Below are positions 1 through 64,000 of a stretch of 64,000 bases of DNA, in pieces. The notes beneath the pieces are model-generated. The model was not told the origin of the DNA, searched no databases, and saw nothing but the letters and a program-made list of their open reading frames with translations. How positions within the stretch are numbered: position 1 is the first letter of the stretch; every line of letters starts with the position of its first letter. Position numbers and translations under genes: made by a program. Source of the stretch: an uncultured Gemmatimonadaceae bacterium (GTDB lineage: Bacteria; Gemmatimonadota; Gemmatimonadetes; Gemmatimonadales; GWC2-71-9); the NCBI GenBank assembly GCA_964578865.1, contig CAZOES010000007.1, positions 16,169 to 80,168 of the forward strand. The letters are read 5' to 3'.

Positions 1-1082
1 TCGCCCGGCAGACTCAACGCCAGCACCATCGAGAGCCCCCCTCGCAATCCGCCCCAGCTCAGCACCGCTTGCCAGGCCGGCGGAACCCGATTGGCCCCCC
101 GGGCAACCAGGGCGGACATGCCAAAGACCACGACTGCTCTCCCGAGGAGGACAGCCAGGAAGGCCGAGAGAATCAGCTGCCAGTTGCGGAACAGGTCCGG
201 CAGCCGGACCTCGAAACCAATCAGCAGGAAGATGATGGAGTTGAGCGCGAAGGCGACGTACTCCCAGAAGGTCTCCACCGCGACCCGGGTGGTGGGGGTC
301 ATACCGGTGCGGGCCCCATAGTTGCCGCAGACCATGCCGGCCACCACGGTGGCAATGACACCTGAGCCATGGAGGTGCTCGGCACCGGCAAAGGCCCCGT
401 AGGCCGCGATGGTTGTCAGGGTGATTTCAATCATCGGGTCGTCAATCCGCTGGATCACGGTGGAGATCACCAGCCCGACGACAAAGCCGATGCCGGTACC
501 GAGCCCGACGACTTGCAGGAACTCGAGGACCACGGACGTGGCGGAGAAAGACCCGCCGCCGGCAATCGCGAGAATCAGGGTGAAGAAGACGATCGACGTG
601 CCGTCATTAAGGAGACTCTCGCCTTCCAGCAACGCCGCCAGCCGGTGAGGCGCGCCCAGGGTGCGGAACAGCCCGACTACCGCGATCGGATCGGTGGCCG
701 CCACCAGGGCACCGAATACCAGGGCGTGTTGCCAGATGACACCCTGGTCCAGCGGAAGCAGCGCCGCTACCGCCACCAGGATCGCCGCTGTCAGCAGAAT
801 GCCCAGCACGACGCCGGGAACTGCCAGCGCGAGAATCACCGATTGATCCCGCCGGACCTCCCGGAAGTTGAGATGAAAGGCGGCTTCGAACAGCAAGCCC
901 GGCAGAAAAACCACGAACAACAATTCCTGGGTGAGATGAGGCGGTTCGAAGGCATGCAGCTGTCCCAGGAAGAGCCCGGCGAGCACCAGCGCTACGGTGT
1001 ACGGCAGGCGGAGCCGGCGGGCTACGAGGGCGACAGCCGTCGCCACGATGAAGAGCAGGATCAGGGCGGATTCGGTAACCAT
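1..1082 (-). CDS. Na+/H+ antiporter, CPA1 (NhaP-like); 3' end cut by window edge
   Basis: Not in the ORF track because it runs off the edge. My translation of the minus strand from ATG at 1082-1080 gives MVTESALILLFIVATAVALVARRLRLPYTVALVLAGLFLG... It is a continuous multi-TM protein with ATDPIAV and GESLLNDG motifs typical of the Na+/H+ exchanger family. The + ORF 369-1214 is a D/G/R/H-rich shadow. Confidence 0.8.
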   Translation of the reverse strand, partial: MVTESALILLFIVATAVALVARRLRLPYTVALVLAGLFLGQLHAFEPPHLTQELLFVVFLPGLLFEAAFHLNFREVRRDQSVILALAVPGVVLGILLTAAILVAVAALLPLDQGVIWQHALVFGALVAATDPIAVVGLFRTLGAPHRLAALLEGESLLNDGTSIVFFTLILAIAGGGSFSATSVVLEFLQVVGLGTGIGFVVGLVISTVIQRIDDPMIEITLTTIAAYGAFAGAEHLHGSGVIATVVAGMVCGNYGARTGMTPTTRVAVETFWEYVAFALNSIIFLLIGFEVRLPDLFRNWQLILSAFLAVLLGRAVVVFGMSALVARGANRVPPAWQAVLSWGGLRGGLSMVLALSLPG

Positions 1083-1094
1083 GGTCAGGGCCGT

Positions 1095-2729
1095 TCAGCG
1101 ATGGCTGTCGGCGGGAGGCTCCACCCGGAAGGCCGGAGCTCGATATTCCCTGGGAAGATGATCGGCGGGGAGGGTCACCTGGTTGCCATCACGCAAGGCT
1201 CGATAGTGTGGTGACATGATTTCCACCCCGGCTTCGTTGAAGCGGTCCTGGATCGCCTGGTGCAACTCTGAGTAGGTCCGGGCCATATCGGCGGGCCGAT
1301 CGGTGTAGGCATTGAGCTGATAGCTCACGTAGAAGTCGTCCAGACTGGTCTGCAGCACGAAGGGAGCCGGTTCAGCCTTTATATGCACGGTGGCGGTGGC
1401 GGCCGAGATCAGCAAGGCGTGCACCTGGCGCCAGGGTGCATCGTAGCCGATGGTCACGGTGGTGTGGAGGATCAGGCCCCGGCTGGCGGCCTGGCTGCTG
1501 AAGTTGATCACCTGGCTGGACAGTACCGATCCGTTAGGCACCGTGATCTCGACATTCTTGATGGTCCGGATTCGGGTCACCAGCATGGTCCGCTCCACCA
1601 CGTCGCCTACGGTCTCTCCGATCTGCACCCGGTCGCCTACCCGGAAGGCGTTGGTGTAGGTCAGGACGACCCCGGCGATAATATTCCCTACTGCCCCGGA
1701 GGAGCCCAGGGAGAACAGCACGCCGACGAAAAGCGAGACGCCTTTGAACGCATCGGAGCCCGCGCCCGGCAAGTAGGGGCACAACACTACCGCGGCAAAG
1801 GCGATTACCAGGAAGCGGACGATGTTGAAGGTTGGGTCGGCCCAGTCCCGGTGGAATCCATCGAAACTCAAGGCCCCGCTGCCGATAGCCCGAAAGACCA
1901 GCTGGATCACTTTGAGGAGATAGCGGGTCACCAGTACGATGACCGCGATGAAGAAGATCTTGGGCAGGTAGGCCAGGAACCCGGCACCGGCGGCCCGGAG
2001 CGGCGTTACGACGTAACCCACGATCTGCCCGGACAGCGGTGCAGTCCAGGGGAAGAAGCTCAGCACCAGCGGCACGTAGAGATATAGCAAGGCAACGGTC
2101 GCCAGCACTCGGAGGGCTCGGGCCACACCGGTGAGACCTTCGCTCAACCGCTCGGCCGACAGCAGTTCCAGCCGCTTGACCCGAAGCGGACCGAGGTGGG
2201 CGGGTGAAAGCAGCCGGTAGATCCGGACAAACAAGCGCGCGAGACCGAACAGCAGACCGAGCAGCACCAGGGTTGTGGCAAGCGCCTTGGCGGCATCCAG
2301 CGACAGGGCCGTGAGGCCGCGGGCGTGGGATCGGGCCGAGACGACCTGTTGAATTCGGGACGCCCACGCAGTGGCGAGCGCCTGGCGGGGCACCCCCACC
2401 GGCGCGGCGTCGGCGTCGAGTATGGTCATCAGGACCACATCGCCCACCAGCAACTCGGTGCGCTGCTCCAGCTCACTGACCGTGATCGAATCGCGGCCCG
2501 AGGCCAGCCTGGCCGCGATCCCCGGTAACCTGGTCTGGATCGACCCGGCTCGTTCGACCGGACCGAAAGGACCCAGCCGGCCATAGAGGGTGAAGAGTGT
2601 GTCGTTGTCGAAGACCACCGGGGCGCCGCTGGGCGCCGGGGTGGAATCCGGGGGTTCCTGACCGCCGAGGAGGGAAGGCAGCAATCCGAGAAGCAGGCCG
2701 AACCGTGCGGCCGAGAGACGGATGCTCAT
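1095..2729 (-). CDS. Mechanosensitive ion channel, MscS family, with N-terminal signal/periplasmic extension
   Basis: ORF 1095-2807. MscS core ...NIIAGVVLTYTNAFRVGDRVQIGETVGDVVERTMLVTRIRTIKNVEITVPNGSVL... Start moved to ATG 2729 (MSIRLSAARFGLLLGLLPSLLGG, signal-like). Confidence 0.85.
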   Translation of the reverse strand: MSIRLSAARFGLLLGLLPSLLGGQEPPDSTPAPSGAPVVFDNDTLFTLYGRLGPFGPVERAGSIQTRLPGIAARLASGRDSITVSELEQRTELLVGDVVLMTILDADAAPVGVPRQALATAWASRIQQVVSARSHARGLTALSLDAAKALATTLVLLGLLFGLARLFVRIYRLLSPAHLGPLRVKRLELLSAERLSEGLTGVARALRVLATVALLYLYVPLVLSFFPWTAPLSGQIVGYVVTPLRAAGAGFLAYLPKIFFIAVIVLVTRYLLKVIQLVFRAIGSGALSFDGFHRDWADPTFNIVRFLVIAFAAVVLCPYLPGAGSDAFKGVSLFVGVLFSLGSSGAVGNIIAGVVLTYTNAFRVGDRVQIGETVGDVVERTMLVTRIRTIKNVEITVPNGSVLSSQVINFSSQAASRGLILHTTVTIGYDAPWRQVHALLISAATATVHIKAEPAPFVLQTSLDDFYVSYQLNAYTDRPADMARTYSELHQAIQDRFNEAGVEIMSPHYRALRDGNQVTLPADHLPREYRAPAFRVEPPADSHR

Positions 2730-2829
2730 GGGATCTCGCGAGAAGGGTGGCCAGCGATCGCCCGGGGTTCGACACCAGCGTGAGAGCCGGTGCCTCCTGC
2801 AGCGCAATCACCAGAACCGGGAGTTTTCC

Positions 2830-3717
2830 GTGGAACGTATTCGAGTTGGTACCCTGCAATACTTCATCCGGCCGGTCAAGACCTTCGACGAGTTTCAGGA
2901 TCAGGTCGAAGCTCTGGTGGAAACCGCGGTGGACTATAAGTGTCATCTTCTGGTTTTCCCGGAGTACTTCACCGTCCAGCTGCTCACGCTGGGTAATGTG
3001 CGGCGGCCGATCCGGGAACAAGTACGCGATCTGGCCGGCCAGGCCGACCGGTTCACCGAGTTGATGACCGGGCTGGCCCGGCGACACGGCCTGTATATCG
3101 TGGCAGGCACCATACCCGTTCTGCCGGGTCCGGGGGACCGGGTCTTCAATCAATCGATGCTGTTTGGTCCCAGCGGCACGCTGGGAATCCAGCGAAAACT
3201 TCACATGACCAGGTTCGAGACCGAGGAGTGGCTTGTGTCGCCTGGAGAAGTGCTGCGGGTCTTTGAAACCGAATTCGGGCGGGTGGCGATCGCCATTTGC
3301 TATGATGTCGAGTTCCCCGAAATCGCCCGGGCCGCAGCGCGGGAAGGGGCCAGTATCCTGGTGGTTCCCAGTTGCACCGACGACCGGCAGGGCTTCTGGC
3401 GGGTGCGTTACTGCGCCCACGCCCGGGCCATCGAGAACCAGATCTACGTCATCTGCTCCGGAACGGTCGGCTCGTTGCCGATGGTCCCGGCGGTGTCGCT
3501 CAATTACGGACAGGCGGCGATCCTCACGCCCAGCGACTTCGCCTTCTCCCGGGATGGGATTCTGGCCGAAGGCAACCCCAATCAGGAGATGATGGTGATC
3601 GGCGAACTCAATCTGCGCACCATCATCGAGACCCGGGCCAGCGGCACCGTCCTGCCGCTGCACGACAGTCTCAACACCACGGCCAGAACGGCCCGCCCTG
3701 AGGTGATGAAGGTATGA
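2830..3717 (+). CDS. Carbon-nitrogen hydrolase (nitrilase superfamily)
   Basis: ORF 2722-3717. Motifs LLVFPEYF (catalytic Glu) and VAIAICYDVEFPE (catalytic Cys) are present. Probable GTG start at 2830 (VERIRVGTLQY) preceded by GGGAG. The longer start would overlap the divergent MscS gene. Confidence 0.8.
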   Translation: MERIRVGTLQYFIRPVKTFDEFQDQVEALVETAVDYKCHLLVFPEYFTVQLLTLGNVRRPIREQVRDLAGQADRFTELMTGLARRHGLYIVAGTIPVLPGPGDRVFNQSMLFGPSGTLGIQRKLHMTRFETEEWLVSPGEVLRVFETEFGRVAIAICYDVEFPEIARAAAREGASILVVPSCTDDRQGFWRVRYCAHARAIENQIYVICSGTVGSLPMVPAVSLNYGQAAILTPSDFAFSRDGILAEGNPNQEMMVIGELNLRTIIETRASGTVLPLHDSLNTTARTARPEVMKV

Positions 3718-4400
3718 CCCGGGACGACACCATTCGGGTACGCCAGACCCGGCCGGCCGATTTCCCCGGCATCATTGCCCTGTGCGCCGCCGTCTACCCC
3801 GAGTCACCGGCGTGGAGTGAAGCCCAGCTGGCCGGCCACGGGTCTCGATTCCCGGAAGGCCAGCTGGTCGCCGTGGCCGGGCCGGAGGAACAGGTGGTCG
3901 GGATGGCCGCGAGTCTGATCGTCCGGTGGGATGACTACGCCATCAGCGGATCCTGGCGCCAGTTCACCGAGCAGGGGACCTTCGCCAACCACGATCCGGA
4001 GCGGGGCCGGACCCTTTATGGAGCCGAAGTGATGGTTCATCCTCGGCGCCAGGGGCAGGGCATCGGTTCCCGGCTGTATCAGGGTCGCGAAGCGCTGGTG
4101 CGGCGCCTGGGACTGTTGCGGATCCGGGCCGGGGCTCGCCTGCGGGGCTACCATGAGGTGGCCGACCGAATCAGCCCGACGGAGTACGTCCACGCGGTGG
4201 TCAATGGGACCCGGACCGATCCCACGCTCACCTTCCAGCTGCACCGCGGTTTCCGGGTTCTGGCGGTGGTGTCCGGTTACCTGATTCACGATCCCGAGAG
4301 CCGGGGCTATGCCGCGGTCATCGAATGGCTCAATCCCGAGGTTGCCACGCCGGCGGATCTGGCCGCATCCAGGCTGCCCTTCAGTCGGGCCGAGGGTTGA
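3714..4400 (+). CDS. GNAT family N-acetyltransferase
   Basis: RRQGQGIGSRLY acetyl-CoA binding motif. ATGA overlap with the upstream C-N hydrolase at 3714-3717 indicates an operon. Confidence 0.75.
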   Translation: MTRDDTIRVRQTRPADFPGIIALCAAVYPESPAWSEAQLAGHGSRFPEGQLVAVAGPEEQVVGMAASLIVRWDDYAISGSWRQFTEQGTFANHDPERGRTLYGAEVMVHPRRQGQGIGSRLYQGREALVRRLGLLRIRAGARLRGYHEVADRISPTEYVHAVVNGTRTDPTLTFQLHRGFRVLAVVSGYLIHDPESRGYAAVIEWLNPEVATPADLAASRLPFSRAEG

Positions 4401-4419
4401 TTCTCCGGTCCTGCGCTAT

Positions 4420-4434
4420 TACTTTGATATCAAT
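4420..4434 (+). promoter_or_regulatory. Recurrent motif copy A: TACTTTGATATCAAT (core TTGATATCAA is a perfect palindrome)
   Basis: Read directly. It lies 26 nt upstream of ATG 4461 in an AT-rich island. The same 15-mer recurs at 12550-12564 and, with one substitution on the minus strand, at 6703-6717. Confidence 0.45.
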
Positions 4435-4460
4435 ATATATATCAAATTAAAGGGGGGCGC

Positions 4461-5078
4461 ATGCGAACAATCGCCGTCGTGTTGGCTGGAGCGCTGCTGG
4501 CCGGCTGTCATCACACTCCGGTGCAAACCGGTCCCACTCCCGGGCCGAACGACCTCGCGGCCCGGAACGATTCGCTGGCCCGGCACCGGGCCGATTCGCT
4601 GGCCCAGCTGCGCCGAGCCGAGACGGAGCGGTTGGCTCGAGCCGAAGCGGAACGGCTGGCCCGGGAGGCGGCTGAGCGGCGCGCCCGGCAGCTCGCCGGA
4701 CTGACCGATACGCTGACCCGTCGAACTCATTTCGATTTCGATCAGGCGGTGATTCGTTCGGAGGATCGCCCCCTGCTGGAGCGGAAGCTGGCCATCCTGC
4801 GAGCCAATCCCTGGCTCAAGTTGACCGTAGCGGGCCACGCCGATGCCCGCGGCTCTGACGAATACAATCTCGTGCTCGGCACCCGTCGGGCCGCCGCGGT
4901 GCGCGATTTCCTGGTTGCCCGGGGGGTTTCCGGCGAGCAGCTCCGGATCGTGTCCTACGGGGAGGAGCGGCCATTGGCCTGGGGGAATAACGAGCCCGAC
5001 TGGGCCCTGAACCGGCGAGACGAGTACTCACCGGGGGCGGCGCTGGACTCGCTGGTGGCGCCGGTTGAGGGGCGGTAG
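4461..5078 (+). CDS. OmpA-family / Pal-like peptidoglycan-associated lipoprotein with coiled-coil spacer
   Basis: Lipobox LLAGC. OmpA_C core: HFDFDQAVIRSEDRPLLERKLAILRANPWLKLTVAGHADARGSDEYNLVLGTRRAAAVRDFLVARGV. RBS AGGGGGG lies before the ATG. Confidence 0.85.
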   Translation: MRTIAVVLAGALLAGCHHTPVQTGPTPGPNDLAARNDSLARHRADSLAQLRRAETERLARAEAERLAREAAERRARQLAGLTDTLTRRTHFDFDQAVIRSEDRPLLERKLAILRANPWLKLTVAGHADARGSDEYNLVLGTRRAAAVRDFLVARGVSGEQLRIVSYGEERPLAWGNNEPDWALNRRDEYSPGAALDSLVAPVEGR

Positions 5079-5081
5079 GGG

Positions 5082-6161
5082 ATGCCGTTTCCCCAATACC
5101 AGATACTGGGCAACAGTCTCACCCAATGGATCCAGGCCCTCGTAGTCGGTGCCGGGGTGCTGGCCGGGCTCTGGCTGGTCCGGCGGCTGCTGGCGGCTCG
5201 GCTGGGAGCCTTGGCCCGGCGGACCACCAACGTCTGGGATGACCTGCTGGTTTTCCTGATCCAACGGACCCGGACCGTTACCCTGGGGGTGGTGGCGCTG
5301 TGGCCCGCGCTGGGGCTCTTGAGTTTGCCGCCTGCGGCGATCCAGGTCGCCCGGATCATCACGGTGCTGGTGGGAGCGTTGCAGCTTGCCCTCTGGGGCA
5401 ACCTGCTCATCACCTCCATCCTGGAGGCCAAGGTCGCCCGGCTGCGTCAGGACGATCCCTCCTCCGCGACGACGCTCACCGGCATGACCATTCTGGTACG
5501 GGGTGTCCTCTGGGTCGTGCTCTTGCTGCTGGCGCTCGACAACCTGGGTGTGAATATCAGCGCCCTGGTGGCCGGTCTGGGCATCGGCGGTGTCGCCATC
5601 GCCCTGGCGATCCAGAATATCCTGGGCGATCTGTTCGCCTCCCTCTCGATTGTGCTCGACAAGCCCTTTGTCGTGGGCGATTTCATCGTAGTCGGCGACA
5701 TGATGGGGACGGTGGAGCGGATCGGCCTGAAGACCACCCGGCTGCGCAGCCTGTCCGGTGAACAGCTGGCGTTTTCCAATGCCGATCTCCTGGGCAGCCG
5801 TATCCGCAATTACAAGCGGATGTCGGAGCGCCGGGTGGTGTTCACCGTCGGAGTCACCTATCAGACTCCGGCCGACCTGCTGGGCCGGATCGGGATGATC
5901 CTGCGTACCGTGGTCAGCGCCGAAGATGGGGTGCGATTCGACCGGGCCCACCTGCGCAGCTTCGACGACTCGGCTATCACCTTCGAGGTGGTGTACTACG
6001 TGCTCGATGCCGACTACAACCGGTACATGGACATCCAGCAGAAGATCAATCTGGCGATTTACCGGCGGTTTGAGGCTGACGGCATCGAGTTCGCCTATCC
6101 GACCCAGACGGTCTATCTCCACCCGGCGGGCCAGCGGGAGCCGGGGCCCCAGCTGGCGTGA
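5082..6161 (+). CDS. Mechanosensitive ion channel, MscS family
   Basis: ...GIGGVAIALAIQNILGDLFASLSIVLDKPFVVGDFIVVGDMMGTVERIGLKTTRLRSLSGEQLAFSNADL... Starts 3 nt after the Pal-like stop codon. Confidence 0.85.
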   Translation: MPFPQYQILGNSLTQWIQALVVGAGVLAGLWLVRRLLAARLGALARRTTNVWDDLLVFLIQRTRTVTLGVVALWPALGLLSLPPAAIQVARIITVLVGALQLALWGNLLITSILEAKVARLRQDDPSSATTLTGMTILVRGVLWVVLLLLALDNLGVNISALVAGLGIGGVAIALAIQNILGDLFASLSIVLDKPFVVGDFIVVGDMMGTVERIGLKTTRLRSLSGEQLAFSNADLLGSRIRNYKRMSERRVVFTVGVTYQTPADLLGRIGMILRTVVSAEDGVRFDRAHLRSFDDSAITFEVVYYVLDADYNRYMDIQQKINLAIYRRFEADGIEFAYPTQTVYLHPAGQREPGPQLA

Positions 6162-6162
6162 C

Positions 6163-6672
6163 CTAGTCGTCCGAGAAGAAGAAGCGCACTTCGATGTCGC
6201 TGGCCTCCATCATCGCGACCAGCCGGTCGATCGACTTGAGGATCTTGCGCTGCTCGGTCTGGGACAACTGGGCCAGACCGTGGAGCAGCCGTCCCTGGGC
6301 CGGCTGGGGGGCCCGGTCGGCTAACTCGCGACCTTTGGGTGTGAGGTCGATTTCGACGAAGCGGCGGTCTTCCCGGGGCCGGACCCGGCGTACCAGCCCC
6401 CGCTTTTCCAGCCGGTCCACCAGGATCGAGAGCGTACTCGGCTGCACCGCCAGAGCCTCGGCCAGAGCACTGGTGGCCAATGCGCCTTCGCGCTTGAGGG
6501 TCTTGAGGGCCCAGAGTTGCGGACCGGTCAAGCCGAAGCTCTTGAAGACCTCCTGGGAGTAGAGTTCGACCGCCCGCACGATCCGGCGCAGCCCGTTGAC
6601 GATGTCGCGGGTGGCGGATGAGGGGGGCGACTGACGATTGGAGCGGGAAGAACGTGCGAGAGTGGCGGCCAT
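6163..6672 (-). CDS. MarR family transcriptional regulator
   Basis: Winged-helix MarR signature LTGPQLWALKTLKREGALATSALAEALAVQPSTLSILVDRLEKRGLVRRVRPREDRRFVEIDLTPKG. Confidence 0.85.
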   Translation of the reverse strand: MAATLARSSRSNRQSPPSSATRDIVNGLRRIVRAVELYSQEVFKSFGLTGPQLWALKTLKREGALATSALAEALAVQPSTLSILVDRLEKRGLVRRVRPREDRRFVEIDLTPKGRELADRAPQPAQGRLLHGLAQLSQTEQRKILKSIDRLVAMMEASDIEVRFFFSDD

Positions 6673-6702
6673 GGAGTTGGCTCAAGGGAGCCCGGATAGT
6701 AG

Positions 6703-6717
6703 ATTGATGTCAAAGTA
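6703..6717 (-). promoter_or_regulatory. Recurrent motif copy C: TACTTTGACATCAAT (minus-strand reading)
   Basis: The + strand reads ATTGATGTCAAAGTA. It lies 30 nt upstream of the MarR ATG (6672) in the MarR/ClC divergent intergenic region. It matches copies A and B at 14 of 15 positions. Confidence 0.45.
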
Positions 6718-6776
6718 GTCTGTCCGCGGCGGGGGTCAATCGGTCCCCCCGGCGCAGTCCTCTTCCTGGCTTCCCT

Positions 6777-8672
6777 TTGCAGCTACTGCGAACCCTTCGC
6801 TGGCAGCTCCACCGGCTGGCAGTGCAGGCGAGACGTACCACGTACGGCCCGGTCAATGCCGCCCAGGGTTTCTGGGCCGACCTGGTCGACTGGTTCAACG
6901 GTCTCGAACTCAGCGAGAACGCCATCCTGCTGGGATTTGCCGCCGTGATTGGGCTGGGCTCCGCGGTGGGGGTGGTCGGTTTCTACAAGCTGATCGACCT
7001 GGCGCACCAGGCGTTCTTCTCCTGGCCCGAGTCGGTTTTGCCGGAATTAGGGCGACTGGCCTATCGCCCGGTGATTACCGGTGCCGGGGCGGTGGCGGCC
7101 TGGGCTCTGATGCGCCGGTTCGGCCGGGGGCACGACGGCCTCAACATCCCGGACGTACAGCTGGCGGTGGTACGGCGACAGGGCCAGTTGCCGACGGTCC
7201 CGGCACTGGCTCGCACTGCCGCCAGCGCGGTCACCATCGGCAGCGGTGGTTCGGCCGGCAGTGAAGGACCGGTCGCGGTCTTCGGGGCGCTGATTGGCTC
7301 CCGGCTGGGCAGCCTGTTCCGCTTCAGCGGAAGTCGAACCGGGATCCTGGTGGGTGCCGGTGCGGCGGCCGGAATCTCGGCCGCGTTCAATGCCCCGCTG
7401 GCCGGTGCGTTCTTCGCGCTGGAGGAGATCCTCGGATCGTTCAGTACCGCGGCGTTCGCTCCGGTGGTAGTAAGCAGCGTCCTGGCGGCGGTGGTGTCCC
7501 GGGGGGTCTTTGGCAATCATCCCGTCTTTCCGGTTCCGCTGGAGCTCGGGTATCGGTTGACCCGGGAAGTGGTGCTGTTCTACCCGCTGCTCGGTCTGCT
7601 GGCCGGTCTGGTCTCAGTGTTCTTCGTCCGCTGCTACTTCGGAGTGGACGGCTGGAGCCGGCGGACCCGGATCCCGCCGGGCTGGCTCGCTGCCGGAGGC
7701 GGGGCAGTGGTGGGCGGTCTCGCGTTTCTCTCCGGTGGGCTGCTGGTGGGATCAGGGCATCTGGCGATCCCGCTCGACGGTTTTGCCCAATCGGCCTGGT
7801 ACTTCGTGGCGTTGCTGGCGATCGGGAAGATTGTGGCCACCTCGATCACCCTCAACACCGGTGGATCGGGGGGGCTGTTCACCCCGTCGCTGTTTGTGGG
7901 CGCGTCCACCGGCAGCGCCTTTGGTCTGCTGCTGGTGGGTCTGTTCCCCGGCCTCCACCTGAGTGCCGAGCCGTACGCGCTGGTGGGGATGGGATCGGTG
8001 ATTGCCGCGGCTACCAATGCGCCGATGACCGGCATCTTCATGGTATGGGAGATGACCGGGAACTCGACGATCATGTTGCCCCTGATGCTGGCGGTGGTTG
8101 TCAGCCATGCCGTGGCCCGTTGGCTGGAAAGGGATTCGCTCTACAGCGGCTGGCTTCGCCGCCGGGGCGAGCACATCGAGCACGGTGAAGACCGGGATGT
8201 GCTCAACGGACTCCGGGTCGAAGATGCGTTCGACCGCAACCCGGCGGTGATCTCCCAATACGCCTTTGCGCCTGAGTTCCTGGTGCATCTCGGTGCCGGC
8301 AGTCAGGACGTGTTTCCGGTGATCGATGCCGAGCGCCGCCTGGTAGGTGTTCTCACGGTGGCCGACCTCGCTCGGGTCGGTCGGGATTATCGGGACCTGC
8401 ATCAACAAATCACGGCCGACGTGGCAGCGCAGCCGAGCGAGACCCTGGCTCCGGAAGATTCCCTGCTCGAGGCTATGCGGCGGATGGGTGCCCGCGGGGC
8501 GGCGGCGCTGCCGGTGGTCCATCGGGACACCGGCCGGCTGGTCGGGCTGCTGAGCCGCAGTGATGTGGTGGGGCTCTACTCCCGGATTCTGGCCGGCGCG
8601 CCGGAGGAGGTGGGCCCGCCCGCTGGAGCAGTGACTTCAGCAGACGGAGGGCTGGCAACGGGGAACAAGTGA
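6777..8672 (+). CDS. ClC-type voltage-gated chloride channel/antiporter with C-terminal CBS pair
   Basis: GSGGSAGSEGP and GGLFTPSLFVGA selectivity-filter-like motifs. C-terminal CBS-like repeats (VFPVIDAERRLVGVLTVADL; ALPVVHRDTGRLVGLLSRSDV). The start is TTG 6777, or alternatively GTG 6822. Confidence 0.85.
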   Translation: MQLLRTLRWQLHRLAVQARRTTYGPVNAAQGFWADLVDWFNGLELSENAILLGFAAVIGLGSAVGVVGFYKLIDLAHQAFFSWPESVLPELGRLAYRPVITGAGAVAAWALMRRFGRGHDGLNIPDVQLAVVRRQGQLPTVPALARTAASAVTIGSGGSAGSEGPVAVFGALIGSRLGSLFRFSGSRTGILVGAGAAAGISAAFNAPLAGAFFALEEILGSFSTAAFAPVVVSSVLAAVVSRGVFGNHPVFPVPLELGYRLTREVVLFYPLLGLLAGLVSVFFVRCYFGVDGWSRRTRIPPGWLAAGGGAVVGGLAFLSGGLLVGSGHLAIPLDGFAQSAWYFVALLAIGKIVATSITLNTGGSGGLFTPSLFVGASTGSAFGLLLVGLFPGLHLSAEPYALVGMGSVIAAATNAPMTGIFMVWEMTGNSTIMLPLMLAVVVSHAVARWLERDSLYSGWLRRRGEHIEHGEDRDVLNGLRVEDAFDRNPAVISQYAFAPEFLVHLGAGSQDVFPVIDAERRLVGVLTVADLARVGRDYRDLHQQITADVAAQPSETLAPEDSLLEAMRRMGARGAAALPVVHRDTGRLVGLLSRSDVVGLYSRILAGAPEEVGPPAGAVTSADGGLATGNK

Positions 8673-9802
8673 AGCTGGTCGTACTCGACCGGCGGGAGTC
8701 GGAGGATCAGTCCGGGGAGCAGGGTGATGAGCGTGGTGTAAATGACCAGGCCGCCGATCAGGGCCGGAGGTACTTCGGGCCGACCGCGGAGAATATCAGC
8801 GATCACCAGAGTGAATACCAGGGTCGGCAGCAACGCTACTCCAACCCGGAGGCTGTTCCGGGGCGGCTCACGCAGCACCACCCATCGGTGCAGAGCGATC
8901 TCGCCAAGCCGCAGGCCGGCGCAGCCCAGCAACAGACCCAGACCCAGGAGGATGGCCGTACGGTCCAGCTCGGCAGGTGTGATGCCTTGACCTGCCTTGA
9001 AGAAGTAGAACGGTACGAAGAACGACGCGAAGGCCTCGACCGCTCCCAGCATCCGTTCCGAGGACATGGCCGGTAAGCGGGACCGGAACTGTCGCGCCGC
9101 CAGTCCAACGATGAAGGCACCGACCAGGTAGTAGACCCCGAGCCGGCGGGTTACCGAGGCACAGACTACCGCCACCATCAGGAGAAAGGCGAACTCGGAG
9201 CGGGGGGCGGCCGGGGCGATCGCGGCCGCGAACCAGCGAAAGAGTGGCGGAAGAATCACCACCATCGCGGACAAGAGCCCGACACTGACACCGAGCTGAC
9301 GGGCCGAAGTGGACTGCAGGGTCAGAAACATCACGACCAGCGCTAACAACTCAGAGGCGATCGCCTTGGACTTGGTCCAGCGCTTTTCACTGTCCGAGAG
9401 CCCGAAGAGATCGAGGGAGTCGAGAATAAACCCGGTGGACGGGGTGAGCAGCGCCAGCCCGATCAGCGCGGCAGTGCGGATCGGAAAGTGGGCCAGCCAG
9501 ATCACCAGCAGGGTGATCAGGGCCAGACTCGCCAGCCAGATGACCAGGTGCTGGATCAGGACCAGCAGGTCGGGACGCAGCTCCTCGATCTCGACGTCGA
9601 GCCCGGCGAAGAGGAACAGCGCCACGATGCCGAAGGTGGCCAGCAGCGCGATGGTCTGATCGTGGTCGAACAGACCCAGCCAGCCGGCCGCCGCGCCGAG
9701 GATCAGGCTGGTGACCGCACCCGGCAACCGGTACCGCTGGAGAAAACGCGGCACCACAAAGAGGACGAAGAGGAGCAACACATAGGCGAGGTCATTGGAC
9801 AC
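8576..9802 (-). CDS. Cation:proton antiporter (CPA2 / Kef-like membrane domain)
   Basis: ORF 8576-9973. About 12 hydrophobic segments, Na+/H+ exchanger-like. Start moved to GTG 9802 (VSNDLAYVLLLFVLFVVPRFLQ), because the longer N-terminus is basic and non-membrane and runs into the otsA-otsB fusion gene's upstream region. Confidence 0.75.
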   Translation of the reverse strand: MSNDLAYVLLLFVLFVVPRFLQRYRLPGAVTSLILGAAAGWLGLFDHDQTIALLATFGIVALFLFAGLDVEIEELRPDLLVLIQHLVIWLASLALITLLVIWLAHFPIRTAALIGLALLTPSTGFILDSLDLFGLSDSEKRWTKSKAIASELLALVVMFLTLQSTSARQLGVSVGLLSAMVVILPPLFRWFAAAIAPAAPRSEFAFLLMVAVVCASVTRRLGVYYLVGAFIVGLAARQFRSRLPAMSSERMLGAVEAFASFFVPFYFFKAGQGITPAELDRTAILLGLGLLLGCAGLRLGEIALHRWVVLREPPRNSLRVGVALLPTLVFTLVIADILRGRPEVPPALIGGLVIYTTLITLLPGLILRLPPVEYDQLHLFPVASPPSAEVTAPAGGPTSSGAPARIRE

Positions 9803-9872
9803 GCCTGAATTCTTGTTCGCTCGAGCGATTCGAGCAACCCTGATTGGGCCCTTCAACCGAGGAGGCGACACG

Positions 9873-12062
9873 ATGGCAGTCCTCGTTGCATCCAACCGCC
9901 TGCCGGTCACCATCCGGCGGGGCCCCGAGGGCATCTCCCTCTCCGACAGCATCGGTGGCGTGGCCACCGGCATGTTGAGCGTGCAGGATGGTGAGCCTGG
10001 CTGCTGGATCGGTTGGCCCGGTCCGACCGACCTGATATCGGAAGTCGACCGGAATGACCTCGATCTGCGCTTGGAACAGCGCCGGTTGGTGCCGGTACAC
10101 CTCTCCCGGGAGGAAGTCCGGGGGTTTTACCAGGGGTACTCCAATGGGGTAATCTGGCCGCTCTTCCATTACCTGGTGCAGCAGGTTCCGTTGGAGCCGC
10201 GCCACTGGGAGGAGTACGACCAGGTCAATCAACGTTTCGCGGAAACGATATCGGAGCGATGGACCCCGGGGGACGAAGTCTGGATTCACGATTATCAGCT
10301 GTTACGGGTGCCCTTCCATCTCCGCCGTCTGCGCCCTGAGGCGAGGATCGGGCTATTCCTGCATATCCCTTTTCCGGTCTTTGAAGTATTCCGGATCCTG
10401 CCGACCCGGCGGTTGCTCCTGGAAGGGATGCTGGGCGCCGATTTGCTGGGGTTTCACACCAAGTCCTACGCCGGCTACTTCACTCAGGCCGTCGCGCAGC
10501 TAGTGCCCGAGGCCCGGGTTGCTCCGGGTGAGATCGAATTCCAGGGGCGGCGCACCAGGGTGGGCGACTTCCCGATGGGAATCGATGTCGCCCGATTCGA
10601 GACCCCGGCCAGAGCCGGTGACTTCGGGAATTTGCGGAACAGTCTCGGCGGCGGCTCGATCAAGACCCTGGTCGGCATCGATCGGCTCGACTATACCAAG
10701 GGCATCCCCCGCCGGTTGCTGGCCTTTCGCCGCCTGCTGCTGAACCACCCGGAGATGCGTGAGAAAGTCACCCTGATTCAGGTGGCGGTGCCTTCCCGCA
10801 CCGGGGTGAAAGCCTACCGGAAGTTCCGTCGACAAGTTGACGCGATGGTCGGTCGGATCAACGGGCTTTTCGGGACCCCCGGTTGGACACCGGTGAGATA
10901 TCTGTACCGCAGCTTCACCCAGCCGGAATTGATCGGGCTGTTTCGGGAGACCGACGCCATGGTGGTGGCGCCGGTGCGCGATGGCATGAACCTCGTGGCC
11001 AAGGAATTCGTTGCCAGCCGGGTCGATGGCGATGGGGTCCTGGTGCTCAGCGAGTTTGCCGGTGCGGCCGACGACATGCCGGAGGCCTTGATCGTCAACC
11101 CTTACGATATCGAGGGCACCGCCGAAGCGTATTTCCAGGCGCTGACCATGATGCGGCACGAGCGACGAGCCCGGATGCGAGCCCTGCGCCAGGGGGTCCG
11201 GTCCAGACCGGTAAGCCAATGGGCTAAGTCCTTCCTGGATGAGTTGCGGGCAATCAGCCGGGAAACCGAGCCGGTCCCCCGGAGTGAGTCCCAGGGTACC
11301 CTGAACCAGGTGCTCGATCGGGTGCGGCAGTCTGCGTCGCTGCTGTTGTTGCTGGATTACGACGGAACCCTGGTCCCCTTTGCCGACCATCCCGACGAGG
11401 CCGTGCCGGACCCTGACCTCCTGTCCGTGCTCGCGAAACTTTCCAACCGGCCTGAGGTGGAGCTGCATCTGGTGAGCGGCCGGCAGCGAGAGCACTTGGA
11501 GGATTGGTTCGGGCACCTCCCGGTCGGATTGCACGCCGAACACGGCACCTGGTCCAGGCCAGCCGGAACTCCCCACTGGCAGCAGCACCAACTGGCCCGT
11601 CCGGTTCCCTACGATGAGTTGCTCGGTCTGTTGAAGTCCTACACCGACCGGACGCCCGGTGCCTTGATCGAACGGAAGTCATCCGGTTTGACCTGGCACT
11701 TCCGGCTGGCCGAGCCGGCGCTGGGATCTCGGAACGCGGAGAAGCTGATCGAGGAGGTGGAGCGGCGATTGGGACCGGAACAGGTGGGAGTTCTGCGAGG
11801 CGATCGGGTGGTGGAGTTTCGTCCCAGCGGGATTCACAAGGGGTTGGTTGTGAGACGGCTGCAGAACTGCCGCGCGCCGCGTGAGCTCACCCTGGCGTTC
11901 GGCGATGATATGACCGACGAAGAAATGTTCGGGGCGCTGGGGGAGGAGGGACTCAGCATTCACGTGGGGCCCAATCCCAGCGCGGCGCAGCTGCGGTTAC
12001 GCGACGTGCCGGAGTGTCGGGCGTTGCTGCAGGCGATTGCCGATTCCAGATCAGTCGCGTGA
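9873..12062 (+). CDS. otsA: Bifunctional trehalose-6-phosphate synthase / phosphatase (OtsA-OtsB fusion)
   Basis: The N-terminal GT20 domain has MAVLVASNRLP, LFLHIPFP and NPYD. The C-terminal HAD phosphatase has LLLLDYDGTLVPF and GDDMTDEEMF. ATG 9873 is preceded by GGAGG (9861-9865). Confidence 0.85.
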   Translation: MAVLVASNRLPVTIRRGPEGISLSDSIGGVATGMLSVQDGEPGCWIGWPGPTDLISEVDRNDLDLRLEQRRLVPVHLSREEVRGFYQGYSNGVIWPLFHYLVQQVPLEPRHWEEYDQVNQRFAETISERWTPGDEVWIHDYQLLRVPFHLRRLRPEARIGLFLHIPFPVFEVFRILPTRRLLLEGMLGADLLGFHTKSYAGYFTQAVAQLVPEARVAPGEIEFQGRRTRVGDFPMGIDVARFETPARAGDFGNLRNSLGGGSIKTLVGIDRLDYTKGIPRRLLAFRRLLLNHPEMREKVTLIQVAVPSRTGVKAYRKFRRQVDAMVGRINGLFGTPGWTPVRYLYRSFTQPELIGLFRETDAMVVAPVRDGMNLVAKEFVASRVDGDGVLVLSEFAGAADDMPEALIVNPYDIEGTAEAYFQALTMMRHERRARMRALRQGVRSRPVSQWAKSFLDELRAISRETEPVPRSESQGTLNQVLDRVRQSASLLLLLDYDGTLVPFADHPDEAVPDPDLLSVLAKLSNRPEVELHLVSGRQREHLEDWFGHLPVGLHAEHGTWSRPAGTPHWQQHQLARPVPYDELLGLLKSYTDRTPGALIERKSSGLTWHFRLAEPALGSRNAEKLIEEVERRLGPEQVGVLRGDRVVEFRPSGIHKGLVVRRLQNCRAPRELTLAFGDDMTDEEMFGALGEEGLSIHVGPNPSAAQLRLRDVPECRALLQAIADSRSVA

Positions 12063-12500
12063 ACCTGACGGTGACCTTGCCAGGGCGGGGAGGAACCAGG
12101 GAACCAGGGCCACCAGGACCAGAATTACAAGCCCGGGTCGAGTTTCCCAGACCTTCAGGTCATCGATGACCCCCTTCCAGCCGCCTCCAAGGAGAGTACC
12201 CAGCCAGAGGGCGCGGAAGGCTGCACTCACGGCGAGCCAACAGAGGCTGAGTTTGATGAGTCCGACCCAGCTGGAAGTCGGCATGGCATCGGCCGACCAG
12301 AGGAGCGCCAGCAGGCCACCAGCTAATACAAATGCCACGCTTACGGCCAGCGCCGAGAAATCACCACCTCCAAGCACGAACGTCGCGCCCCGAGCCAGCG
12401 TGCCCAGGACGATGCCGATGCCGATGGGAAGCCAGGTGACCAATGCGGCGGTCAGGGGAAACGGTTCTCCGCCCAGCTGACTGGTGGTTCGAACGTGCAT
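12051..12500 (-). CDS. Hypothetical integral membrane protein (4-5 TM segments)
   Basis: The only coherent ORF here. Its composition is hydrophobic and Gly/Ala/Leu-rich, and no family is recognised. Its 3' end overlaps the convergent otsA-otsB fusion gene's 3' end by 12 nt. Confidence 0.5.
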   Translation of the reverse strand: MHVRTTSQLGGEPFPLTAALVTWLPIGIGIVLGTLARGATFVLGGGDFSALAVSVAFVLAGGLLALLWSADAMPTSSWVGLIKLSLCWLAVSAAFRALWLGTLLGGGWKGVIDDLKVWETRPGLVILVLVALVPWFLPALARSPSGSRD

Positions 12501-12549
12501 ACGCGCCCCGCGGTCCGGATCGATGCTGTGCGAGTAATGCCCGAATAGT

Positions 12550-12564
12550 TACTTTGATATCAAT
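12550..12564 (+). promoter_or_regulatory. Recurrent motif copy B: TACTTTGATATCAAT
   Basis: Read directly. It lies 41 nt upstream of ATG 12606 in an AT-rich island and is identical to copy A. Confidence 0.45.
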
Positions 12565-12605
12565 GTAATGTCAAGCAACCGGGACGATAAAGGTCGGAGG
12601 TACCC

Positions 12606-12860
12606 ATGCCCCTCGAATTGGCAATCGGTGTGAGTGTCATGATGGTCGCGGCGTTTGCCGGCATCAGCTTGCTGGTGCGTACGTTACCGCCCAAGAAGAA
12701 GCCGGGGCTGCCCGAACCGGACGAGGTCCAACGGCGATTGGAGGAGGTCGATCAGTTGCGGCAGCGGGTGGTGGAGGTCGAGGAAAGACTGGATTTTGCG
12801 GAGCGCCTGTTGGCGGCCCACCGGGTGTCCGGTCAGATCCCCTCTACCAAGGCCGACTAA
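12606..12860 (+). CDS. Small membrane-anchored coiled-coil protein (hypothetical)
   Basis: GGAGG RBS at 12596-12600. One N-terminal TM segment (IGVSVMMVAAFAGISLLV) is followed by a charged helix, EVQRRLEEVDQLRQRVVEVEERLDFAERLL. Confidence 0.5.
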   Translation: MPLELAIGVSVMMVAAFAGISLLVRTLPPKKKPGLPEPDEVQRRLEEVDQLRQRVVEVEERLDFAERLLAAHRVSGQIPSTKAD

Positions 12861-12985
12861 CCCGCTCGGCTAGGCGTCCACCGGCAGCGTCGGTTGGATG
12901 CCGGCTTCTGACGCCAGCAGGCTCATCGCAGGGCAGGGTCACCCGGAAGCCGCATCCGCGGCTGTCGTCAGGATGACGTGGGTCT

Positions 12986-13747
12986 TCACTTCCCCAGCTT
13001 CCTCACCCAGATATTCCGGTACCGCACCGGGTGCCCGTGGTCCTGAAGGGCGATGGGCAGTTCCGCTTCATGAGGCTGGTAACTGGCCCGCCTGGCGTGC
13101 ACCGTCCATCCGGTAAACACCACATCATCCTGCACGATGATCCCGTTATGAAATACCGTGGCCCGGGCCGGCTTCAAGACCCGCCCGGCCCTGGAGAAGT
13201 GCGGCGCATGAAAGACGATGTCATAGGTCTGCCACTCACCCGGCGGACGGGAGGCATTCACCAGCGGAGGTGACTGGGCATAGAGCGCGGCGGCCTGCCC
13301 GTCGGCGTAGGTGTCGTTGTGGTAGGAATCGAGCACCTGCACCTCGTAGTGACTCATCAGGAACACCCCGCTGTTCCCCCGGTCCTGTCCTTCGCCTTCG
13401 GCGCTGGATGGGCTGGCCCACTCTACGTGCAGCTGCAGGTCCCCGAATTTCTGCCGGGTATGGATCCCGCCCGCCCCGGCCACGACTTCCATGTAGCCGT
13501 CCTTCACCAGCCATTTGGCGTCGCCGCTGTCACTGGCCCATTCGGATAGGTCCTTGCCTGAGAAAAGCACGATGGCGTCCGACGGCACCGGTGCCGGAGG
13601 GCCGGCCGGACCGGGGTCAATCACCGGAGGCTTGGGCCGCTCCAGCGAGTTGACCGGCCAGACGGCCGGTTTCTGGGCCGCCAGCGGAAGGCTGAGACAG
13701 GATGCCACGAGGGCGAGTACCAGCGGGTGGGGTCGCATTGATGGCAT
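12986..13747 (-). CDS. DUF1080 / 3-keto-disaccharide hydrolase-like secreted protein
   Basis: Family-typical blocks: WLVKDGYMEV, GDLQLHVEW, GNSGVFLMSHYEVQVLD, GEWQTYDIVF, NGIIVQDD, LQDHGHPVRYRNIWVRKL. Signal peptide starts at ATG 13747 (MPSMRPHPLVLALVASCLSLPLAAQ). Confidence 0.8.
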   Translation of the reverse strand: MPSMRPHPLVLALVASCLSLPLAAQKPAVWPVNSLERPKPPVIDPGPAGPPAPVPSDAIVLFSGKDLSEWASDSGDAKWLVKDGYMEVVAGAGGIHTRQKFGDLQLHVEWASPSSAEGEGQDRGNSGVFLMSHYEVQVLDSYHNDTYADGQAAALYAQSPPLVNASRPPGEWQTYDIVFHAPHFSRAGRVLKPARATVFHNGIIVQDDVVFTGWTVHARRASYQPHEAELPIALQDHGHPVRYRNIWVRKLGK

Positions 13748-13795
13748 CCTGTCGCCAAGATCGATCGGGGGAAGTAACCAGCTCATCAGAGTAGG

Positions 13796-14323
13796 CTACT
13801 CGGTTTCCCCCCGTTCGTCTATCGCCGATTCGGATTCTTCTGACTCCGCTGTGGCGCCATTCACTCGGCTCAGTCCAGAGGTGACGCCGTTGCCGTAGGC
13901 GACCTGTCCGCCACTGTGACCTACCCGGTAGCCCGCCAGCACCAGGACAACCGCGGCGACTCCGCTGGCGACTCTCGCCACCTTTCCAACCGGCCCGCGA
14001 GCCAGCCCCGCCGCCGTCAGGACCAGCCCACCGATGGCCAGCGTGAGGAACAGCTCGGCAGCTTCCTCATGTTGTTCCAGTAACTGCTCACCCACTACTT
14101 TTTCGGCCCGTTCTTCATCCTGCTCACCGGTTTCCAGGGCGGCCCATGCGGATGCCGCCAATGCCGCTGCGGTCACCACCGGAAGGAGCCAGGCCCGGTT
14201 TGGCGCAGTCCCTCGCCTGATGGCCCACCAGGCCCCTATCAGGGCAAGAGGGAAGAGGGTCATGAAGACGATCGGAAAATGGACTATCGCGGGATGAAGC
14301 GGGTCGGGAATCAGCGACTGCAT
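13796..14323 (-). CDS. DUF2231-like membrane protein
   Basis: N-terminal HPAIVHFPIVFM motif plus 4 TM segments. The acidic C-terminal tail is not typical. Confidence 0.6.
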   Translation of the reverse strand: MQSLIPDPLHPAIVHFPIVFMTLFPLALIGAWWAIRRGTAPNRAWLLPVVTAAALAASAWAALETGEQDEERAEKVVGEQLLEQHEEAAELFLTLAIGGLVLTAAGLARGPVGKVARVASGVAAVVLVLAGYRVGHSGGQVAYGNGVTSGLSRVNGATAESEESESAIDERGETE

Positions 14324-14454
14324 GGATAGCTCCTGTAAGTGTTATGCTGAGCATGGGATTCCACCTGCGCCGGCACAATCCGACAAACGCCGGAACCCCG
14401 CTGACCCCGGCAGGTCCAAAGCGAATCCGGCAACTGACGGATGGAGTTTGACCA

Positions 14455-14985
14455 ATGGAAGACCGGAATGCGGACCATCTGAGGCCACCCCTCGCGGCAC
14501 TGCTGCTCGTCATTGCCATCAGTGCGGCGGTCGACCTCTTCCTCGACCGGCCAGCCAGCTGGCTCACCTTTCACGTGCTTTATGAAGGTCTCTTGGCGAT
14601 TGCTACGTTGTGTGGTGCTGCCTGGCTGTGGACCGGCTGGCGGCGCGCTGTGGCGGAGGGGGCGGAGCTGCGACGGTCTCTGGCGCAACGTCAGGAGGAA
14701 CGGGACCGGTGGCGGGCGGACGCCGAACGAGTACTGGCTGGCTTCGGGAGCGCGGTGAACCGTCAGTTCGATACCTGGCGACTGACCCCGGCAGAGCGCG
14801 ACGTGGCTCTCCGGTTATTGAAGGGGCAGGGGCACAAGGAGATCGCTCAGCAGACCGGTCGGAGCGAACGAACCGTGCGCCAGCATGCGACCGCCGCATA
14901 CGCCAAGGCAGGGCTCGATGGGAGGGCGGCGCTGGCCGGATTTTTCCTTGAGGGCCTGCAACTGCCAGTCGAGGGAGATGCCTAG
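14455..14985 (+). CDS. Membrane-anchored LuxR-family HTH transcriptional regulator
   Basis: Two N-terminal TM segments are followed by the LuxR HTH LTPAERDVALRLLKGQGHKEIAQQTGRSERTVRQHATAAYAKAGL. No receiver domain is present. Confidence 0.75.
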   Translation: MEDRNADHLRPPLAALLLVIAISAAVDLFLDRPASWLTFHVLYEGLLAIATLCGAAWLWTGWRRAVAEGAELRRSLAQRQEERDRWRADAERVLAGFGSAVNRQFDTWRLTPAERDVALRLLKGQGHKEIAQQTGRSERTVRQHATAAYAKAGLDGRAALAGFFLEGLQLPVEGDA

Positions 14986-15143
14986 GACGCGGAACGAAAC
15001 CAGTGCCGACCGGCACCGGACCTGGCTCGTTCGCGTAGTGGCGGGTGACTCCCATGCCGGTCGGCGGGCCCAATCCCTGAGTCGAGTGCTGATCGGTAGT
15101 TTTCCAGCCGGATGCGCTCCCGTCCCTGATTCCGGAGTACCTG

Positions 15144-17936
15144 ATGCGTTACGGCAGTCTGATCCTGGTCTCATTGCTGGCGGTTTCCCAGCTTCCGGCA
15201 CAGCAGACGATCCCCCTGGATCCGGCCGTCATCGCCGGCCGGCTCCCCAATGGGCTCCGCTATTTCGTGCTGGAGAATCACCAGCCGGCCAAGCGGGCTG
15301 AACTGCGGCTGGTGGTCAACGCCGGCTCGGTGCTGGAAGACCCCGATCAGCTGGGTCTGGCCCATTTTGTCGAGCACATGGCCTTCAACGGGACTGCCCA
15401 CTTTCCCAAACAGGATCTGGTCCAGTTCATCGAGAAAGTTGGCATGACCTTCGGGGCCGATCTTAACGCCAGTACCAGCTTCGATGAGACCCGGTATCAA
15501 CTGACCCTGCCGACCGACTCGGCCGGTTTGCTGGAAAAGGGAATTCAGATTCTGGAAGACTGGGCCCACGGAGTCAGTTTCGACACGGCCGAGATCAGAA
15601 AAGAGCGCGGCGTTGTCATCGAAGAGTGGCGGCTGGGGCAGGGGGCGGGTGGCCGGATCAGCAACAAGACCTTTCCGGTCCTCCTCTCCGGCTCTCGTTA
15701 CGCCGATCGCCTGCCTATCGGCACCAAGGCCTCGCTGGAAGGCTTCGATCCCGCAGCGCTGATCCGATTCTATCGAGATTGGTACCGTCCCGATCTCATC
15801 GCGGTGGTGGCAGTGGGCGATTTCGACGGCAAGGCCGTCGAAAAGATGATTCGGAAACACTTTGCCGGGATCCCCAAGCCCACCCGGGCCAAGTCCCGGC
15901 CGTCGGTACCCCGGATTCCGCGAACCAGGCCCGAGGCCGTGATTGTCACTGATCCGGAAGCGACTCGGACTGCCCTGCAGCTCTACTTTCTCCGGCCCGA
16001 GGTCAGGGCTGGTGACACCGGGGACTTCCGCAATTCTCTGATTGCCAGCCTCTACTCTCTGATGTTGAACCAGCGGCTGGCGGAGCTGGCCCAGAAAGCC
16101 GATCCTCCATTTCTCGGTGCCAGCGGCGGAGCCGGCGGGTTTGTGCGCGGCACCCAGGCCTTTACCCTCAGCGCCGTCGTTACCGACAGCGGGGTGATGC
16201 GGGGAGTGGATGCGGTGCTCGCCGAAGCGGGCCGAGTGGAGCAGCATGGCTTCGTTGCCGCGGAGTTTGCCCGGGCGCGCCAGCAGATCATCCGGGCCTA
16301 CCAGAACGCGGTCGCCGAACGGGAGCATCAGGAATCCGCCGACTTGGCCGAATCACTCTCGGAGTATTTCCTGACCGGCGATCCCGTGCCGGGGATCGTC
16401 AAGGAGCAGGAGATCGCCCTCAAGCTGCTGAATGAGGTGACCCTCGAGCAGGTGAACCAGGCCGCGCACGCCTATCTCGAACGGCAGGACCGGGTGATTG
16501 CCCTGAGCGCACCCGAACGGAACAAGTCGCTGCTGCCCAGCCAGGAACAACTGCTTCGTGCGGTGGAGATCGCCCGGGAGGCCCGGCTCGAGCCCTATGC
16601 CGAAACCCTATCCGACGAACCCCTGGTGACCGCGGCTCTCCCGGTGGTCCCGCTGGTCTCGGAGCAATTCGACAGCAGCTACGGGGTCACTCGCTGGACC
16701 CTGGCCAATGGGGTCAAGGTCATCCTCAAGCCCACCGATTTCAAAGCCGATGAAATTCTGCTCTCGGCTTACAGCCCTGGCGGACTCTCCCTGGTACCGG
16801 ACAGTCTGCGGACCGCCTCGGCCTTTGTCGGGCCGGCGCTGCGGAGCGGGGGGCTGGGGAATTTCAGCGCTCCTGACTTGCGCAAGAAGCTGGCGGGGAA
16901 CCGGGTGGGTATTGGGCCCTATATCGGAACCTACGAAGAAGGGGTGAGCGGTGGTGCGTCCCCCGCCGAGTTGCCGCTGCTGTTTCAACTCACGTATCTG
17001 CTGTTTACCGCTCCACGGGTCGACAGTACCGCCTTCGAAGCGGTTCGAGCCAATGCCCACAACGCCTTGAGTACTCGGAGCTCCGATCCGGGCGCCGCAT
17101 TCGCCGATACCCTGAATGCGACCCTGATGCAGCACCATCCGTGGAGCCGGCCGATGACCGTGGCGCGGGCCGATTCGGTGACCGTCGGTCCGGTCTATTC
17201 GGTCTACCGGGATCGCTTTGCCGACGCCAGCGATTTCACCTTCGTAGTCGTGGGGAACTTCACGCTCGACAGTATCCGCCCCCTGGTGCAGCGTTACCTC
17301 GGCGCGCTGCCCGTCAAGAAACGGGACGACGCCCCCCGCGATCCCGGCATCGCCACTCCTCCGGGTGTGGTGGAGAAGGTGGTGCACCAGGGAATTGCCC
17401 CGCAGAGCCGCACCGCGCTGGTTTACTCCGGCAGCATGGAGTGGAAGCCCCAGGAGCGCTGGGCCCTGCGGGGACTGGCCGACATACTGGAAGTGCGCTT
17501 GCGGGAGAAGCTGCGGGAGGATCTGGGCGGGACCTACAGTGTCAGCGTGAACTCGGAACGGAGCCGGATTCCCCGGCCTGAGTACAAGGTCAACATTCGC
17601 TACGGCTCGGCCCCCGATCGGGCCGACGATCTGGCCAAGGCGGTGAGCGAGACGGTCGATTCGTTGCGGAAGATCGGACCCACCGAGTCGGAGGTGAATA
17701 ACTGGAAGACCAACGAGCTGCGGCACCAGGAAGTGGCTCGACGGGAGAATGATTACTGGCTCTCGCTGCTCTCGACCGCCGACCAGCAGGGAGAATCGAT
17801 TTCCACGCTGCTGGAAATCAAGCAGTGGCTGGATCAGACCACGCCGGCGAGTCTCCGGGCCGCGGCGGAGCGGTATCTCAATCCCAATCGCTATGTGCGG
17901 GTAACGCTGCTGCCGGCGGAGACGGCCGGACCGTAA
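15144..17936 (+). CDS. M16 family zinc metallopeptidase (two-half, pitrilysin/insulinase-like), secreted
   Basis: HxxEH motif HFVEHMAFNGT. Signal peptide MRYGSLILVSLLAVSQLPAQ. At 930 aa it fits the tandem M16 active plus inactive halves. Confidence 0.9.
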   Translation: MRYGSLILVSLLAVSQLPAQQTIPLDPAVIAGRLPNGLRYFVLENHQPAKRAELRLVVNAGSVLEDPDQLGLAHFVEHMAFNGTAHFPKQDLVQFIEKVGMTFGADLNASTSFDETRYQLTLPTDSAGLLEKGIQILEDWAHGVSFDTAEIRKERGVVIEEWRLGQGAGGRISNKTFPVLLSGSRYADRLPIGTKASLEGFDPAALIRFYRDWYRPDLIAVVAVGDFDGKAVEKMIRKHFAGIPKPTRAKSRPSVPRIPRTRPEAVIVTDPEATRTALQLYFLRPEVRAGDTGDFRNSLIASLYSLMLNQRLAELAQKADPPFLGASGGAGGFVRGTQAFTLSAVVTDSGVMRGVDAVLAEAGRVEQHGFVAAEFARARQQIIRAYQNAVAEREHQESADLAESLSEYFLTGDPVPGIVKEQEIALKLLNEVTLEQVNQAAHAYLERQDRVIALSAPERNKSLLPSQEQLLRAVEIAREARLEPYAETLSDEPLVTAALPVVPLVSEQFDSSYGVTRWTLANGVKVILKPTDFKADEILLSAYSPGGLSLVPDSLRTASAFVGPALRSGGLGNFSAPDLRKKLAGNRVGIGPYIGTYEEGVSGGASPAELPLLFQLTYLLFTAPRVDSTAFEAVRANAHNALSTRSSDPGAAFADTLNATLMQHHPWSRPMTVARADSVTVGPVYSVYRDRFADASDFTFVVVGNFTLDSIRPLVQRYLGALPVKKRDDAPRDPGIATPPGVVEKVVHQGIAPQSRTALVYSGSMEWKPQERWALRGLADILEVRLREKLREDLGGTYSVSVNSERSRIPRPEYKVNIRYGSAPDRADDLAKAVSETVDSLRKIGPTESEVNNWKTNELRHQEVARRENDYWLSLLSTADQQGESISTLLEIKQWLDQTTPASLRAAAERYLNPNRYVRVTLLPAETAGP

Positions 17937-18090
17937 CTGCTTTCACCCAGAGACGCAGAGACACAGAGGTCGAGTTGGAATCCGACTAACCGGCAGGGCG
18001 CCGCAATGCGCACTCCCCTCCGCGCCACTCTGCCTCTGTGGTGAAAACGGCAGTTCCCCGAGCCGGCCCGGAACCGTTAGAATCCCGCCC

Positions 18091-18837
18091 ATGAAAATTG
18101 CGACCTGGAATGTCAACGGCATCCGCGCCCGTGCGGGCCAGCTCTGCGAGTGGCAGCAGCGGGAGCGGCCGGACGTGGTCTGCCTGCAGGAGCTCAAGGC
18201 CGAGCTGGCTCAGATTCCCGAGTCCTGCATGCTGGCGGACTACCACGCCTTCTGGCACACTCGAAAGGGTTACTCGGGTGTGGCACTGCAATTCCGGAAG
18301 GAAACCTTTCCGGAGGAGCCACGCTTCAGTCATCCGGCCTTCGACTTCGAATCCCGGATCGTGCAGGCTGAGTTGGGCGACTTGGTCATCGCCTCGGTCT
18401 ACGTGCCCAACGGCGGCAAAGACTACCAGGCCAAGGTCGATTTTCTGCGGCGCATCGCCGACTGGACCGGGCACCTCAAAGCCGCCGGGCGGCAACTGGT
18501 GCTCTGCGGCGATATCAACATCGCCCATACCGACATGGACGTGCATCCCAAAGAACGGAAAGCCGAGGTCATCGGCCAGCGGAAGGAAGAGCGGGATCTG
18601 TTCGACGCGATCATGGCCGGCTGGCTGGTCGATGTGGGCCGGGCCGCCGATCCGGAGAACCCCAGCCTCTTCAGCTGGTGGCCCCCGTGGCGTGACATGC
18701 GGGGCCGCAACATCGGCTGGCGCATCGATTATATCCTGGCTTCGCCAGGCATCGCCGGCCGGATGCAGGGGTGTGTGGTGCAGGCGGGCGTGGGTACCAG
18801 CGATCATGCGCCGGTAGTCCTCACCGCCGAGCGATAA
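18091..18837 (+). CDS. xth: Exodeoxyribonuclease III
   Basis: MKIATWNVNGIRAR..., SDHAPV at the C-terminus. Classic EEP/Xth family. Confidence 0.9.
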   Translation: MKIATWNVNGIRARAGQLCEWQQRERPDVVCLQELKAELAQIPESCMLADYHAFWHTRKGYSGVALQFRKETFPEEPRFSHPAFDFESRIVQAELGDLVIASVYVPNGGKDYQAKVDFLRRIADWTGHLKAAGRQLVLCGDINIAHTDMDVHPKERKAEVIGQRKEERDLFDAIMAGWLVDVGRAADPENPSLFSWWPPWRDMRGRNIGWRIDYILASPGIAGRMQGCVVQAGVGTSDHAPVVLTAER

Positions 18838-18898
18838 CTAGACCGGGTGCGCGAGAAACCGGTTGAACGCCAGCTCCACGACGGGCCCGCCCGGGATC

Positions 18899-19591
18899 TC
18901 AGGAGACCCACGCAGGGTGATGCACTCCCGGGGTCTGGCGGCCCGGTTTCGGCTGGGTCCCCACCAGCAGGCGCAACACCTCGGCGTCGCTGGTGGGGCT
19001 GAAGTCGCCGTACCACTGGCCAACACTGCCGAATGGCTCCGGGGTGGCGAGGGTAACGCAGGCATCGGCCAGCCGGGAAATCCTGGCATAGGCTGCGCTC
19101 GACATCACCGGCGCCGCGGCGACCAGCCGGTCGGGGCGGCGTTGGCGAATGGCCCGGAGCGCCGCCAGCATCGAGGATCCGGTGGCGACCCCATCGTCCA
19201 CCAGGATCACCGTGTTGTGACTCAGGTCGGGATAGGGCTGGTGACCCCGGTAGACCGCTTCGCGCCGGGCCAATTCGTGCCGCTCGACCGCCGCCACCCG
19301 CTGAATGGTGTCCAGCGAGATACCCAGCTGATTCACGACCATCTGGTCGATCACAACGGTGCTGCCGCTCGCAACAGCGCCCATCGCGAACTCCTCCTGC
19401 CCCGGCACTCCCAGCTTCCGCACGACGAACACGTCCAGTGGGCAACTGAGGGCCTTGGCTACCTCGCTGGCTACCGGCACGCCGCCGCGGGGAAGACCGA
19501 GCACCAGCAGGCCGGGACGACCTGCCAGCCCTCCCAACCTTTCACCCAGCTGACGACCGGCATCGAATCGATTCTCGAAAAGGGGTGTCAT
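18899..19591 (-). CDS. Phosphoribosyltransferase (type I PRT fold)
   Basis: PRPP-binding loop VILVDDGVATGSSM. Start moved to ATG 19591 (MTPLFENRFDAG) with GGAGG upstream. Confidence 0.8.
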   Translation of the reverse strand: MTPLFENRFDAGRQLGERLGGLAGRPGLLVLGLPRGGVPVASEVAKALSCPLDVFVVRKLGVPGQEEFAMGAVASGSTVVIDQMVVNQLGISLDTIQRVAAVERHELARREAVYRGHQPYPDLSHNTVILVDDGVATGSSMLAALRAIRQRRPDRLVAAAPVMSSAAYARISRLADACVTLATPEPFGSVGQWYGDFSPTSDAEVLRLLVGTQPKPGRQTPGVHHPAWVS

Positions 19592-19857
19592 GCCGACCTC
19601 CGGTTGGCTGCTTCCACGCCGGCGACATCTGCGGGTGACTGGGAGACCCAGGCGGGATTCGCCGTACTCCATACCTAGTGCAACCGTCGTGAAGCGGATG
19701 TGAATCGGATGGGAGAGTTCCTCCGGTCTGAACCTTGCCCAGTGGTACCGGTCTCGGCGGCCGCTCTGTCCCAACTCTTGCTCACTTCCGGTTCACCCAG
19801 ACTTCACAACCGCTTCCCCAGATTGACAATAGACCTTGCTCCATTCGGAGGTGGCTC

Positions 19858-20262
19858 ATGGTACCCACAGTCGATCTCATCCCCGAGGCGAACCCAGTCG
19901 AGCCGGGTATCTCCGCGCTGGCTCAGAGCGGCGCCGCGCTTCTCGCCGAGCTGGTTCGGCGCAGCGAGGTTAGTCCCCTGGGCGTCTGGGATCGCTGGTG
20001 CATCGCCGACGCGATCGCCTGCGAGTTCCAGCCAACCGTCGATGCCCTCAAGCACTGCTGTGAACCGTTGGACCCCGGGATGCGTACTTCCCTCCCGGCC
20101 TTCCTGAAGCAGCTCAACGATTGCCGGGTCGACCTGGCGGTTCTGGCGCTGGATCCGGCGGGAACCGCCGGGTTCAGGGCCAAGCTCAAGCTGCTCCGGC
20201 AACGCTGGCTGAACGGCACCGCCACGCTGGGTTTGCTGGCAGGTCCAGGCGGCGTACGATAA
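19858..20262 (+). CDS. Hypothetical protein
   Basis: ATG 19858 is preceded by GGAGG (19848-19852). Codon composition is coherent and no family is recognised. Confidence 0.4.
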   Translation: MVPTVDLIPEANPVEPGISALAQSGAALLAELVRRSEVSPLGVWDRWCIADAIACEFQPTVDALKHCCEPLDPGMRTSLPAFLKQLNDCRVDLAVLALDPAGTAGFRAKLKLLRQRWLNGTATLGLLAGPGGVR

Positions 20263-20290
20263 GCCGGTGCCCTACCGGTGAGCCGGATTA

Positions 20291-21124
20291 ATGGCGTTCC
20301 GTTTCGAAGCGCGCGGCTCGTTGCGCCGCCAGCCGAGCCGACTGGCGCGTAAGGAGTTGAATCGGGCGCTCCGGGCCCTGGCGACCTCTCGCCCGGATTC
20401 CGACGCAATCCACCAGGCTCGCAAGTCTGTGAAGATGGTTCGGGCCTTACTCCGGCTCATCGGGTATCATGGCAAGACCAAGCCCGCCCACATAGAACAG
20501 CTCCGGCTGGCCGCCCATAGACTCGCGGGCTTGCGAGACGCGGACGCGATCTTCGCCACACTGGAGTTGCTCCAGAGCGAATCTCCCGGTGTGCTCACCG
20601 CAACCACGCTGCGGTTCCCGAGGATGGCGTTGGAAGCTCGGCGGCAGGGTGCCCGCGCGCGGGCCGGTCGCGCCATTACCGGGGCGCGAACTGCGCTTGC
20701 ATCGCTGGCAGAGCAGCTCCCCGACCGAGTGGAAGGACCCCGGCGGGTCCGCGAACTCCACGCCGGCGTGGCCGAGGGATACCGGCGGGCTTGGAAGGCG
20801 ATGAAGGGTCTGAGTCCGGATTCGTCAGTGACCCGGTTCCATCGCTGGCGCCGGCGAGTGAAGGAACACTGGTATCACATCAGGCTTATCCAGGACCTTG
20901 ATGCCGATGCGAAAGTGCGGGCGGGGAAGCTTAAGAAACTGGAGACGCTGCTGGGTGAGGCCCACAACCTTGCTTTGCTTCGCGCCGTGATTCTCGCCGG
21001 CCCCGAGCGCTTCGGCGACGGCCGCACCAGGGCTCTGCTGCTGGGCTGCATCGATCAGAGCCAGTTCGCCCGGCGAACCCAGGCGCTAGCGACCGGACAC
21101 CGCCTCTTCACGTCGCCGGAGTAG
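20291..21124 (+). CDS. CHAD domain protein
   Basis: All-helical with repeated conserved His/Arg blocks (IHQARKSVKMVRALLRL; HRWRRRVKEHWYHIRLI) typical of CHAD. Confidence 0.65.
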   Translation: MAFRFEARGSLRRQPSRLARKELNRALRALATSRPDSDAIHQARKSVKMVRALLRLIGYHGKTKPAHIEQLRLAAHRLAGLRDADAIFATLELLQSESPGVLTATTLRFPRMALEARRQGARARAGRAITGARTALASLAEQLPDRVEGPRRVRELHAGVAEGYRRAWKAMKGLSPDSSVTRFHRWRRRVKEHWYHIRLIQDLDADAKVRAGKLKKLETLLGEAHNLALLRAVILAGPERFGDGRTRALLLGCIDQSQFARRTQALATGHRLFTSPE

Positions 21125-21138
21125 GACCCGCCGCTTCC

Positions 21139-23193
21139 TTACCATACCCGCACCCTCTCCGCTTTGGGCAAATACAGCCGGTCGCCCGGCCGGACATCGA
21201 ACGCCGAGTACCAGGCGTCGAGATTGCGCACCGTGGCAATCCGATAACGCTCGGGCGGATGGTTGTCAGTGGTCAGCACTTTGGCCATCGCTCCATCACG
21301 GATCTTTCCCCGCCAGCTCCGCGCGAATCCGATGAAAAACTCCCGGTCCTGCTGGCGGACGTAGGCCCCATCGCTGCTCCTCGGGCCCAGTGCCTTCCGG
21401 TATGCCTCAAATGCCGTCGCCAGTCCGGCCAGATCGGCCACGCTCTCGGTCAGGGTGAATTCGCCATTGACGGCCAGGCCCGGCTCAGGCTGATAGCCGC
21501 CCAGCTGGGCCACCAGCGGCGCGGCTGACCGCTCGAAGCCCACGCTGTCTTCCGCAGTCCACCAGTGTCGCATCCGATAGTCGCTGTCCCAATCGGCACC
21601 CAGCCGGTCGACGAAGTGGCTGATCTCGTGACCCACGATGGCGCCGATGGCTCCGTAGTTCGCCGCGTCCGAGGCGGCAGGATCGAACTTGGGTGCTTGC
21701 AACAGCCCCGCCGGAAAGTTGTAGGAGTTCTGCTGGAAGTTGAGAACCGCCGCCACCCGCTGCGGCGCGATCCACCAATCGGTTGGATCGACCGGCTGAT
21801 GGAGCCGGGCCAGATTCCGGCGATACTCCATCTCGGCAACTCTCTGTTGGTTGCCGACCGGATCGGTGGGGTCGATCTGGAGCTGGGAGTAGTCGGCTGA
21901 GCGCGGCGGTTGCACCACGCCAAAGTAGATGTTGGCGATTTTCTTATGGGCTTGGGCCTTGCTGGCGGGAGACATCCAGGTCACTTCGTTCAGTCGCTGG
22001 TGAAACGCGGCAAGTACGTTGGCCACCATTGTTTCGAGCCGAGTCCGTTGGGAGGCCGCAAAGTACCGATCGACATACATCCGCCCAATCGCATCGGACA
22101 TGGCCAGCTGAGTTGCGTCGGCCGCCTGCTGATCCCTCGGCCGCCGGTCCGGATCCGCCCCGGCTGCATTGCCATGCATCGTCCTTGCCGCCTCAGCAAA
22201 GGTGCTGGGCAGAACACCGGAATGACGGTCGAGCAGGTGGAAGCGCAAGTAATCTTTCCACACGTCCAGCGACACCGCTGACACCTGAGTGGCCAGCCCT
22301 TTCAACGCAGCCGGCTGCCACACACCGATGCGGTCGACCTGACCCAGCCCGGCCGCGCTCAAGAATGCGGTCCAATCCATTCCCGGCGCCGACCGGTCGA
22401 ACTCATCCCGATTCCAGACATTGTCCGAGTTGCGGTCGTTGGCCGAGGCTTCCCGGCTCGCCTGGCTCGCAGCCAGGGCAGTCTCCAGCCGCATGACGGC
22501 AGCAGCCCGCCGATCGGCATCGGCTAATCCAGCCTGCCGCAGCATGTGGCCGATGTAGTGCTGATACTCCCCCCGCAGCGCCACCATGCGAGGCTCAGTA
22601 CTGGTGTAATTCTCCCGATCCGGCAAACCGAGTCCGCCCTGCAGCAGGAATGCGACGTAGGTCTTCTCCCCATGGATGCTCGGCTCTACCGACAGCCCCA
22701 AAAGCCAGGACGATCGATAGATCCCCCAGTTGAGAGGATCGACATCGGCGCCGACGTTTTTCCCCAGTCGGGCGGCAAGCTGGGTCTTGTTGCTCAATCG
22801 ATCAATGCTGTCCAGCAACGGTCGCAGAGGCTTGAGCCCATTCTTCTCGATGGCGGCCTGGTTGGCGTAGGCAGCGCGGTAATCCGCGACTTTGCGCCCC
22901 AGTGATCCAGCCGGACTCTGGTCTGCATCCTCCAGCACCCGAGCGAGCTGGCCCTGGGTGATCTGATTGATCTCCAGCCGCGCACTCCACCGCTCGAGCC
23001 CGGTGGGGATCTCGGTGGATTTCAGCCAGCCGCCGTTGGCCCAGCCGAAGAAGTCGTCTCCCGGCCGGATGGTTGAATCCACGCCGGATTCCAGGTCCGA
23101 AAACGACCGGTTTGGCGACGCCTGAGCGATTAGCGTGGAGCAGGGGGAAGCGAAGAGCAGGGCGGCGAGCAGAATCGATGAGGTTTTTGGCAT
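21139..23193 (-). CDS. M13 family metallopeptidase (PepO / endothelin-converting-enzyme-like), secreted
   Basis: HExxH motif in GAIVGHEISHFVD. ESVADLAG matches the ENxADxGG-like block. Signal peptide MPKTSSILLAALLFASPCSTLIAQA. Confidence 0.9.
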   Translation of the reverse strand: MPKTSSILLAALLFASPCSTLIAQASPNRSFSDLESGVDSTIRPGDDFFGWANGGWLKSTEIPTGLERWSARLEINQITQGQLARVLEDADQSPAGSLGRKVADYRAAYANQAAIEKNGLKPLRPLLDSIDRLSNKTQLAARLGKNVGADVDPLNWGIYRSSWLLGLSVEPSIHGEKTYVAFLLQGGLGLPDRENYTSTEPRMVALRGEYQHYIGHMLRQAGLADADRRAAAVMRLETALAASQASREASANDRNSDNVWNRDEFDRSAPGMDWTAFLSAAGLGQVDRIGVWQPAALKGLATQVSAVSLDVWKDYLRFHLLDRHSGVLPSTFAEAARTMHGNAAGADPDRRPRDQQAADATQLAMSDAIGRMYVDRYFAASQRTRLETMVANVLAAFHQRLNEVTWMSPASKAQAHKKIANIYFGVVQPPRSADYSQLQIDPTDPVGNQQRVAEMEYRRNLARLHQPVDPTDWWIAPQRVAAVLNFQQNSYNFPAGLLQAPKFDPAASDAANYGAIGAIVGHEISHFVDRLGADWDSDYRMRHWWTAEDSVGFERSAAPLVAQLGGYQPEPGLAVNGEFTLTESVADLAGLATAFEAYRKALGPRSSDGAYVRQQDREFFIGFARSWRGKIRDGAMAKVLTTDNHPPERYRIATVRNLDAWYSAFDVRPGDRLYLPKAERVRVW

Positions 23194-23262
23194 GCTGCCA
23201 AGCTATGCCGCGTCTAAGTCGCAGGCGTTCTCTCACTCGACAACTTTCGATCAGTTTCGGAC

Positions 23263-24273
23263 ATGAATCTGAATCATCTCATCGATGTTCTGTTCGTCAT
23301 CAGCCCCCATTCCCTGCTGCTCGACATCGCCGGGCCGGCCGAGGCGTTCAGACTGGCCAATCAGCAGCGTAGCCGTGGCGGGTTACCACCCCGATTTCAG
23401 CTCCGCTTTGCGGGACCCAGCGCCACCCTGCCGACCTCGGTGGGGCTCGGCCTGATCCATTTGGAGGAACTGCCCGCGCGGTTCGACGCGCCAACCTGGG
23501 TGGTGGTCGTGGGTCAACCGAGCGAGCACCTCAACCAGGTCACTCCGGAGATCCGCTGCTGCACGAACTGGCTCAGCCGAATGCTGCAGGAGGGACTGCG
23601 GACCGGCGAAACGCCCCATCGACTGCTGACGATCTGCTCGGGAGCACTTCTGGCGGCGCGGGCCGGAGTGATCGGCCGAAGGCGCTGCACCACCCACCAC
23701 GAGGTGCTGGAGACCCTGCGCGGCCTGGCGCCGCAGGCGGAGGTGATGGCCAACCGGGTTTTCGTAGTGGATGGGCCGTTCGCTTCCAGCGCCGGTATCA
23801 CGGCCGGGATCGACCTGGCACTGCATCTGATCGCGGAGGAGTGTGGTGAGCGTCTCGCCGCCAGCGTGGCCCAGGACATGGTGGTCTATCTGCGCCGCTC
23901 GGCGGGGGATCCCGAGTTCTCGCCGTTTCTTACTCACCGTCGTCACCTGCATCCGGCGGTCCACCGGGTCCAGGATGCCATCCTGAAGCAGCCCGAGCGC
24001 GAGTGGGATATGGCGGCGCTGGCCGCAGTGGGTCACACCACCGAGCGACACCTTCTGCGCTTGTTTCTGGATCAGGCGGGAGTGTCGCCGCTCAACTACC
24101 TGAGATCGATCCGGCTGGAGCGGGCCAGACGATTCCTCGAGTGTGGCTCGAGCGTAAGCCGGGCGGCGGAGGTGGCGGGGTTCACCTCAGGGATGCAGCT
24201 CCGCCGGGCCTGGAGCCGCCAGTGGGGCGGCACGCCGCGGGATCTGCTGGCGGCGCGCCGGACGATCGCCTGA
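23263..24273 (+). CDS. GlxA-type transcriptional regulator (DJ-1/PfpI domain + AraC HTH)
   Basis: The N-terminal DJ-1-like domain has ICSGALLAARAG. The C-terminal AraC HTH contains LNYLRSIRLERARRFL. Confidence 0.85.
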   Translation: MNLNHLIDVLFVISPHSLLLDIAGPAEAFRLANQQRSRGGLPPRFQLRFAGPSATLPTSVGLGLIHLEELPARFDAPTWVVVVGQPSEHLNQVTPEIRCCTNWLSRMLQEGLRTGETPHRLLTICSGALLAARAGVIGRRRCTTHHEVLETLRGLAPQAEVMANRVFVVDGPFASSAGITAGIDLALHLIAEECGERLAASVAQDMVVYLRRSAGDPEFSPFLTHRRHLHPAVHRVQDAILKQPEREWDMAALAAVGHTTERHLLRLFLDQAGVSPLNYLRSIRLERARRFLECGSSVSRAAEVAGFTSGMQLRRAWSRQWGGTPRDLLAARRTIA

Positions 24274-24276
24274 CTT

Positions 24277-24825
24277 CTATCGATGGGCTTTCGCGGCCGC
24301 GTCCAGAGCCAGGAACAAGCTCCCCTGATCCCAGGGCGCGTCGTGTCGGACTCCATTGATGAAGAACGTCGGGGTGCCGTTGACCCCGCTCCGCACTCCG
24401 CTCATGAAATCCTCCCTCACTCGCGGCTTGTGCAGATCGGTCTTCAGCTCGCCTAACACCAGGTCTGCAGGGGCCCCCGCCTGGGCCGCCAGCCGCCCCA
24501 GCGCGGCGTCACTCAAATCCCGCTGATGCTCGAAGATCAAATCATGCATCGCCCAGTAGGCGTCCGGGCCTGCATGGATCCCCACCGATTCGGCGGCCTC
24601 GGCAGCGTGCAGCGCGTGGGGATGCACCTCGTTCAACGGGAAGTTCCGGAACACAAAGCGCATCCGTTTGCCCATCTGGTCCTGCAGCCGCTTCACGATC
24701 GGGTAGGCCGCCCCGCAGTGGGGGCATTCGTAATCGCCATACTCGACCAGGGTCACCGGTGCATTGGGATTCCCCTGGATATGGTCCCGTTCGCCGACTG
24801 GAAGGGTGAGTTTGCCGTCGCTCAT
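24277..24825 (-). CDS. DsbA-family thioredoxin-fold oxidoreductase
   Basis: CPHC active site in VEYGDYECPHCG. Confidence 0.8.
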   Translation of the reverse strand: MSDGKLTLPVGERDHIQGNPNAPVTLVEYGDYECPHCGAAYPIVKRLQDQMGKRMRFVFRNFPLNEVHPHALHAAEAAESVGIHAGPDAYWAMHDLIFEHQRDLSDAALGRLAAQAGAPADLVLGELKTDLHKPRVREDFMSGVRSGVNGTPTFFINGVRHDAPWDQGSLFLALDAAAKAHR

Positions 24826-24845
24826 TGGAGTACCCGGGTGGATGG

Positions 24846-25316
24846 TTATCGGGGCAGTTTTTCCAGAGCCTCGAGGATGCCATCGGCCCCGGGATTCACC
24901 CCGACCGGAGAGACGTAGCTCCAGCGGATGATTCCTTCGCCGTCGATGACAAAGAGGGCTCGCTCGCTGGTCCCATCGGCGGTTCGATAAACGCCGTAAC
25001 GGCGGGCTACGTCACCCTTGGGCTCAAAGTCGCTGAGCAGGGTCATGTGCAGATGACGGGCTTCCTTGAATGCCGAGTGGCACCAGGCCCCGTCGACCGA
25101 GATCCCCAGCAGCTCGGCGTGGAAGTGATGGAAGTCGGGGAGCAGCTCGTTGTAGAGCGCCATCTGGTCGCCGCACACCGGGCTGAAGTCGGCGGGATAG
25201 AACACCAGGATCACCGGCTGGCCCCGAAACTCATCCAGCGACACCAACTGGTCCGGCGTGGCGTGGAGCGAGAAGTCCGGGGCCGGGGTTCCGGCAGCAA
25301 GGGCGCGGCTCGTCAT
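24846..25316 (-). CDS. Peroxiredoxin (AhpC/TSA family)
   Basis: PDFSLHATPD... VILVFYPADFSPVCGDQ peroxidatic Cys motif. Confidence 0.85.
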   Translation of the reverse strand: MTSRALAAGTPAPDFSLHATPDQLVSLDEFRGQPVILVFYPADFSPVCGDQMALYNELLPDFHHFHAELLGISVDGAWCHSAFKEARHLHMTLLSDFEPKGDVARRYGVYRTADGTSERALFVIDGEGIIRWSYVSPVGVNPGADGILEALEKLPR

Positions 25317-25466
25317 AGGGTCCAGTGGGAGTAGGCGGCGGTTCCAGTGCGCCTGATGATTTTACCCCATAGCCGGCTGTTGGCAAATGAGCCGAAAGGA
25401 TCATTGCTCTTGAGCCGCAGGCATCACCCAAGGGTGGGTCCCACTCCCCCACTGGGTGATAGTGGA

Positions 25467-25495
25467 TTGACTTCGATTTGGCCGATCCCTATCTA
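25467..25495 (+). promoter_or_regulatory. Candidate sigma70-type promoter (TTGACT-N17-TATCTA)
   Basis: Read directly. The -35-like TTGACT is at 25467-25472, the spacer is 17 nt, and the -10-like TATCTA is at 25490-25495. It lies 38 nt upstream of ATG 25533. No experimental support. Confidence 0.25.
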
Positions 25496-25532
25496 GCAGC
25501 GTCCTTGTCGCGCCTTTGCATCCGAGGTGCCC

Positions 25533-27056
25533 ATGTCGTCAGGATCACTCTGGCTGGACGCCGAGCGACCGCACTTCGATCCGGTCAAAGTCTCGGATAG
25601 CTTTGATGTCGTGATAATCGGGGGTGGGATCACCGGTCTCTCGGCGGCTTGGTTTCTCAAGCAGACCGGGAGATCGGTGTGCGTGATAGAACGTCGGCGT
25701 CTGGGTGAGGGAGAGACCGGACACACCTCGGCCCACCTTTCTTATGTCACCGATGCCCGGCTCGGATCCTTGGCCCGGCGATTCGGGACCGATGCCGCCG
25801 CTATGGCGTGGGAGGCCGGTCTTACCGCCATCGACGCCATAGAAACGATCGTGACCGAGAACGGTATCGACTGCGGTTTTTCCCGGGTCGATGGCTATCT
25901 CTGTCCTTCGATCTACGGTGAAGACGATGAAGCGTCTGCCTTAGAGGCCGAAGCTGCCCTGGCCGGGAGACAGGGGTTTCTGGCCCACTTTCTCCCGGTT
26001 GGGCCGATCGAAGGTCTTCCGGCGGCAAAGTTCGGGGACCAGGGGCTGATTCACCCCCTGCGGTATCTCAGCGGATTGGCCCGGCTGGTTCATGGCGGTG
26101 GCTGCGCAGTGTTCGAGCACTCCGAAGTGACCTCGGTCGATGACGACCTGCATGTCCGGGTCAACGGAGAAACGCTCAGCTGTGCCGCTGTCGTGGTTGC
26201 GACCCACGTACCGATCACCGGTCACGCCCGGCTTCTCCGGGCCTCCCTCTTTCAGACCAAGATCTATCCCTATTCGACCTACGTGGTGGGAGCAAAGATC
26301 GGAAACACCGACCTTCCCGACGGCCTCTACTGCGATACCTCGAAGCCTTACTACTACCTGCGAGTCTCCCAGGAAAGTGACGGGAAGTACGCCGTGTTCG
26401 GCGGCGCCGATCATAAGACCGGTCAGGCGGATGACACCGAGTCCCGCTACTCCGATGTCGAGGCTTCACTCTACCAGTGGATTCCCGACGCCATCGTCGA
26501 TCGACGCTGGTCAGGTCAAGTGATCGAGACCAGCGACGGCCTGCCTTACATCGGAGAAACCGCCCCCCGTCAATTCTCGGCCACCGGCTTCGCCGGTAAC
26601 GGTCTCACCTTTGGTACCGTTGCCGGGATCATGGCTCGGGACTACCTGACCGGCCAGAGCAATCCGTGGGAGAAACTCTTCTCGCCGCACCGCCGGCCGC
26701 CGGTGAATGGTGTCTGGGATTATGTGGTGGAGAATCTCGACTATCCATATCAGCTGGTGGCTGGGTGGCTCAAGTCCGGCAAGGAGGATGCTTCAATGCG
26801 GGCTTTGCGTCCGGGCGAGGGCCGCATCATGATCCGCGGGGGGAAACGCTATGCCTGCCACCGCAGCGAGGCTGGTGAGATCTCCATTGTCTCCGCGGTC
26901 TGCACCCATCTCGGCTGCATTGTCCGGTTCAACCGGGCCGAACAGACGTGGGATTGCCCCTGCCATGGGTCGAGGTTCAGCCCCAGCGGAGAGGTACTCG
27001 GGGGGCCGGCGGAGAAGCCACTGGAGACCCTGCGCCAACCGGCAGCCCGTTCATGA
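25533..27056 (+). CDS. FAD-dependent oxidoreductase fused to C-terminal Rieske [2Fe-2S] domain
   Basis: Dinucleotide fold FDVVIIGGGITGLSAA. Rieske motifs CTHLGC ... CPCHGS. The start is ATG 25533, or GTG 25527. Confidence 0.8.
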   Translation: MSSGSLWLDAERPHFDPVKVSDSFDVVIIGGGITGLSAAWFLKQTGRSVCVIERRRLGEGETGHTSAHLSYVTDARLGSLARRFGTDAAAMAWEAGLTAIDAIETIVTENGIDCGFSRVDGYLCPSIYGEDDEASALEAEAALAGRQGFLAHFLPVGPIEGLPAAKFGDQGLIHPLRYLSGLARLVHGGGCAVFEHSEVTSVDDDLHVRVNGETLSCAAVVVATHVPITGHARLLRASLFQTKIYPYSTYVVGAKIGNTDLPDGLYCDTSKPYYYLRVSQESDGKYAVFGGADHKTGQADDTESRYSDVEASLYQWIPDAIVDRRWSGQVIETSDGLPYIGETAPRQFSATGFAGNGLTFGTVAGIMARDYLTGQSNPWEKLFSPHRRPPVNGVWDYVVENLDYPYQLVAGWLKSGKEDASMRALRPGEGRIMIRGGKRYACHRSEAGEISIVSAVCTHLGCIVRFNRAEQTWDCPCHGSRFSPSGEVLGGPAEKPLETLRQPAARS

Positions 27057-27121
27057 CTCCCGGCTGATCTCGACAGACGCGATATATTCCCGGCTCCAAT
27101 ATCTGAGCCGAGATACGCAAC

Positions 27122-28954
27122 GTGCGCAATGCCATCCGCCGGTTGATTTTCGCGGTTGTTCTGGCGGTTCTGCCAACTTTTCTTCCAGCTCAACAAACCG
27201 CTCGCTACCAACGGCGCGAACTGACTATTCCGGTGCGGGACGGCACCCCGCTCTTTGCGGTTGCGCTGATACCTCAGGACCAGCCGAAGCCCCTTCCGAT
27301 CATCCTGATCCGCACCCCCTTCAGCGCGGCACGGGAGTTTCGCAATGCCGAGCTGCCGCTCTCGCTGAGAGAGCTGGGGGAGGATGGCTACATCTTTGTG
27401 GTGGAGGACATTCGCGGCCGATTCGGGTCGAAGGGCGAGTTTGTCACCAGTCGCCCCCAGAATCCGGGTGGGGTGGACGAGTCGACCGACGCGTGGGATA
27501 CCATCGACTGGCTGGTGCAGAACCTGCCGCACAACAACGGCAGGGTGGGGGTGATCGGGATTTCGTATCGTGGCTGGCTGGCGGGTCTGGCCGGTGTAAA
27601 TCCCCATCCGGCGCTCAAGGCGATTTCACCCCAGGCGCCCAGCGCCGATACCTGGCTGGGCGACGACTTTTTTCACCAGGGGGCCTTTCGTCTGACCCAG
27701 GGTGTGGCCTACACCGCGTACATCGAGAGCGAAAATGGCCTGAGCCCAACCAACTACGATCAATACGCCTGGTACCTCGGCTTCCCAACTTTGGATTCGC
27801 TGGCCCGGGCGACCGGGATCGCCGAGACGCCCTCATGGAAAGGCTTCGTGGCCCATCCGGCTTACGATGAATACTGGAAGGCGCGGGCGCTGCAGCGGGT
27901 GCTGACCAAGGCGGAGGTGGCCACTCTGTTTGTCGGCGGATTCTGGGATGAGGAGGACATGCTCGGTCCGGAGTTAGGCTACCGGACCGTTGAGAAACAG
28001 GATCCCAGGGGGATCAATCGAATTGCGATGGGACCCTGGTTCCATGGTGGGTGGGCCCGGCCCGGCGGCGACACTCTGGGGCCAATTCGGCTGGATAACA
28101 AGACCGCCGACCATTTCAGAGAAAAGATCCAGCGTCCCTGGCTGGCTCACTACCTTCATGGCCAAGGCGACGGGACGTTCCCCGAAGCCTGGGTCTTTGA
28201 GACTGGAGGGAATCAGTGGCGGACCTTTGATCAATGGCCGCCGAGGCAGGCGGCACCCCGTAAGCTGTATCTGTGGGGCGGGGGGAAGCTCTCCTTCGAC
28301 CCGCCACCCCCGCCGCGCCCGATTCGAGCCGGTCCCACCCCCATGCACAACGGTGAATCGGACGGCTTCATCTCCGATCCCGATCATCCAGTTCCCTATG
28401 TGCCTCGGCCCGACGATGGTAACGGCTGGCACAACTGGCTGCAGCAGGATCAGCGTTTTGTCGATGGTAGGCCCGACGTACTGACCTGGCAGTCCGAGCC
28501 GCTCACCGAGGATCTGGTGATCGCGGGTGATGTTGCCGCTCACCTGTTCGCTTCAACGACCGGAAGCGATGCCGACTGGGTGGTGAAGTTGATCGATGTC
28601 GCGCCCGACACGGCGAGCAGCGGCCCGATAACGGGAGGGTATCAGCTGATGGTCAACGCCGACATCATGCGGGGACGTTACTGGAAGGGGTATTCGCAGG
28701 GGGTGCCGATACCGCGGAACACCATCACCGAGTTCAGCCTGGACCTGCAGCAGCAACTCTACCGGTTCAAGAAAGGCCACCGGCTCATGGTGCAGGTCCA
28801 GAGCAGCTGGTTCCCGCTGTACGATCGCAATCCACAGACTTTCGTGCCCAACATCTTCAAAGCCCGGGCCGCCGACTACCGGGCCCAGGAGCACCGGGTG
28901 TATCACACCTCACTGGCACCTTCTCACCTGGTGCTCCCGGTCCTGCAGGATTAG
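27122..28954 (+). CDS. CocE/NonD family hydrolase (S15 X-Pro dipeptidyl-peptidase-like), secreted
   Basis: Family-typical layout with nucleophile elbow GISYRGW and a C-terminal jelly-roll region. Signal peptide MRNAIRRLIFAVVLAVLPTFLPAQ. Confidence 0.85.
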   Translation: MRNAIRRLIFAVVLAVLPTFLPAQQTARYQRRELTIPVRDGTPLFAVALIPQDQPKPLPIILIRTPFSAAREFRNAELPLSLRELGEDGYIFVVEDIRGRFGSKGEFVTSRPQNPGGVDESTDAWDTIDWLVQNLPHNNGRVGVIGISYRGWLAGLAGVNPHPALKAISPQAPSADTWLGDDFFHQGAFRLTQGVAYTAYIESENGLSPTNYDQYAWYLGFPTLDSLARATGIAETPSWKGFVAHPAYDEYWKARALQRVLTKAEVATLFVGGFWDEEDMLGPELGYRTVEKQDPRGINRIAMGPWFHGGWARPGGDTLGPIRLDNKTADHFREKIQRPWLAHYLHGQGDGTFPEAWVFETGGNQWRTFDQWPPRQAAPRKLYLWGGGKLSFDPPPPPRPIRAGPTPMHNGESDGFISDPDHPVPYVPRPDDGNGWHNWLQQDQRFVDGRPDVLTWQSEPLTEDLVIAGDVAAHLFASTTGSDADWVVKLIDVAPDTASSGPITGGYQLMVNADIMRGRYWKGYSQGVPIPRNTITEFSLDLQQQLYRFKKGHRLMVQVQSSWFPLYDRNPQTFVPNIFKARAADYRAQEHRVYHTSLAPSHLVLPVLQD

Positions 28955-28960
28955 CCGAGT

Positions 28961-29497
28961 CTAGTCGCGCAGGAAGTGACAGGTATAGCCACCGGGATTT
29001 TTCTTCAGGTAATCCTGGTGATAGCTCTCGGCGCTGTACCAGGTCGCCGGATTCTCGATGCTGGTGCTGATCGGCCGCTTCCACTTGCCAGAGGCATTCA
29101 CCCGGGCGATGACCCGCTCGGCCGCCGCCTTCTGCTCGGGGTTCTGGGGGAAGATGGCTGAGCGGTACTGAGTCCCGATGTCGTTGCCCTGACGGTTCAG
29201 GGTGGTCGGGTCATGCAGCCGGAAGAACCACTTCTCCAGGAGATCCTCGTAGCTCAGCACCGAGGGATCGAAGGTGATCTTGACCGCCTCCGCATGGCCC
29301 GACTTGCTGTCATGGGTGTCGTGGTAGGTGGGATTCTCCAGCCACCCGCCGGTATAGCCCACATCGGTGTCGATCACTCCGGCTACACCCCGGAGGATGT
29401 CCTCCACTCCCCAGAAACAGCCACCGGCCAGTACGGCAACCTCAGTCTGGCGGGCTCCGGCGACCGCCGGCCCTCCAGCATTCTTGCTCTCATTCAT
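28961..29497 (-). CDS. msrA: Peptide-methionine (S)-S-oxide reductase
   Basis: GGCFWGVE active-site motif and overall MsrA pattern. Confidence 0.9.
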   Translation of the reverse strand: MNESKNAGGPAVAGARQTEVAVLAGGCFWGVEDILRGVAGVIDTDVGYTGGWLENPTYHDTHDSKSGHAEAVKITFDPSVLSYEDLLEKWFFRLHDPTTLNRQGNDIGTQYRSAIFPQNPEQKAAAERVIARVNASGKWKRPISTSIENPATWYSAESYHQDYLKKNPGGYTCHFLRD

Positions 29498-29568
29498 GTT
29501 GGTCTCCTCCTATGGGTCCCGCACCAACCTAACGATCCCGGCGGGGAATCGGTTCTCTTTTCGCGGCT

Positions 29569-30663
29569 TTAGCCGCGATGAAACGCCCGAGGCAACGTGA
29601 TGGTGAATGTAGCGCCCCGGTCCACTTTACCCTCTCCGGAGATCGACCCGCCGTGCCGTTGGATGATCCGTTTGGTCAAGGCCAGCCCGACCCCGGTTCC
29701 CTCGAACTGTTCCGGTGGATGGAGCCGCTGGAAGACCCCGAAGAGCTTGTCGGCGAAGCGCATGTCGAAGCCGGCCCCGTTGTCGCTAACCTTAAAGATC
29801 ACCTGGTCTTTCTCGAGACGAGAGGTGATTTCCAGCCGTGGATCACTCCGATGATGGGTGAACTTGGCGGCATTGCTGACCAGATTGAAAACTACCTGGC
29901 GCAGCAAGGCAGCGTCCCCCATCACCGTCGGCAGGTCCCCGATTTCCACCCTGAGCCGGCGTCCGATTTCGGTCTGCTGGACTTCGCTCACTACTTGGCG
30001 GACCAGGGCTTCCATATCGACCGGCACCCCAGTAATGGAAGTGCGACCCAGGCGGGAGAAATCGAGCAGGTCGTCGATCAGTTGGCCCATCCGCAGGCTG
30101 TTATCCCTGACGATGCCCAGGAGGCGCTGACCTTCTTCGTCGAGCGAAGCCTGATGATCGTCCAGCAGAATTCGAGAGAACCCGTTGATGGCCCGGAGCG
30201 GCGCCCGGAGGTCATGGGAGACCGAGTAGCTGAAGCTTTCCAGCTCCTGGTTGGCAGTCTGCAACTCCTGATTGGCCCGCGCCAGCGCCGCCGGAGTCGG
30301 CAGAGCCACGGCTTTGGGCAACAGCGGGACCAGCGCGATGGCGGTGCCCACCGAGGCGGCGGCGGTCAATGCCTTCACACCTCCGGCTACCCAATAGCTG
30401 GGGTGCCAGAGGGTCCAGATCTCCATCAAGTGAGTAGTCCCGCAACCGGCGATGAAGATGGCGAACAACCAGAAGATCCAGTTGAACGGTACATCCTTTC
30501 GTTTGCGGACGAACCAGACCAGGCCGATCGGGATCGAGTAGTAGGACAGGGTAATGACCGAGTCGGAAATCAGGTGCAGCAGGACCAACCCCCGCTGCCA
30601 CAGGTAGCAGTAGCCGTGGGGATAGAATTCGGCCATCTCCGCGGGAAGCTGGGGGAGGAACAT
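29569..30663 (-). CDS. Sensor histidine kinase with N-terminal ethylene-binding-domain (ETR1-like) 3-TM module
   Basis: The N-terminus LISDSVITLSYYSIPIGLVWFVRKRKDVPFNWIFWLFAIFIAGCGTTHLMEIWTLW...VKALTAAASVGTAIALVPLLP aligns with my memory of Arabidopsis ETR1 residues about 20-110. The aligned blocks are ISD, Y.SIP, FV.K, CG.TH and K.LTA. An H-box (SHDLRAPL) and an HATPase domain (DNGAGF, GTGVGL) follow. ATG 30663 has GGAGG upstream. Confidence 0.8.
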   Translation of the reverse strand: MFLPQLPAEMAEFYPHGYCYLWQRGLVLLHLISDSVITLSYYSIPIGLVWFVRKRKDVPFNWIFWLFAIFIAGCGTTHLMEIWTLWHPSYWVAGGVKALTAAASVGTAIALVPLLPKAVALPTPAALARANQELQTANQELESFSYSVSHDLRAPLRAINGFSRILLDDHQASLDEEGQRLLGIVRDNSLRMGQLIDDLLDFSRLGRTSITGVPVDMEALVRQVVSEVQQTEIGRRLRVEIGDLPTVMGDAALLRQVVFNLVSNAAKFTHHRSDPRLEITSRLEKDQVIFKVSDNGAGFDMRFADKLFGVFQRLHPPEQFEGTGVGLALTKRIIQRHGGSISGEGKVDRGATFTITLPRAFHRG

Positions 30664-30874
30664 GAGGCACCTCCAACCCGGAGTGGGCCGGGACAAGGAC
30701 CACACCAGGCGGGTTGTATTCAGGGGGGTATCGTAGATTAGAAGGTATGGTCTTGATGGCAAGGCCGGCCAGGCCGGCTCATCAACCCGGGTGCATGATT
30801 TCTCGTGAAGCTGCCGGGGATGTAACGACTCCTTGCCCGGTGAGCGGGTGACTGGTACCGTGGGTTATCCCCTT

Positions 30875-31306
30875 ATGCAGGTATCCATGCCGATCGGGTA
30901 CGCGATCGACGCTTCTCGGCGGATCGTATTTCTGCGGGTGTGGGGAATCCTCGCAGGCCATATCGTCGAACAACTGGCCCTTACACTGCGTCAGATGGAG
31001 GGATTTGAGCCCGAGTTTTCAGTGCTCTGCGATCTACGGGAAGTGACTCGCTTCGCCATCGACCATCGCAAGGTGGCGGGATATGCCGCCAAGAGCGCCT
31101 TCCGGAGGGAAGCCCGTCGGGCCGTAATCGTCGGATCCAGCGAGTCGATGGGCATGACCCGGATGTATGAGCAGGTGGGTCGCTTCGAAGAGAGTCTGCG
31201 GATCTTCCACACCCGGGAGAGCGCACTCGAGTGGCTCGGCTGGCCGCCAGGTGAGCCGCTTCCCGCCGAATCAGGGGTTCTCGGGGCGCATCAGGTGATT
31301 GGCTGA
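30875..31306 (+). CDS. Hypothetical protein (possibly STAS/SpoIIAA-like fold)
   Basis: The ORF is coherent. The pattern ...RIVFLRVWG...VLCDLREV...RRAVIVGSSE...AWLG resembles STAS-like DUF proteins, so the assignment is tentative. The start is ATG 30875 or 30887. Confidence 0.4.
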   Translation: MQVSMPIGYAIDASRRIVFLRVWGILAGHIVEQLALTLRQMEGFEPEFSVLCDLREVTRFAIDHRKVAGYAAKSAFRREARRAVIVGSSESMGMTRMYEQVGRFEESLRIFHTRESALEWLGWPPGEPLPAESGVLGAHQVIG

Positions 31307-31407
31307 GCTCAATTCTTCATCCTTCCCTCACCTCCCCTCCGTTTCTTTCGAGTCTCCTTCACGCGCCGTTCATCTCTCCAGCGTTAAGCTGCCGACAACA
31401 TAAAGTG

Positions 31408-31423
31408 AGTCGCTTGAGCGACT
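31408..31423. promoter_or_regulatory. 16-bp inverted repeat AGTCGCT-TG-AGCGACT upstream of the usp genes
   Basis: Read directly. Perfect 7-bp arms lie 50 nt upstream of ATG 31473. Confidence 0.3.
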
Positions 31424-31472
31424 GTCAGCCGACCCGCGGCGGTTGCCGCGAGCAGTCCGCCGAGCCTGAGAT

Positions 31473-32318
31473 ATGCGGCACATACTGGTAGCCATAGACG
31501 AATCGCCGGAAGGCCGGGGAGCTCTGACCGGCGCGGCCCGATTGGCCAGCCGGGCCGCTGCCCGGTTGACCGCTCTGAAGATCGTACCTCCCGATTCCCC
31601 TCTGCTCGCCGGTCCCGGGGCGCTGGAGCGGCTGCAGCGCGACCACGCCGCCCTGATTTCGTTGCTCTCCCCGCCCATTCCACCGGTCGAGTTCGTGGTC
31701 GCGATCGGGCTCCCCGGAATCGAGATTTCCCGATTTGCCGAATCTTCCGGCGCCGACCTGGTGGTGCTGGGACGTAAACGCCGCAGCTCGGTCGAACGGC
31801 TCAGGGTGGGTTCTACGGCCGACGCGGTGGCCCGGCGCAGTCAGGTCCCCTGCATCTTCGTCGGGCCGGGAGACTCCAGCTTCGATCGGCTACTGGTCGC
31901 GCTCGATGGAACCGAACGGGGAATGCTGGTGCTCAACTGGGCCCGTCGCTTCGCCAAGGTGGTCGGGGCCAGACTGCAGGTGATCACTGTCGACCCGGTG
32001 TGCGACGATCCCCGGGGATCCCACGGGACTCACAACGGCAAGATCCGCCGGCTGGCTGAAGCAATAGAAACCCTCCGCCGGGAAGAGATCATTGCCCGGG
32101 AGACCTCGCCCACCTTCATCGCTGAACCGGCTCCCGCATTGCTGATTCAACGGGGCCGGGTGATCGACGAAGTCGTGAAGACCACCCTGCACACTCAGTC
32201 GGATCTCCTCGTGGTCGGGCATCACCGGGGTGGACCCGCCTCGACCAATGGAGAGTCGGGGGGAACTCGTTTCCTCCTCCGACTTAGTCCCGCCAATCTA
32301 CTCACCGTTCCCCTCTAG
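31473..32318 (+). CDS. Universal stress protein (tandem Usp domains)
   Basis: ILVAIDESPEG..., ADLVVLGRKRRS..., LLVALDGTERG..., DLLVVGHH. Confidence 0.8.
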   Translation: MRHILVAIDESPEGRGALTGAARLASRAAARLTALKIVPPDSPLLAGPGALERLQRDHAALISLLSPPIPPVEFVVAIGLPGIEISRFAESSGADLVVLGRKRRSSVERLRVGSTADAVARRSQVPCIFVGPGDSSFDRLLVALDGTERGMLVLNWARRFAKVVGARLQVITVDPVCDDPRGSHGTHNGKIRRLAEAIETLRREEIIARETSPTFIAEPAPALLIQRGRVIDEVVKTTLHTQSDLLVVGHHRGGPASTNGESGGTRFLLRLSPANLLTVPL

Positions 32319-32330
32319 AGGTGGTGGACT

Positions 32331-33260
32331 ATGATGAACACCTATCGTTCCATCCTGGTCCCGATCGACGGGACCGCCTTCGCGGAGCAGGCGCTGCCCC
32401 TGGCACTTGAACTGGCCCGCCAGCATCACGCGATTCTCCATCTGGCGATGGTGCATCAACCGGCCCCGGTCCTGGCGGCCGCGGTCGAGGTGCCGTCGGC
32501 AGGATTCATGATCGATGAAGAGTCCCGGCAGAAGGAGCAGAGCTATCTCGATCAGCTGGTCGAGCGACTCAAAGTCCGGCATCAGCCGGTCTCGGCGGTG
32601 ATTCTCAACGGAGAGGTCAATGAGGCGCTCGAGTCGCACGTTCGCCTGACAGTGACTGACCTGGTCGTCACCACTACCCACGGTCGCGGCCGGATGTCCC
32701 GGTTCTGGCTGGGGAGCGTGGCCGATCATCTGGTTCGCCACAGTCAGGTTCCGGTGATTCTGGTGCGGCCCGACAAGGCTTCCTCGGGGGTGACCCCCGG
32801 CACAATCGCGAAGGTGCTGGTCGCGCTCGATGGCAGCCCCTTCGCTGAGCGGGCTCTGCAGCACGCCAGTGCCATTGGCCGGGCCTACGGTGCCTCATTC
32901 GAACTGGTCTACGTGGTCGAACCACCCCTGCCAATCGCCGATCCCAACGGGATGATGATCTTGCCCCCCGCCGCAGAAACCGAGAAGGCGTTGATCCTCA
33001 AGGCCAGCCGGTATCTCGAGAGCATCGCCCATCCGCTCCGGGCTCAGGGTCTCCAGGTCGGCTGCACGCCGGTGATGGGGAGCGGGGTGGCAGAGACCCT
33101 GCTGGAAGAAGCCGGGAAGAGTGGCGCCGACCTGATTGCTCTGGCCAGCCACGGATTGGGGGGGCTTAAGCGGGTCGTGATCGGGAGTGTGGCCGATAAC
33201 CTGATCCGTCAGACCAACATTCCAATACTGGTGGTGCGGCCGGCGGCCGGGACCTTCTGA
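32331..33260 (+). CDS. Universal stress protein (tandem Usp domains)
   Basis: ILVPIDGTAFAE..., TTTHGRGRMSRFWLGSVADHLVRHSQVPVILVRP..., VLVALDGSPFAE..., ASHGLGGLKRVVIGSVADNLIRQTNIPILVVRP. Confidence 0.85.
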   Translation: MMNTYRSILVPIDGTAFAEQALPLALELARQHHAILHLAMVHQPAPVLAAAVEVPSAGFMIDEESRQKEQSYLDQLVERLKVRHQPVSAVILNGEVNEALESHVRLTVTDLVVTTTHGRGRMSRFWLGSVADHLVRHSQVPVILVRPDKASSGVTPGTIAKVLVALDGSPFAERALQHASAIGRAYGASFELVYVVEPPLPIADPNGMMILPPAAETEKALILKASRYLESIAHPLRAQGLQVGCTPVMGSGVAETLLEEAGKSGADLIALASHGLGGLKRVVIGSVADNLIRQTNIPILVVRPAAGTF

Positions 33261-34709
33261 TCAGCGGCCGGGAATGTTCCGCCCGTGACAGGCGGCACAA
33301 GTCTCGGGATTCTTCCGGCGCAACCGATCCGCATCGAAGCCGGGCCCGTGGGGATTGAACCCACGGGTCTGGCTGGAATGACAGGCCAGGCAATCACGCT
33401 CCGAGTGACAGGTGACGCAGGTCTCGAGATTCTGGCGAGCCGCCTGCCCATGACCCAGGACGAAGACGGCCTGGGCATCATGGAACTTGCCGCTCAACAG
33501 TCCACCGCTGGATCCAAAGCCGGACTGGGTATGACAGGAAGTGCAGAAGGCAGCCTGGTTATGGCACTGGCTGCAGTCGCTCTGCCGATTGTAAGCCGCC
33601 GCTGGATGGCGGGAAAGAAACCCGGCCGGATGATAGCTGTCGCTGCCGGCCGGATTGGGACGATGACACTCGAGACATTCGCTTCGGGCGTGACAGGCAT
33701 TGCAGCTCCTCGGCGCTGAGTTGGCCAGGGAGGCGTGGCGATCCGCGAAGTCGCCGGTATGAGTCGCCGGGCGAGTTCGCACGATCTGGGCTCCCGAGCC
33801 CCGTCCGGCACCCGCCGGTGGCAAAGCCAAGGCAACCGAGGGATTTGAACGGTGACAGCTCACACAGCTCGGCTGGGTATGACAGTTGGCGCAAGTCGCC
33901 TTGCTGCCGCGGCTGAGACTCCCATGCTTCCGCTGGAAATTGGCCTGCTGGTGGTCCGCCGGTGACTTGAGCTCCGCGCCGATCGCCAGCGAACGGGGAT
34001 CGGATTCCAGGGCCTGAATTGCCGCGACTTCCGGCGCGTTGACGTGACACTGGGTGCAGAACTCCCGAGCATGACAGGTGGCACAGCTCTGGGCCACGCC
34101 TCCACCTTGCCTTGCCTGGGCGCCATGGCCGGACGAGAGCGAAAAACCGGGCGCTTGATGCGAGGACGGGGTGGGGAATCGGGCCACCCGTTCCCGAGGA
34201 AGGCTGACCGCCTTCGCGAGGGTCAGGTGACAGGTGGCGCAAGTCGAGTCGGGGGCGGAGTAGTGGGCCACCCGGATCTGGTGGCAGGTCATGCAGGCGG
34301 CCTGCACCGGTGCAGCTTCAACCGCCATCCAAGCCGCGCCAGCTTGGCCATGGCACTCCATACACGAGAGGGTCGAATCCCGCCCAGCTCGGCCGTGCCA
34401 GGCCTCCCCGTGGGCCGAGTGGGTGAAACGAAGATTGGATACTCTCGGCTCCGGCGGTTGCCAGCTTACCTCGCGCAACGGCTTTCCCGCGACCTCGAGT
34501 TTTCCGTTGTGACAGTTGGCGCAGGTCACCGGCTGGGGGTAGAGAGGCTGAGCCTTTGCGGCGGCACCCGCGTGGCAGGTCTCGCAGCTGACGAACAGCT
34601 TCCGATGCTGCCAATGATCGAACCCGTCATCACGGGCAAGCCGGGCGCTGGTGGCGGCGCTCAGCAGGACTCCCAGCAAGAGCAGCCCGGCGGTGGTGGT
34701 CCGCTTCAT
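33261..34709 (-). CDS. Secreted 16-heme c-type cytochrome (doubled-CXXCH repeats)
   Basis: I counted 16 CXXCH motifs, five of them in close doublets such as CATCHAREFCTQCH and CVTCHSERDCLACH. Start moved to ATG 34709 (MKRTTTAGLLLLGVLLSAATSA, a signal peptide), which forms an ATGA overlap with the upstream gene's stop codon. Confidence 0.85.
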   Translation of the reverse strand: MKRTTTAGLLLLGVLLSAATSARLARDDGFDHWQHRKLFVSCETCHAGAAAKAQPLYPQPVTCANCHNGKLEVAGKPLREVSWQPPEPRVSNLRFTHSAHGEAWHGRAGRDSTLSCMECHGQAGAAWMAVEAAPVQAACMTCHQIRVAHYSAPDSTCATCHLTLAKAVSLPRERVARFPTPSSHQAPGFSLSSGHGAQARQGGGVAQSCATCHAREFCTQCHVNAPEVAAIQALESDPRSLAIGAELKSPADHQQANFQRKHGSLSRGSKATCANCHTQPSCVSCHRSNPSVALALPPAGAGRGSGAQIVRTRPATHTGDFADRHASLANSAPRSCNACHARSECLECHRPNPAGSDSYHPAGFLSRHPAAAYNRQSDCSQCHNQAAFCTSCHTQSGFGSSGGLLSGKFHDAQAVFVLGHGQAARQNLETCVTCHSERDCLACHSSQTRGFNPHGPGFDADRLRRKNPETCAACHGRNIPGR

Positions 34710-36202
34710 CGCGTGCCTCGACGCCTGACGGCCGGTGGCAGCGGGATCCGATCCGCGCCTGAACCAAGCAGCCATGAGATGCTGGCGGCCAGACGGGTCT
34801 GATTCCAGTCGAACGCACCCGAGTCGGGGCGGCGATGCTTCTCCCAGTAGCGGGTGGCACTCAGGCCGAAACGGAGCTGATCGGTGGCCTGGAGGTCGGC
34901 CTGGATGCCTGCCCAGTCGAGGGTCACATCGTTGTAGCGGAACTCGAGGGGCCTGGTTAGATGCCCGCCATCCGCCGAGAGGGAAATCCGGCGGCCATCC
35001 CGCCAGCTCAATCCCGCGTCCCATCCTTTCGAAGCGGCGCCCGGCCCGAACTCGGCGTGATAGCCGGCCCGGGCATGCCATGACGGTCGGATGGCCCAGC
35101 CTGCGCCCGCATTCCAGCGCCAGCCCCGGTCCTCCACAGTTACCAGTCCGTTGCGAACTTCAGCGTCGGCATACCAGTAGCGCTCGGCGGAGCCCGACAG
35201 ATCCAGGCCTTTGAAGGGTGTCGCCGAGGCCGCCCAATTTGCCGCGGTGTACCCCACCGGACTGAAGACACCCCAGATGGTCCACAGATCGAAATAAGGC
35301 CGGTAGTAGCGCACCCCGGCGCTGCTGCTCCAGCGGGTCCGGCTGTAGCGCAGAGACAGATCGGAGGTCCCCCACTGGTCCCGGGCCAGATCGTATTCGG
35401 AGCCGCCGGTCAGCGACCAGTGGGGGTCCAACGGGCGAAGAGTTGCGCTGACCCCAATGCGCTCCGAAACAAAGTTCCTGGTTTCCCGGTCTACCTCCCG
35501 CTGGTATTCCACGCGGGCGTCGGCCCGGGGGGTGTTCCATTCGGCGCGGCCGCCTGCCACCAGTTGGCGCCGTTCCGGCTGGAAGTCATCGAGGGGGTTG
35601 AGCGCCGGGCTGGTTACCGGGAGGGCCGTGCTCCTCGCCAGTCCCAGGCCGGCGTAGACTCGGGCCGACAGACCGAGGTGATCGCTGCGCGCCGTGAAAC
35701 CGGCGCCATCGTACCCGAGGTAGCCCAACCGGCCTGATTCGAGCTGACGGCCGGCCTGGGCGCTGAACCAGTCTCCCGCGTAGTCCACATAACCTTCCAG
35801 CAGTTGCACCGCCGGGTCCAGTCCGGGCCAGCGCTTGTCTCCCTGGAGGTCGAAACCCAGCCGGGCATTGGCGTGGATGCTGACTCGCGGAAGCCCGATG
35901 CCCCAGGCCGTGAGCGCCACCGAAGTCACCATCGGGGCGCTTCGCACTTTCTCGCCCGGTCGGTAGAAGGTGCAGTTGATCGCGCCGGGCGCGCAGTCAG
36001 CCGCGAATCCGTCGGACGTTTCCCGGCCGCCTCCGGCGGTTACCACCGTATTGGCCAACGCCACGCTATCGAGCCGCACGCCGCGATACGCCACACTCTG
36101 AACTCTCGAGTCCAGTCGCAGGAGGAATCCCTGGCATTGGGCACTTTGGGCGGCAGCACAGATCATTGCCACGGTCGCCAGCACCGGAGCTGTTCGTCTC
36201 AC
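34706..36202 (-). CDS. Porin-like outer-membrane beta-barrel protein (no heme motifs)
   Basis: Signal peptide MRRTAPVLATVAMICAAAQSAQC. The sequence is rich in alternating aromatic/Gly/Arg/Asp segments (SLRYSRTRWSSSAGVRYYRPYF, RWNAGAGWAIRPSWHARAGYHAEF, DWAGIQADLQATDQLRFGLSATRYW). The GTG start 36202 has GGAGG 7 nt upstream and a GTGA overlap with the upstream stop codon. Confidence 0.6.
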   Translation of the reverse strand: MRRTAPVLATVAMICAAAQSAQCQGFLLRLDSRVQSVAYRGVRLDSVALANTVVTAGGGRETSDGFAADCAPGAINCTFYRPGEKVRSAPMVTSVALTAWGIGLPRVSIHANARLGFDLQGDKRWPGLDPAVQLLEGYVDYAGDWFSAQAGRQLESGRLGYLGYDGAGFTARSDHLGLSARVYAGLGLARSTALPVTSPALNPLDDFQPERRQLVAGGRAEWNTPRADARVEYQREVDRETRNFVSERIGVSATLRPLDPHWSLTGGSEYDLARDQWGTSDLSLRYSRTRWSSSAGVRYYRPYFDLWTIWGVFSPVGYTAANWAASATPFKGLDLSGSAERYWYADAEVRNGLVTVEDRGWRWNAGAGWAIRPSWHARAGYHAEFGPGAASKGWDAGLSWRDGRRISLSADGGHLTRPLEFRYNDVTLDWAGIQADLQATDQLRFGLSATRYWEKHRRPDSGAFDWNQTRLAASISWLLGSGADRIPLPPAVRRRGTR

Positions 36203-38049
36203 TGGCCACCTCCGCTCTGGAGCAGCTGAGGGCGATAGTCAGCTGGAGTGCGGAGCAGGTGGCAGCTGCTGCACTCCGCCGGGCCGTAGTGATCCTGCTG
36301 GGGCGAATGGCAGGTGAGACAGAATGAGCGCCGAGGCTCGAGGGCCGCGACCCGCGCCCGAGTATGGCAGGCATCGCAGCGGACATGGGCCAAGACCGGC
36401 CGGGCGTGCGGGGCGGTAATTGCGTCGGTCCGATGGCAGGTGGCACAGGCCCGCCCCGCTTCATGGTGCGACTCATGGCAACCCTGGCACCGGGTCACCG
36501 AATCGGCGGGCGCCATGGTGACCGGCGAGCTGTGGCAGCTGATGCAGGCCCTTTCGCGGTGACTCGGGTGAGAGAATCCCACGGTTCGGGTCCGGGGGCC
36601 GTGATCCTTGACGGCAACCTGGACCAGGACGGACTGCAGCGGTGCCAGTCGGGTCTCCGAGTGGCAGCTGGCACACTGATTGGTCTTGGGGTCCTGGTGA
36701 TGACAGATCTGGCAGCCCCGGGGTGGCTCGAAAGTGAGCTTGCTTTTCTGGGCTGAGGGGACGTGACAGGTCAGGCAGGGCAGCTTCTGGTGCCTCGCAT
36801 GTTCGAACGAATCCGCCGGCTGGGAATGATTCGGCGGCGGCTGAGGCGCCGCCGCCGCGGGTTCAAAGGGGGGCCCATCACCTTTCACTTTTTGAGGCCG
36901 CTCTTCGGCGGGCTCGGGGGCCATCGAGTTGCGCAGCGTCTTGAGGGTGTCGAAGGGCAGGGGAGGGACCGGTCCCTCGGTCCTTCTCGCCCTGGCCCGT
37001 TCGTGACATCCGGTGCAATCGCTGGCGTCCACTCGAGCGGCGTGGGGCAGGTGACAGGTGAGGCATCGCTCACCGACCCGGCGGTGCTGGGCTCCGGTGT
37101 GGAACAGGTCCTTCCGCCAGTCGGCATGGCAGTTGGCCGAAGAACAGCTGGTGCGGGCCTCGGCCGGGGTCTTTTGTTTGTGGGGATCGTGGCACATGCC
37201 GCAGGTCCCGTTGTGGGGATCCTTGGCGGCGTCGAAGTCCGGTAGCCGCTGCTTCATCTCGTGACAACGGAAGCACTGCTGCAGGGCGGGGCGCAGCGTG
37301 CCGGCTGCCGAATCGCGGGTGGCCAGGGCTGGCACCGAGGCGGTGAAGATGTGGCAGCCCGCGCAATGGAATTCACCCTGCGTGGCCATCTTCCCTAGTT
37401 TGATCCGGGTCTCCGACTCCGCATGACAGCCCGACTGGCCGCAGGTCTGATTGACCGGGACGAAGCGGTGGGCGGTGCGGGCGTGGCAGGTCAGACATTC
37501 CTTCTTGCCGACCAGCGCGGATGAATCGGATTCGAGATGGGTGCGGTGGCCGGCGGTGGCGGCGATGGCCTGCCAGGTCTTCTTCGCGTCCCCCTGCACG
37601 TGGCACTGCTCGCAGATCTGGCGGGGGACTTTGGCGTGTTCCGGAATCGTCGAGTCGCGCACGCCCGACATCCATAGCACCAGCTTGACTGCCTCCTTCA
37701 CCGGCTTGAGCGGGTGACAGGCGTGGCAACTGAGGGAGTCGTGCTTCCCTTCCATCAGGGGCACGACCGTGTAGTTACCCGAGTCGGGCGGTGGCGGCAT
37801 CAGCTGCCCGCTGGGAATGAAGATGTGGCAGCCGGTACAGAACCGCTTGTCGGTCTCGATGAAGTGATTGACCTGGTACCCGCCGAACCCCGCCATCAAC
37901 AGGGCCAGAACCCCCACGCTGCCCAGTGCAAAGAGCACCGGGCGGCTTCGGGTCTTGAACCAGGTGATGATGTGTTGCCGTTTGGGCCAGAGCCAGCGGA
38001 CCAGAAAAAAGGCGATGATCCCCGCCAGCACCACGCCGCCCCACATCAC
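36199..38049 (-). CDS. Membrane-anchored multiheme cytochrome: NapC/NirT(CymA)-like tetraheme head fused to about 16 further hemes
   Basis: Two N-terminal TM segments. There are 18 CXXCH plus 2 CX4CH motifs (CGQSGCH, CSSANCH). The first four motifs (ETDKRFCTGCHIF, SLSCHACHPLKP, QICEQCH, ECLTCHARTAHRF) follow the NapC/NirT spacing as I recall it. A Pro/Ala-rich linker lies at about aa 355-405. Confidence 0.85.
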   Translation of the reverse strand: MMWGGVVLAGIIAFFLVRWLWPKRQHIITWFKTRSRPVLFALGSVGVLALLMAGFGGYQVNHFIETDKRFCTGCHIFIPSGQLMPPPPDSGNYTVVPLMEGKHDSLSCHACHPLKPVKEAVKLVLWMSGVRDSTIPEHAKVPRQICEQCHVQGDAKKTWQAIAATAGHRTHLESDSSALVGKKECLTCHARTAHRFVPVNQTCGQSGCHAESETRIKLGKMATQGEFHCAGCHIFTASVPALATRDSAAGTLRPALQQCFRCHEMKQRLPDFDAAKDPHNGTCGMCHDPHKQKTPAEARTSCSSANCHADWRKDLFHTGAQHRRVGERCLTCHLPHAARVDASDCTGCHERARARRTEGPVPPLPFDTLKTLRNSMAPEPAEERPQKVKGDGPPFEPAAAAPQPPPNHSQPADSFEHARHQKLPCLTCHVPSAQKSKLTFEPPRGCQICHHQDPKTNQCASCHSETRLAPLQSVLVQVAVKDHGPRTRTVGFSHPSHRERACISCHSSPVTMAPADSVTRCQGCHESHHEAGRACATCHRTDAITAPHARPVLAHVRCDACHTRARVAALEPRRSFCLTCHSPQQDHYGPAECSSCHLLRTPADYRPQLLQSGGGQ

Positions 38050-38234
38050 CCATGGGGGCTGCTGAAAGATGAACTGGATGAGCGTGGTGATACGGTCGCC
38101 GAACAGCTTCTTGTCGACCAGCGAGTCGACCGGATGGGGGTACAGCGAATCAGGAGACTGCGCGACGAAGCCCGCCCCGGCGAGCAGAGCTCGACCGGGG
38201 CGGGGGGAGAACAGGCTGAACCGGGAACCCTGGC

Positions 38235-39902
38235 TCAGTTGGTGCCCCTCGCGGTGGTGCCTCGAGACGCGGCGTAGGCCTTCACAATCGCCGCCTGGGC
38301 GGAATTACCCAGCTTCAGCTTGCCGCTGTTCACCGCGGCCTGGATCTGGGCCAGGATCGGGTCAGGGGCGCTGTTAATGAACCCGGGATAGCTCGCGAGC
38401 ATATCGGCGATCGAAGCCTGGAGCAAGGCCCGGTAGAGGAACGGATTGTGGACTCCGTGCGATCCGTCGGGATGGCTGGCCATTCCGTCGGCCAGCATCT
38501 GGGCATTGAAGAGGGCGCCCTTGGCCGGCGTGATCACCGTGTTGTACGGCGCGGTGGTGAAGTTGAGATCGTTGGGCTGGTTGAGTTTGACCAGGGCCAG
38601 GTAACCGGAGTCGGTGGGGAATGCATCCACGGTCTGGTTGTGGTTGACGTCCACCCAGAGGGTATGGATGTAGCCATCCCGCTCGGTCTCGAACTGGGTG
38701 AGCCGCTGCACCGCGATCGCCTCGGTGGCGTGGCAGCCCGAGCTGGTGCAGGCCCCCCACGAGCGGCTTGGTACGTCGTAGGCGCAGTTGTTGGTGTAGG
38801 TGGTATCCACCACCACCGGACTCTTGGACTGAAGACAGGGCAGCGGGTGGAACGAGTGACCGCTGAAGGTGATGTTGTTCCCCCCCGCATCCACCCCAGT
38901 CAGCTTGTTCACGTGGCAACCGGCGCAGAGCCTCGGGTTGGCACTGGAACCATGGGTGGTCAGGATCTCGGTAGTGTCATAGCTGCTTCCCGGCGGGAAG
39001 TAACCGGCGTTGCCGAGCAGTACCGGGCCCTGGGTGCCGTGCGGACCGCGCGAGGAAGCCGGGTTGGGATCTGGCGCCCGGTCATGACACTTCATGCAGA
39101 GGTTCTGGGCCAGGTTGGGGACGTCAATCGGGAACCGGAGCTGGCCGGGATAGGGCAGCCCGGTGTTGGGATCCTTGGCCGTGCCATGGGGATCGTGACA
39201 CACCACGCAGTTCTGGGGCAGCAGCGTCGTGGTCCCCTGCTCCTTGTAGATCGTGTTGACGCCCCACGCGGCCAGCGCGCCTTTGCCTTCATGGCACTGG
39301 ACACAGCTGGCGTTACCGGCTGGACTGGCCCGTAGCTGGCCGTGCCGGGAGGCTAGCCATTCCTTCAGATAGCTGTGATGCCGGGCCGGACCGGTGTCGG
39401 TGTGGCAGGCACCGCAGCTGCTGTTGGTCAGAGCCGCAGCGGTATCAATGTTGATGCTGGGGATCGGTCGGTTGCCCACCACGGTGGGATTCTTCACGTG
39501 CTCGAGCCCGGGTCCGTGGCAGCTCTCGCACTGCACGTCGTGATACGCCGTGCTCTTCACCGAATCGTAGCCCACGTGGCCGAACGGTTGATTGCCCCGG
39601 GAGTTTACGCTGTGGCAGCCGGCGCAGAAATCCTGAGCAAATCCGCTGGCCTGCAGGTCGCCCCAGGCCATCGCATGTTTGGTCTGGATCCAGTCGCCCT
39701 GCTGACCCACGTGGCAGTTGCCGCAGGTGGTCTGCTGGTCTGCCTCTTTATAGTACCCGAGGAAACCACTGGCTTCGTCGGGTGGAGTATTGAAGGGAGG
39801 TCGGTCGCGATAGACCGTGTCGGTGCAGGCCGAAAGACCGGCGATTGTTAGAAGCGCCAGTACAAGCGTCTGAGAGGCCAGCCGGGGGGTAGTTTTTCTC
39901 AT
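38235..39902 (-). CDS. Lipoprotein multiheme c-type cytochrome (8 CXXCH + 1 CX4CH) with heme-free C-terminal domain
   Basis: Lipobox LTIAGLSAC. Heme motifs: CGNCH, CAGCH, CESCHGPGLEH, CGACH, CVQCH, CVVCH, CMKCH, CAGCH and CTSSGCH. The last ~170 aa have no Cys-heme motif. Confidence 0.85.
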   Translation of the reverse strand: MRKTTPRLASQTLVLALLTIAGLSACTDTVYRDRPPFNTPPDEASGFLGYYKEADQQTTCGNCHVGQQGDWIQTKHAMAWGDLQASGFAQDFCAGCHSVNSRGNQPFGHVGYDSVKSTAYHDVQCESCHGPGLEHVKNPTVVGNRPIPSINIDTAAALTNSSCGACHTDTGPARHHSYLKEWLASRHGQLRASPAGNASCVQCHEGKGALAAWGVNTIYKEQGTTTLLPQNCVVCHDPHGTAKDPNTGLPYPGQLRFPIDVPNLAQNLCMKCHDRAPDPNPASSRGPHGTQGPVLLGNAGYFPPGSSYDTTEILTTHGSSANPRLCAGCHVNKLTGVDAGGNNITFSGHSFHPLPCLQSKSPVVVDTTYTNNCAYDVPSRSWGACTSSGCHATEAIAVQRLTQFETERDGYIHTLWVDVNHNQTVDAFPTDSGYLALVKLNQPNDLNFTTAPYNTVITPAKGALFNAQMLADGMASHPDGSHGVHNPFLYRALLQASIADMLASYPGFINSAPDPILAQIQAAVNSGKLKLGNSAQAAIVKAYAASRGTTARGTN

Positions 39903-39956
39903 GGAATCCCGTAGGAATACGGAGTTGCCACTACATTATGGCTCTCCTCACCTGGC

Positions 39957-39971
39957 GCAAGGAAGTTTCCA
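39957..39971 (-). promoter_or_regulatory. Candidate sigma54 -24/-12 element TGGAAACTTCCTTGC
   Basis: The minus strand of 39957-39971 reads TGG-N8-TTGC with canonical GG-N10-GC spacing. It lies about 55 nt upstream of the cytochrome operon ATG (39902). The match is to the core only, and no enhancer-binding protein is seen in the window. Confidence 0.2.
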
Positions 39972-40062
39972 TGAAGTCTCCATTAAAGAGTTCCACGATC
40001 CGGTAACTGGGAAGCCCGAAATTCATTCCTGTTAAGGTTAGCCGACACTCCCTGCTGTCACG

Positions 40063-40470
40063 CTAGCTTTTCGATTTCATGTATTCCACCCCGTCGGCGG
40101 TAGCGCTCCGCCAGGCGTCTTCGGTTGCCTCGGTGAACTCCGGATCGAAGCGCCCGACCGTTTCGACCAAGGCGTCGATGAACGGCTGATAGTGAGCCGG
40201 GTCAACCGCCAGCTGCTCCTTGCCGTGCCGCAACGCTACTCGGGTGAGCAGGTTAGGCTCATTCTGGTGGTGGCCATGATAGGAGAGGAGCAGGCCGATC
40301 GCGTGCTGCAGCAGCTGATGTTGACGGGGAAAGTCGGTTTTCGCGAACATCGGCTGTGCCGCCGGGCAGTTGGCGAAAAAGGTCTGGTAAAACCGGTGGA
40401 AGAAGTCAGGAGACTGCTGCGCCCGCTGGTAGCTGGCCTTGGCCAGCGCGGCGGAATCGGAGTTCATCAC
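40063..40470 (-). CDS. Single-domain globin
   Basis: 135 aa with a globin-like pattern: FFHRFYQTFFANCPAAQPMFAKTDFPRQHQLLQHAIGLLL...HYQPFIDALVETV. Confidence 0.7.
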   Translation of the reverse strand: MMNSDSAALAKASYQRAQQSPDFFHRFYQTFFANCPAAQPMFAKTDFPRQHQLLQHAIGLLLSYHGHHQNEPNLLTRVALRHGKEQLAVDPAHYQPFIDALVETVGRFDPEFTEATEDAWRSATADGVEYMKSKS

Positions 40471-40543
40471 CGTGCCTCGGGGTCGGGATTCGGATCGGGG
40501 TTGCGCCAGATAAGATAGCGATGCGCCGCGGCTTTAGCCGGGA

Positions 40544-41662
40544 TCAACGATGGGAACGCGCCCCACTCCACGCCGCCACCATTCCCGCGATCGATTCCAC
40601 CTCCGTTACCAGGGCTCGGAGCAGACTCAGCGAATCGACATAGGGCGAGAGCCGGGCGCTCTGACCCGACCAAAGCGGAAGCAGCTCCCATCGGCCGGCC
40701 GGGTCGGCCACCACCGAGAGATTTCGAATGAGATGCCGCTGTAGAGGGTAGGGGAGAATCGGGCTTCCTTCCCGGTTCAGTTCCTCCATCAACTGGTTGT
40801 GAATGCCCCGGGCCAGCCGGCCGGTAAAGCCCTTGGTCAGCCCGGTTCGGCCGGCTTCCGGCCGGTGCAGCAGGTCGCGATGCAGCGGGCTGGCTCCTGA
40901 TTCCTCGGTTTTGAGAAAGGCCGTGCCGATCTGCACCCCCTCGGCACCGAGCGCCAGGGCTGCGACTACGCCCCGCGCATCGGCAATACCTCCCGCCGCG
41001 ATGACCGGCACACTGACAGCGTCGACCACCTGTGGTACCAGCGACATCGTGCCCGTCAGGGAATCCTCAGCGGAGCGGAGGAAAGATCCGCGATGACCAC
41101 CGCTCTCGAACCCTGAGGCTGCAATCGCATCTACCCCAGCCTGCTCCAGCGCGATGGCTTCGTCCGGTGTCGTGGCGGTGCCGATCAGCAGGATCCCTTT
41201 GGCTCGGCACTCATCCAGCATCTCTCGCGGCGGAATGCCAAAGATGAAGCTGAAGATCGGAACTCTGGCGTCGATCAGCACTCGGGCCTGCCGCTCGAAC
41301 GACACTGGCGTGTAAGGCGAATAGGCCGGCTGCCCCGCGCCGAGGGCGGTGAGGTGAGGGGCCAGGGTCGCCAGGCTTTTGGCAAAGGCATCCGGGCCGG
41401 AGCGGCGGGCCCCTTCGTCCTCCATCGAGACCCAGAGGTTCATCGCAAAGGGCCGGGAAGTCAGCGCCCGGATCTGCGCGATGACCTCGCCGATTGCCTC
41501 GGGGGAATAGCTGTGGACCCCGAACGATCCCAACCCTCCGAAGTTGGAGACCAGCGCCGTCAATCGCTGCGAGGACAACCCGCCGAACGGACCCTGGATG
41601 ATCGGATAGTCGATGCCGAGTTTTTGGGTGAGGCGGTTACGAGGCCAGGCCGATTCGGTCAT
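40544..41662 (-). CDS. Nitronate monooxygenase (NMO / 2-nitropropane dioxygenase family)
   Basis: IDYPIIQGPFGG..., VIAAGGIADARGVVAALALGAEGVQIGTAFL. Confidence 0.85.
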   Translation of the reverse strand: MTESAWPRNRLTQKLGIDYPIIQGPFGGLSSQRLTALVSNFGGLGSFGVHSYSPEAIGEVIAQIRALTSRPFAMNLWVSMEDEGARRSGPDAFAKSLATLAPHLTALGAGQPAYSPYTPVSFERQARVLIDARVPIFSFIFGIPPREMLDECRAKGILLIGTATTPDEAIALEQAGVDAIAASGFESGGHRGSFLRSAEDSLTGTMSLVPQVVDAVSVPVIAAGGIADARGVVAALALGAEGVQIGTAFLKTEESGASPLHRDLLHRPEAGRTGLTKGFTGRLARGIHNQLMEELNREGSPILPYPLQRHLIRNLSVVADPAGRWELLPLWSGQSARLSPYVDSLSLLRALVTEVESIAGMVAAWSGARSHR

Positions 41663-41681
41663 AAGGAGAGTTCGGTGAACG

Positions 41682-41770
41682 GCTAAGAGCTAAGAGCTGA
41701 GAGCTATTGTGCCAGAATTTAGTACTGCCGTAAGCATGGCACGATAGCTCTCAGCTTACAGTTCTCAGCC
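41682..41770. repeat. Intergenic heptamer repeats flanking a 20-bp-stem hairpin
   Basis: GCTAAGA GCTAAGA GCTGAGA at 41682-41702. Left arm AGCTGAGAGCTATTGTGCCA (41695-41714), 22-nt loop, right arm TGGCACGATAGCTCTCAGCT (41737-41756). The single mismatch would be a G-U pair on one strand and A-C on the other. The arms extend imperfectly outward (CTCAGCC at about 41764-41770). Confidence 0.6.
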
Positions 41771-41787
41771 AATCGCCGGCCTGAACT

Positions 41788-42858
41788 CTACTCGATGCGC
41801 AGTGTCTGCTCCATCGAGTAGCACTGATCCCAGATGAAGGTATCGAACCCACCCAGCCGCGACTGCCACTTGGGTGTGACGGCGTTGACGCACTGGGCCG
41901 CCACCCGATCGATGTAGTTGTCGTACAGCGCCCAGGGATTGCCTGCATCCTGGGGATTCAGGGTCTCGCCCGGTTTGGTCGTCGCCAACGCCGTGGCCGC
42001 AGCCTGTTTGAGATCGGCATAGAACTCCGCCTGGGCGTCGACATCCGCGTGGGTCCCGGTGCGAGTCACGTGACCGCCGACGAAGGTGTCCCAGCTGAGC
42101 TTTCGAATCTCCTCGACCTGGGCGATGGAGCCGAGCACGTCCTGGGCAACCGCGAATCGGCGCCAGGGAATCCAGCCGGGGAACACCAGGTCGATCGCCA
42201 TCAGCACTCGCTGAGCCGGGGCATAGATGAAGATGTTGCCCGGCAGGTGACCGTTCCCGTGATAGGACAGTTCCAGCACCTGCTTCCCGGCCTTCAGGGT
42301 GTAGCGATCGGCAAAGGTCACTGTGGGCAGGGGCCGATTGGGATCGCCATCCCGCTTGAGCAGCCGCAGAGTCTCCTGATGCGCGACGATGATCGGATGA
42401 CCCCCGAGCGTCTTGGCTCCACCGATGTGATCGGCGTGGGCGTGACTGTACACCAGGTGGGTAATCGGCTTGTCAGTCACTTCGGCAACAGCTTGACGGA
42501 TCTTGCCGGCGAAAGCCTGGGGAGCGTCGATGACCACGACCCCGCTGTCGTACACCATGAACATCGACTGTATCGCGTTGTCGGTAATCAGGTAGAGTCC
42601 CTTACCGAAGTCCTGCAACCGATAGCCTTTGGCCGGATCGACCGGCGGACCTTTCGAGGCCTCGGGGACATCGAGATACTTCCCGATTCGCACTCCGATC
42701 GGAGCGATCGCGGGCATGTTGGGATATGGCTCGTTGTTAGCACCCATGCTGCTGCCGGAGCCGCCGTTTTGCCCCAGGGCGGACCCGGTGAACGTATTGA
42801 ACAAGACCAGCAATAGACCGGCAGTGCGGGCCAGCCGCTGATTGATGTGGTCGGTCAT
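41788..42858 (-). CDS. MBL-fold metallo-hydrolase, secreted
   Basis: YSHAHADHIGG (HxHxDH) motif. Start moved to ATG 42858 (MTDHINQRLARTAGLLLVLFNTFTGSALGQ, a signal peptide). Confidence 0.8.
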   Translation of the reverse strand: MTDHINQRLARTAGLLLVLFNTFTGSALGQNGGSGSSMGANNEPYPNMPAIAPIGVRIGKYLDVPEASKGPPVDPAKGYRLQDFGKGLYLITDNAIQSMFMVYDSGVVVIDAPQAFAGKIRQAVAEVTDKPITHLVYSHAHADHIGGAKTLGGHPIIVAHQETLRLLKRDGDPNRPLPTVTFADRYTLKAGKQVLELSYHGNGHLPGNIFIYAPAQRVLMAIDLVFPGWIPWRRFAVAQDVLGSIAQVEEIRKLSWDTFVGGHVTRTGTHADVDAQAEFYADLKQAAATALATTKPGETLNPQDAGNPWALYDNYIDRVAAQCVNAVTPKWQSRLGGFDTFIWDQCYSMEQTLRIE

Positions 42859-43048
42859 TGGGATTGCCTGCTCCCTTCCTCTATATAGATGGTGGTTCGC
42901 GCTTCTCGGAGAGGCCTGGACCACCGCCTCTCGATCCTGATGCGGAGGCGCCCCGGGAATCCCGACATGATCACTCCCATAATCGTCCGACTCATCAAGA
43001 TGCCACCACCCAGAAAGCGGCTCCATTGGACCTTGGTATCGCGAAGGC

Positions 43049-43459
43049 TTAGAGGACTTCTTCGATCAAGTGAACCGGCCCATCCGGGCGAATCTCGCCG
43101 ATCCCAACCGCGAGCAGCCGGTTCAGGTAGGAGTACTTCCCCTCGACGGTTGCGAAGCGTGGTAAGGTGCGAAAGTAGGGTGCACCAGGTGCTGAATCAT
43201 CACGGAGCCCTTCGAAAGTCATGTGGATCAGCGCGCCATCATCGGTTTCCAGGGTGATTCGCAGATCGAGTTGGATCACTCCATCGGACCGCTTCACCGC
43301 CCAATCGTCGCCGCCGGGCAGCACTTTGCCGCGCAGCCGCTCGCCTTCGAACGATCCTCCGGTAATGGGAAAGGTGAAGCGGGTCCCCTGGGGGGTGTCG
43401 CCGATGTTCTGGGTCGGGGCGGTCTGCAGACGCAGGACGAAGAGGGGACGCGATTCCAT
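43049..43459 (-). CDS. DUF3237 family protein (paralog 2)
   Basis: GGSFEGERLRGKVLPGGDDWAVKRSDGVIQLDLRITLETDDGALIHMTFEGLR. Start moved to ATG 43459. Confidence 0.7.
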   Translation of the reverse strand: MESRPLFVLRLQTAPTQNIGDTPQGTRFTFPITGGSFEGERLRGKVLPGGDDWAVKRSDGVIQLDLRITLETDDGALIHMTFEGLRDDSAPGAPYFRTLPRFATVEGKYSYLNRLLAVGIGEIRPDGPVHLIEEVL

Positions 43460-43460
43460 T

Positions 43461-43910
43461 TTAGAGGATCTCCTCGATCGTGTAGATCGGTCCGCTGGGA
43501 CGGCGATCCCCTTTCGACACCGCAAGGAGGCGATTCAGGAAGGCGTATTTGGGTGTGCCGGTGTCGAACCGCGGCGTGGTGCGGAAGTAGTAGCTGGCCG
43601 GATCAACGGTCTCGCCCCGGCCCAGAGCGGCGATCACTTCGGGTGGTCCGTGACGGAGCCCGAACGAGGTCAGGTGAATCAGGGCGCCATCGTCAGTCTC
43701 GAGGGTCACCCGCAGATCGAGCTCCAGCACACCATCTCCCCGGAGTAGAGTCCAATCGCCTCCTCCGGGGAGGACCTTGCCTTTGAGCCGGGGCCCTTCG
43801 AAATGACCGCTGACGATCGGTGCGGTGAGCCGAGTGCCGTGAGGCACTGGACCGATTTTCTGTGCTCCGGAGACCTCGACCTGCAGGGTCATCAACAACC
43901 GGGTGTTCAT
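43461..43910 (-). CDS. DUF3237 family protein (paralog 1)
   Basis: SGHFEGPRLKGKVLPGGGDWTLLRGDGVLELDLRVTLETDDGALIHLTSFGLR. ATGA overlap with the upstream hydrolase. Confidence 0.7.
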   Translation of the reverse strand: MNTRLLMTLQVEVSGAQKIGPVPHGTRLTAPIVSGHFEGPRLKGKVLPGGGDWTLLRGDGVLELDLRVTLETDDGALIHLTSFGLRHGPPEVIAALGRGETVDPASYYFRTTPRFDTGTPKYAFLNRLLAVSKGDRRPSGPIYTIEEIL

Positions 43911-44992
43911 CGGCTTGACTCCACATCGACAATCGCCTTGGCAAACGCGGCCGGTGCCTCCTGGGGCAGGTTATGCCCGATCCCACCGGTGACAACCCGG
44001 TGCTGGTACGGTCCGACAAACTTCTCCTTGTATGTCTTCGCCTCGGGGTGGGGAGCGCCGTTGGCGTCGCCTTCCAGCGTAATGGTGGGAACCATGATGG
44101 TGGGAGCGGTGGCCAGCCGGCTTTCCAGGTCATCGTAGCGAGCTTCGCCCGGTGCGAGACCCAGCCGCCAGCGGTAATTGTGGATCACGATCGACACGTG
44201 ATCAGGGTTGTTGAACGCGGCCGCGGTGGTCTGGAAGGTCGGCTCGTCGAAGTGCCACTTCGGCGAAGCCAGCCGCCAGATCAACCGGGCGAACTCCTCT
44301 CGGTTCTGGTCGTAGCCGGCCCGTCCCCGTTCGGTGGCGAAATAGTACTGATACCACCAGAGATACTCGGCTTCCGGTGGCAATGGAGTGCCGGCGGTCG
44401 CGGGGTTCCCGATCAGGTATCCACTCACCGAGACCAGCCCGGTACACCGCTCGGGCCAGAGGGCCGCCATGATGTTGGCGCTGCGGGCTCCCCAATCACA
44501 TCCGCCCACGATGGCCGTCTTGATCCTGAGAGCATCCAGCAGCTCGATCATGTCGACCGCGAGGGCCGACTGTTGGCCATTGCGAACGGTTGCCGAGTCG
44601 AGGAAGCTGGTCGTTCCGTAGCCTCGCAGAAACGGCACGATCACTCGATAGCCGGATCCAGCCAGGCGCCGAGTCACGTCGGCGTAGGTGTGGACGTCGT
44701 AGGGCCAGCCATGAATCAAGAGGACCACCGGCCCTTGGGGCGGCCCATCTTCGATGTAGCCGACATTCAACAGGCCGGCTCTGATCTGCTTCAAGGTCCC
44801 GAAAGAGTCGGGTTGGTTGCCCGGGTCTCGGGTCATCGATGGTGTCACCTCGCTCGCAACAGGTCTGATCCCCAGCTGGACCGCCGCGAAGGCCGTGGCG
44901 GTGGCACGCAGCAATCGGCGTCGTTCGGGATCGGCCGGTCCGGGCATTCGGGTGAGTCCTTCCCATGGTGGAGACGTGAATGAGCCCGTCAC
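43907..44992 (-). CDS. Alpha/beta hydrolase, epoxide-hydrolase/haloalkane-dehalogenase-like, with Tat-type signal
   Basis: HGWP oxyanion motif (LLIHGWPYD). Asp nucleophile elbow GGCDWGA. Twin-arginine ERRRLLRATATAFAA. Confidence 0.8.
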   Translation of the reverse strand: MTGSFTSPPWEGLTRMPGPADPERRRLLRATATAFAAVQLGIRPVASEVTPSMTRDPGNQPDSFGTLKQIRAGLLNVGYIEDGPPQGPVVLLIHGWPYDVHTYADVTRRLAGSGYRVIVPFLRGYGTTSFLDSATVRNGQQSALAVDMIELLDALRIKTAIVGGCDWGARSANIMAALWPERCTGLVSVSGYLIGNPATAGTPLPPEAEYLWWYQYYFATERGRAGYDQNREEFARLIWRLASPKWHFDEPTFQTTAAAFNNPDHVSIVIHNYRWRLGLAPGEARYDDLESRLATAPTIMVPTITLEGDANGAPHPEAKTYKEKFVGPYQHRVVTGGIGHNLPQEAPAAFAKAIVDVESSR

Positions 44993-45038
44993 GGCATCAT
45001 GACGGGCTCATGTTACCGGCCAGAATGGGATAATCCTA

Positions 45039-45689
45039 TTAGACCATAGTCTCAGCCATAGGGCGTGAGTGACGCAGGAGAACCGGGAGATCCAACCCAG
45101 CGGCCATCCGTACCAGCTCGGGGAGCGAGGCAGCGCTCATCTTCTGCATCACCCTCCCGCGGTGTGCTTTCACAGTGATCTCACTGATCCCCAGCCGACC
45201 TCCGACCTGCTTGTTGAGGTATCCCGAGGCTACCAGCGTCATGACCTGTCTCTCGCGCGGGCTCAGCGATGCGTAGGCATTCCGGACCATCTCCAGTTCG
45301 GTCTCGCGTTTGAGGGATAGGCGGCTGAGGTCGAGTCCCTCCTGGATGGCCTCAGCGATTTCTGCCTCGTTGAAGGGCGGGGTGAAAACCTGAAAAACGC
45401 CGGCTTTCATTGCCTTGACCACCGTGGTGATGTCGAGCTGGTCGGCCAGCAGAACGAGCGGGGTGCGATTGCCGCCCGCGCGCTGCTGAACCAACTCCCA
45501 GGCTCGATCCTCTCCCGTGGTCTCCAGCAGGAGCACCCCCGGACCGGGAATACGGGCGTGAAGCGGGAACCCCTCGGCCGAGTTCAGGGTGGTGGACTCC
45601 CAGCCGGCCCGTTGTGCCAGAATTGTTAATGCCTGGCGTACCGCCGGGTCGTGATGAAGGATGAAAACAACCGGGTTGGCCAATGGCAT
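45039..45689 (-). CDS. FixJ/LuxR-family regulator with degenerate (pseudo-)receiver domain
   Basis: The C-terminal LuxR HTH (LSPRERQVMTLVASGYLNKQVGGRLGISEITVKAHRGRVMQKM) is intact. All key receiver positions deviate from FixJ as I recall it: DD becomes HH(D), D54 becomes E (VLLLETTGED), T82 becomes A, and K104 becomes T (FTPPF). Confidence 0.8.
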   Translation of the reverse strand: MPLANPVVFILHHDPAVRQALTILAQRAGWESTTLNSAEGFPLHARIPGPGVLLLETTGEDRAWELVQQRAGGNRTPLVLLADQLDITTVVKAMKAGVFQVFTPPFNEAEIAEAIQEGLDLSRLSLKRETELEMVRNAYASLSPRERQVMTLVASGYLNKQVGGRLGISEITVKAHRGRVMQKMSAASLPELVRMAAGLDLPVLLRHSRPMAETMV

Positions 45690-45823
45690 AGGTGACGCCC
45701 TCCCCTTGGCAGGGTTTCCTTGCGGGCAGTAATCCAGTGGATAGTCTTACGGTAGCGGACCCTGCGCCAACCCATTGTGCAGCAGACGGCTGGAGAGCTC
45801 AACGCCAAGATGTTGACCGAATC

Positions 45824-47224
45824 ATGACCGCGATGCAGCTGCTCCAGTTCGGCGAGTTCTCGGCGGAGATCGATGACCTCAAGTGTCATGCGATCTTTCG
45901 CGGCCGGGCCCCGGTCGGCCTCAGCGACGTTCCCCGCAAAGTTCTCTTTCAGCTTCTCCGCAACCGCCCTCGGCCGGTGATGGGCAAACTCCTGCTCCAG
46001 GAGTTGTGGCCGGCCGGGGCCAACCCCAGCAACCTGGCCAAGCAGATTCGCGCGATTCGGGCGGCGCTGGGAGACTCACGGTCTCAGCGCTACATCATGA
46101 CCGTGAACAAGGAAGGCTACGCCTTCGTCATGGCGGTCAGGGAATCATCGCTGGAGGCAGGGGCGGCGGGTGAAGTCGAACCTCAGGCTTCGCCGGTTCC
46201 GGTACTGCAGTCCTCCAGTGGCGCCGGCCAGGATTCGCTCAGCAAGGATGAATGGCGGTTGGCCCGGGACAAGCTCATGAAGGACTTTCGCGGTTCCTGT
46301 CTCCATGACCTGGAACTGCTGGAAGAGGCGATCGAGGAGTGCCACCATCGGATCCGATTGATCGCCAGTCGCAGGCGAATTCCACTGGATGGCCGGTTCT
46401 CGCGTGAACCGGTACTGGTCCCGCCCCGACGCCACGAAACCGGCTCGTCGCTGAGCCAGGCTCCTTCGGTCGGTGAAGTCGAAGCCGTGAAAGCTCTGTT
46501 GCAATACTCCCAGACTGCACCCCTGGTGGTGAACGTGGGGGCCTATTCACCGGCCTGCCTCGCGGTCCTTCAGAGTCTTCGCCGGCGCTACGGCCTCGAG
46601 TGCCGCGCCATCTTCGAAGACCTCAGCGGTCGCCAGCAGGTGCTGCGGCTGTTTCACGATGACGATGCCGATTTTCTCTTCGCGCCCCATGCCCCGATGC
46701 TCCTGGTAGGAGACGTGGGTGCGCTGGACTATCGCTGGCTGACCCCGGTCCACTCCTACGAGCAGGTCGTGTTCCGAGTCCCCGGGCCAGCCTCCAGTCG
46801 CCGGCGCGGGCGTCGGCTCCTGGTCTACAAGGGTGGATCGCCGGAGGAGCAGCTGCTGGCGGGAACCGCGATTCCGCCAACCGCGGCCCCCGAGTGGGTA
46901 TCGAGCCTGGAATCTCTGGTGGCGTGGGTGCCTGGGCTCGATGCCGGGGATATGGTGATTGCCTGGGAGCCGCTAGCCGCCGGGCTGGAATCGAAACACA
47001 GGCTCGACCGGGTTTCCCAGTTCCGGCTCTGGCAGTCGCTTTATTGCCACAAACGCTGGCAACGCGGTGCTCTGCGGGGGTTGAAAGAACAATTCCGCCG
47101 CTTGTTTGCCGGTGAATGGATCTATTGTCGGGGTAATCGTGAGTGGGCTGCTGAGTGTCTCGCCGTCGAGCTGAGGGCGCTGGAATATTTCACGGCAGGG
47201 AGCGGATTGCGCCACGCTCCCTGA
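45824..47224 (+). CDS. Winged-helix (OmpR/CadC-type trans_reg_C) DNA-binding protein with uncharacterised about 330-aa C-terminal domain
   Basis: N-terminus: LQFGEFSAEIDDLKCHAIFRGRAPVGLSDVPRKVLFQLLRNRPRPVMGKLLLQELWP...YIMTVNKEGYAF. No receiver domain and no TM segment. Start moved to ATG 45824. Confidence 0.6.
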   Translation: MTAMQLLQFGEFSAEIDDLKCHAIFRGRAPVGLSDVPRKVLFQLLRNRPRPVMGKLLLQELWPAGANPSNLAKQIRAIRAALGDSRSQRYIMTVNKEGYAFVMAVRESSLEAGAAGEVEPQASPVPVLQSSSGAGQDSLSKDEWRLARDKLMKDFRGSCLHDLELLEEAIEECHHRIRLIASRRRIPLDGRFSREPVLVPPRRHETGSSLSQAPSVGEVEAVKALLQYSQTAPLVVNVGAYSPACLAVLQSLRRRYGLECRAIFEDLSGRQQVLRLFHDDDADFLFAPHAPMLLVGDVGALDYRWLTPVHSYEQVVFRVPGPASSRRRGRRLLVYKGGSPEEQLLAGTAIPPTAAPEWVSSLESLVAWVPGLDAGDMVIAWEPLAAGLESKHRLDRVSQFRLWQSLYCHKRWQRGALRGLKEQFRRLFAGEWIYCRGNREWAAECLAVELRALEYFTAGSGLRHAP

Positions 47225-47237
47225 CGTGCGGCGCGGG

Positions 47238-48119
47238 TTAGTCGAGGAACCAGCCGGCTTGTTTCACAAAGGAGTCATGGTACTGAAACAGCGAGCCATG
47301 GCCGGCATCCGGGTAGGTCAGCAACGTCGCGTTCGGCAGGTGTTCCGCCAGGAAGTAGGAGTTACGGACCGGAATCATCTGGTCAAACACCCCGTTGACT
47401 ACCAGACAGGGATGGGCGATCCGCCGGAGCTTGGCGAAGCGCTCGCCTTCTACCCGCTCCCAGGCCCGGAAGGCCGCGATCTGCGCCTGGGCAACTTTCG
47501 GCCCTGACAACGGCTCGCGATCGGTCTTGCGAGCGGCGAGTCGAGTCGCGAAAGCCTGACCGGCCGCTTGACTGGGTTCACTGGGGGTAAAGAACAGCTT
47601 TACCAGGGTCTGCAGCCCGGTGACTTTGGGATCTTCCAGGATCTGTCTCAGCACCGGCTTCTCCAGATGCATGACGTCTTCGCCGCCCTCCGGTGCGGTG
47701 CCCACCAGAAGCATCCTTCGGATCAATGATGGACGGGCCAGCGCGGTTTCCTGGGCCACCATTCCACCCAGCGAAAAACCCAACAGGTCAACCTGGGTCA
47801 GCCTCAGCGCATCGACGAAGGCGAGGAGGTGCTGGGCCATCTCCGGAATGCTGGTTGGGACCGCTCCGGTTGAACGGCCCAGCCCGGCACTCTCAAACAG
47901 GATGACCTCCCGCCCTTCGGCCAGCCGATCCGTGACAGCCGGATCCCAGTTGTCGAGGGTGCCGGTGAAATGCTGCAGCAAGACTAACGGCGGCGCGCTT
48001 CCGCCTCCGAACCGTCGATAGGCGTAGGTTTCGCGGCGAGTCTCAATCAGCTGGGTTGGCGCGGTCACATTGCTGCCAGCATCGCGGGTTAGGGTCGTTG
48101 GCATACAGTCCTCATGCAT
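47238..48119 (-). CDS. Alpha/beta hydrolase
   Basis: Nucleophile elbow GFSLGGMVAQ, with a C-terminal ...YPDAGHG. Confidence 0.8.
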   Translation of the reverse strand: MHEDCMPTTLTRDAGSNVTAPTQLIETRRETYAYRRFGGGSAPPLVLLQHFTGTLDNWDPAVTDRLAEGREVILFESAGLGRSTGAVPTSIPEMAQHLLAFVDALRLTQVDLLGFSLGGMVAQETALARPSLIRRMLLVGTAPEGGEDVMHLEKPVLRQILEDPKVTGLQTLVKLFFTPSEPSQAAGQAFATRLAARKTDREPLSGPKVAQAQIAAFRAWERVEGERFAKLRRIAHPCLVVNGVFDQMIPVRNSYFLAEHLPNATLLTYPDAGHGSLFQYHDSFVKQAGWFLD

Positions 48120-48130
48120 TCCGGTTCGGG

Positions 48131-48955
48131 CTACGACTTGATGAACTCGAGCAAGTCGGCGTTGATCTGATCGGCGTTGGTCGCGGGCATTCCGTGGGGG
48201 AATCCCTTATAGGTCTTGAGCACCGCGCCTTTGATGAGTTTGGAGCTCAGGGGTGCCGAGTCGGCGTAAGGCACGATCTGATCGTCATCGCCGTGCATCA
48301 CCAGGGTAGGCACCGCGATCTTCTTCAGATCTTCAGTAAAGTCGGTCTGGGAGAAGGCCACGATTCCATCGTAGTGCGCTTTGGCGCCGCCCATCATTCC
48401 CTGGCGCCACCAGTTACGGATCAGTGCCTCGGAGACTTTCGCTCCGGGTCGGTTGAATCCGTAGAACGGACCCGATGGCAGGTCGAGATAGAACTGGGCC
48501 CGGTTGGCGGCGAGCTGGGCCTGCAGGTCGTCGAACACACTCTTGGGCAGCCCACCGGGGTTGGCCGGGGTCTGAACCATCAGCGGCGGAACCGCACTGA
48601 TCAACACCGCCTTGGCCACTCGGCCCGCTCCATGCCGCGCGACATAGGCCGTGACTTCACCGCCGCCGGTCGAGTGCCCGATGTGGACCGCATTCTTGAG
48701 GTTGAGATGGGTCGTCAGGCTGGCCAGATCCGCAGCGTAGTGATCCATATCGTGTCCGTCGGCGGTCTGGCTGGAGCGGCCGTGTCCCCGCCGGTCATGG
48801 GCAATGACCCGGTAGCCACGATTGAGGAAAAACATCATCTGGTTATCCCAGTCGTCGCCCGACAGGGGCCAGCCATGAGAAAAGACGATCGGCTGGCCGC
48901 TGCCCCAGTCCTTATAGAAGATCTCGACACCGTCCTTGGTGGTAATTGCAGGCAT
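48131..48955 (-). CDS. Alpha/beta hydrolase, non-heme haloperoxidase / arylesterase-like
   Basis: [43 protein letters not shown]...GHSTGGGEV...HGDDDQIVP. Confidence 0.85.
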
Positions 48956-49005
48956 GGTTTTCTCTGGCGGGTTGATGTTGAATCGTGGGTGGCCGGCGAG
49001 CCGGC

Positions 49006-49974
49006 TTACCCGAAGGTAAATGCGTATGCTTCAATGCCGGCATCGAGGAACTCGAGCTGGAACAGCCGGTCGACGATCGGCTTTGGCTGGCGAATCAACT
49101 GATACAGTCGCCGCTCCTTCGACACACCATTGCCGTCTGCCTCGGTATCTCCGCCATGCGCCGCGTCGGGTGGCTCACCGTCCAGGGTCACCCGGAATCG
49201 GACGGAGCCGGCATCAGCGGCCGGCCCCATGACCAGATGGAGATCGCGGGCATGAAACCGATAGGCCAGGCGCCCGCCCGGCTGGTTCAAGCGGATTGAC
49301 TCCTGATTGATCGACCAGTCGCCGTGCAGGGCCCAATGATTGGGGCGAAGATCGGCCGGCTGGGTGTAGATCTGGCTTTGCCCCGCCGCCACATGGTCCG
49401 ACTGTGCGAAGTTCTCGGTCCGCTGATAGCCCAGATAGTTCTCACCTGAGCGCAGGGTCTCCCAGTCGGCCGCCGCCTCGATCCCAAGCCCTTCGATCGG
49501 GGCATGGGGCCGAGTCACCGGCGAGGCATCGCTCTCCCGGAGCAGCTTCTGGATCACTCTTTCCGTTTCAGAGTATCCGCCTTCACCAAACTGCTGATGC
49601 CGCAGCTTCCCGTTGGGGTCGAACAGGTACAGCGCCGGCCAATACTGATTGTCGAAGCCACGCCAAACTCGATACTCGCTATCCACCGCAATCGGATAGG
49701 CCACTCTCAGCTCGCGGGCGGCCCGTTCTACATTCTCGAGGTCGGCCTCGAAGCCGAACTCCGGAGTATGCACTCCCACGACCAGCAGGCCCGAAGCACC
49801 ATAGGCCTCGAACCACGCCCGCGTGTAGGGCAGGGTCCTCAACCAGTTGATGCAGGTGAAAGTCCAGAACTGCACCAGCACCACCTTGCCCTTGAAATCG
49901 CCGTTGCTCTGGGCCGGCGAGTTGAGCCAGACCGTGGCGTTGCCGAGCGCCGCCAGCTTTCCACCGAGACTCAC
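49006..49974 (-). CDS. DipZ-C-terminal-like thioredoxin-fold protein with CxxW in place of CxxC
   Basis: [19 protein letters not shown]...[10 protein letters not shown]...[42 protein letters not shown], followed by a beta-rich C-terminal domain. Probable GTG start 49974 forms a GTGA overlap with the ohr stop codon. Confidence 0.7.
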
Positions 49975-50417
49975 ACCGCTGCCGGAGTCGCGGTGTTCAC
50001 CACGGTGGTAACCACGTTGATGTTGCCATGGGTGGCCTTGGAGTAGGGACACTCCAGGTGAGCCGCCTCCACCAGTTTCTGGCCCACCTCGGGGGTGACA
50101 CCGGGAAGGCTGACGATCAGCCGGGCCTGAATGAAGTAGCCACCGTTGGCGGTCCCCAGATCCACTTCGGCGTCGACAGCGGCCTCAGGCGATAGCCGGA
50201 CCTTGTTCCTGGCCGCGGCAATCTTGAGTGCCGACAGGAAACAGGAGGACCACCCCACCGCAAACAGTTGCTCAGGGTTGGTACCTTTTCCATGGGTTCC
50301 GGGCACTGCCAGCTTAACGTCCAGTTCGCCATCCGAAGTGCGGGAGCTGCCCCCTTCACGGCCGCCGATGGTATGGGTCTTGGCAGTATAGAGGACCTTC
50401 TCAATTGGGGTAATCAT
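49971..50417 (-). CDS. ohr: Organic hydroperoxide resistance protein (OsmC/Ohr family)
   Basis: EQLFAVGWSSCFLSAL and ECPYSKATHGNINV, the two conserved Cys. ATG 50417 has GGAGG upstream. The long alternative N-terminus is rejected. Confidence 0.85.
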   Translation of the reverse strand: MITPIEKVLYTAKTHTIGGREGGSSRTSDGELDVKLAVPGTHGKGTNPEQLFAVGWSSCFLSALKIAAARNKVRLSPEAAVDAEVDLGTANGGYFIQARLIVSLPGVTPEVGQKLVEAAHLECPYSKATHGNINVVTTVVNTATPAAV

Positions 50418-50449
50418 CTTGTGAGCCTCCAGGTAAATTGTGCGTCTGA

Positions 50450-51166
50450 CTACCAGCCGGCCCGCGAGGCGGTCGATTTGTGCAAGAGCACCCGGCTCAC
50501 TCCGATCACCCATAGCAGCAGGATGGCGGGCGACACGATTCGGGTGAACACCCCGTCGGGCGCCCAGACTCCGCCGCTCACCCAGGTGGTGCCGCCCAAC
50601 ACGCCGAGAACCACACCGGCCAGGCCAACCGAAAAGAGCCCATTTGAGATCCTGCCCGCACGCCACAGGCCGAAGACGCCCGACATGATCAGCATGGCCC
50701 GGGGGAACGAGATCAGCACGCCCAGCGCCCACATGAGATCGTTAAGCGCTGAGGTTAGGCCGGAGTTGCCCGATCCGTTGGTGGATAAGGCGAGCGTAGC
50801 GCCGATCGCGAGATGCAACAGGTAGAGACCGCCGAACACGGCGCTTGCTGCGGTCGCGGCAGAACCCCAGCCGCCTTGTCCGGCGTCTTCCAGCGCTACT
50901 CGGAGCGCCGCGGCAAACCAGAGCAGGTTGAGCAGGTTCAGTCCCAGGAACATGGTCCCAATCAGGACCCGGGTGCGCTCTCCCTGGTAGAACCCGGCCA
51001 GTTCCTCGGCCGAGGCCCCCAGGTGGGGCTGGGCTCCGTAGATCAGCGAGGCGACGATGAACAGGCCGACGAACTGGAGGCCGGCTCCACGCCAGAATCG
51101 TTCCCAGAAGGTGTGAGTCCCGACCCCGACCGTCCCGCCAGTAGCAGTTGCAGCTGAACCGTTCAT
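50450..51166 (-). CDS. Hypothetical integral membrane protein (about 6 TM segments)
   Basis: The hydrophobic ORF is coherent and no family is recognised. Confidence 0.5.
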   Translation of the reverse strand: MNGSAATATGGTVGVGTHTFWERFWRGAGLQFVGLFIVASLIYGAQPHLGASAEELAGFYQGERTRVLIGTMFLGLNLLNLLWFAAALRVALEDAGQGGWGSAATAASAVFGGLYLLHLAIGATLALSTNGSGNSGLTSALNDLMWALGVLISFPRAMLIMSGVFGLWRAGRISNGLFSVGLAGVVLGVLGGTTWVSGGVWAPDGVFTRIVSPAILLLWVIGVSRVLLHKSTASRAGW

Positions 51167-51334
51167 AGAGATCTCTCAGTCGTTCAGACCTAGAGTGCCT
51201 GACGGCTCACAGGATGCCCGCACGGGTCAACTCAGTCCATTGGACCATGGTATCGGCGGTGCCGGCCCCCCTGGACTCCGAATACATCGAACGACGTATT
51301 GTCCCAGCCAGTTGGCCTCCGCAAGCTTGTTGCC

Positions 51335-51997
51335 ATGAAATCACCCCATGGGTCAGGCGAGGGCCTCAGCCCCCGACCGCCGATCCGCTTGCTGACGGTA
51401 GACGACCATCCGATCTATCGCGGCGGTCTTGCCGCTCTCATCTCCGCCTATGCTGATCTTCAGCTGGTCGCCGAAGCTGCGAACGGCAAGGAGGCGGTTG
51501 AGCTCTACCGCCAGCTTCGGCCCGATGTGACCCTCATGGACCTCAGCATGCCGGTGATGACCGGGGTAGAGGCGATCGGGGCGATTATTGCCGAGTTTCC
51601 CGATGCCCGGATCATCGCTCTGACTACCTGGGAGGGCGATGCCGACATTCACCGGGCCCTCGAGGCCGGGGCGCGAGGCTATCTGCTCAAGGATGTAGTC
51701 AGCGACGAGGTGGCCGGCGCGATCCGTCAGGTTTACTCGGGAGGCAGGGCGATCCCGACCGAGGTCGCCAAGCGGCTGGCCGAGTTCACCCCTCGGATCG
51801 ATTTGACCGAGCGGGAGCTTGAGGTCCTGAGCTACATGGCCAAGGGCTTGAGCAACAAGCAGATTGGTGCGGTCCTGTCGATCGCCGAAGCCACCATCAA
51901 GGTCCACGTCCTCCACATTCTCCAGAAGCTCGAAGCCGCCGACCGGACTGAGGCGGTAACCATTGGGTTGCAGCGAGGAATCATCCATTTGAGGTAG
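51335..51997 (+). CDS. NarL/LuxR-family response regulator (canonical receiver)
   Basis: IRLLTVDDHPIYR (DD), DVTLMDLSMPVMTG (phospho-Asp), ALTTW (T), YLLKD (K). LuxR HTH LTERELEVLSYMAKGLSNKQIG. The start is ATG 51335, or 51299. Confidence 0.85.
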   Translation: MKSPHGSGEGLSPRPPIRLLTVDDHPIYRGGLAALISAYADLQLVAEAANGKEAVELYRQLRPDVTLMDLSMPVMTGVEAIGAIIAEFPDARIIALTTWEGDADIHRALEAGARGYLLKDVVSDEVAGAIRQVYSGGRAIPTEVAKRLAEFTPRIDLTERELEVLSYMAKGLSNKQIGAVLSIAEATIKVHVLHILQKLEAADRTEAVTIGLQRGIIHLR

Positions 51998-52161
51998 TTC
52001 CCGCCCCGAGTTCCTCCTCTCCGACCGTCTATCCCCCCAGACATACGCCTTTAGATGAAGAGAAAGACCCACTTCCTGATGGATTCGTGAAGCGATCCTC
52101 AGGGGTACGTTAGGTCCGCGGAACCGATCCTTGAACGGGCCATTAAATAGAGGGTACCCCC

Positions 52162-52863
52162 ATGCAGCGCCTTCGCCCCACGGTCTTTGTGGTCGACTCG
52201 GATTCATTCGCACGGGCTACACTGGAATCGGTGATCCGGCAGGCCGACTGGATCCCGGTGATGCTCGAGTCTGCTGCGGATTTTCTGTCTCACCCGCCGG
52301 TGAGTGGTCCCAGCTGCCTTGTGGTAGAGATCGTCGCTTCGGATATCGACGCGTTTGGTCTGGTGGCTCGCATTGGAGCCGACCGCAAACAAGTGCCCTT
52401 CATCGTGATGTCGACCGGGGCCGACATTCCGCTGACGGTCCGGGCAATGAAAGCAGGAGCCAGCGAGTTCCTGCTGAAGCCGCTGGCGAACGAGACCTTG
52501 CTGGCATCGATGAGGAACGCGCTGTCACTGAGTGAGCAGCGGCTCCAGACCGAAGCGGATCTTACCGTTCTCCGGAACCGTTATGCCACGCTCAGCATCC
52601 GGGAACGAGAGGTGATGACCTGGGTGGTCGCCGGTCTGCTGAACAAGCAGGTGGGGGCCGAATTGGGTATCAGCGAAATCACCGTCAAGGCGCACCGGGG
52701 ACGGGCAATGCACAAGATGGGTGCGGACTCTCTGGCAAGCCTGGTGGCGATGGCGCTGCAGCTGCAATTACCGCCAGCCCCTCCCCGGACTCAGTCGCGG
52801 CTGCGCCCTCGACTCAGTTTTCAGGCCGGGGAGGCCAATCAATTGGCCGGGGTGGCGATCTGA
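52162..52863 (+). CDS. FixJ/LuxR-family response regulator with Glu at the phospho-acceptor position
   Basis: VFVVDSD; CLVVEIVASDID, with E where FixJ has D54; IVMSTG; FLLKPL. The LuxR HTH is nearly identical in pattern to that of 45039-45689 (ISEITVKAHRGR). Confidence 0.8.
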   Translation: MQRLRPTVFVVDSDSFARATLESVIRQADWIPVMLESAADFLSHPPVSGPSCLVVEIVASDIDAFGLVARIGADRKQVPFIVMSTGADIPLTVRAMKAGASEFLLKPLANETLLASMRNALSLSEQRLQTEADLTVLRNRYATLSIREREVMTWVVAGLLNKQVGAELGISEITVKAHRGRAMHKMGADSLASLVAMALQLQLPPAPPRTQSRLRPRLSFQAGEANQLAGVAI

Positions 52864-52940
52864 GGTCGAAGATATTCTGACTGGCGTACCGCCGGGCTGG
52901 ACTCCATCCTTGATGTCTTCGTTTCCCTGGACGGGATTCC

Positions 52941-55937
52941 TTGTCTTCGCTGACTCTCCTGGTGTCAGTCCTCATCGGGGTGGCCCCGGCTGACACCGCG
53001 GCTCCGCGCCCCATCAGCCAACTGGTGCATACCCGGTGGACCCCCAAGGAAGGGGGCCCATCGGGTGTTCGTTCCATTGCCCAGACCAGGGATGGATACA
53101 TCTGGATCGGCACCTTCTTCGGTCTGATGCGGTTCGACGGTGTCCGCTTCGTGAAGTACACCCCGCTGAGCGGGGACACCCTCCCGGGGGAAGAGATCAG
53201 TCGACTGCTGGCCACCCAAGATGGAAGCCTCTGGTTTACCGCTGGCGGCGGGGGAGGGGTCGTGACGCGACTCAAAGGCGGGCGGGCGCTCACCTTTGGC
53301 AAGGCCCAAGGGATCTCGGCGGTGCGCAATCTCACCGAGTCGAGTACCGGGGACCTGGTGGCGGCAAGCCTCTACGGGCTCTTCCAGTTTTCCGATGGGA
53401 AGTGGCGCAACGTCAGTGCCGAGTGGGGATACCCCGCGAAGCAGGCCCGGACGGTCTTCTTTGATCGAGATGATGGTCTGTGGGTCATGAGCCAGGATCG
53501 GATATTCTATCGGGCTCCCGGCACTCAGAAGTTTCTCGATCTGGGTCAACGAGTCACCAACGCACCTGAAGGATGTCAATTCGCTGAGGAGAAGGACGGG
53601 ACCATCTGGTTCATGGCGCTGAGCGGGCCGGCCTTCACCCTCAGCAAGCCAGGGGAGAAGCCGTCTCCGGTAACTGAGATACCGCTCAGTCTGGCCGCCA
53701 TTCTTTTCGACCGGCAGGGAAGTCTGTGGGCGGCGACCGGGAACGATGGTTTGCTCCGGGTCCCACGGGTCAACCGAATCCGGGGGCAACGCATTACCGG
53801 GGCGGGACCCGAGGCGGAACGGTTCGCCATGAAAGAAGGACTGTTAACCGATATCCCCCTCGCGTTGATGGAAGACCGGGAAGGCAATATCTGGGTCGGC
53901 GGCCCCACCGGGGTTGAGCGATTCCGGGCCGGAGCCTTCGCAGCGATTTCCCAGGCCGGCCCAGGACGTCCCCGTTATGTCATTGCCGGCCGTGATTCGT
54001 CGGTCTGGTCGTCACCCTATAATCTCGGCACCCTGTACCGGCTGGGGCCTCATTCGCAGGATTCCCTGCAGGCGGGGTTCCATACCTTGATGGTCACCCA
54101 GGACTCATCAGGGCGGACCCTGATTGTCGATCATGGACATCGAATGATCAGCATCGAAGGAAAGCGCTTGGTACCGGTTAGGCTCCGCCCGGGTACCGCG
54201 CGTGGACTGCTCAATGTGGCCTTCGATCACAATGGCGGCGTCTGGGTGTTCAGCAGTGAGCTGGGCCTGCTGCGACAGCAAGGCGATAGTCTGGCGTTGT
54301 TCGATCGGCTGGAAGATCCCTACCACCACGGCTCGCTGTTCGCCGACCGCCAAGGTCGGATCTGGGTGGGCCAGGCCAATCGGGTGTCGCTCGTCGCCGA
54401 TGGGAAAGTCACCAGGTTCGAGGCCAATGAGGGGATCGGCGGATTCGTCTACGGGTTCTTCGAGGACCGGAACGGAACCATCTGGGCCGGTACCGGGGAC
54501 GGTCTGAGTCAGTTCACCGGCGAGCGATTCCGAACCTTGACCAGCAGGCAGGGGATCCCGGGATCGAACGTCTACGGCATGGCACAGGATGACGCCGGCG
54601 CCTGGTGGCTGGCGACGCTGCCCGGTATCCTGCGATTCCCTCCCGGTGAGATCGAGCACGTTCTGGCCGATTCGACCTACACTCCACGGTACCGCTCCTT
54701 CGACGAAACCGACGGGATGGTTGGGGCCCTGGTCAAAGGCTATTGGGGCTCGGTGCTGACCAAGTCCGGCGACGGCCGCATCTGGGTCGCGACCGACAGC
54801 GGCCTCGCGGTGATCGATCCAGCCCATCTGCCCGACGCGGCTCCTCCGCCGGTCAGCCTCGAGGTGGCCCGGGTACAGGGCCATGACATGGCGATCTCCG
54901 AGGGAAACTCCTTGGCACCCCGCACCAGCGATCTGGAGATCGACTATACCTCGCTGACTTTCTCGACTCCCGAGCGGGTCCGGTTTCGCTATCGTCTTGA
55001 GGGAGCCGACTCTACCTGGCGGGAAGTCGGAACTCGCCGCCGGGCATACTATACCGGATTGGCGCCCGGCACCTATCGCTTTGAGGTGACGGCGAGCTTC
55101 GAAGACGGGACCTGGAACCCGGCTGCCGCATCCTGGACTTTCAGGGTGCTCCCGGCCTGGTATCAGACGCTCTGGTTTCGAGCTCTGATGGTGCTCCTCA
55201 TCAGTGGGCTTGGGGGTGCGGGAGTGGCGCTGGTTCAGCGACGCCGCCACCAGGCGGAGCAGCGGGCGCTCAAAGAGAGATACGAGGCGACCCTCGTGGA
55301 ACGAGCCCGGATCGCCCAGGACCTGCACGACACGCTGCTGCAGGGTTTTGCCGGGGTCACCCTGCAGCTGAAGGCGATTGAGCTGGCACTGCCGGAGCAA
55401 CCGGATGTGGCGGCGGAGACCGTGTTACGGGCCCAGCGCCTGGCCAAGGCCTCGTTGCGGGAGGCTCGCGATCGAGTGTGGGAAATGAAAGCGACTAACC
55501 CGGAGGCCGACGATCTGGCCGCCGCACTCGAATCGGTTGCTCGTGACCGGACGGCGGGAACCGGAGTCACCGTCAGCATGCTGACTAGAGGCGAGCGCCG
55601 ACGGCTGAATCATGCGCTGGAAGATGCCGCCTTCCGGATTGGTCGTGAGGCGATTGTCAACGCGGTTCGCCACGCCGAGGCAACCCGGATCGACCTCCAG
55701 GTAGAGTTCGGCAAGGAGACTCTCACAGTCCATGTGCGTGACAACGGCCGCGGCTTTACGCCCATGGAGGGGGAAGCGGCCAAGCGGAACGGTCATTTCG
55801 GACTGAGTGGCGTCCGGGAGCGCGCCTCCCATCTGGGCGGGCGGTGCGAGGTCATTTCCTCTCCCCATCAGGGGACTCTGGTTGCGCTCGAGTTACCCTT
55901 GGTTGTACCAACTGCCCCCACCGATACGTTTGTATAA
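52941..55937 (+). CDS. Sensor histidine kinase with two-component-regulator-propeller repeats, Y_Y_Y domain, TM, HisKA_3 and HATPase
   Basis: Repeated G..W.GT/DG.LW blocks (DGYIWIGTFFGLMRFDG, GNIWVGGPTGVERF, GTIWAGTGDGLSQF). A single TM segment lies at about aa 745. H-box ERARIAQDLHDTLLQ. HATPase NAVRHA, DNGRGF. The start is TTG. Confidence 0.85.
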   Translation: MSSLTLLVSVLIGVAPADTAAPRPISQLVHTRWTPKEGGPSGVRSIAQTRDGYIWIGTFFGLMRFDGVRFVKYTPLSGDTLPGEEISRLLATQDGSLWFTAGGGGGVVTRLKGGRALTFGKAQGISAVRNLTESSTGDLVAASLYGLFQFSDGKWRNVSAEWGYPAKQARTVFFDRDDGLWVMSQDRIFYRAPGTQKFLDLGQRVTNAPEGCQFAEEKDGTIWFMALSGPAFTLSKPGEKPSPVTEIPLSLAAILFDRQGSLWAATGNDGLLRVPRVNRIRGQRITGAGPEAERFAMKEGLLTDIPLALMEDREGNIWVGGPTGVERFRAGAFAAISQAGPGRPRYVIAGRDSSVWSSPYNLGTLYRLGPHSQDSLQAGFHTLMVTQDSSGRTLIVDHGHRMISIEGKRLVPVRLRPGTARGLLNVAFDHNGGVWVFSSELGLLRQQGDSLALFDRLEDPYHHGSLFADRQGRIWVGQANRVSLVADGKVTRFEANEGIGGFVYGFFEDRNGTIWAGTGDGLSQFTGERFRTLTSRQGIPGSNVYGMAQDDAGAWWLATLPGILRFPPGEIEHVLADSTYTPRYRSFDETDGMVGALVKGYWGSVLTKSGDGRIWVATDSGLAVIDPAHLPDAAPPPVSLEVARVQGHDMAISEGNSLAPRTSDLEIDYTSLTFSTPERVRFRYRLEGADSTWREVGTRRRAYYTGLAPGTYRFEVTASFEDGTWNPAAASWTFRVLPAWYQTLWFRALMVLLISGLGGAGVALVQRRRHQAEQRALKERYEATLVERARIAQDLHDTLLQGFAGVTLQLKAIELALPEQPDVAAETVLRAQRLAKASLREARDRVWEMKATNPEADDLAAALESVARDRTAGTGVTVSMLTRGERRRLNHALEDAAFRIGREAIVNAVRHAEATRIDLQVEFGKETLTVHVRDNGRGFTPMEGEAAKRNGHFGLSGVRERASHLGGRCEVISSPHQGTLVALELPLVVPTAPTDTFV

Positions 55938-56005
55938 GTGCCTCCTCCGCGGTTTTGCTGAAATTTCCTCCACCTGCATCGTTGCTTCCATCGTGGAGGT
56001 TCTTT

Positions 56006-56782
56006 ATGAAAATCGTAGTCATCGGCGGGACCGGGCTGATCGGCTCCAAGGTCGTCGCCAGGTTGCGCGAGCATGGCCATGAGGCTGTGCCGGCCTCACC
56101 CAACAGCGGGGTCAACACCCTGACCGGTGAGGGTCTCGCTCCGGTACTCAGCGACGCCAAGGTGGTGGTCGACGTTTCGAACTCGCCGTCTTTCGAAGAC
56201 GCCTTTGTGCTCAACTTCTTCGAAACCGCCACTCGTAATATCAGCGCCGCGGCCAGGGCGGCCGGCGTGGGTCACTACGTCGCGCTGTCGGTGGTGGGGA
56301 GCGAACGGCTCACCCGGAGCGGCTACATCCGGGCCAAGCTGGCCCAGGAGAAGCTGATCAAGGAGTCGGGGATCCCCTGGTCGATCGTCCATGCCACCCA
56401 GTTTTTCGAGTTCGTGCCCCGGATTGCCGACGAACTGACCGCCGGCACCGAGGTCCGGGTTCCACCGGTGCTGTTCCAGCCGATTGGGTCCGACGATGTG
56501 GCCAAGGCGGTTGCCCGCACGGCCGAGGGGCAGCCGCTCAACCGGCGGATCGAAATCGGCGGGCCGCAGCAGTTCCGCTTTGACGAGGTCATCCGCCGGA
56601 CCCTGACGGCTCGGAAGGATCCCCGGGTCGTCATCACCGACCCGATGGCCGGCTACTTCGGTGCCGTCCTGGATGAGGACTCGCTGGTTCCGGGGGCGGG
56701 GGCTCAGCTGGGCGAGACGACCCTCGAGATGTACCTCATGCAGAAGACTGCCGCCCCCCAGCCGGTGTCGGCCGGGCGGTAA
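56006..56782 (+). CDS. NAD(P)H-binding NmrA-like / atypical SDR protein
   Basis: MKIVVIGGTGLIGSKVV Rossmann motif, with a GGAGG-like RBS upstream. Confidence 0.8.
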   Translation: MKIVVIGGTGLIGSKVVARLREHGHEAVPASPNSGVNTLTGEGLAPVLSDAKVVVDVSNSPSFEDAFVLNFFETATRNISAAARAAGVGHYVALSVVGSERLTRSGYIRAKLAQEKLIKESGIPWSIVHATQFFEFVPRIADELTAGTEVRVPPVLFQPIGSDDVAKAVARTAEGQPLNRRIEIGGPQQFRFDEVIRRTLTARKDPRVVITDPMAGYFGAVLDEDSLVPGAGAQLGETTLEMYLMQKTAAPQPVSAGR

Positions 56783-56848
56783 GACCAGGCAAGGAGCCAC
56801 CGGGGCTGCCCTGTGGATGCAGCTCCGGTCACCCCAAAGGAGACTACC

Positions 56849-57253
56849 ATGATGACCGCCAGCCTATGGAGACCCGAGTTCCTGTTCGGTTTGCTCTGCC
56901 TGATTGGTGTGCCGAGGGAGATTCGGGAACCGGAGGTCACGCCGCTGATGACCAGGGACATTGCCGGCGCTCCCGGAAAGGAAGCGCTGATGCTCACGGT
57001 GGTGTATCCGCCCGGTGCGGTGGAGACGGCACATCGCCACAACGCCCAGGCCTTTCTCTACATGATCGAGGGATCGGTCGTGATGCAGGTGAAGGGACAG
57101 GCGCCGGTGACGCTCAAACCGGGTGACACCTTCTACGAGGGCAAGGACGATATTCACGTGGTGGGGCGCAATGCCAGTCAGACCAGCCCCGCCAGGTTCG
57201 TGGTTGTTCTGGTGAAAGAGAAGGGCGCAGCGCCGGTACTTCCGGTGCAATGA
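56849..57253 (+). CDS. Cupin domain protein (signal peptide)
   Basis: Cupin_2 pattern PPGAVETAHRHNAQAFLYMIEGSVVMQVKGQAPVTLKPGDTFYE. AAGGAG RBS before ATG 56849. Confidence 0.7.
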   Translation: MMTASLWRPEFLFGLLCLIGVPREIREPEVTPLMTRDIAGAPGKEALMLTVVYPPGAVETAHRHNAQAFLYMIEGSVVMQVKGQAPVTLKPGDTFYEGKDDIHVVGRNASQTSPARFVVVLVKEKGAAPVLPVQ

Positions 57254-57298
57254 AGAGAGGGCCGGGAGCTCGCCTGATCCCGATCCCGCGAGGAGTCC

Positions 57299-57883
57299 AT
57301 GGACACGAAGCGACTGGAGTTCTTCAGTGACGCGGTGCTGGCCATCATCCTGACGATCATGGTCCTCGATCTCAAGGTCCCTCACGGAGCGACGGCGGAT
57401 GACTTGCGACCATTACTGCCGGTGTTTCTGAGCTATGTACTGGGCTTCATCTATATCGGGATCTACTGGAACAACCATCACTTTCTGCTGCATTTCTGCG
57501 CTCAGCCGACCGGAGCGGTGCAGTGGGCCAACCTGCACCTGCTCTTCTGGCTCTCCCTGCTTCCCTTCGTGACCGGCTGGATGGGCGAGAATCACTTCGC
57601 GATGCTGCCGACGGCGTTGTATGGGCTGGTCCTCTTCGCGGCGGGAGTGGCCTATCTCATTCTCCAGGAAGCGATCATCCGAACCCCGGGTTCACGGCTT
57701 GGAGAGGTGCTCGCGGTCGACTGGAAAGGGCGATTGTCTCCCATCGTCTATCTGATCGGCGTCGGGGCCACCTTCGTCGCGGCGGGGCTGGGTCAACTCG
57801 CTTATGTCATCGTGGCCGCGATCTGGATTGTGCCCGACCGGAGGTTGGTGCGGGGGTTGGGCTCGGAGGCGTCTCGCGGGTAA
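57299..57883 (+). CDS. TMEM175 / DUF1211 family potassium channel-like protein
   Basis: Signature RLEFFSDAVLAIILTIMVLDL at the N-terminus, with 6 TM segments. Confidence 0.75.
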   Translation: MDTKRLEFFSDAVLAIILTIMVLDLKVPHGATADDLRPLLPVFLSYVLGFIYIGIYWNNHHFLLHFCAQPTGAVQWANLHLLFWLSLLPFVTGWMGENHFAMLPTALYGLVLFAAGVAYLILQEAIIRTPGSRLGEVLAVDWKGRLSPIVYLIGVGATFVAAGLGQLAYVIVAAIWIVPDRRLVRGLGSEASRG

Positions 57884-57926
57884 CTCGCGAAACGAGGACA
57901 AAAGTTGTCGCTGAATCTTTTTTGCT

Positions 57927-59228
57927 CTATTGCACTCCAGGAGCTGTCCGGCGCCCGAACCCCGGCTCCACCCTGATCAACGCCGCCGCAGCGAACGAAG
58001 GCAACGTGGCCAGGCAGCACCAGATGAAGAAGTTCACGTAGCCCAGCTGGTCCTGCAGCCAGCCGGCCCACATGCCGGGCAACATCATACCGAGTGCCAT
58101 GAAGCCAGTGCACAAGGCGTAGTGGGCCGTCTTGTGCACGCTCTTACCGTCGGCGCCACTGGCCACCATCAGCATGTACACCAGGTAGGCGGTGAAGCCA
58201 AACCCATAGCCGAACTGTTCCAGCGCGATCGCCCCGCTGACAATCGGAAGACCAGAGGGTTGCCACATCGCCAGCGCCACGAACACCAGGTTGGGGAGGT
58301 GCATGCAGAGCATCAGTGGCCAAAGAGTCCTGCGAAGACCGACCCGGGAAATGACCCACCCGCCCAGGAGACCGCCCACCACCAGCGCACTGACTCCCAC
58401 CGTCCCGTAGGCGATGCCGACATCGGCGGTCTTGAGCTCCAGTCCGCCGGCGCTCCGCGGATCCAGCATGAACGGCGTCACCAGCTTGAGCAGTTGCGCC
58501 TCGGCGAAGCGATAGAGCAGCAGGAAGGCGAGAATCCGCCCGATCCCCTCTTTGCGGAAGAAGGCTGCGAACACTTCTCCAAACCCGGCCCAGAAATCGC
58601 GCCCCGGCTCTGCCGGCCGGTCGCTTTCCGGTTTCGGCAACGCCAACAGGTGATAGACCGCGGCACCAACGAAGAAGATGCTGGCGGTGGTGAAAACCGA
58701 GGCCCAGGCGGTCACCACATTTCCGGTGCGTTCCTGCAGATGACCTGCGAGATAGACCAACCCGCCTTGTCCCGCGATCATGGCGAGGCGGTAGAAAGTG
58801 CTCCGCACCCCTACGAAAGCCGACTGGGTGCTGGACGGTAGGGCCAGCAGGTAAAACCCGTCCGCGGCGATATCGTGGGTGGCCGAAGCAAAGGCCATCA
58901 GCCAGAAGACAGCCAGGGTCAACTGGAAGAAATGCGGCGCCGGCAGTGTCAGCGCCACCAGCGAGAGCGCCGCACCCAGGGTGAACTGCATCACCACCAC
59001 CCAGCGTCGCTTGGTGCCGATCAGGTCGACGATGGGACTCCAGAGCGGCTTGATTACCCAGGGCAGGTACAGCCAGCTGGTGTAGAGCGCGATGTCGGTA
59101 TTGGAGATGCCGAGGTTCTTGTAGAGAACCACGGCGAGGGTCATGACCGTGACGTAGGGGAGCCCCTCGGCGAAGTACAGCGAAGGCACCCAGCTCCACG
59201 GTGAAGCCGAGGGGTTACGCCGGTTCAT
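57927..59228 (-). CDS. ampG: MFS transporter, AmpG (muropeptide permease) family
   Basis: WSWVPSLYFAEGLPYVTVMTLAVVLYKNLGISNTDIALYTSWLYLPWVIKPLWSPIVD, typical of the AmpG N-terminus. 12+ TM segments. Confidence 0.8.
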   Translation of the reverse strand: MNRRNPSASPWSWVPSLYFAEGLPYVTVMTLAVVLYKNLGISNTDIALYTSWLYLPWVIKPLWSPIVDLIGTKRRWVVVMQFTLGAALSLVALTLPAPHFFQLTLAVFWLMAFASATHDIAADGFYLLALPSSTQSAFVGVRSTFYRLAMIAGQGGLVYLAGHLQERTGNVVTAWASVFTTASIFFVGAAVYHLLALPKPESDRPAEPGRDFWAGFGEVFAAFFRKEGIGRILAFLLLYRFAEAQLLKLVTPFMLDPRSAGGLELKTADVGIAYGTVGVSALVVGGLLGGWVISRVGLRRTLWPLMLCMHLPNLVFVALAMWQPSGLPIVSGAIALEQFGYGFGFTAYLVYMLMVASGADGKSVHKTAHYALCTGFMALGMMLPGMWAGWLQDQLGYVNFFIWCCLATLPSFAAAALIRVEPGFGRRTAPGVQ

Positions 59229-59649
59229 CTGGAACAGGATGAAAGGATTGCAAGGATGCTGAACTGTTTGGGCGGGTCAAGCGGCGATACTCGAGTTTGG
59301 TTGCTCCAAAGTTAAGCAGGAGCCCTCGATCCATCGTACTGGCCTTGAGGTAGTTGATAACCTGGGCAACATGGACCTTCGTCACAGACTCAACCGCCTT
59401 GAGTTCAACCACAATCTCATTGAAGCAGATCAGGTCGGATCGGAAACTGACTGGAAGAAACTCTCCCTTATACCGAACCGCAATCGAAACGTTGGTGACA
59501 ACTGGTATGCGATGGCCGGTAAGCTCTCGCAGCAAAGCCGCGTGGTACACCGACTCGAGAAATCCGCAGCCCAGTTCGCGATGCACTTCCATCGCCACGC
59601 CGATGATCGAGTAGGTCTGCGGGTCCTTGAGGATGTTGGACTGCGTCAT
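59215..59649 (-). CDS. GxxExxY protein (PD-(D/E)XK-like small protein family)
   Basis: Eponymous motif GFLESVY. The family-typical end ...LLLNFGATKLEYRRL is followed by an about 20-aa read-through tail into a repeat. G+C is visibly lower than in neighbouring genes. Confidence 0.8.
   Translation of the reverse strand: MTQSNILKDPQTYSIIGVAMEVHRELGCGFLESVYHAALLRELTGHRIPVVTNVSIAVRYKGEFLPVSFRSDLICFNEIVVELKAVESVTKVHVAQVINYLKASTMDRGLLLNFGATKLEYRRLTRPNSSASLQSFHPVPDEPA
59233..59258 (+). repeat. Repeat copy 1: AACAGGATGAAAGGATTGCAAGGATG
   Basis: Read directly. It lies in the 3' tail of the GxxExxY ORF, 5 nt upstream of the ampG ATG. Confidence 0.7.
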
Positions 59650-59719
59650 CCCCCATAGTGGGACCTACCGATGAAAAGAGCATCAACAATTCCAATTGCG
59701 TCTTACCATTTAAACGCAT

Positions 59720-59777
59720 CATCCTTCAATCGTTTCATCCTGTTAGTGAAAAAACAGGATGAAAGGATGCAAGGATG
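59720..59777. repeat. Inverted pair of the same repeat (59720-59744 inverted, 59753-59777 direct), forming an imperfect 25-bp-stem hairpin
   Basis: The + strand reads CATCCTTCAATCGTTTCATCCTGTT agtgaaaa AACAGGATGAAAGGATGCAAGGATG. I count 22 of 25 positions pairing. Confidence 0.7.
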
Positions 59778-59815
59778 TGGTTTTTGTTTCGCAGGTAATA
59801 GATCGTTGAGCGGTA

Positions 59816-59839
59816 ATCCTTAGATCCTTCCATCCTGTT
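59816..59839 (-). repeat. Repeat copy 4 (inverted, degenerate): reverse complement AACAGGATGGAAGGATCTAAGGAT
   Basis: Read directly. Further ATCCTT/ATCCGATCCTT sub-repeats follow up to about 59850. Confidence 0.6.
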
Positions 59840-59860
59840 TATCCGATCCTTCTATCTGGT

Positions 59861-62800
59861 CTACCCAATCTTCCCCTTGATCGCCGCCAGGCGGGCCCGG
59901 GCTTCCTTCACGGCGGGCTGCAGTTCCGAATCGGCACTCTCCCACAGCTCGATGAACCGGGCGTACTGCTCCGCCGCCTTCGGTAAGTCGCCCTTCGATT
60001 CGTACAATTCGGCCAGCCGTTCGTGACTTCGGGCCCGCCAGCTCATTCCCGGGAACGGGTTGGGCTGGGGGAAGTCCACGAAGACCTGGTAGTGGGCGAT
60101 GGCCGAGTCAGGCTGGCCGGCCCCGTCAAAGGCGCGGGCAAGGAACAGTTCGGTGTAGCGCTGGCGCACCGCGAAGCGCGAGTAGGCTTCGCGGATCAGG
60201 GCGATGCCATCGTTCCAGCGCTTCTCGGTGAAAGCGACATGGGCCTGGAAGTAGGCTCGACTGCCGATGGAATCCGCCACGTTGTTGCGCTGATCCCGTT
60301 CCCAGCCCTGGGCCGCCTGACGGGCCAGCGCGGGATCCTGAAGGATCAGGGCAAGTTGGGCCAACCCCTCATAGGGGCGGTCGCTGGCCGGCATCTCCGC
60401 CAGCGGGGTTCGGCTGAGACCGCGTTCGAATGTCGCGCGGGCAACCGTCGGGTTGGCGGTGTACTGGGCCTGCATCAACGCGGAATCGACCGCGAACTGC
60501 AGCCGCGAGCCGGCTGAAGGGTCGATCCGGAGTACGGCTTGATCGGCGATGATGGTCCACCGCAATGCCTCAGCCACTTTCCCGCGCAGTTCGGCGGTGA
60601 CCGCCTGGGCTCCCGCGCTTCGGACCTGCTGGCGCGGGGTCTTGGCATTCGACTGGATGCTCCGGGCAATGGAGTCGGCTCCGGCAATGTTGCCCTGGCC
60701 CCAGGCGGCGTACCAATCGGCTTCCCAGATGTCGTTACTGTTAGGCAGCGTAGCCCGGAAACCGGCGGCGGTCGAGTCCAGGGTGGCCCCCGAGCGGCGG
60801 TTCATGATCTGGGTAGTGATCAGATTGGTGAAGGCCCCACCAAAAGTCCGCGGGAGGGTGGTTACCCGGCGATACATCTCCTCGGCTTTGAGGTACTCCC
60901 GCTTGTCACCATAGACCACCGCGGCGTTGTTGAGCGCGGAAATACTGGTCGAGTCGATCCGCAGCGCATCCTCGTAGGCCCCGATCGCCTTGTCCCGATC
61001 GGGGCTGGGGCCGCGGGTGAAGTAGTAGCCCTCGGTGAGCAGCCGCTCCATTTCAGTGAGCCGGTTCCGATGGCGGTACGCGATGGAGATGGCGTTCAAG
61101 GCGCGCGGACGGTCCCGGTCTTCGTTGCCCAGCAGCACCGCGATCTTGCGCCAGGCCATGGCGAACCCGGAATCGAGGGTCACCGCTTCCTGCAGCAAGG
61201 CCAGGCCCCGGTCGCTATCGCCACCCTCATCGGCAATCTTCGACCCTTCCACATACTTCCGCAGGGCGGGCAGGGAAGGAGTGGTGACCCGCTCCAGCTC
61301 GTTGCTGGCCTGGATGGTTTTGAGCGACTCGCCGGCTTTCTCCCGCACCGCGCGAGAGAGCTTGCCTATGGCGCCGATCAGGCCGTCTTCGCTCGAGGCG
61401 GTTTCCCGGAAGGCCGCGAGTTCCGATCCGTCCAGCGCGTTGACCAGCCGAGCCGAGACCACGTAGGACTGTCCCAGCTTGACGATCGCGCCGTCCAGTA
61501 CCGCCTTGGCGCCTTCGCGGGTTGCGATTTCTCGGGCGAGTTCGAACGGAACAATGCTCTCAGCCGGCCGTCGCATCAGGACCAGAATGTCCCGCACGTT
61601 GGCGCGGGTGAGGACCTTGAGCGACGACGACTGGGCCAGATCGGTGCGCAGTGCCTCGGCGACGGTGCTGCCGAGAGTAGAGTCGGGAGGGGGGCCCTGA
61701 AAGTCGGCGACCAGAATGGTTTCCTGGGCCCCGAATGCGCCTTTACCGCGGAGCGAGCCCATGGGGCCGATGCCGAGTGCCCGGAGCACCATGAAGCCGA
61801 CGACGAGTGCGACGAAGGCACTGACGGCGATGGCCCCGCCCATCCAGGTGCGACGCCAGGAGACGTGCGGACTGACCTTTACCGCCAGCGTCGCGAGGGT
61901 GCCTTGCGCCGAGGGAGTTCCGCCCGGCGTCATCTGCGGGGTCGCGGTGAAGACTCGATGGGTGGTGCGCTGCACATAGGCGGTGATGCCGATGATCGGC
62001 AGGCCCGCCAGCATCACGCCGAGCGAACCGGGAAGGGCCCAGTCGGGAAGACCGATCGCTTCCCTCGCGGCCCAGGCGGTGAGCGTGACCAGTGCGGTGG
62101 CGCCGGCCCAGATCGCGATGGCTCGGCCCAGCCGGATCCGGCCGCCGTGAAGCACGGCAGGCACTGCCGCCGCACTGCCGCTGGTGGTGACCGTCTCGAG
62201 GATGCGGGCCATCTCGCTGGCCTGCTGGGGCCGGCCGGCCGGATCTTTGGCGAGACACTGCATCACCAGATCGGCCAGCGCCGGCGGAGTATCGGGTCGC
62301 AGGGTCCGGATATCACGCGGCGGCTCACCGAGATGAGCCGCCAGCATTTTCGATGGATTGGTGGCGGTGAAGGGCGGCTGTCCAGTGAGAAGCTCGTAGG
62401 CCATAGCGCCGAAGGAGTAAATGTCGGCGCGATGATCGGTGTCGGGATCGCCCAGCGCCTGTTCCGGCGCCATGTAGGTCGGCGTGCCAATCGAGGTGCC
62501 GGCCTGGGTGAGCGTCATGTTGCTGCCGCTCCCGGTAGTCCGCGCCACGGTGATCGCCTTGGCGATCCCGAAGTCGGTGACGGTAGCGCTTCCGGCCGAG
62601 AGCAGGACGTTATCGGGCTTGATGTCGCGATGGACGATGCTGTGACTGTGGGCATAGGCCAGAGCCCGGGCCACGTCCCGCAGGATGCTCACCGCCTCGC
62701 CGATCCCGACCGGGCCCTTCTCCAGCCGGCGACGGAGACTGTCGCCCTCGACATAGGGCATGGTGAACCAGGGGAGCCCCTCGGTTTCACCAGTGGTGAG

Positions 62801-63034
62801 GACAGGCACGACGTGGGGATGCTGCAGCTTGGCAGCCATCAGCACTTCGCGGCGGAATCGCTCCACCGAGATGCCGGCGAGCAGTTCTGGCGCGAGGACT
62901 TTGATGACGACGTGACGGCGGAGGGCTTCTTCGGTGGCGAGGTAGGTGCGGGACATTCCCCCGCCGCCCAGCTCCCGCTCGATGACATAACCGGAACCGA
63001 GCGCCCGCTCGAGACGGGCACGCAGGTCGTTCAT
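59861..63034 (-). CDS. Serine/threonine protein kinase with TM segments and large C-terminal TPR-like sensor region
   Basis: Hanks kinase motifs VIKVL, HRDIKPDNVLL, DFGIAK and GTPTYMAPE. Three hydrophobic segments follow the kinase domain. The long helical-repeat C-terminus contains A..YE.ALR.D blocks. Confidence 0.9.
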   Translation of the reverse strand: MNDLRARLERALGSGYVIERELGGGGMSRTYLATEEALRRHVVIKVLAPELLAGISVERFRREVLMAAKLQHPHVVPVLTTGETEGLPWFTMPYVEGDSLRRRLEKGPVGIGEAVSILRDVARALAYAHSHSIVHRDIKPDNVLLSAGSATVTDFGIAKAITVARTTGSGSNMTLTQAGTSIGTPTYMAPEQALGDPDTDHRADIYSFGAMAYELLTGQPPFTATNPSKMLAAHLGEPPRDIRTLRPDTPPALADLVMQCLAKDPAGRPQQASEMARILETVTTSGSAAAVPAVLHGGRIRLGRAIAIWAGATALVTLTAWAAREAIGLPDWALPGSLGVMLAGLPIIGITAYVQRTTHRVFTATPQMTPGGTPSAQGTLATLAVKVSPHVSWRRTWMGGAIAVSAFVALVVGFMVLRALGIGPMGSLRGKGAFGAQETILVADFQGPPPDSTLGSTVAEALRTDLAQSSSLKVLTRANVRDILVLMRRPAESIVPFELAREIATREGAKAVLDGAIVKLGQSYVVSARLVNALDGSELAAFRETASSEDGLIGAIGKLSRAVREKAGESLKTIQASNELERVTTPSLPALRKYVEGSKIADEGGDSDRGLALLQEAVTLDSGFAMAWRKIAVLLGNEDRDRPRALNAISIAYRHRNRLTEMERLLTEGYYFTRGPSPDRDKAIGAYEDALRIDSTSISALNNAAVVYGDKREYLKAEEMYRRVTTLPRTFGGAFTNLITTQIMNRRSGATLDSTAAGFRATLPNSNDIWEADWYAAWGQGNIAGADSIARSIQSNAKTPRQQVRSAGAQAVTAELRGKVAEALRWTIIADQAVLRIDPSAGSRLQFAVDSALMQAQYTANPTVARATFERGLSRTPLAEMPASDRPYEGLAQLALILQDPALARQAAQGWERDQRNNVADSIGSRAYFQAHVAFTEKRWNDGIALIREAYSRFAVRQRYTELFLARAFDGAGQPDSAIAHYQVFVDFPQPNPFPGMSWRARSHERLAELYESKGDLPKAAEQYARFIELWESADSELQPAVKEARARLAAIKGKIG

Positions 63035-63233
63035 TCAGATCCTCGAGGGGTGCGGTATGGAGGTGCGGACCGGGAGGAATCTAAGGTTCCGCGGGTTCAC
63101 CGCAAATTTGCCCAGGGGGGCCATGCGACCTTCGACCCCCCGACACTAAAGGATCATAGACCCGAGCTGTACCCTGTCCAACATTGGTGCACCTTCGGCA
63201 GGCTCAACTCGCACTTCTCTCGACGAGGCACCC

Positions 63234-64000
63234 ATGTCCCCTGATACGCTTACTCGCGCTGCGCCTTCAACCCAGAAGGACACCGCCATCCGGCCGTTTA
63301 CCTACAAGGCGTCAGACGCCGAGCTCGAGGAGCTGAAAAACCGTATCTCGGCAGCCCGCTGGCCGGAAAAGGAGACGGTCGCAGACGACACCCAGGGCGT
63401 CCAGCTCGCCACCATTCAGAAACTGGCCAAGTACTGGGCGACTCAGCACGACTGGCGTAAAGTCGAGGCGAAGCTGTTCTCCTATCCCCACTTCGTCACC
63501 GAGATCGACGGGCTGGACATTCACTTCATGCATATTCGGTCGAAGCATGAGAATGCGTTGCCGCTCATCGTCACCCACGGGTGGCCGGGGTCGATCATCG
63601 AGCAGCTCAAGATCATCGACCCGCTGACCGATCCGACGGCCCATGGCGGGACCGCAGACCAGGCCTTTCATGTGGTGATCCCCTCAATGCCCGGCTACGG
63701 CTTCTCCGGCAAACCCACCACGCCCGGCTGGACCCCCGAACGTATTGCCAAGGCCAACCACACCCTGATGCAGCGACTGGGATACCAGGGTTACGTGGCC
63801 CAGGGCGGCGATTGGGGCGCCCTCATCGTTGACCAGATGGGAGTGCAGGCACCCAAGGGGCTGCTCGGGATCGCGACCAACATGGCCTGTGCGATTCCGC
63901 CCGAGATCGATGCGGCGGCGTTTGCCGGTCGACCGGCGCCGGCCGGGCTGGACGACGAGGAGAAGTATTCCTTCGAGCACGTCTCCTTCTTCTACCAGAA
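63234..64000 (+). CDS. Epoxide hydrolase (N-terminal EHN domain + alpha/beta fold), 3' end cut by window edge
   Basis: Not in the ORF track because there is no stop codon in the window. My translation from ATG 63234: MSPDTLTRAAPSTQKDTAIRPFTYKASDAELEELKNRISAARWPEKE...IHFMHIRSKHENALPLIVTHGWPGSIIE...GYVAQGGDWGA. Confidence 0.8.
   Translation, partial: MSPDTLTRAAPSTQKDTAIRPFTYKASDAELEELKNRISAARWPEKETVADDTQGVQLATIQKLAKYWATQHDWRKVEAKLFSYPHFVTEIDGLDIHFMHIRSKHENALPLIVTHGWPGSIIEQLKIIDPLTDPTAHGGTADQAFHVVIPSMPGYGFSGKPTTPGWTPERIAKANHTLMQRLGYQGYVAQGGDWGALIVDQMGVQAPKGLLGIATNMACAIPPEIDAAAFAGRPAPAGLDDEEKYSFEHVSFFYQ

Follow-up and report, generated by a model that had tools for sequence, protein, structure and literature searches.

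A gene on the reverse strand of the analysed window, a stretch of 64,000 nucleotides from an uncultured Gemmatimonadaceae bacterium, encodes an inner-membrane cytochrome with 20 haem motifs in a single polypeptide, and this fusion is genuine and conserved. The 616 aa product of this gene (gene B; 36199..38049; - strand) is best read as the fusion of a quinol dehydrogenase with a tethered carrier of electrons in the periplasm, for which we infer the quinol dehydrogenase activity, the contacts with partner proteins and the bridging of the periplasm. Literature searches for such a 20-haem protein or its gene cassette in Gemmatimonadota retrieved no description.

Haem content, topology and conservation of gene B

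The 20 haem motifs comprise 18 CXXCH and two CX4CH motifs (CGQSGCH, residue 203; CSSANCH, residue 302), and all 40 cysteines of the protein fall within them. The motifs are arranged in groups of four (C71, C108, C146 and C185), seven (residues 203-345) and, following a Pro/Ala linker, nine (residues 425-593), so that the motif count bears out the layout and the two CX4CH motifs described in an earlier, sequence-only reading of this DNA. Among 60 full-length homologues, the 20 motifs and 20 further His residues are invariant, which is enough for bis-His ligation of all the haems. Only two hydrophobic segments are found (residues ~1-23 and 35-58), and hydropathy, charge and the AF2 helices (pLDDT: 87-95) delineate a TM hairpin (residues ~2-58; 37873..38046; - strand) in which TM1 and TM2 are joined by a positively charged cytoplasmic loop, in agreement with the two N-terminal TM segments previously noted. 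The inter-TM loop carries a net charge of +4 and the N-tail one of about -1, which fits an N-out topology with periplasmic haems. The helices at residues 2-33 and 36-66 are the sole confident part of the AF2 model. Outside the hairpin, the predictions for both the N-terminal module (28 sequences; pLDDT: 52.5) and the full-length protein (60 sequences; pLDDT: 57.5) are poor, and Foldseek comparison against the PDB gave no match at E<=0.001, such that the structure prediction proposed earlier as a check lends no structural support.

The reading frame of gene B remains open upstream of 38049 as far as 38304, and the in-frame stretch at 38050..38238 (- strand) encodes a conserved N-terminal extension of ~55 aa (...RPGRALLAGAGF..DSLVDKKLFGDRITTLIQFIFQQPPW) which is found in most of the gene B homologues. 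No canonical start codon (ATG, GTG or TTG) is present in this extension frame, suggesting that the true start of gene B may be located upstream of 38049; CTG codons at 38238 and 38214 are candidate starts. Among the homologous loci where the extension motif was found, a canonical start codon lies 40-195 codons upstream in 62/64.

An uninterrupted 20-haem ORF is present in all 120 of the best protein clusters and, out of 247 independently assembled genome loci, in the best 80, which are all Gemmatimonadota MAGs by sequence, with most covering query residues 1 to ~613. Overall, the 20-haem protein is carried by more than 120 protein clusters and by the 247 loci. The fusion in one polypeptide, as proposed from the sequence, is thus found again by a database search for the same architecture, and the assembly error or frameshift that had been raised as its possible origin is refuted. 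That the gene B polypeptide is an artefact of this kind, or is split into two independent proteins by cleavage at the linker, is highly improbable, although the linker is of low complexity, several database representatives end inside it and one 1.3-kb metagenome contig contains an internal stop after haem 11. Post-translational cleavage at the linker may occur. Short 11-haem entries, which might represent a natural split form, are also found in the databases, but most of them stop within the linker and resemble contig-end truncations.

The NapC/NirT-like head

The first four haems form a NapC/NirT-like tetrahaem head (residues ~60-195; 37465..37872; - strand), supported only as a remote and divergent relative of NapC/NirT. 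When a 90-sequence module profile was aligned with a NapC/TorC/TorY/NrfH seed (hhalign: 98.9%; e-value: 1.7e-17; 144 columns), TM2 and all four haems were in register with NapC residues 17-189, and TM2, by its alignment with the NapC TM helix, is the counterpart of the NapC/NirT membrane anchor. This match needed both the broad module profile and the four-sequence seed; a profile restricted to the close gene B homologues gave 97.2%, while in a single-sequence comparison with Escherichia coli NapC only haems 3-4 were aligned (93.6%). Other gene B segments, used as a control, produced only short, low-scoring matches of 30-40 columns.

Direct searches failed to identify the head. The Pfam scan of the gene B protein yielded no match to PF03264 (Cytochrom_NNT; gathering threshold: 24.1 bits) at E<=1, the family is present in the precomputed annotations of 0/120 close homologues, and the NCBIfam scan gave no NapC/NirT match for the N-terminal module, with a weak NrfH match located at residues 255-351 (e-value: 0.034; 14.2 bits). 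The best phmmer match in the PDB is NrfH, at an e-value of only 0.44, and a narrow 28-sequence profile did not reach NrfH in the same database. An exhaustive HMMER search does connect the head module to proteins above the PF03264 gathering score, including the distant relatives P0232 (34.8 bits), P0209 (29.3 bits), the 20-haem P0167 (28.9 bits), P0225 (26.9 bits), P0244 (25.6 bits) and the 34-haem P0212 (24.9 bits), some of which carry the JGI name 'nitrate/TMAO reductase-like tetraheme cytochrome c subunit'. The NapC/NirT head of the sequence-only reading therefore stands as a remote homology, through the broad profile alignment and the relatives passing PF03264, but not as a family member recognized by direct Pfam, NCBIfam or PDB searches or by a CXXCHxM signature.

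The Met of this signature is the haem-1 ligand in NrfH. In gene B, haem 1 reads CTGCHIF, with F77 invariant in the Gemmatimonadales clade, and is followed by a 14-residue insertion, suggesting that the quinol site may be altered or lost. The Met is kept in 69/80 of the more distant module relatives, and a distant 20-haem relative (32% identity) which keeps the 11 + linker + 9 arrangement has a canonical CLQCHLM. The quinol-site Lys/Asp residues reportedly lie on the helix that follows haem 2 (NrfH K82/D89 and CymA K91; Rodrigues et al.; Zargar & Saltikov). Within the gene B clade, K118 and K122 are near-invariant, but the wider module family does not conserve them, and a G-x-R-D motif is similar to G86-A-R-D89 of NrfH in an alignment whose register is uncertain by 1-4 residues. 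The invariant Phe in place of the Met, the adjoining insertion, the clade-restricted Lys residues and the absence of a Pfam or NCBIfam NapC/NirT match would all be compatible with a membrane-tethered periplasmic carrier or store, with a head that has lost quinol activity and electrons supplied by another quinol oxidase, for example a bc1 complex, a separate dehydrogenase or alternative complex III. We regard such a role as unlikely, as the head is the most conserved region of gene B (mean identity of 70-86% across residues 101-200) and has retained its TM anchor, while none of the 80 loci has a second inner-membrane redox protein in the cassette. NapC is furthermore reported to be all bis-His, so that the haem-1 Met is not indispensable. 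The favoured reading remains that of a divergent quinol dehydrogenase head.

As in NapC, CymA, NrfH, TorC/TorY and ImoA, an N-terminal TM anchor (TM2, ending ~13 residues before C71) directly precedes four CXXCH motifs in gene B, whose order and register are those of the family. Also shared with NapC/NirT are a conserved His ahead of haem 2 and the C..CH..(A/V)H context at haem 4. The gene B protein differs in that it falls below every NapC/NirT model, has CXXCHIF rather than CXXCHxM at haem 1, shows a different inter-haem spacing (37/38/39; NapC: 30/60/32; NrfH: 23/50/20), possesses an extra TM helix and N-tail, and has 16 further haems fused to the head, compared with a single additional haem in TorC. 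The Geobacter proteins ImcH and CbcL resemble it in that they are inner-membrane cytochromes in which a part that interacts with quinol is joined to additional haems in the periplasm, and ImcH, compared here by description only, also has additional TM helices before its NapC/NirT-like part (PMC6295460). Unlike gene B, ImcH has seven haems together with a NapC-like part (6-10 haems among its homologues), while CbcL homologues have 3-23 haems and the CbcL membrane domain is cytochrome b-type (PMC6295460). The earlier statement that inner-membrane quinol oxidases are separate from the additional haems was thus too strong, and NapC-headed proteins with 10, 12, 24, 30 and 34 haems are also present in the databases. 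An ImcH-like layout with three TM helices and seven haems was observed in 0/150 of the best 150 of 207 HMMER relatives of the head.

Middle module, linker and C-terminal module

Haems 5-11, including both CX4CH motifs, constitute a middle module (residues ~196-355; 36985..37464; - strand) with a weak resemblance to the DmsE/MtrA decahaem cytochromes (NCBIfam TIGR03508; e-value: 6.4e-5), its best PDB sequence match being 6r2q_A (e-value: 6.7e-4). A Pfam MtrC/MtrF II-IV domain match is located at residues 138-236. The Pro/Ala-rich linker that had been noted downstream is real (residues ~356-414; 36808..36984; - strand), with 21% Pro and 12% Ala between H349 and F415 and no haems. Its length varies between 55 and 141 aa in the homologues, whereas the spacing of the other haems is constant or nearly so, and the linker contains the conserved motifs PPLPFDTxKAL and ERPxKVKGDxPP, in which P363, F366, D367 and T368 are invariant and G390, D391 and P393 near-invariant across 60 homologues.

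The C-terminal nine-haem module (residues ~415-616; haems 12-20; 36199..36807; - strand) consists of three tandem c7-like trihaem units, which share 29-36% identity with one another upon self-alignment. Its previously noted c3/c7-like character is corroborated by matches of the gene B protein to Cytochrome_C7 (PF14522; 46 bits; cut-off: 24.8; e-value: 4.5e-12) over four stretches and to Cytochrom_CIII (PF02085; 30.4 bits; cut-off: 22.9), and by weak matches to c3, c7 and HmcA proteins in the PDB (e-value: 2e-4 to 3e-3). Tandem trihaem units with F-x-H-x2-H ... CXXCH contexts are likewise features of GSU1996-type poly-c7, c3 and HmcA cytochromes, but GSU1996-type proteins have four units rather than three and are soluble rather than tethered to an inner-membrane cytochrome.

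In model systems, the crossing of the 20-30 nm periplasm is debated between small diffusing cytochromes and static wires. It had been suggested that the gene B protein spans this distance as a single tethered wire; however, a haem-free linker cannot conduct, and bridging of the periplasm would depend on the motion or packing of the modules. This argues against a rigid continuous wire; a tethered, mobile C-terminal module appears the better fit.

The four-gene cassette and its proposed role

Gene B forms part of a cassette, A-B-C-D, whose order is kept in the 80 best loci wherever the contig permits. On the basis of its ORF, motif count and Pfam matches, gene A (38235..39902; - strand), immediately upstream, encodes a 555 aa nine-haem lipoprotein (lipobox LSAC). 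It precedes gene B in 77/80 loci, its homologues have nine haems in 59/60 cases, and the lipobox Cys is followed by T(D/E)T in all eight of the N-termini inspected. Gene C (34706..36202; - strand), the start of which overlaps the gene B stop (GTGA), is located downstream of gene B in 74/80 loci and codes for a 498 aa protein with a signal peptide. Seventeen of 31 gene C homologues match OMP_b-brl (best e-value: 1.5e-5), with weaker matches to LptD and Porin_4, all below the curated thresholds. There is no match to the Pfam family MtrB_PioB and a profile search of the PDB matched no solved barrel, so that homology to MtrB/PioB or to solved barrels is not detectable; the gene C product is nevertheless probably an outer-membrane β-barrel. 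Motif count and conservation identify gene D (33261..34709; - strand) as encoding a secreted 16-haem cytochrome of ~482 aa with a Sec signal; its real start, at 34709, overlaps the gene C stop (ATGA), and 59/61 homologues have 16 haems. Across loci, number and position are conserved for both the secreted 16-haem and the lipoprotein nine-haem cytochrome. With the DmsE-family model (cut-off: 192), the scores are 38.1 bits for A, 22.5 bits for B and 12.3 bits for D. In the distant 20-haem relative, C-like and D-like genes come next, followed by ccmF/G/H. A promoter and terminator scan of the operon revealed nothing above shuffled expectation. A second multihaem cluster (L002) was rejected as a paralogue of gene B, its BLASTP similarity being at motif level only.

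The combination of a secreted barrel-like protein with secreted and lipoprotein multihaem cytochromes is shared with MtrCAB, OmaB-OmbB-OmcB/Pcc and PCC3. An inner-membrane cytochrome can form part of Pcc clusters (PMC4245776), and the ~21-haem periplasmic cytochromes of PCC3 have already been proposed to span the periplasm (PMC5566968). The membrane part of PCC3 is, however, a separate five-TM dihaem-b-like protein, whereas gene B carries its membrane module within the long cytochrome. A-B-C-D is probably a porin-cytochrome-like cassette, conserved across uncultured soil Gemmatimonadales, which would carry electrons across the whole envelope. The gene B product is the sole cassette protein with TM helices and would be its only candidate link to the quinone pool. 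We therefore suggest, with moderate confidence, that it is the point at the inner membrane where electrons enter or leave a conduit of four proteins across the envelope, conserved in Gemmatimonadales. TM2 and haems 1-4, divergent and NapC/NirT-type, would exchange electrons with the membrane quinol/quinone pool, from where they would run through the seven haems of the MtrA-like stretch to the nine-haem poly-c7 module on its flexible Pro-rich periplasmic tether. This module would deliver them to an outer-membrane unit formed by the β-barrel C, the 16-haem D and the nine-haem lipoprotein A.

Electrons could flow in either direction, for metal or humic reduction or for electron uptake. Cultured Gemmatimonadota are largely aerobes, which is in keeping with a cassette that operates inward, oxidizing Fe(II)/Mn(II) or minerals, with gene B reducing quinone, a role that has been proposed in iron oxidizers for homologues of CymA/ImoA. 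NapC/NirT proteins have been proposed to be bidirectional (PMC6295460; ImoA, PMC9600427), and PCC3-type clusters have been described in iron and manganese oxidizers (PMC5566968). Neither the sequence nor the neighbourhood contains anything that fixes the direction, and Cyc2, cbb3 oxidase and carbon-fixation genes are not linked to the cassette within the window; the inward orientation appears somewhat unlikely. A fuller proposal, which we put forward as tentative, is that gene B unites an inner-membrane quinol dehydrogenase with a periplasmic carrier, that its poly-c7 arm feeds a dedicated barrel-cytochrome unit, that PPLPFDTxKAL and ERPxKVKGDxPP are docking sites, and that soil Gemmatimonadales perform extracellular electron transfer.

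In model organisms, these tasks fall to separate proteins: a quinol dehydrogenase of the inner membrane (CymA, ImcH) on the one hand, and periplasmic cytochromes that diffuse (STC/FccA, PpcA) on the other. NapC-headed multihaem proteins with 10-34 haems being already known, gene B adds a 20-haem variant, and the resulting series (10, 12, 20, 24, 30 and 34 haems) could relate haem number to envelope geometry. A natural fusion of quinol dehydrogenase and carrier with its own outer-membrane module would provide a compact, genetically tractable test of how the periplasm is crossed, as well as a candidate part for engineered electron conduits. Extracellular electron transfer is not a known trait of Gemmatimonadota, and Gemmatimonadales are not considered electroactive. 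If the proposed function is correct, the abundant soil Gemmatimonadales would perform an unrecognized extracellular electron transfer via a hard-wired, self-contained four-protein conduit, which would represent a respiratory capability for this widespread and mostly uncultured soil lineage.

Architecture and conservation of the 20-haem cytochrome

Gene B (36199-38049, minus strand) forms a single ORF of 616 aa, the translated product of which contains 18 CXXCH and two CX4CH haem-binding motifs, the latter being CGQSGCH (residue 203) and CSSANCH (residue 302). These motifs account for all of the cysteines in the protein (40/40) and are arranged as a group of four (C71, C108, C146 and C185), a group of seven (residues 203-345) and, beyond a gap, a group of nine (residues 425-593). 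Only two hydrophobic segments are present, at approximately residues 1-23 and 35-58, and AF2 confidently modelled this hairpin as helices 2-33 and 36-66. The loop between the two segments carries a net charge of +4 (+3 to +6 among homologues) and the N-terminal tail about -1, which fits a predicted topology with an external N-terminus, a cytoplasmic loop and periplasmic haems. Together, the ORF, motif count, hydrophobic segments, charges and modelled hairpin bear out the sequence-only reading of this protein as two transmembrane segments followed by 20 haems in a 4/7/linker/9 order.

That reading had allowed that a frameshift or assembly error might have joined two genes. A search of 5.8 billion proteins identified 1,107 matches to B, the best 120 of which are full-length (~600-750 aa), share 49-100% identity with the query and contain exactly 20 haem motifs in every case (120/120). 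A locus scan, with one genome per species, yielded 247 loci, and among the best 80 of these most match residues 1 to ~613 of the query without interruption. The fusion is therefore genuine and a frameshift artefact is excluded. All 20 motifs and 20 further histidines are invariant in an alignment of 60 B sequences, which would be enough for bis-His ligation at every haem. B is a real, conserved and uncharacterised feature, with database entries labelled as "hypothetical protein" or "cytochrome c3 family protein". The best 80 loci belong to Gemmatimonadales/Gemmatimonadota MAGs, save for one labelled "Bacillota bacterium" (JBLMWC010000189.1), which carries a complete Gemmatimonadales-type cassette with a B protein of 56% identity; a binning or labelling error is most likely.

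The seven-haem middle stretch (haems 5-11) weakly resembles the DmsE/MtrA-type decahaem cytochromes (NCBIfam TIGR03508; E 6.4e-5), its best PDB sequence match being 6r2q_A (E 6.7e-4), a 333-aa multihaem chain which we take to be MtrA of the MtrCAB complex. In the PDB sequence table this chain appears as "Cystathionine beta-synthase"; the aligned sequence is plainly that of a decahaem cytochrome, and the tabulated molecule name is unreliable. Haems 12-20 comprise three tandem c7-like trihaem units with a mutual identity of 29-36%; Pfam Cytochrome_C7 matches B in four stretches (E 4.5e-12), and c3, c7 and HmcA entries of the PDB match this region with E-values of 2e-4 to 3e-3. A Pro-rich linker (residues ~356-414; 36808-36984, minus strand; 21% Pro) separates the two regions and varies between 55 and 141 aa among homologues, whereas the spacing between the other haems is nearly or fully constant. 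The linker retains two conserved motifs, PPLPFDTxKAL and ERPxKVKGDxPP, which are short and may represent docking sites; some homologues carry a duplicate of the entire block, which extends their linkers to as much as 141 aa.

Ahead of its called start, B has a further 85 codons of open reading frame (38050-38304, minus strand), among which there is no ATG, GTG or TTG; they encode an N-terminal extension that most homologues share (…DSLVDKKLFGDRITTLIQFIFQQPPW|VMWGG). A CTG codon at 38238 overlaps the stop codon of the preceding gene, A, and is preceded by GAGGGG 6 nt upstream. Canonical upstream start codons are present in 62 of the 64 homologous loci examined, the exceptions being L014 and L061. 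Translation of B may begin at a non-canonical upstream codon, or the internal Met may be used.

Relation of the N-terminal head to NapC/NirT

The sequence-only reading assigned the N-terminal head of B, with haems 1-4, to the NapC/NirT quinol dehydrogenases. Direct comparisons do not recover this relationship: Pfam PF03264 gives no match to B at E<=1, no NCBIfam model matches the N-terminal module, and NCBIfam detects NrfH only as a weak match (E 0.034; 14.2 bits) to residues 255-351, outside this module. NrfH (2j7a_C) ranks first in a phmmer search of B against the PDB, yet with an E-value of 0.44, and is not reached by the narrow B-family profile. When 1.84 billion representatives were searched exhaustively with HMMER, the module profile retrieved only 207 proteins at E<=1e-3, indicating that the head-module family is small and distinct.

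When a 90-sequence profile built from these HMMER relatives was aligned using hhalign with a seed of Escherichia coli NapC, TorC and TorY and Desulfovibrio vulgaris NrfH, a match of 98.9% probability was obtained (E 1.7e-17; 144 columns). The transmembrane helix, all four haem motifs, the His preceding haem 2 and the haem-4 C..CH..(A/V)H motif are in register. Other multihaem segments of B, included as controls, align over 30-40 columns only (30-84%), while a head profile of close homologues alone still gives 96-97%. Among the HMMER relatives, several score above the Pfam NapC/NirT gathering threshold, including the 20-haem P0167 (28.9 bits) and the 34-haem P0212 (24.9 bits); the JGI name for some is "nitrate/TMAO reductase-like tetraheme cytochrome c subunit".

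The clearest difference concerns haem 1, where CXXCHxM is kept by 69 of 80 distant relatives, whereas in the Gemmatimonadales clade the motif reads CXXCHIF, the Phe being invariant, and a 14-residue insertion is present. The proposed NapC/NirT identity therefore holds only as remote homology, and one signature motif is missing. As direct tests fail and indirect profile tests succeed, the sequence comparisons indicate that the head has diverged from NapC/NirT and is not a canonical member.

A distant 20-haem relative, encoded in a genome of 72% G+C, is 32% identical to B and retains its 11 + linker + 9 layout, yet has a canonical CLQCHLM motif. Its gene precedes C-like (29%) and D-like (39%; 16 haems) genes, beyond which are ccmF/G/H. 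The same NapC-like head is also found in proteins with 30 or 34 haem motifs (P0206, P0211, P0212, P0219, P0223, P0235, P0240 and P0245), which are only 650-770 aa in length, or approximately one haem per 22 residues. The gene for P0212 (locus L088) is clustered with three further cytochrome genes and one for a 463-aa protein that lacks annotation.

The associated gene cassette and its neighbourhood

B is flanked on its 5′ side by gene A (38235-39902, minus strand), encoding a 9-haem protein with a lipobox (LSAC), and on its 3′ side by gene C (34706-36202, minus strand), the product of which has a signal peptide and no haems. Outer-membrane β-barrel Pfam families match C weakly, and were found in 17/31 homologues. 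Gene D follows C and encodes a 16-haem protein with a Sec signal; its real start lies at 34709 (minus strand; MKRTTT), as backed by homologues and the signal peptide, while the mechanically called ORF (33261-35081, minus strand; 606 aa) begins 124 codons too early and overlaps C. The B/C and C/D genes overlap at GTGA and ATGA stop/start sequences, respectively. The order A-B-C-D is retained in every locus that is long enough, with A, C and D present in 77, 74 and 68 of 80 loci, respectively, and haem number is likewise retained (9 in 59/60 A homologues; 16 in 59/61 D homologues).

The other genes of the window have housekeeping and stress functions unrelated to the cassette. Directly 5′ of A are genes for a small globin (40063-40470, minus strand; Pfam Globin, E 8e-9) and a nitronate monooxygenase (40544-41662, minus strand), a neighbourhood which is not conserved, as a V-type ATPase operon occupies this position in the closest relative's contig (L002). 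Approximately 2.5 kb downstream of the cassette, past two universal-stress-protein genes, is a histidine kinase gene (29569-30762, minus strand), the N-terminal membrane domain of which matches the ethylene-receptor domain ETR1_N (PF25487; E 2.9e-41). L002 harbors a second, different multihaem cluster ~5 kb downstream of its cassette (17279-22040), encoding unknown proteins of 285 and 548 aa and cytochromes of 662 and 476 aa. The 662-aa cytochrome was rejected as a B paralogue, its likeness being at motif level only.

Proposed electron path and comparison with known systems

No other protein of the cassette is integral to the membrane, and B would thus be the sole candidate link to the quinone pool. 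In the most economical model, electrons from quinol would enter the head (haems 1-4), pass to haems 5-11 and then to the tethered nine-haem arm, which would deliver them to the probable barrel C with D and A, and this unit would in turn reduce an external acceptor. Electron flow through the cassette in the reverse direction is equally possible. The MtrA protein (10 haems) is ~8-10 nm long and GSU1996 (12 haems) ~12 nm, and by analogy it is plausible that B could reach across the periplasm. The single wire envisaged earlier is unproven as a rigid structure, and AF2 models of B are poor. Since the haem-free linker cannot conduct and is free to vary in length, a tethered shuttle or docking arm is favoured over a rigid wire.

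The claim that such a protein is without parallel was overstated. Among inner-membrane quinol oxidases, TorC carries five haems. ImcH homologues combine a NapC-like part with 6-10 haems and CbcL homologues contain 3-23 haems (PMC6295460). The PCC3 periplasmic cytochromes, with a median of 21 haems, have been proposed to span the periplasm (PMC5566968), but there the membrane protein is separate from the long cytochrome, whereas in B the head is covalently joined; Pcc clusters that include an inner-membrane cytochrome are also known (PMC4245776). A literature search identified no description of a protein with a constant 20 haems in which a NapC-type head is covalently followed by an MtrA-like stretch and then by a poly-c7 arm on a tether, within a conserved Gemmatimonadales cassette. 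Extra haems on inner-membrane quinol oxidases and long periplasmic cytochromes are known, and it is this covalent union in B that appears to be new.
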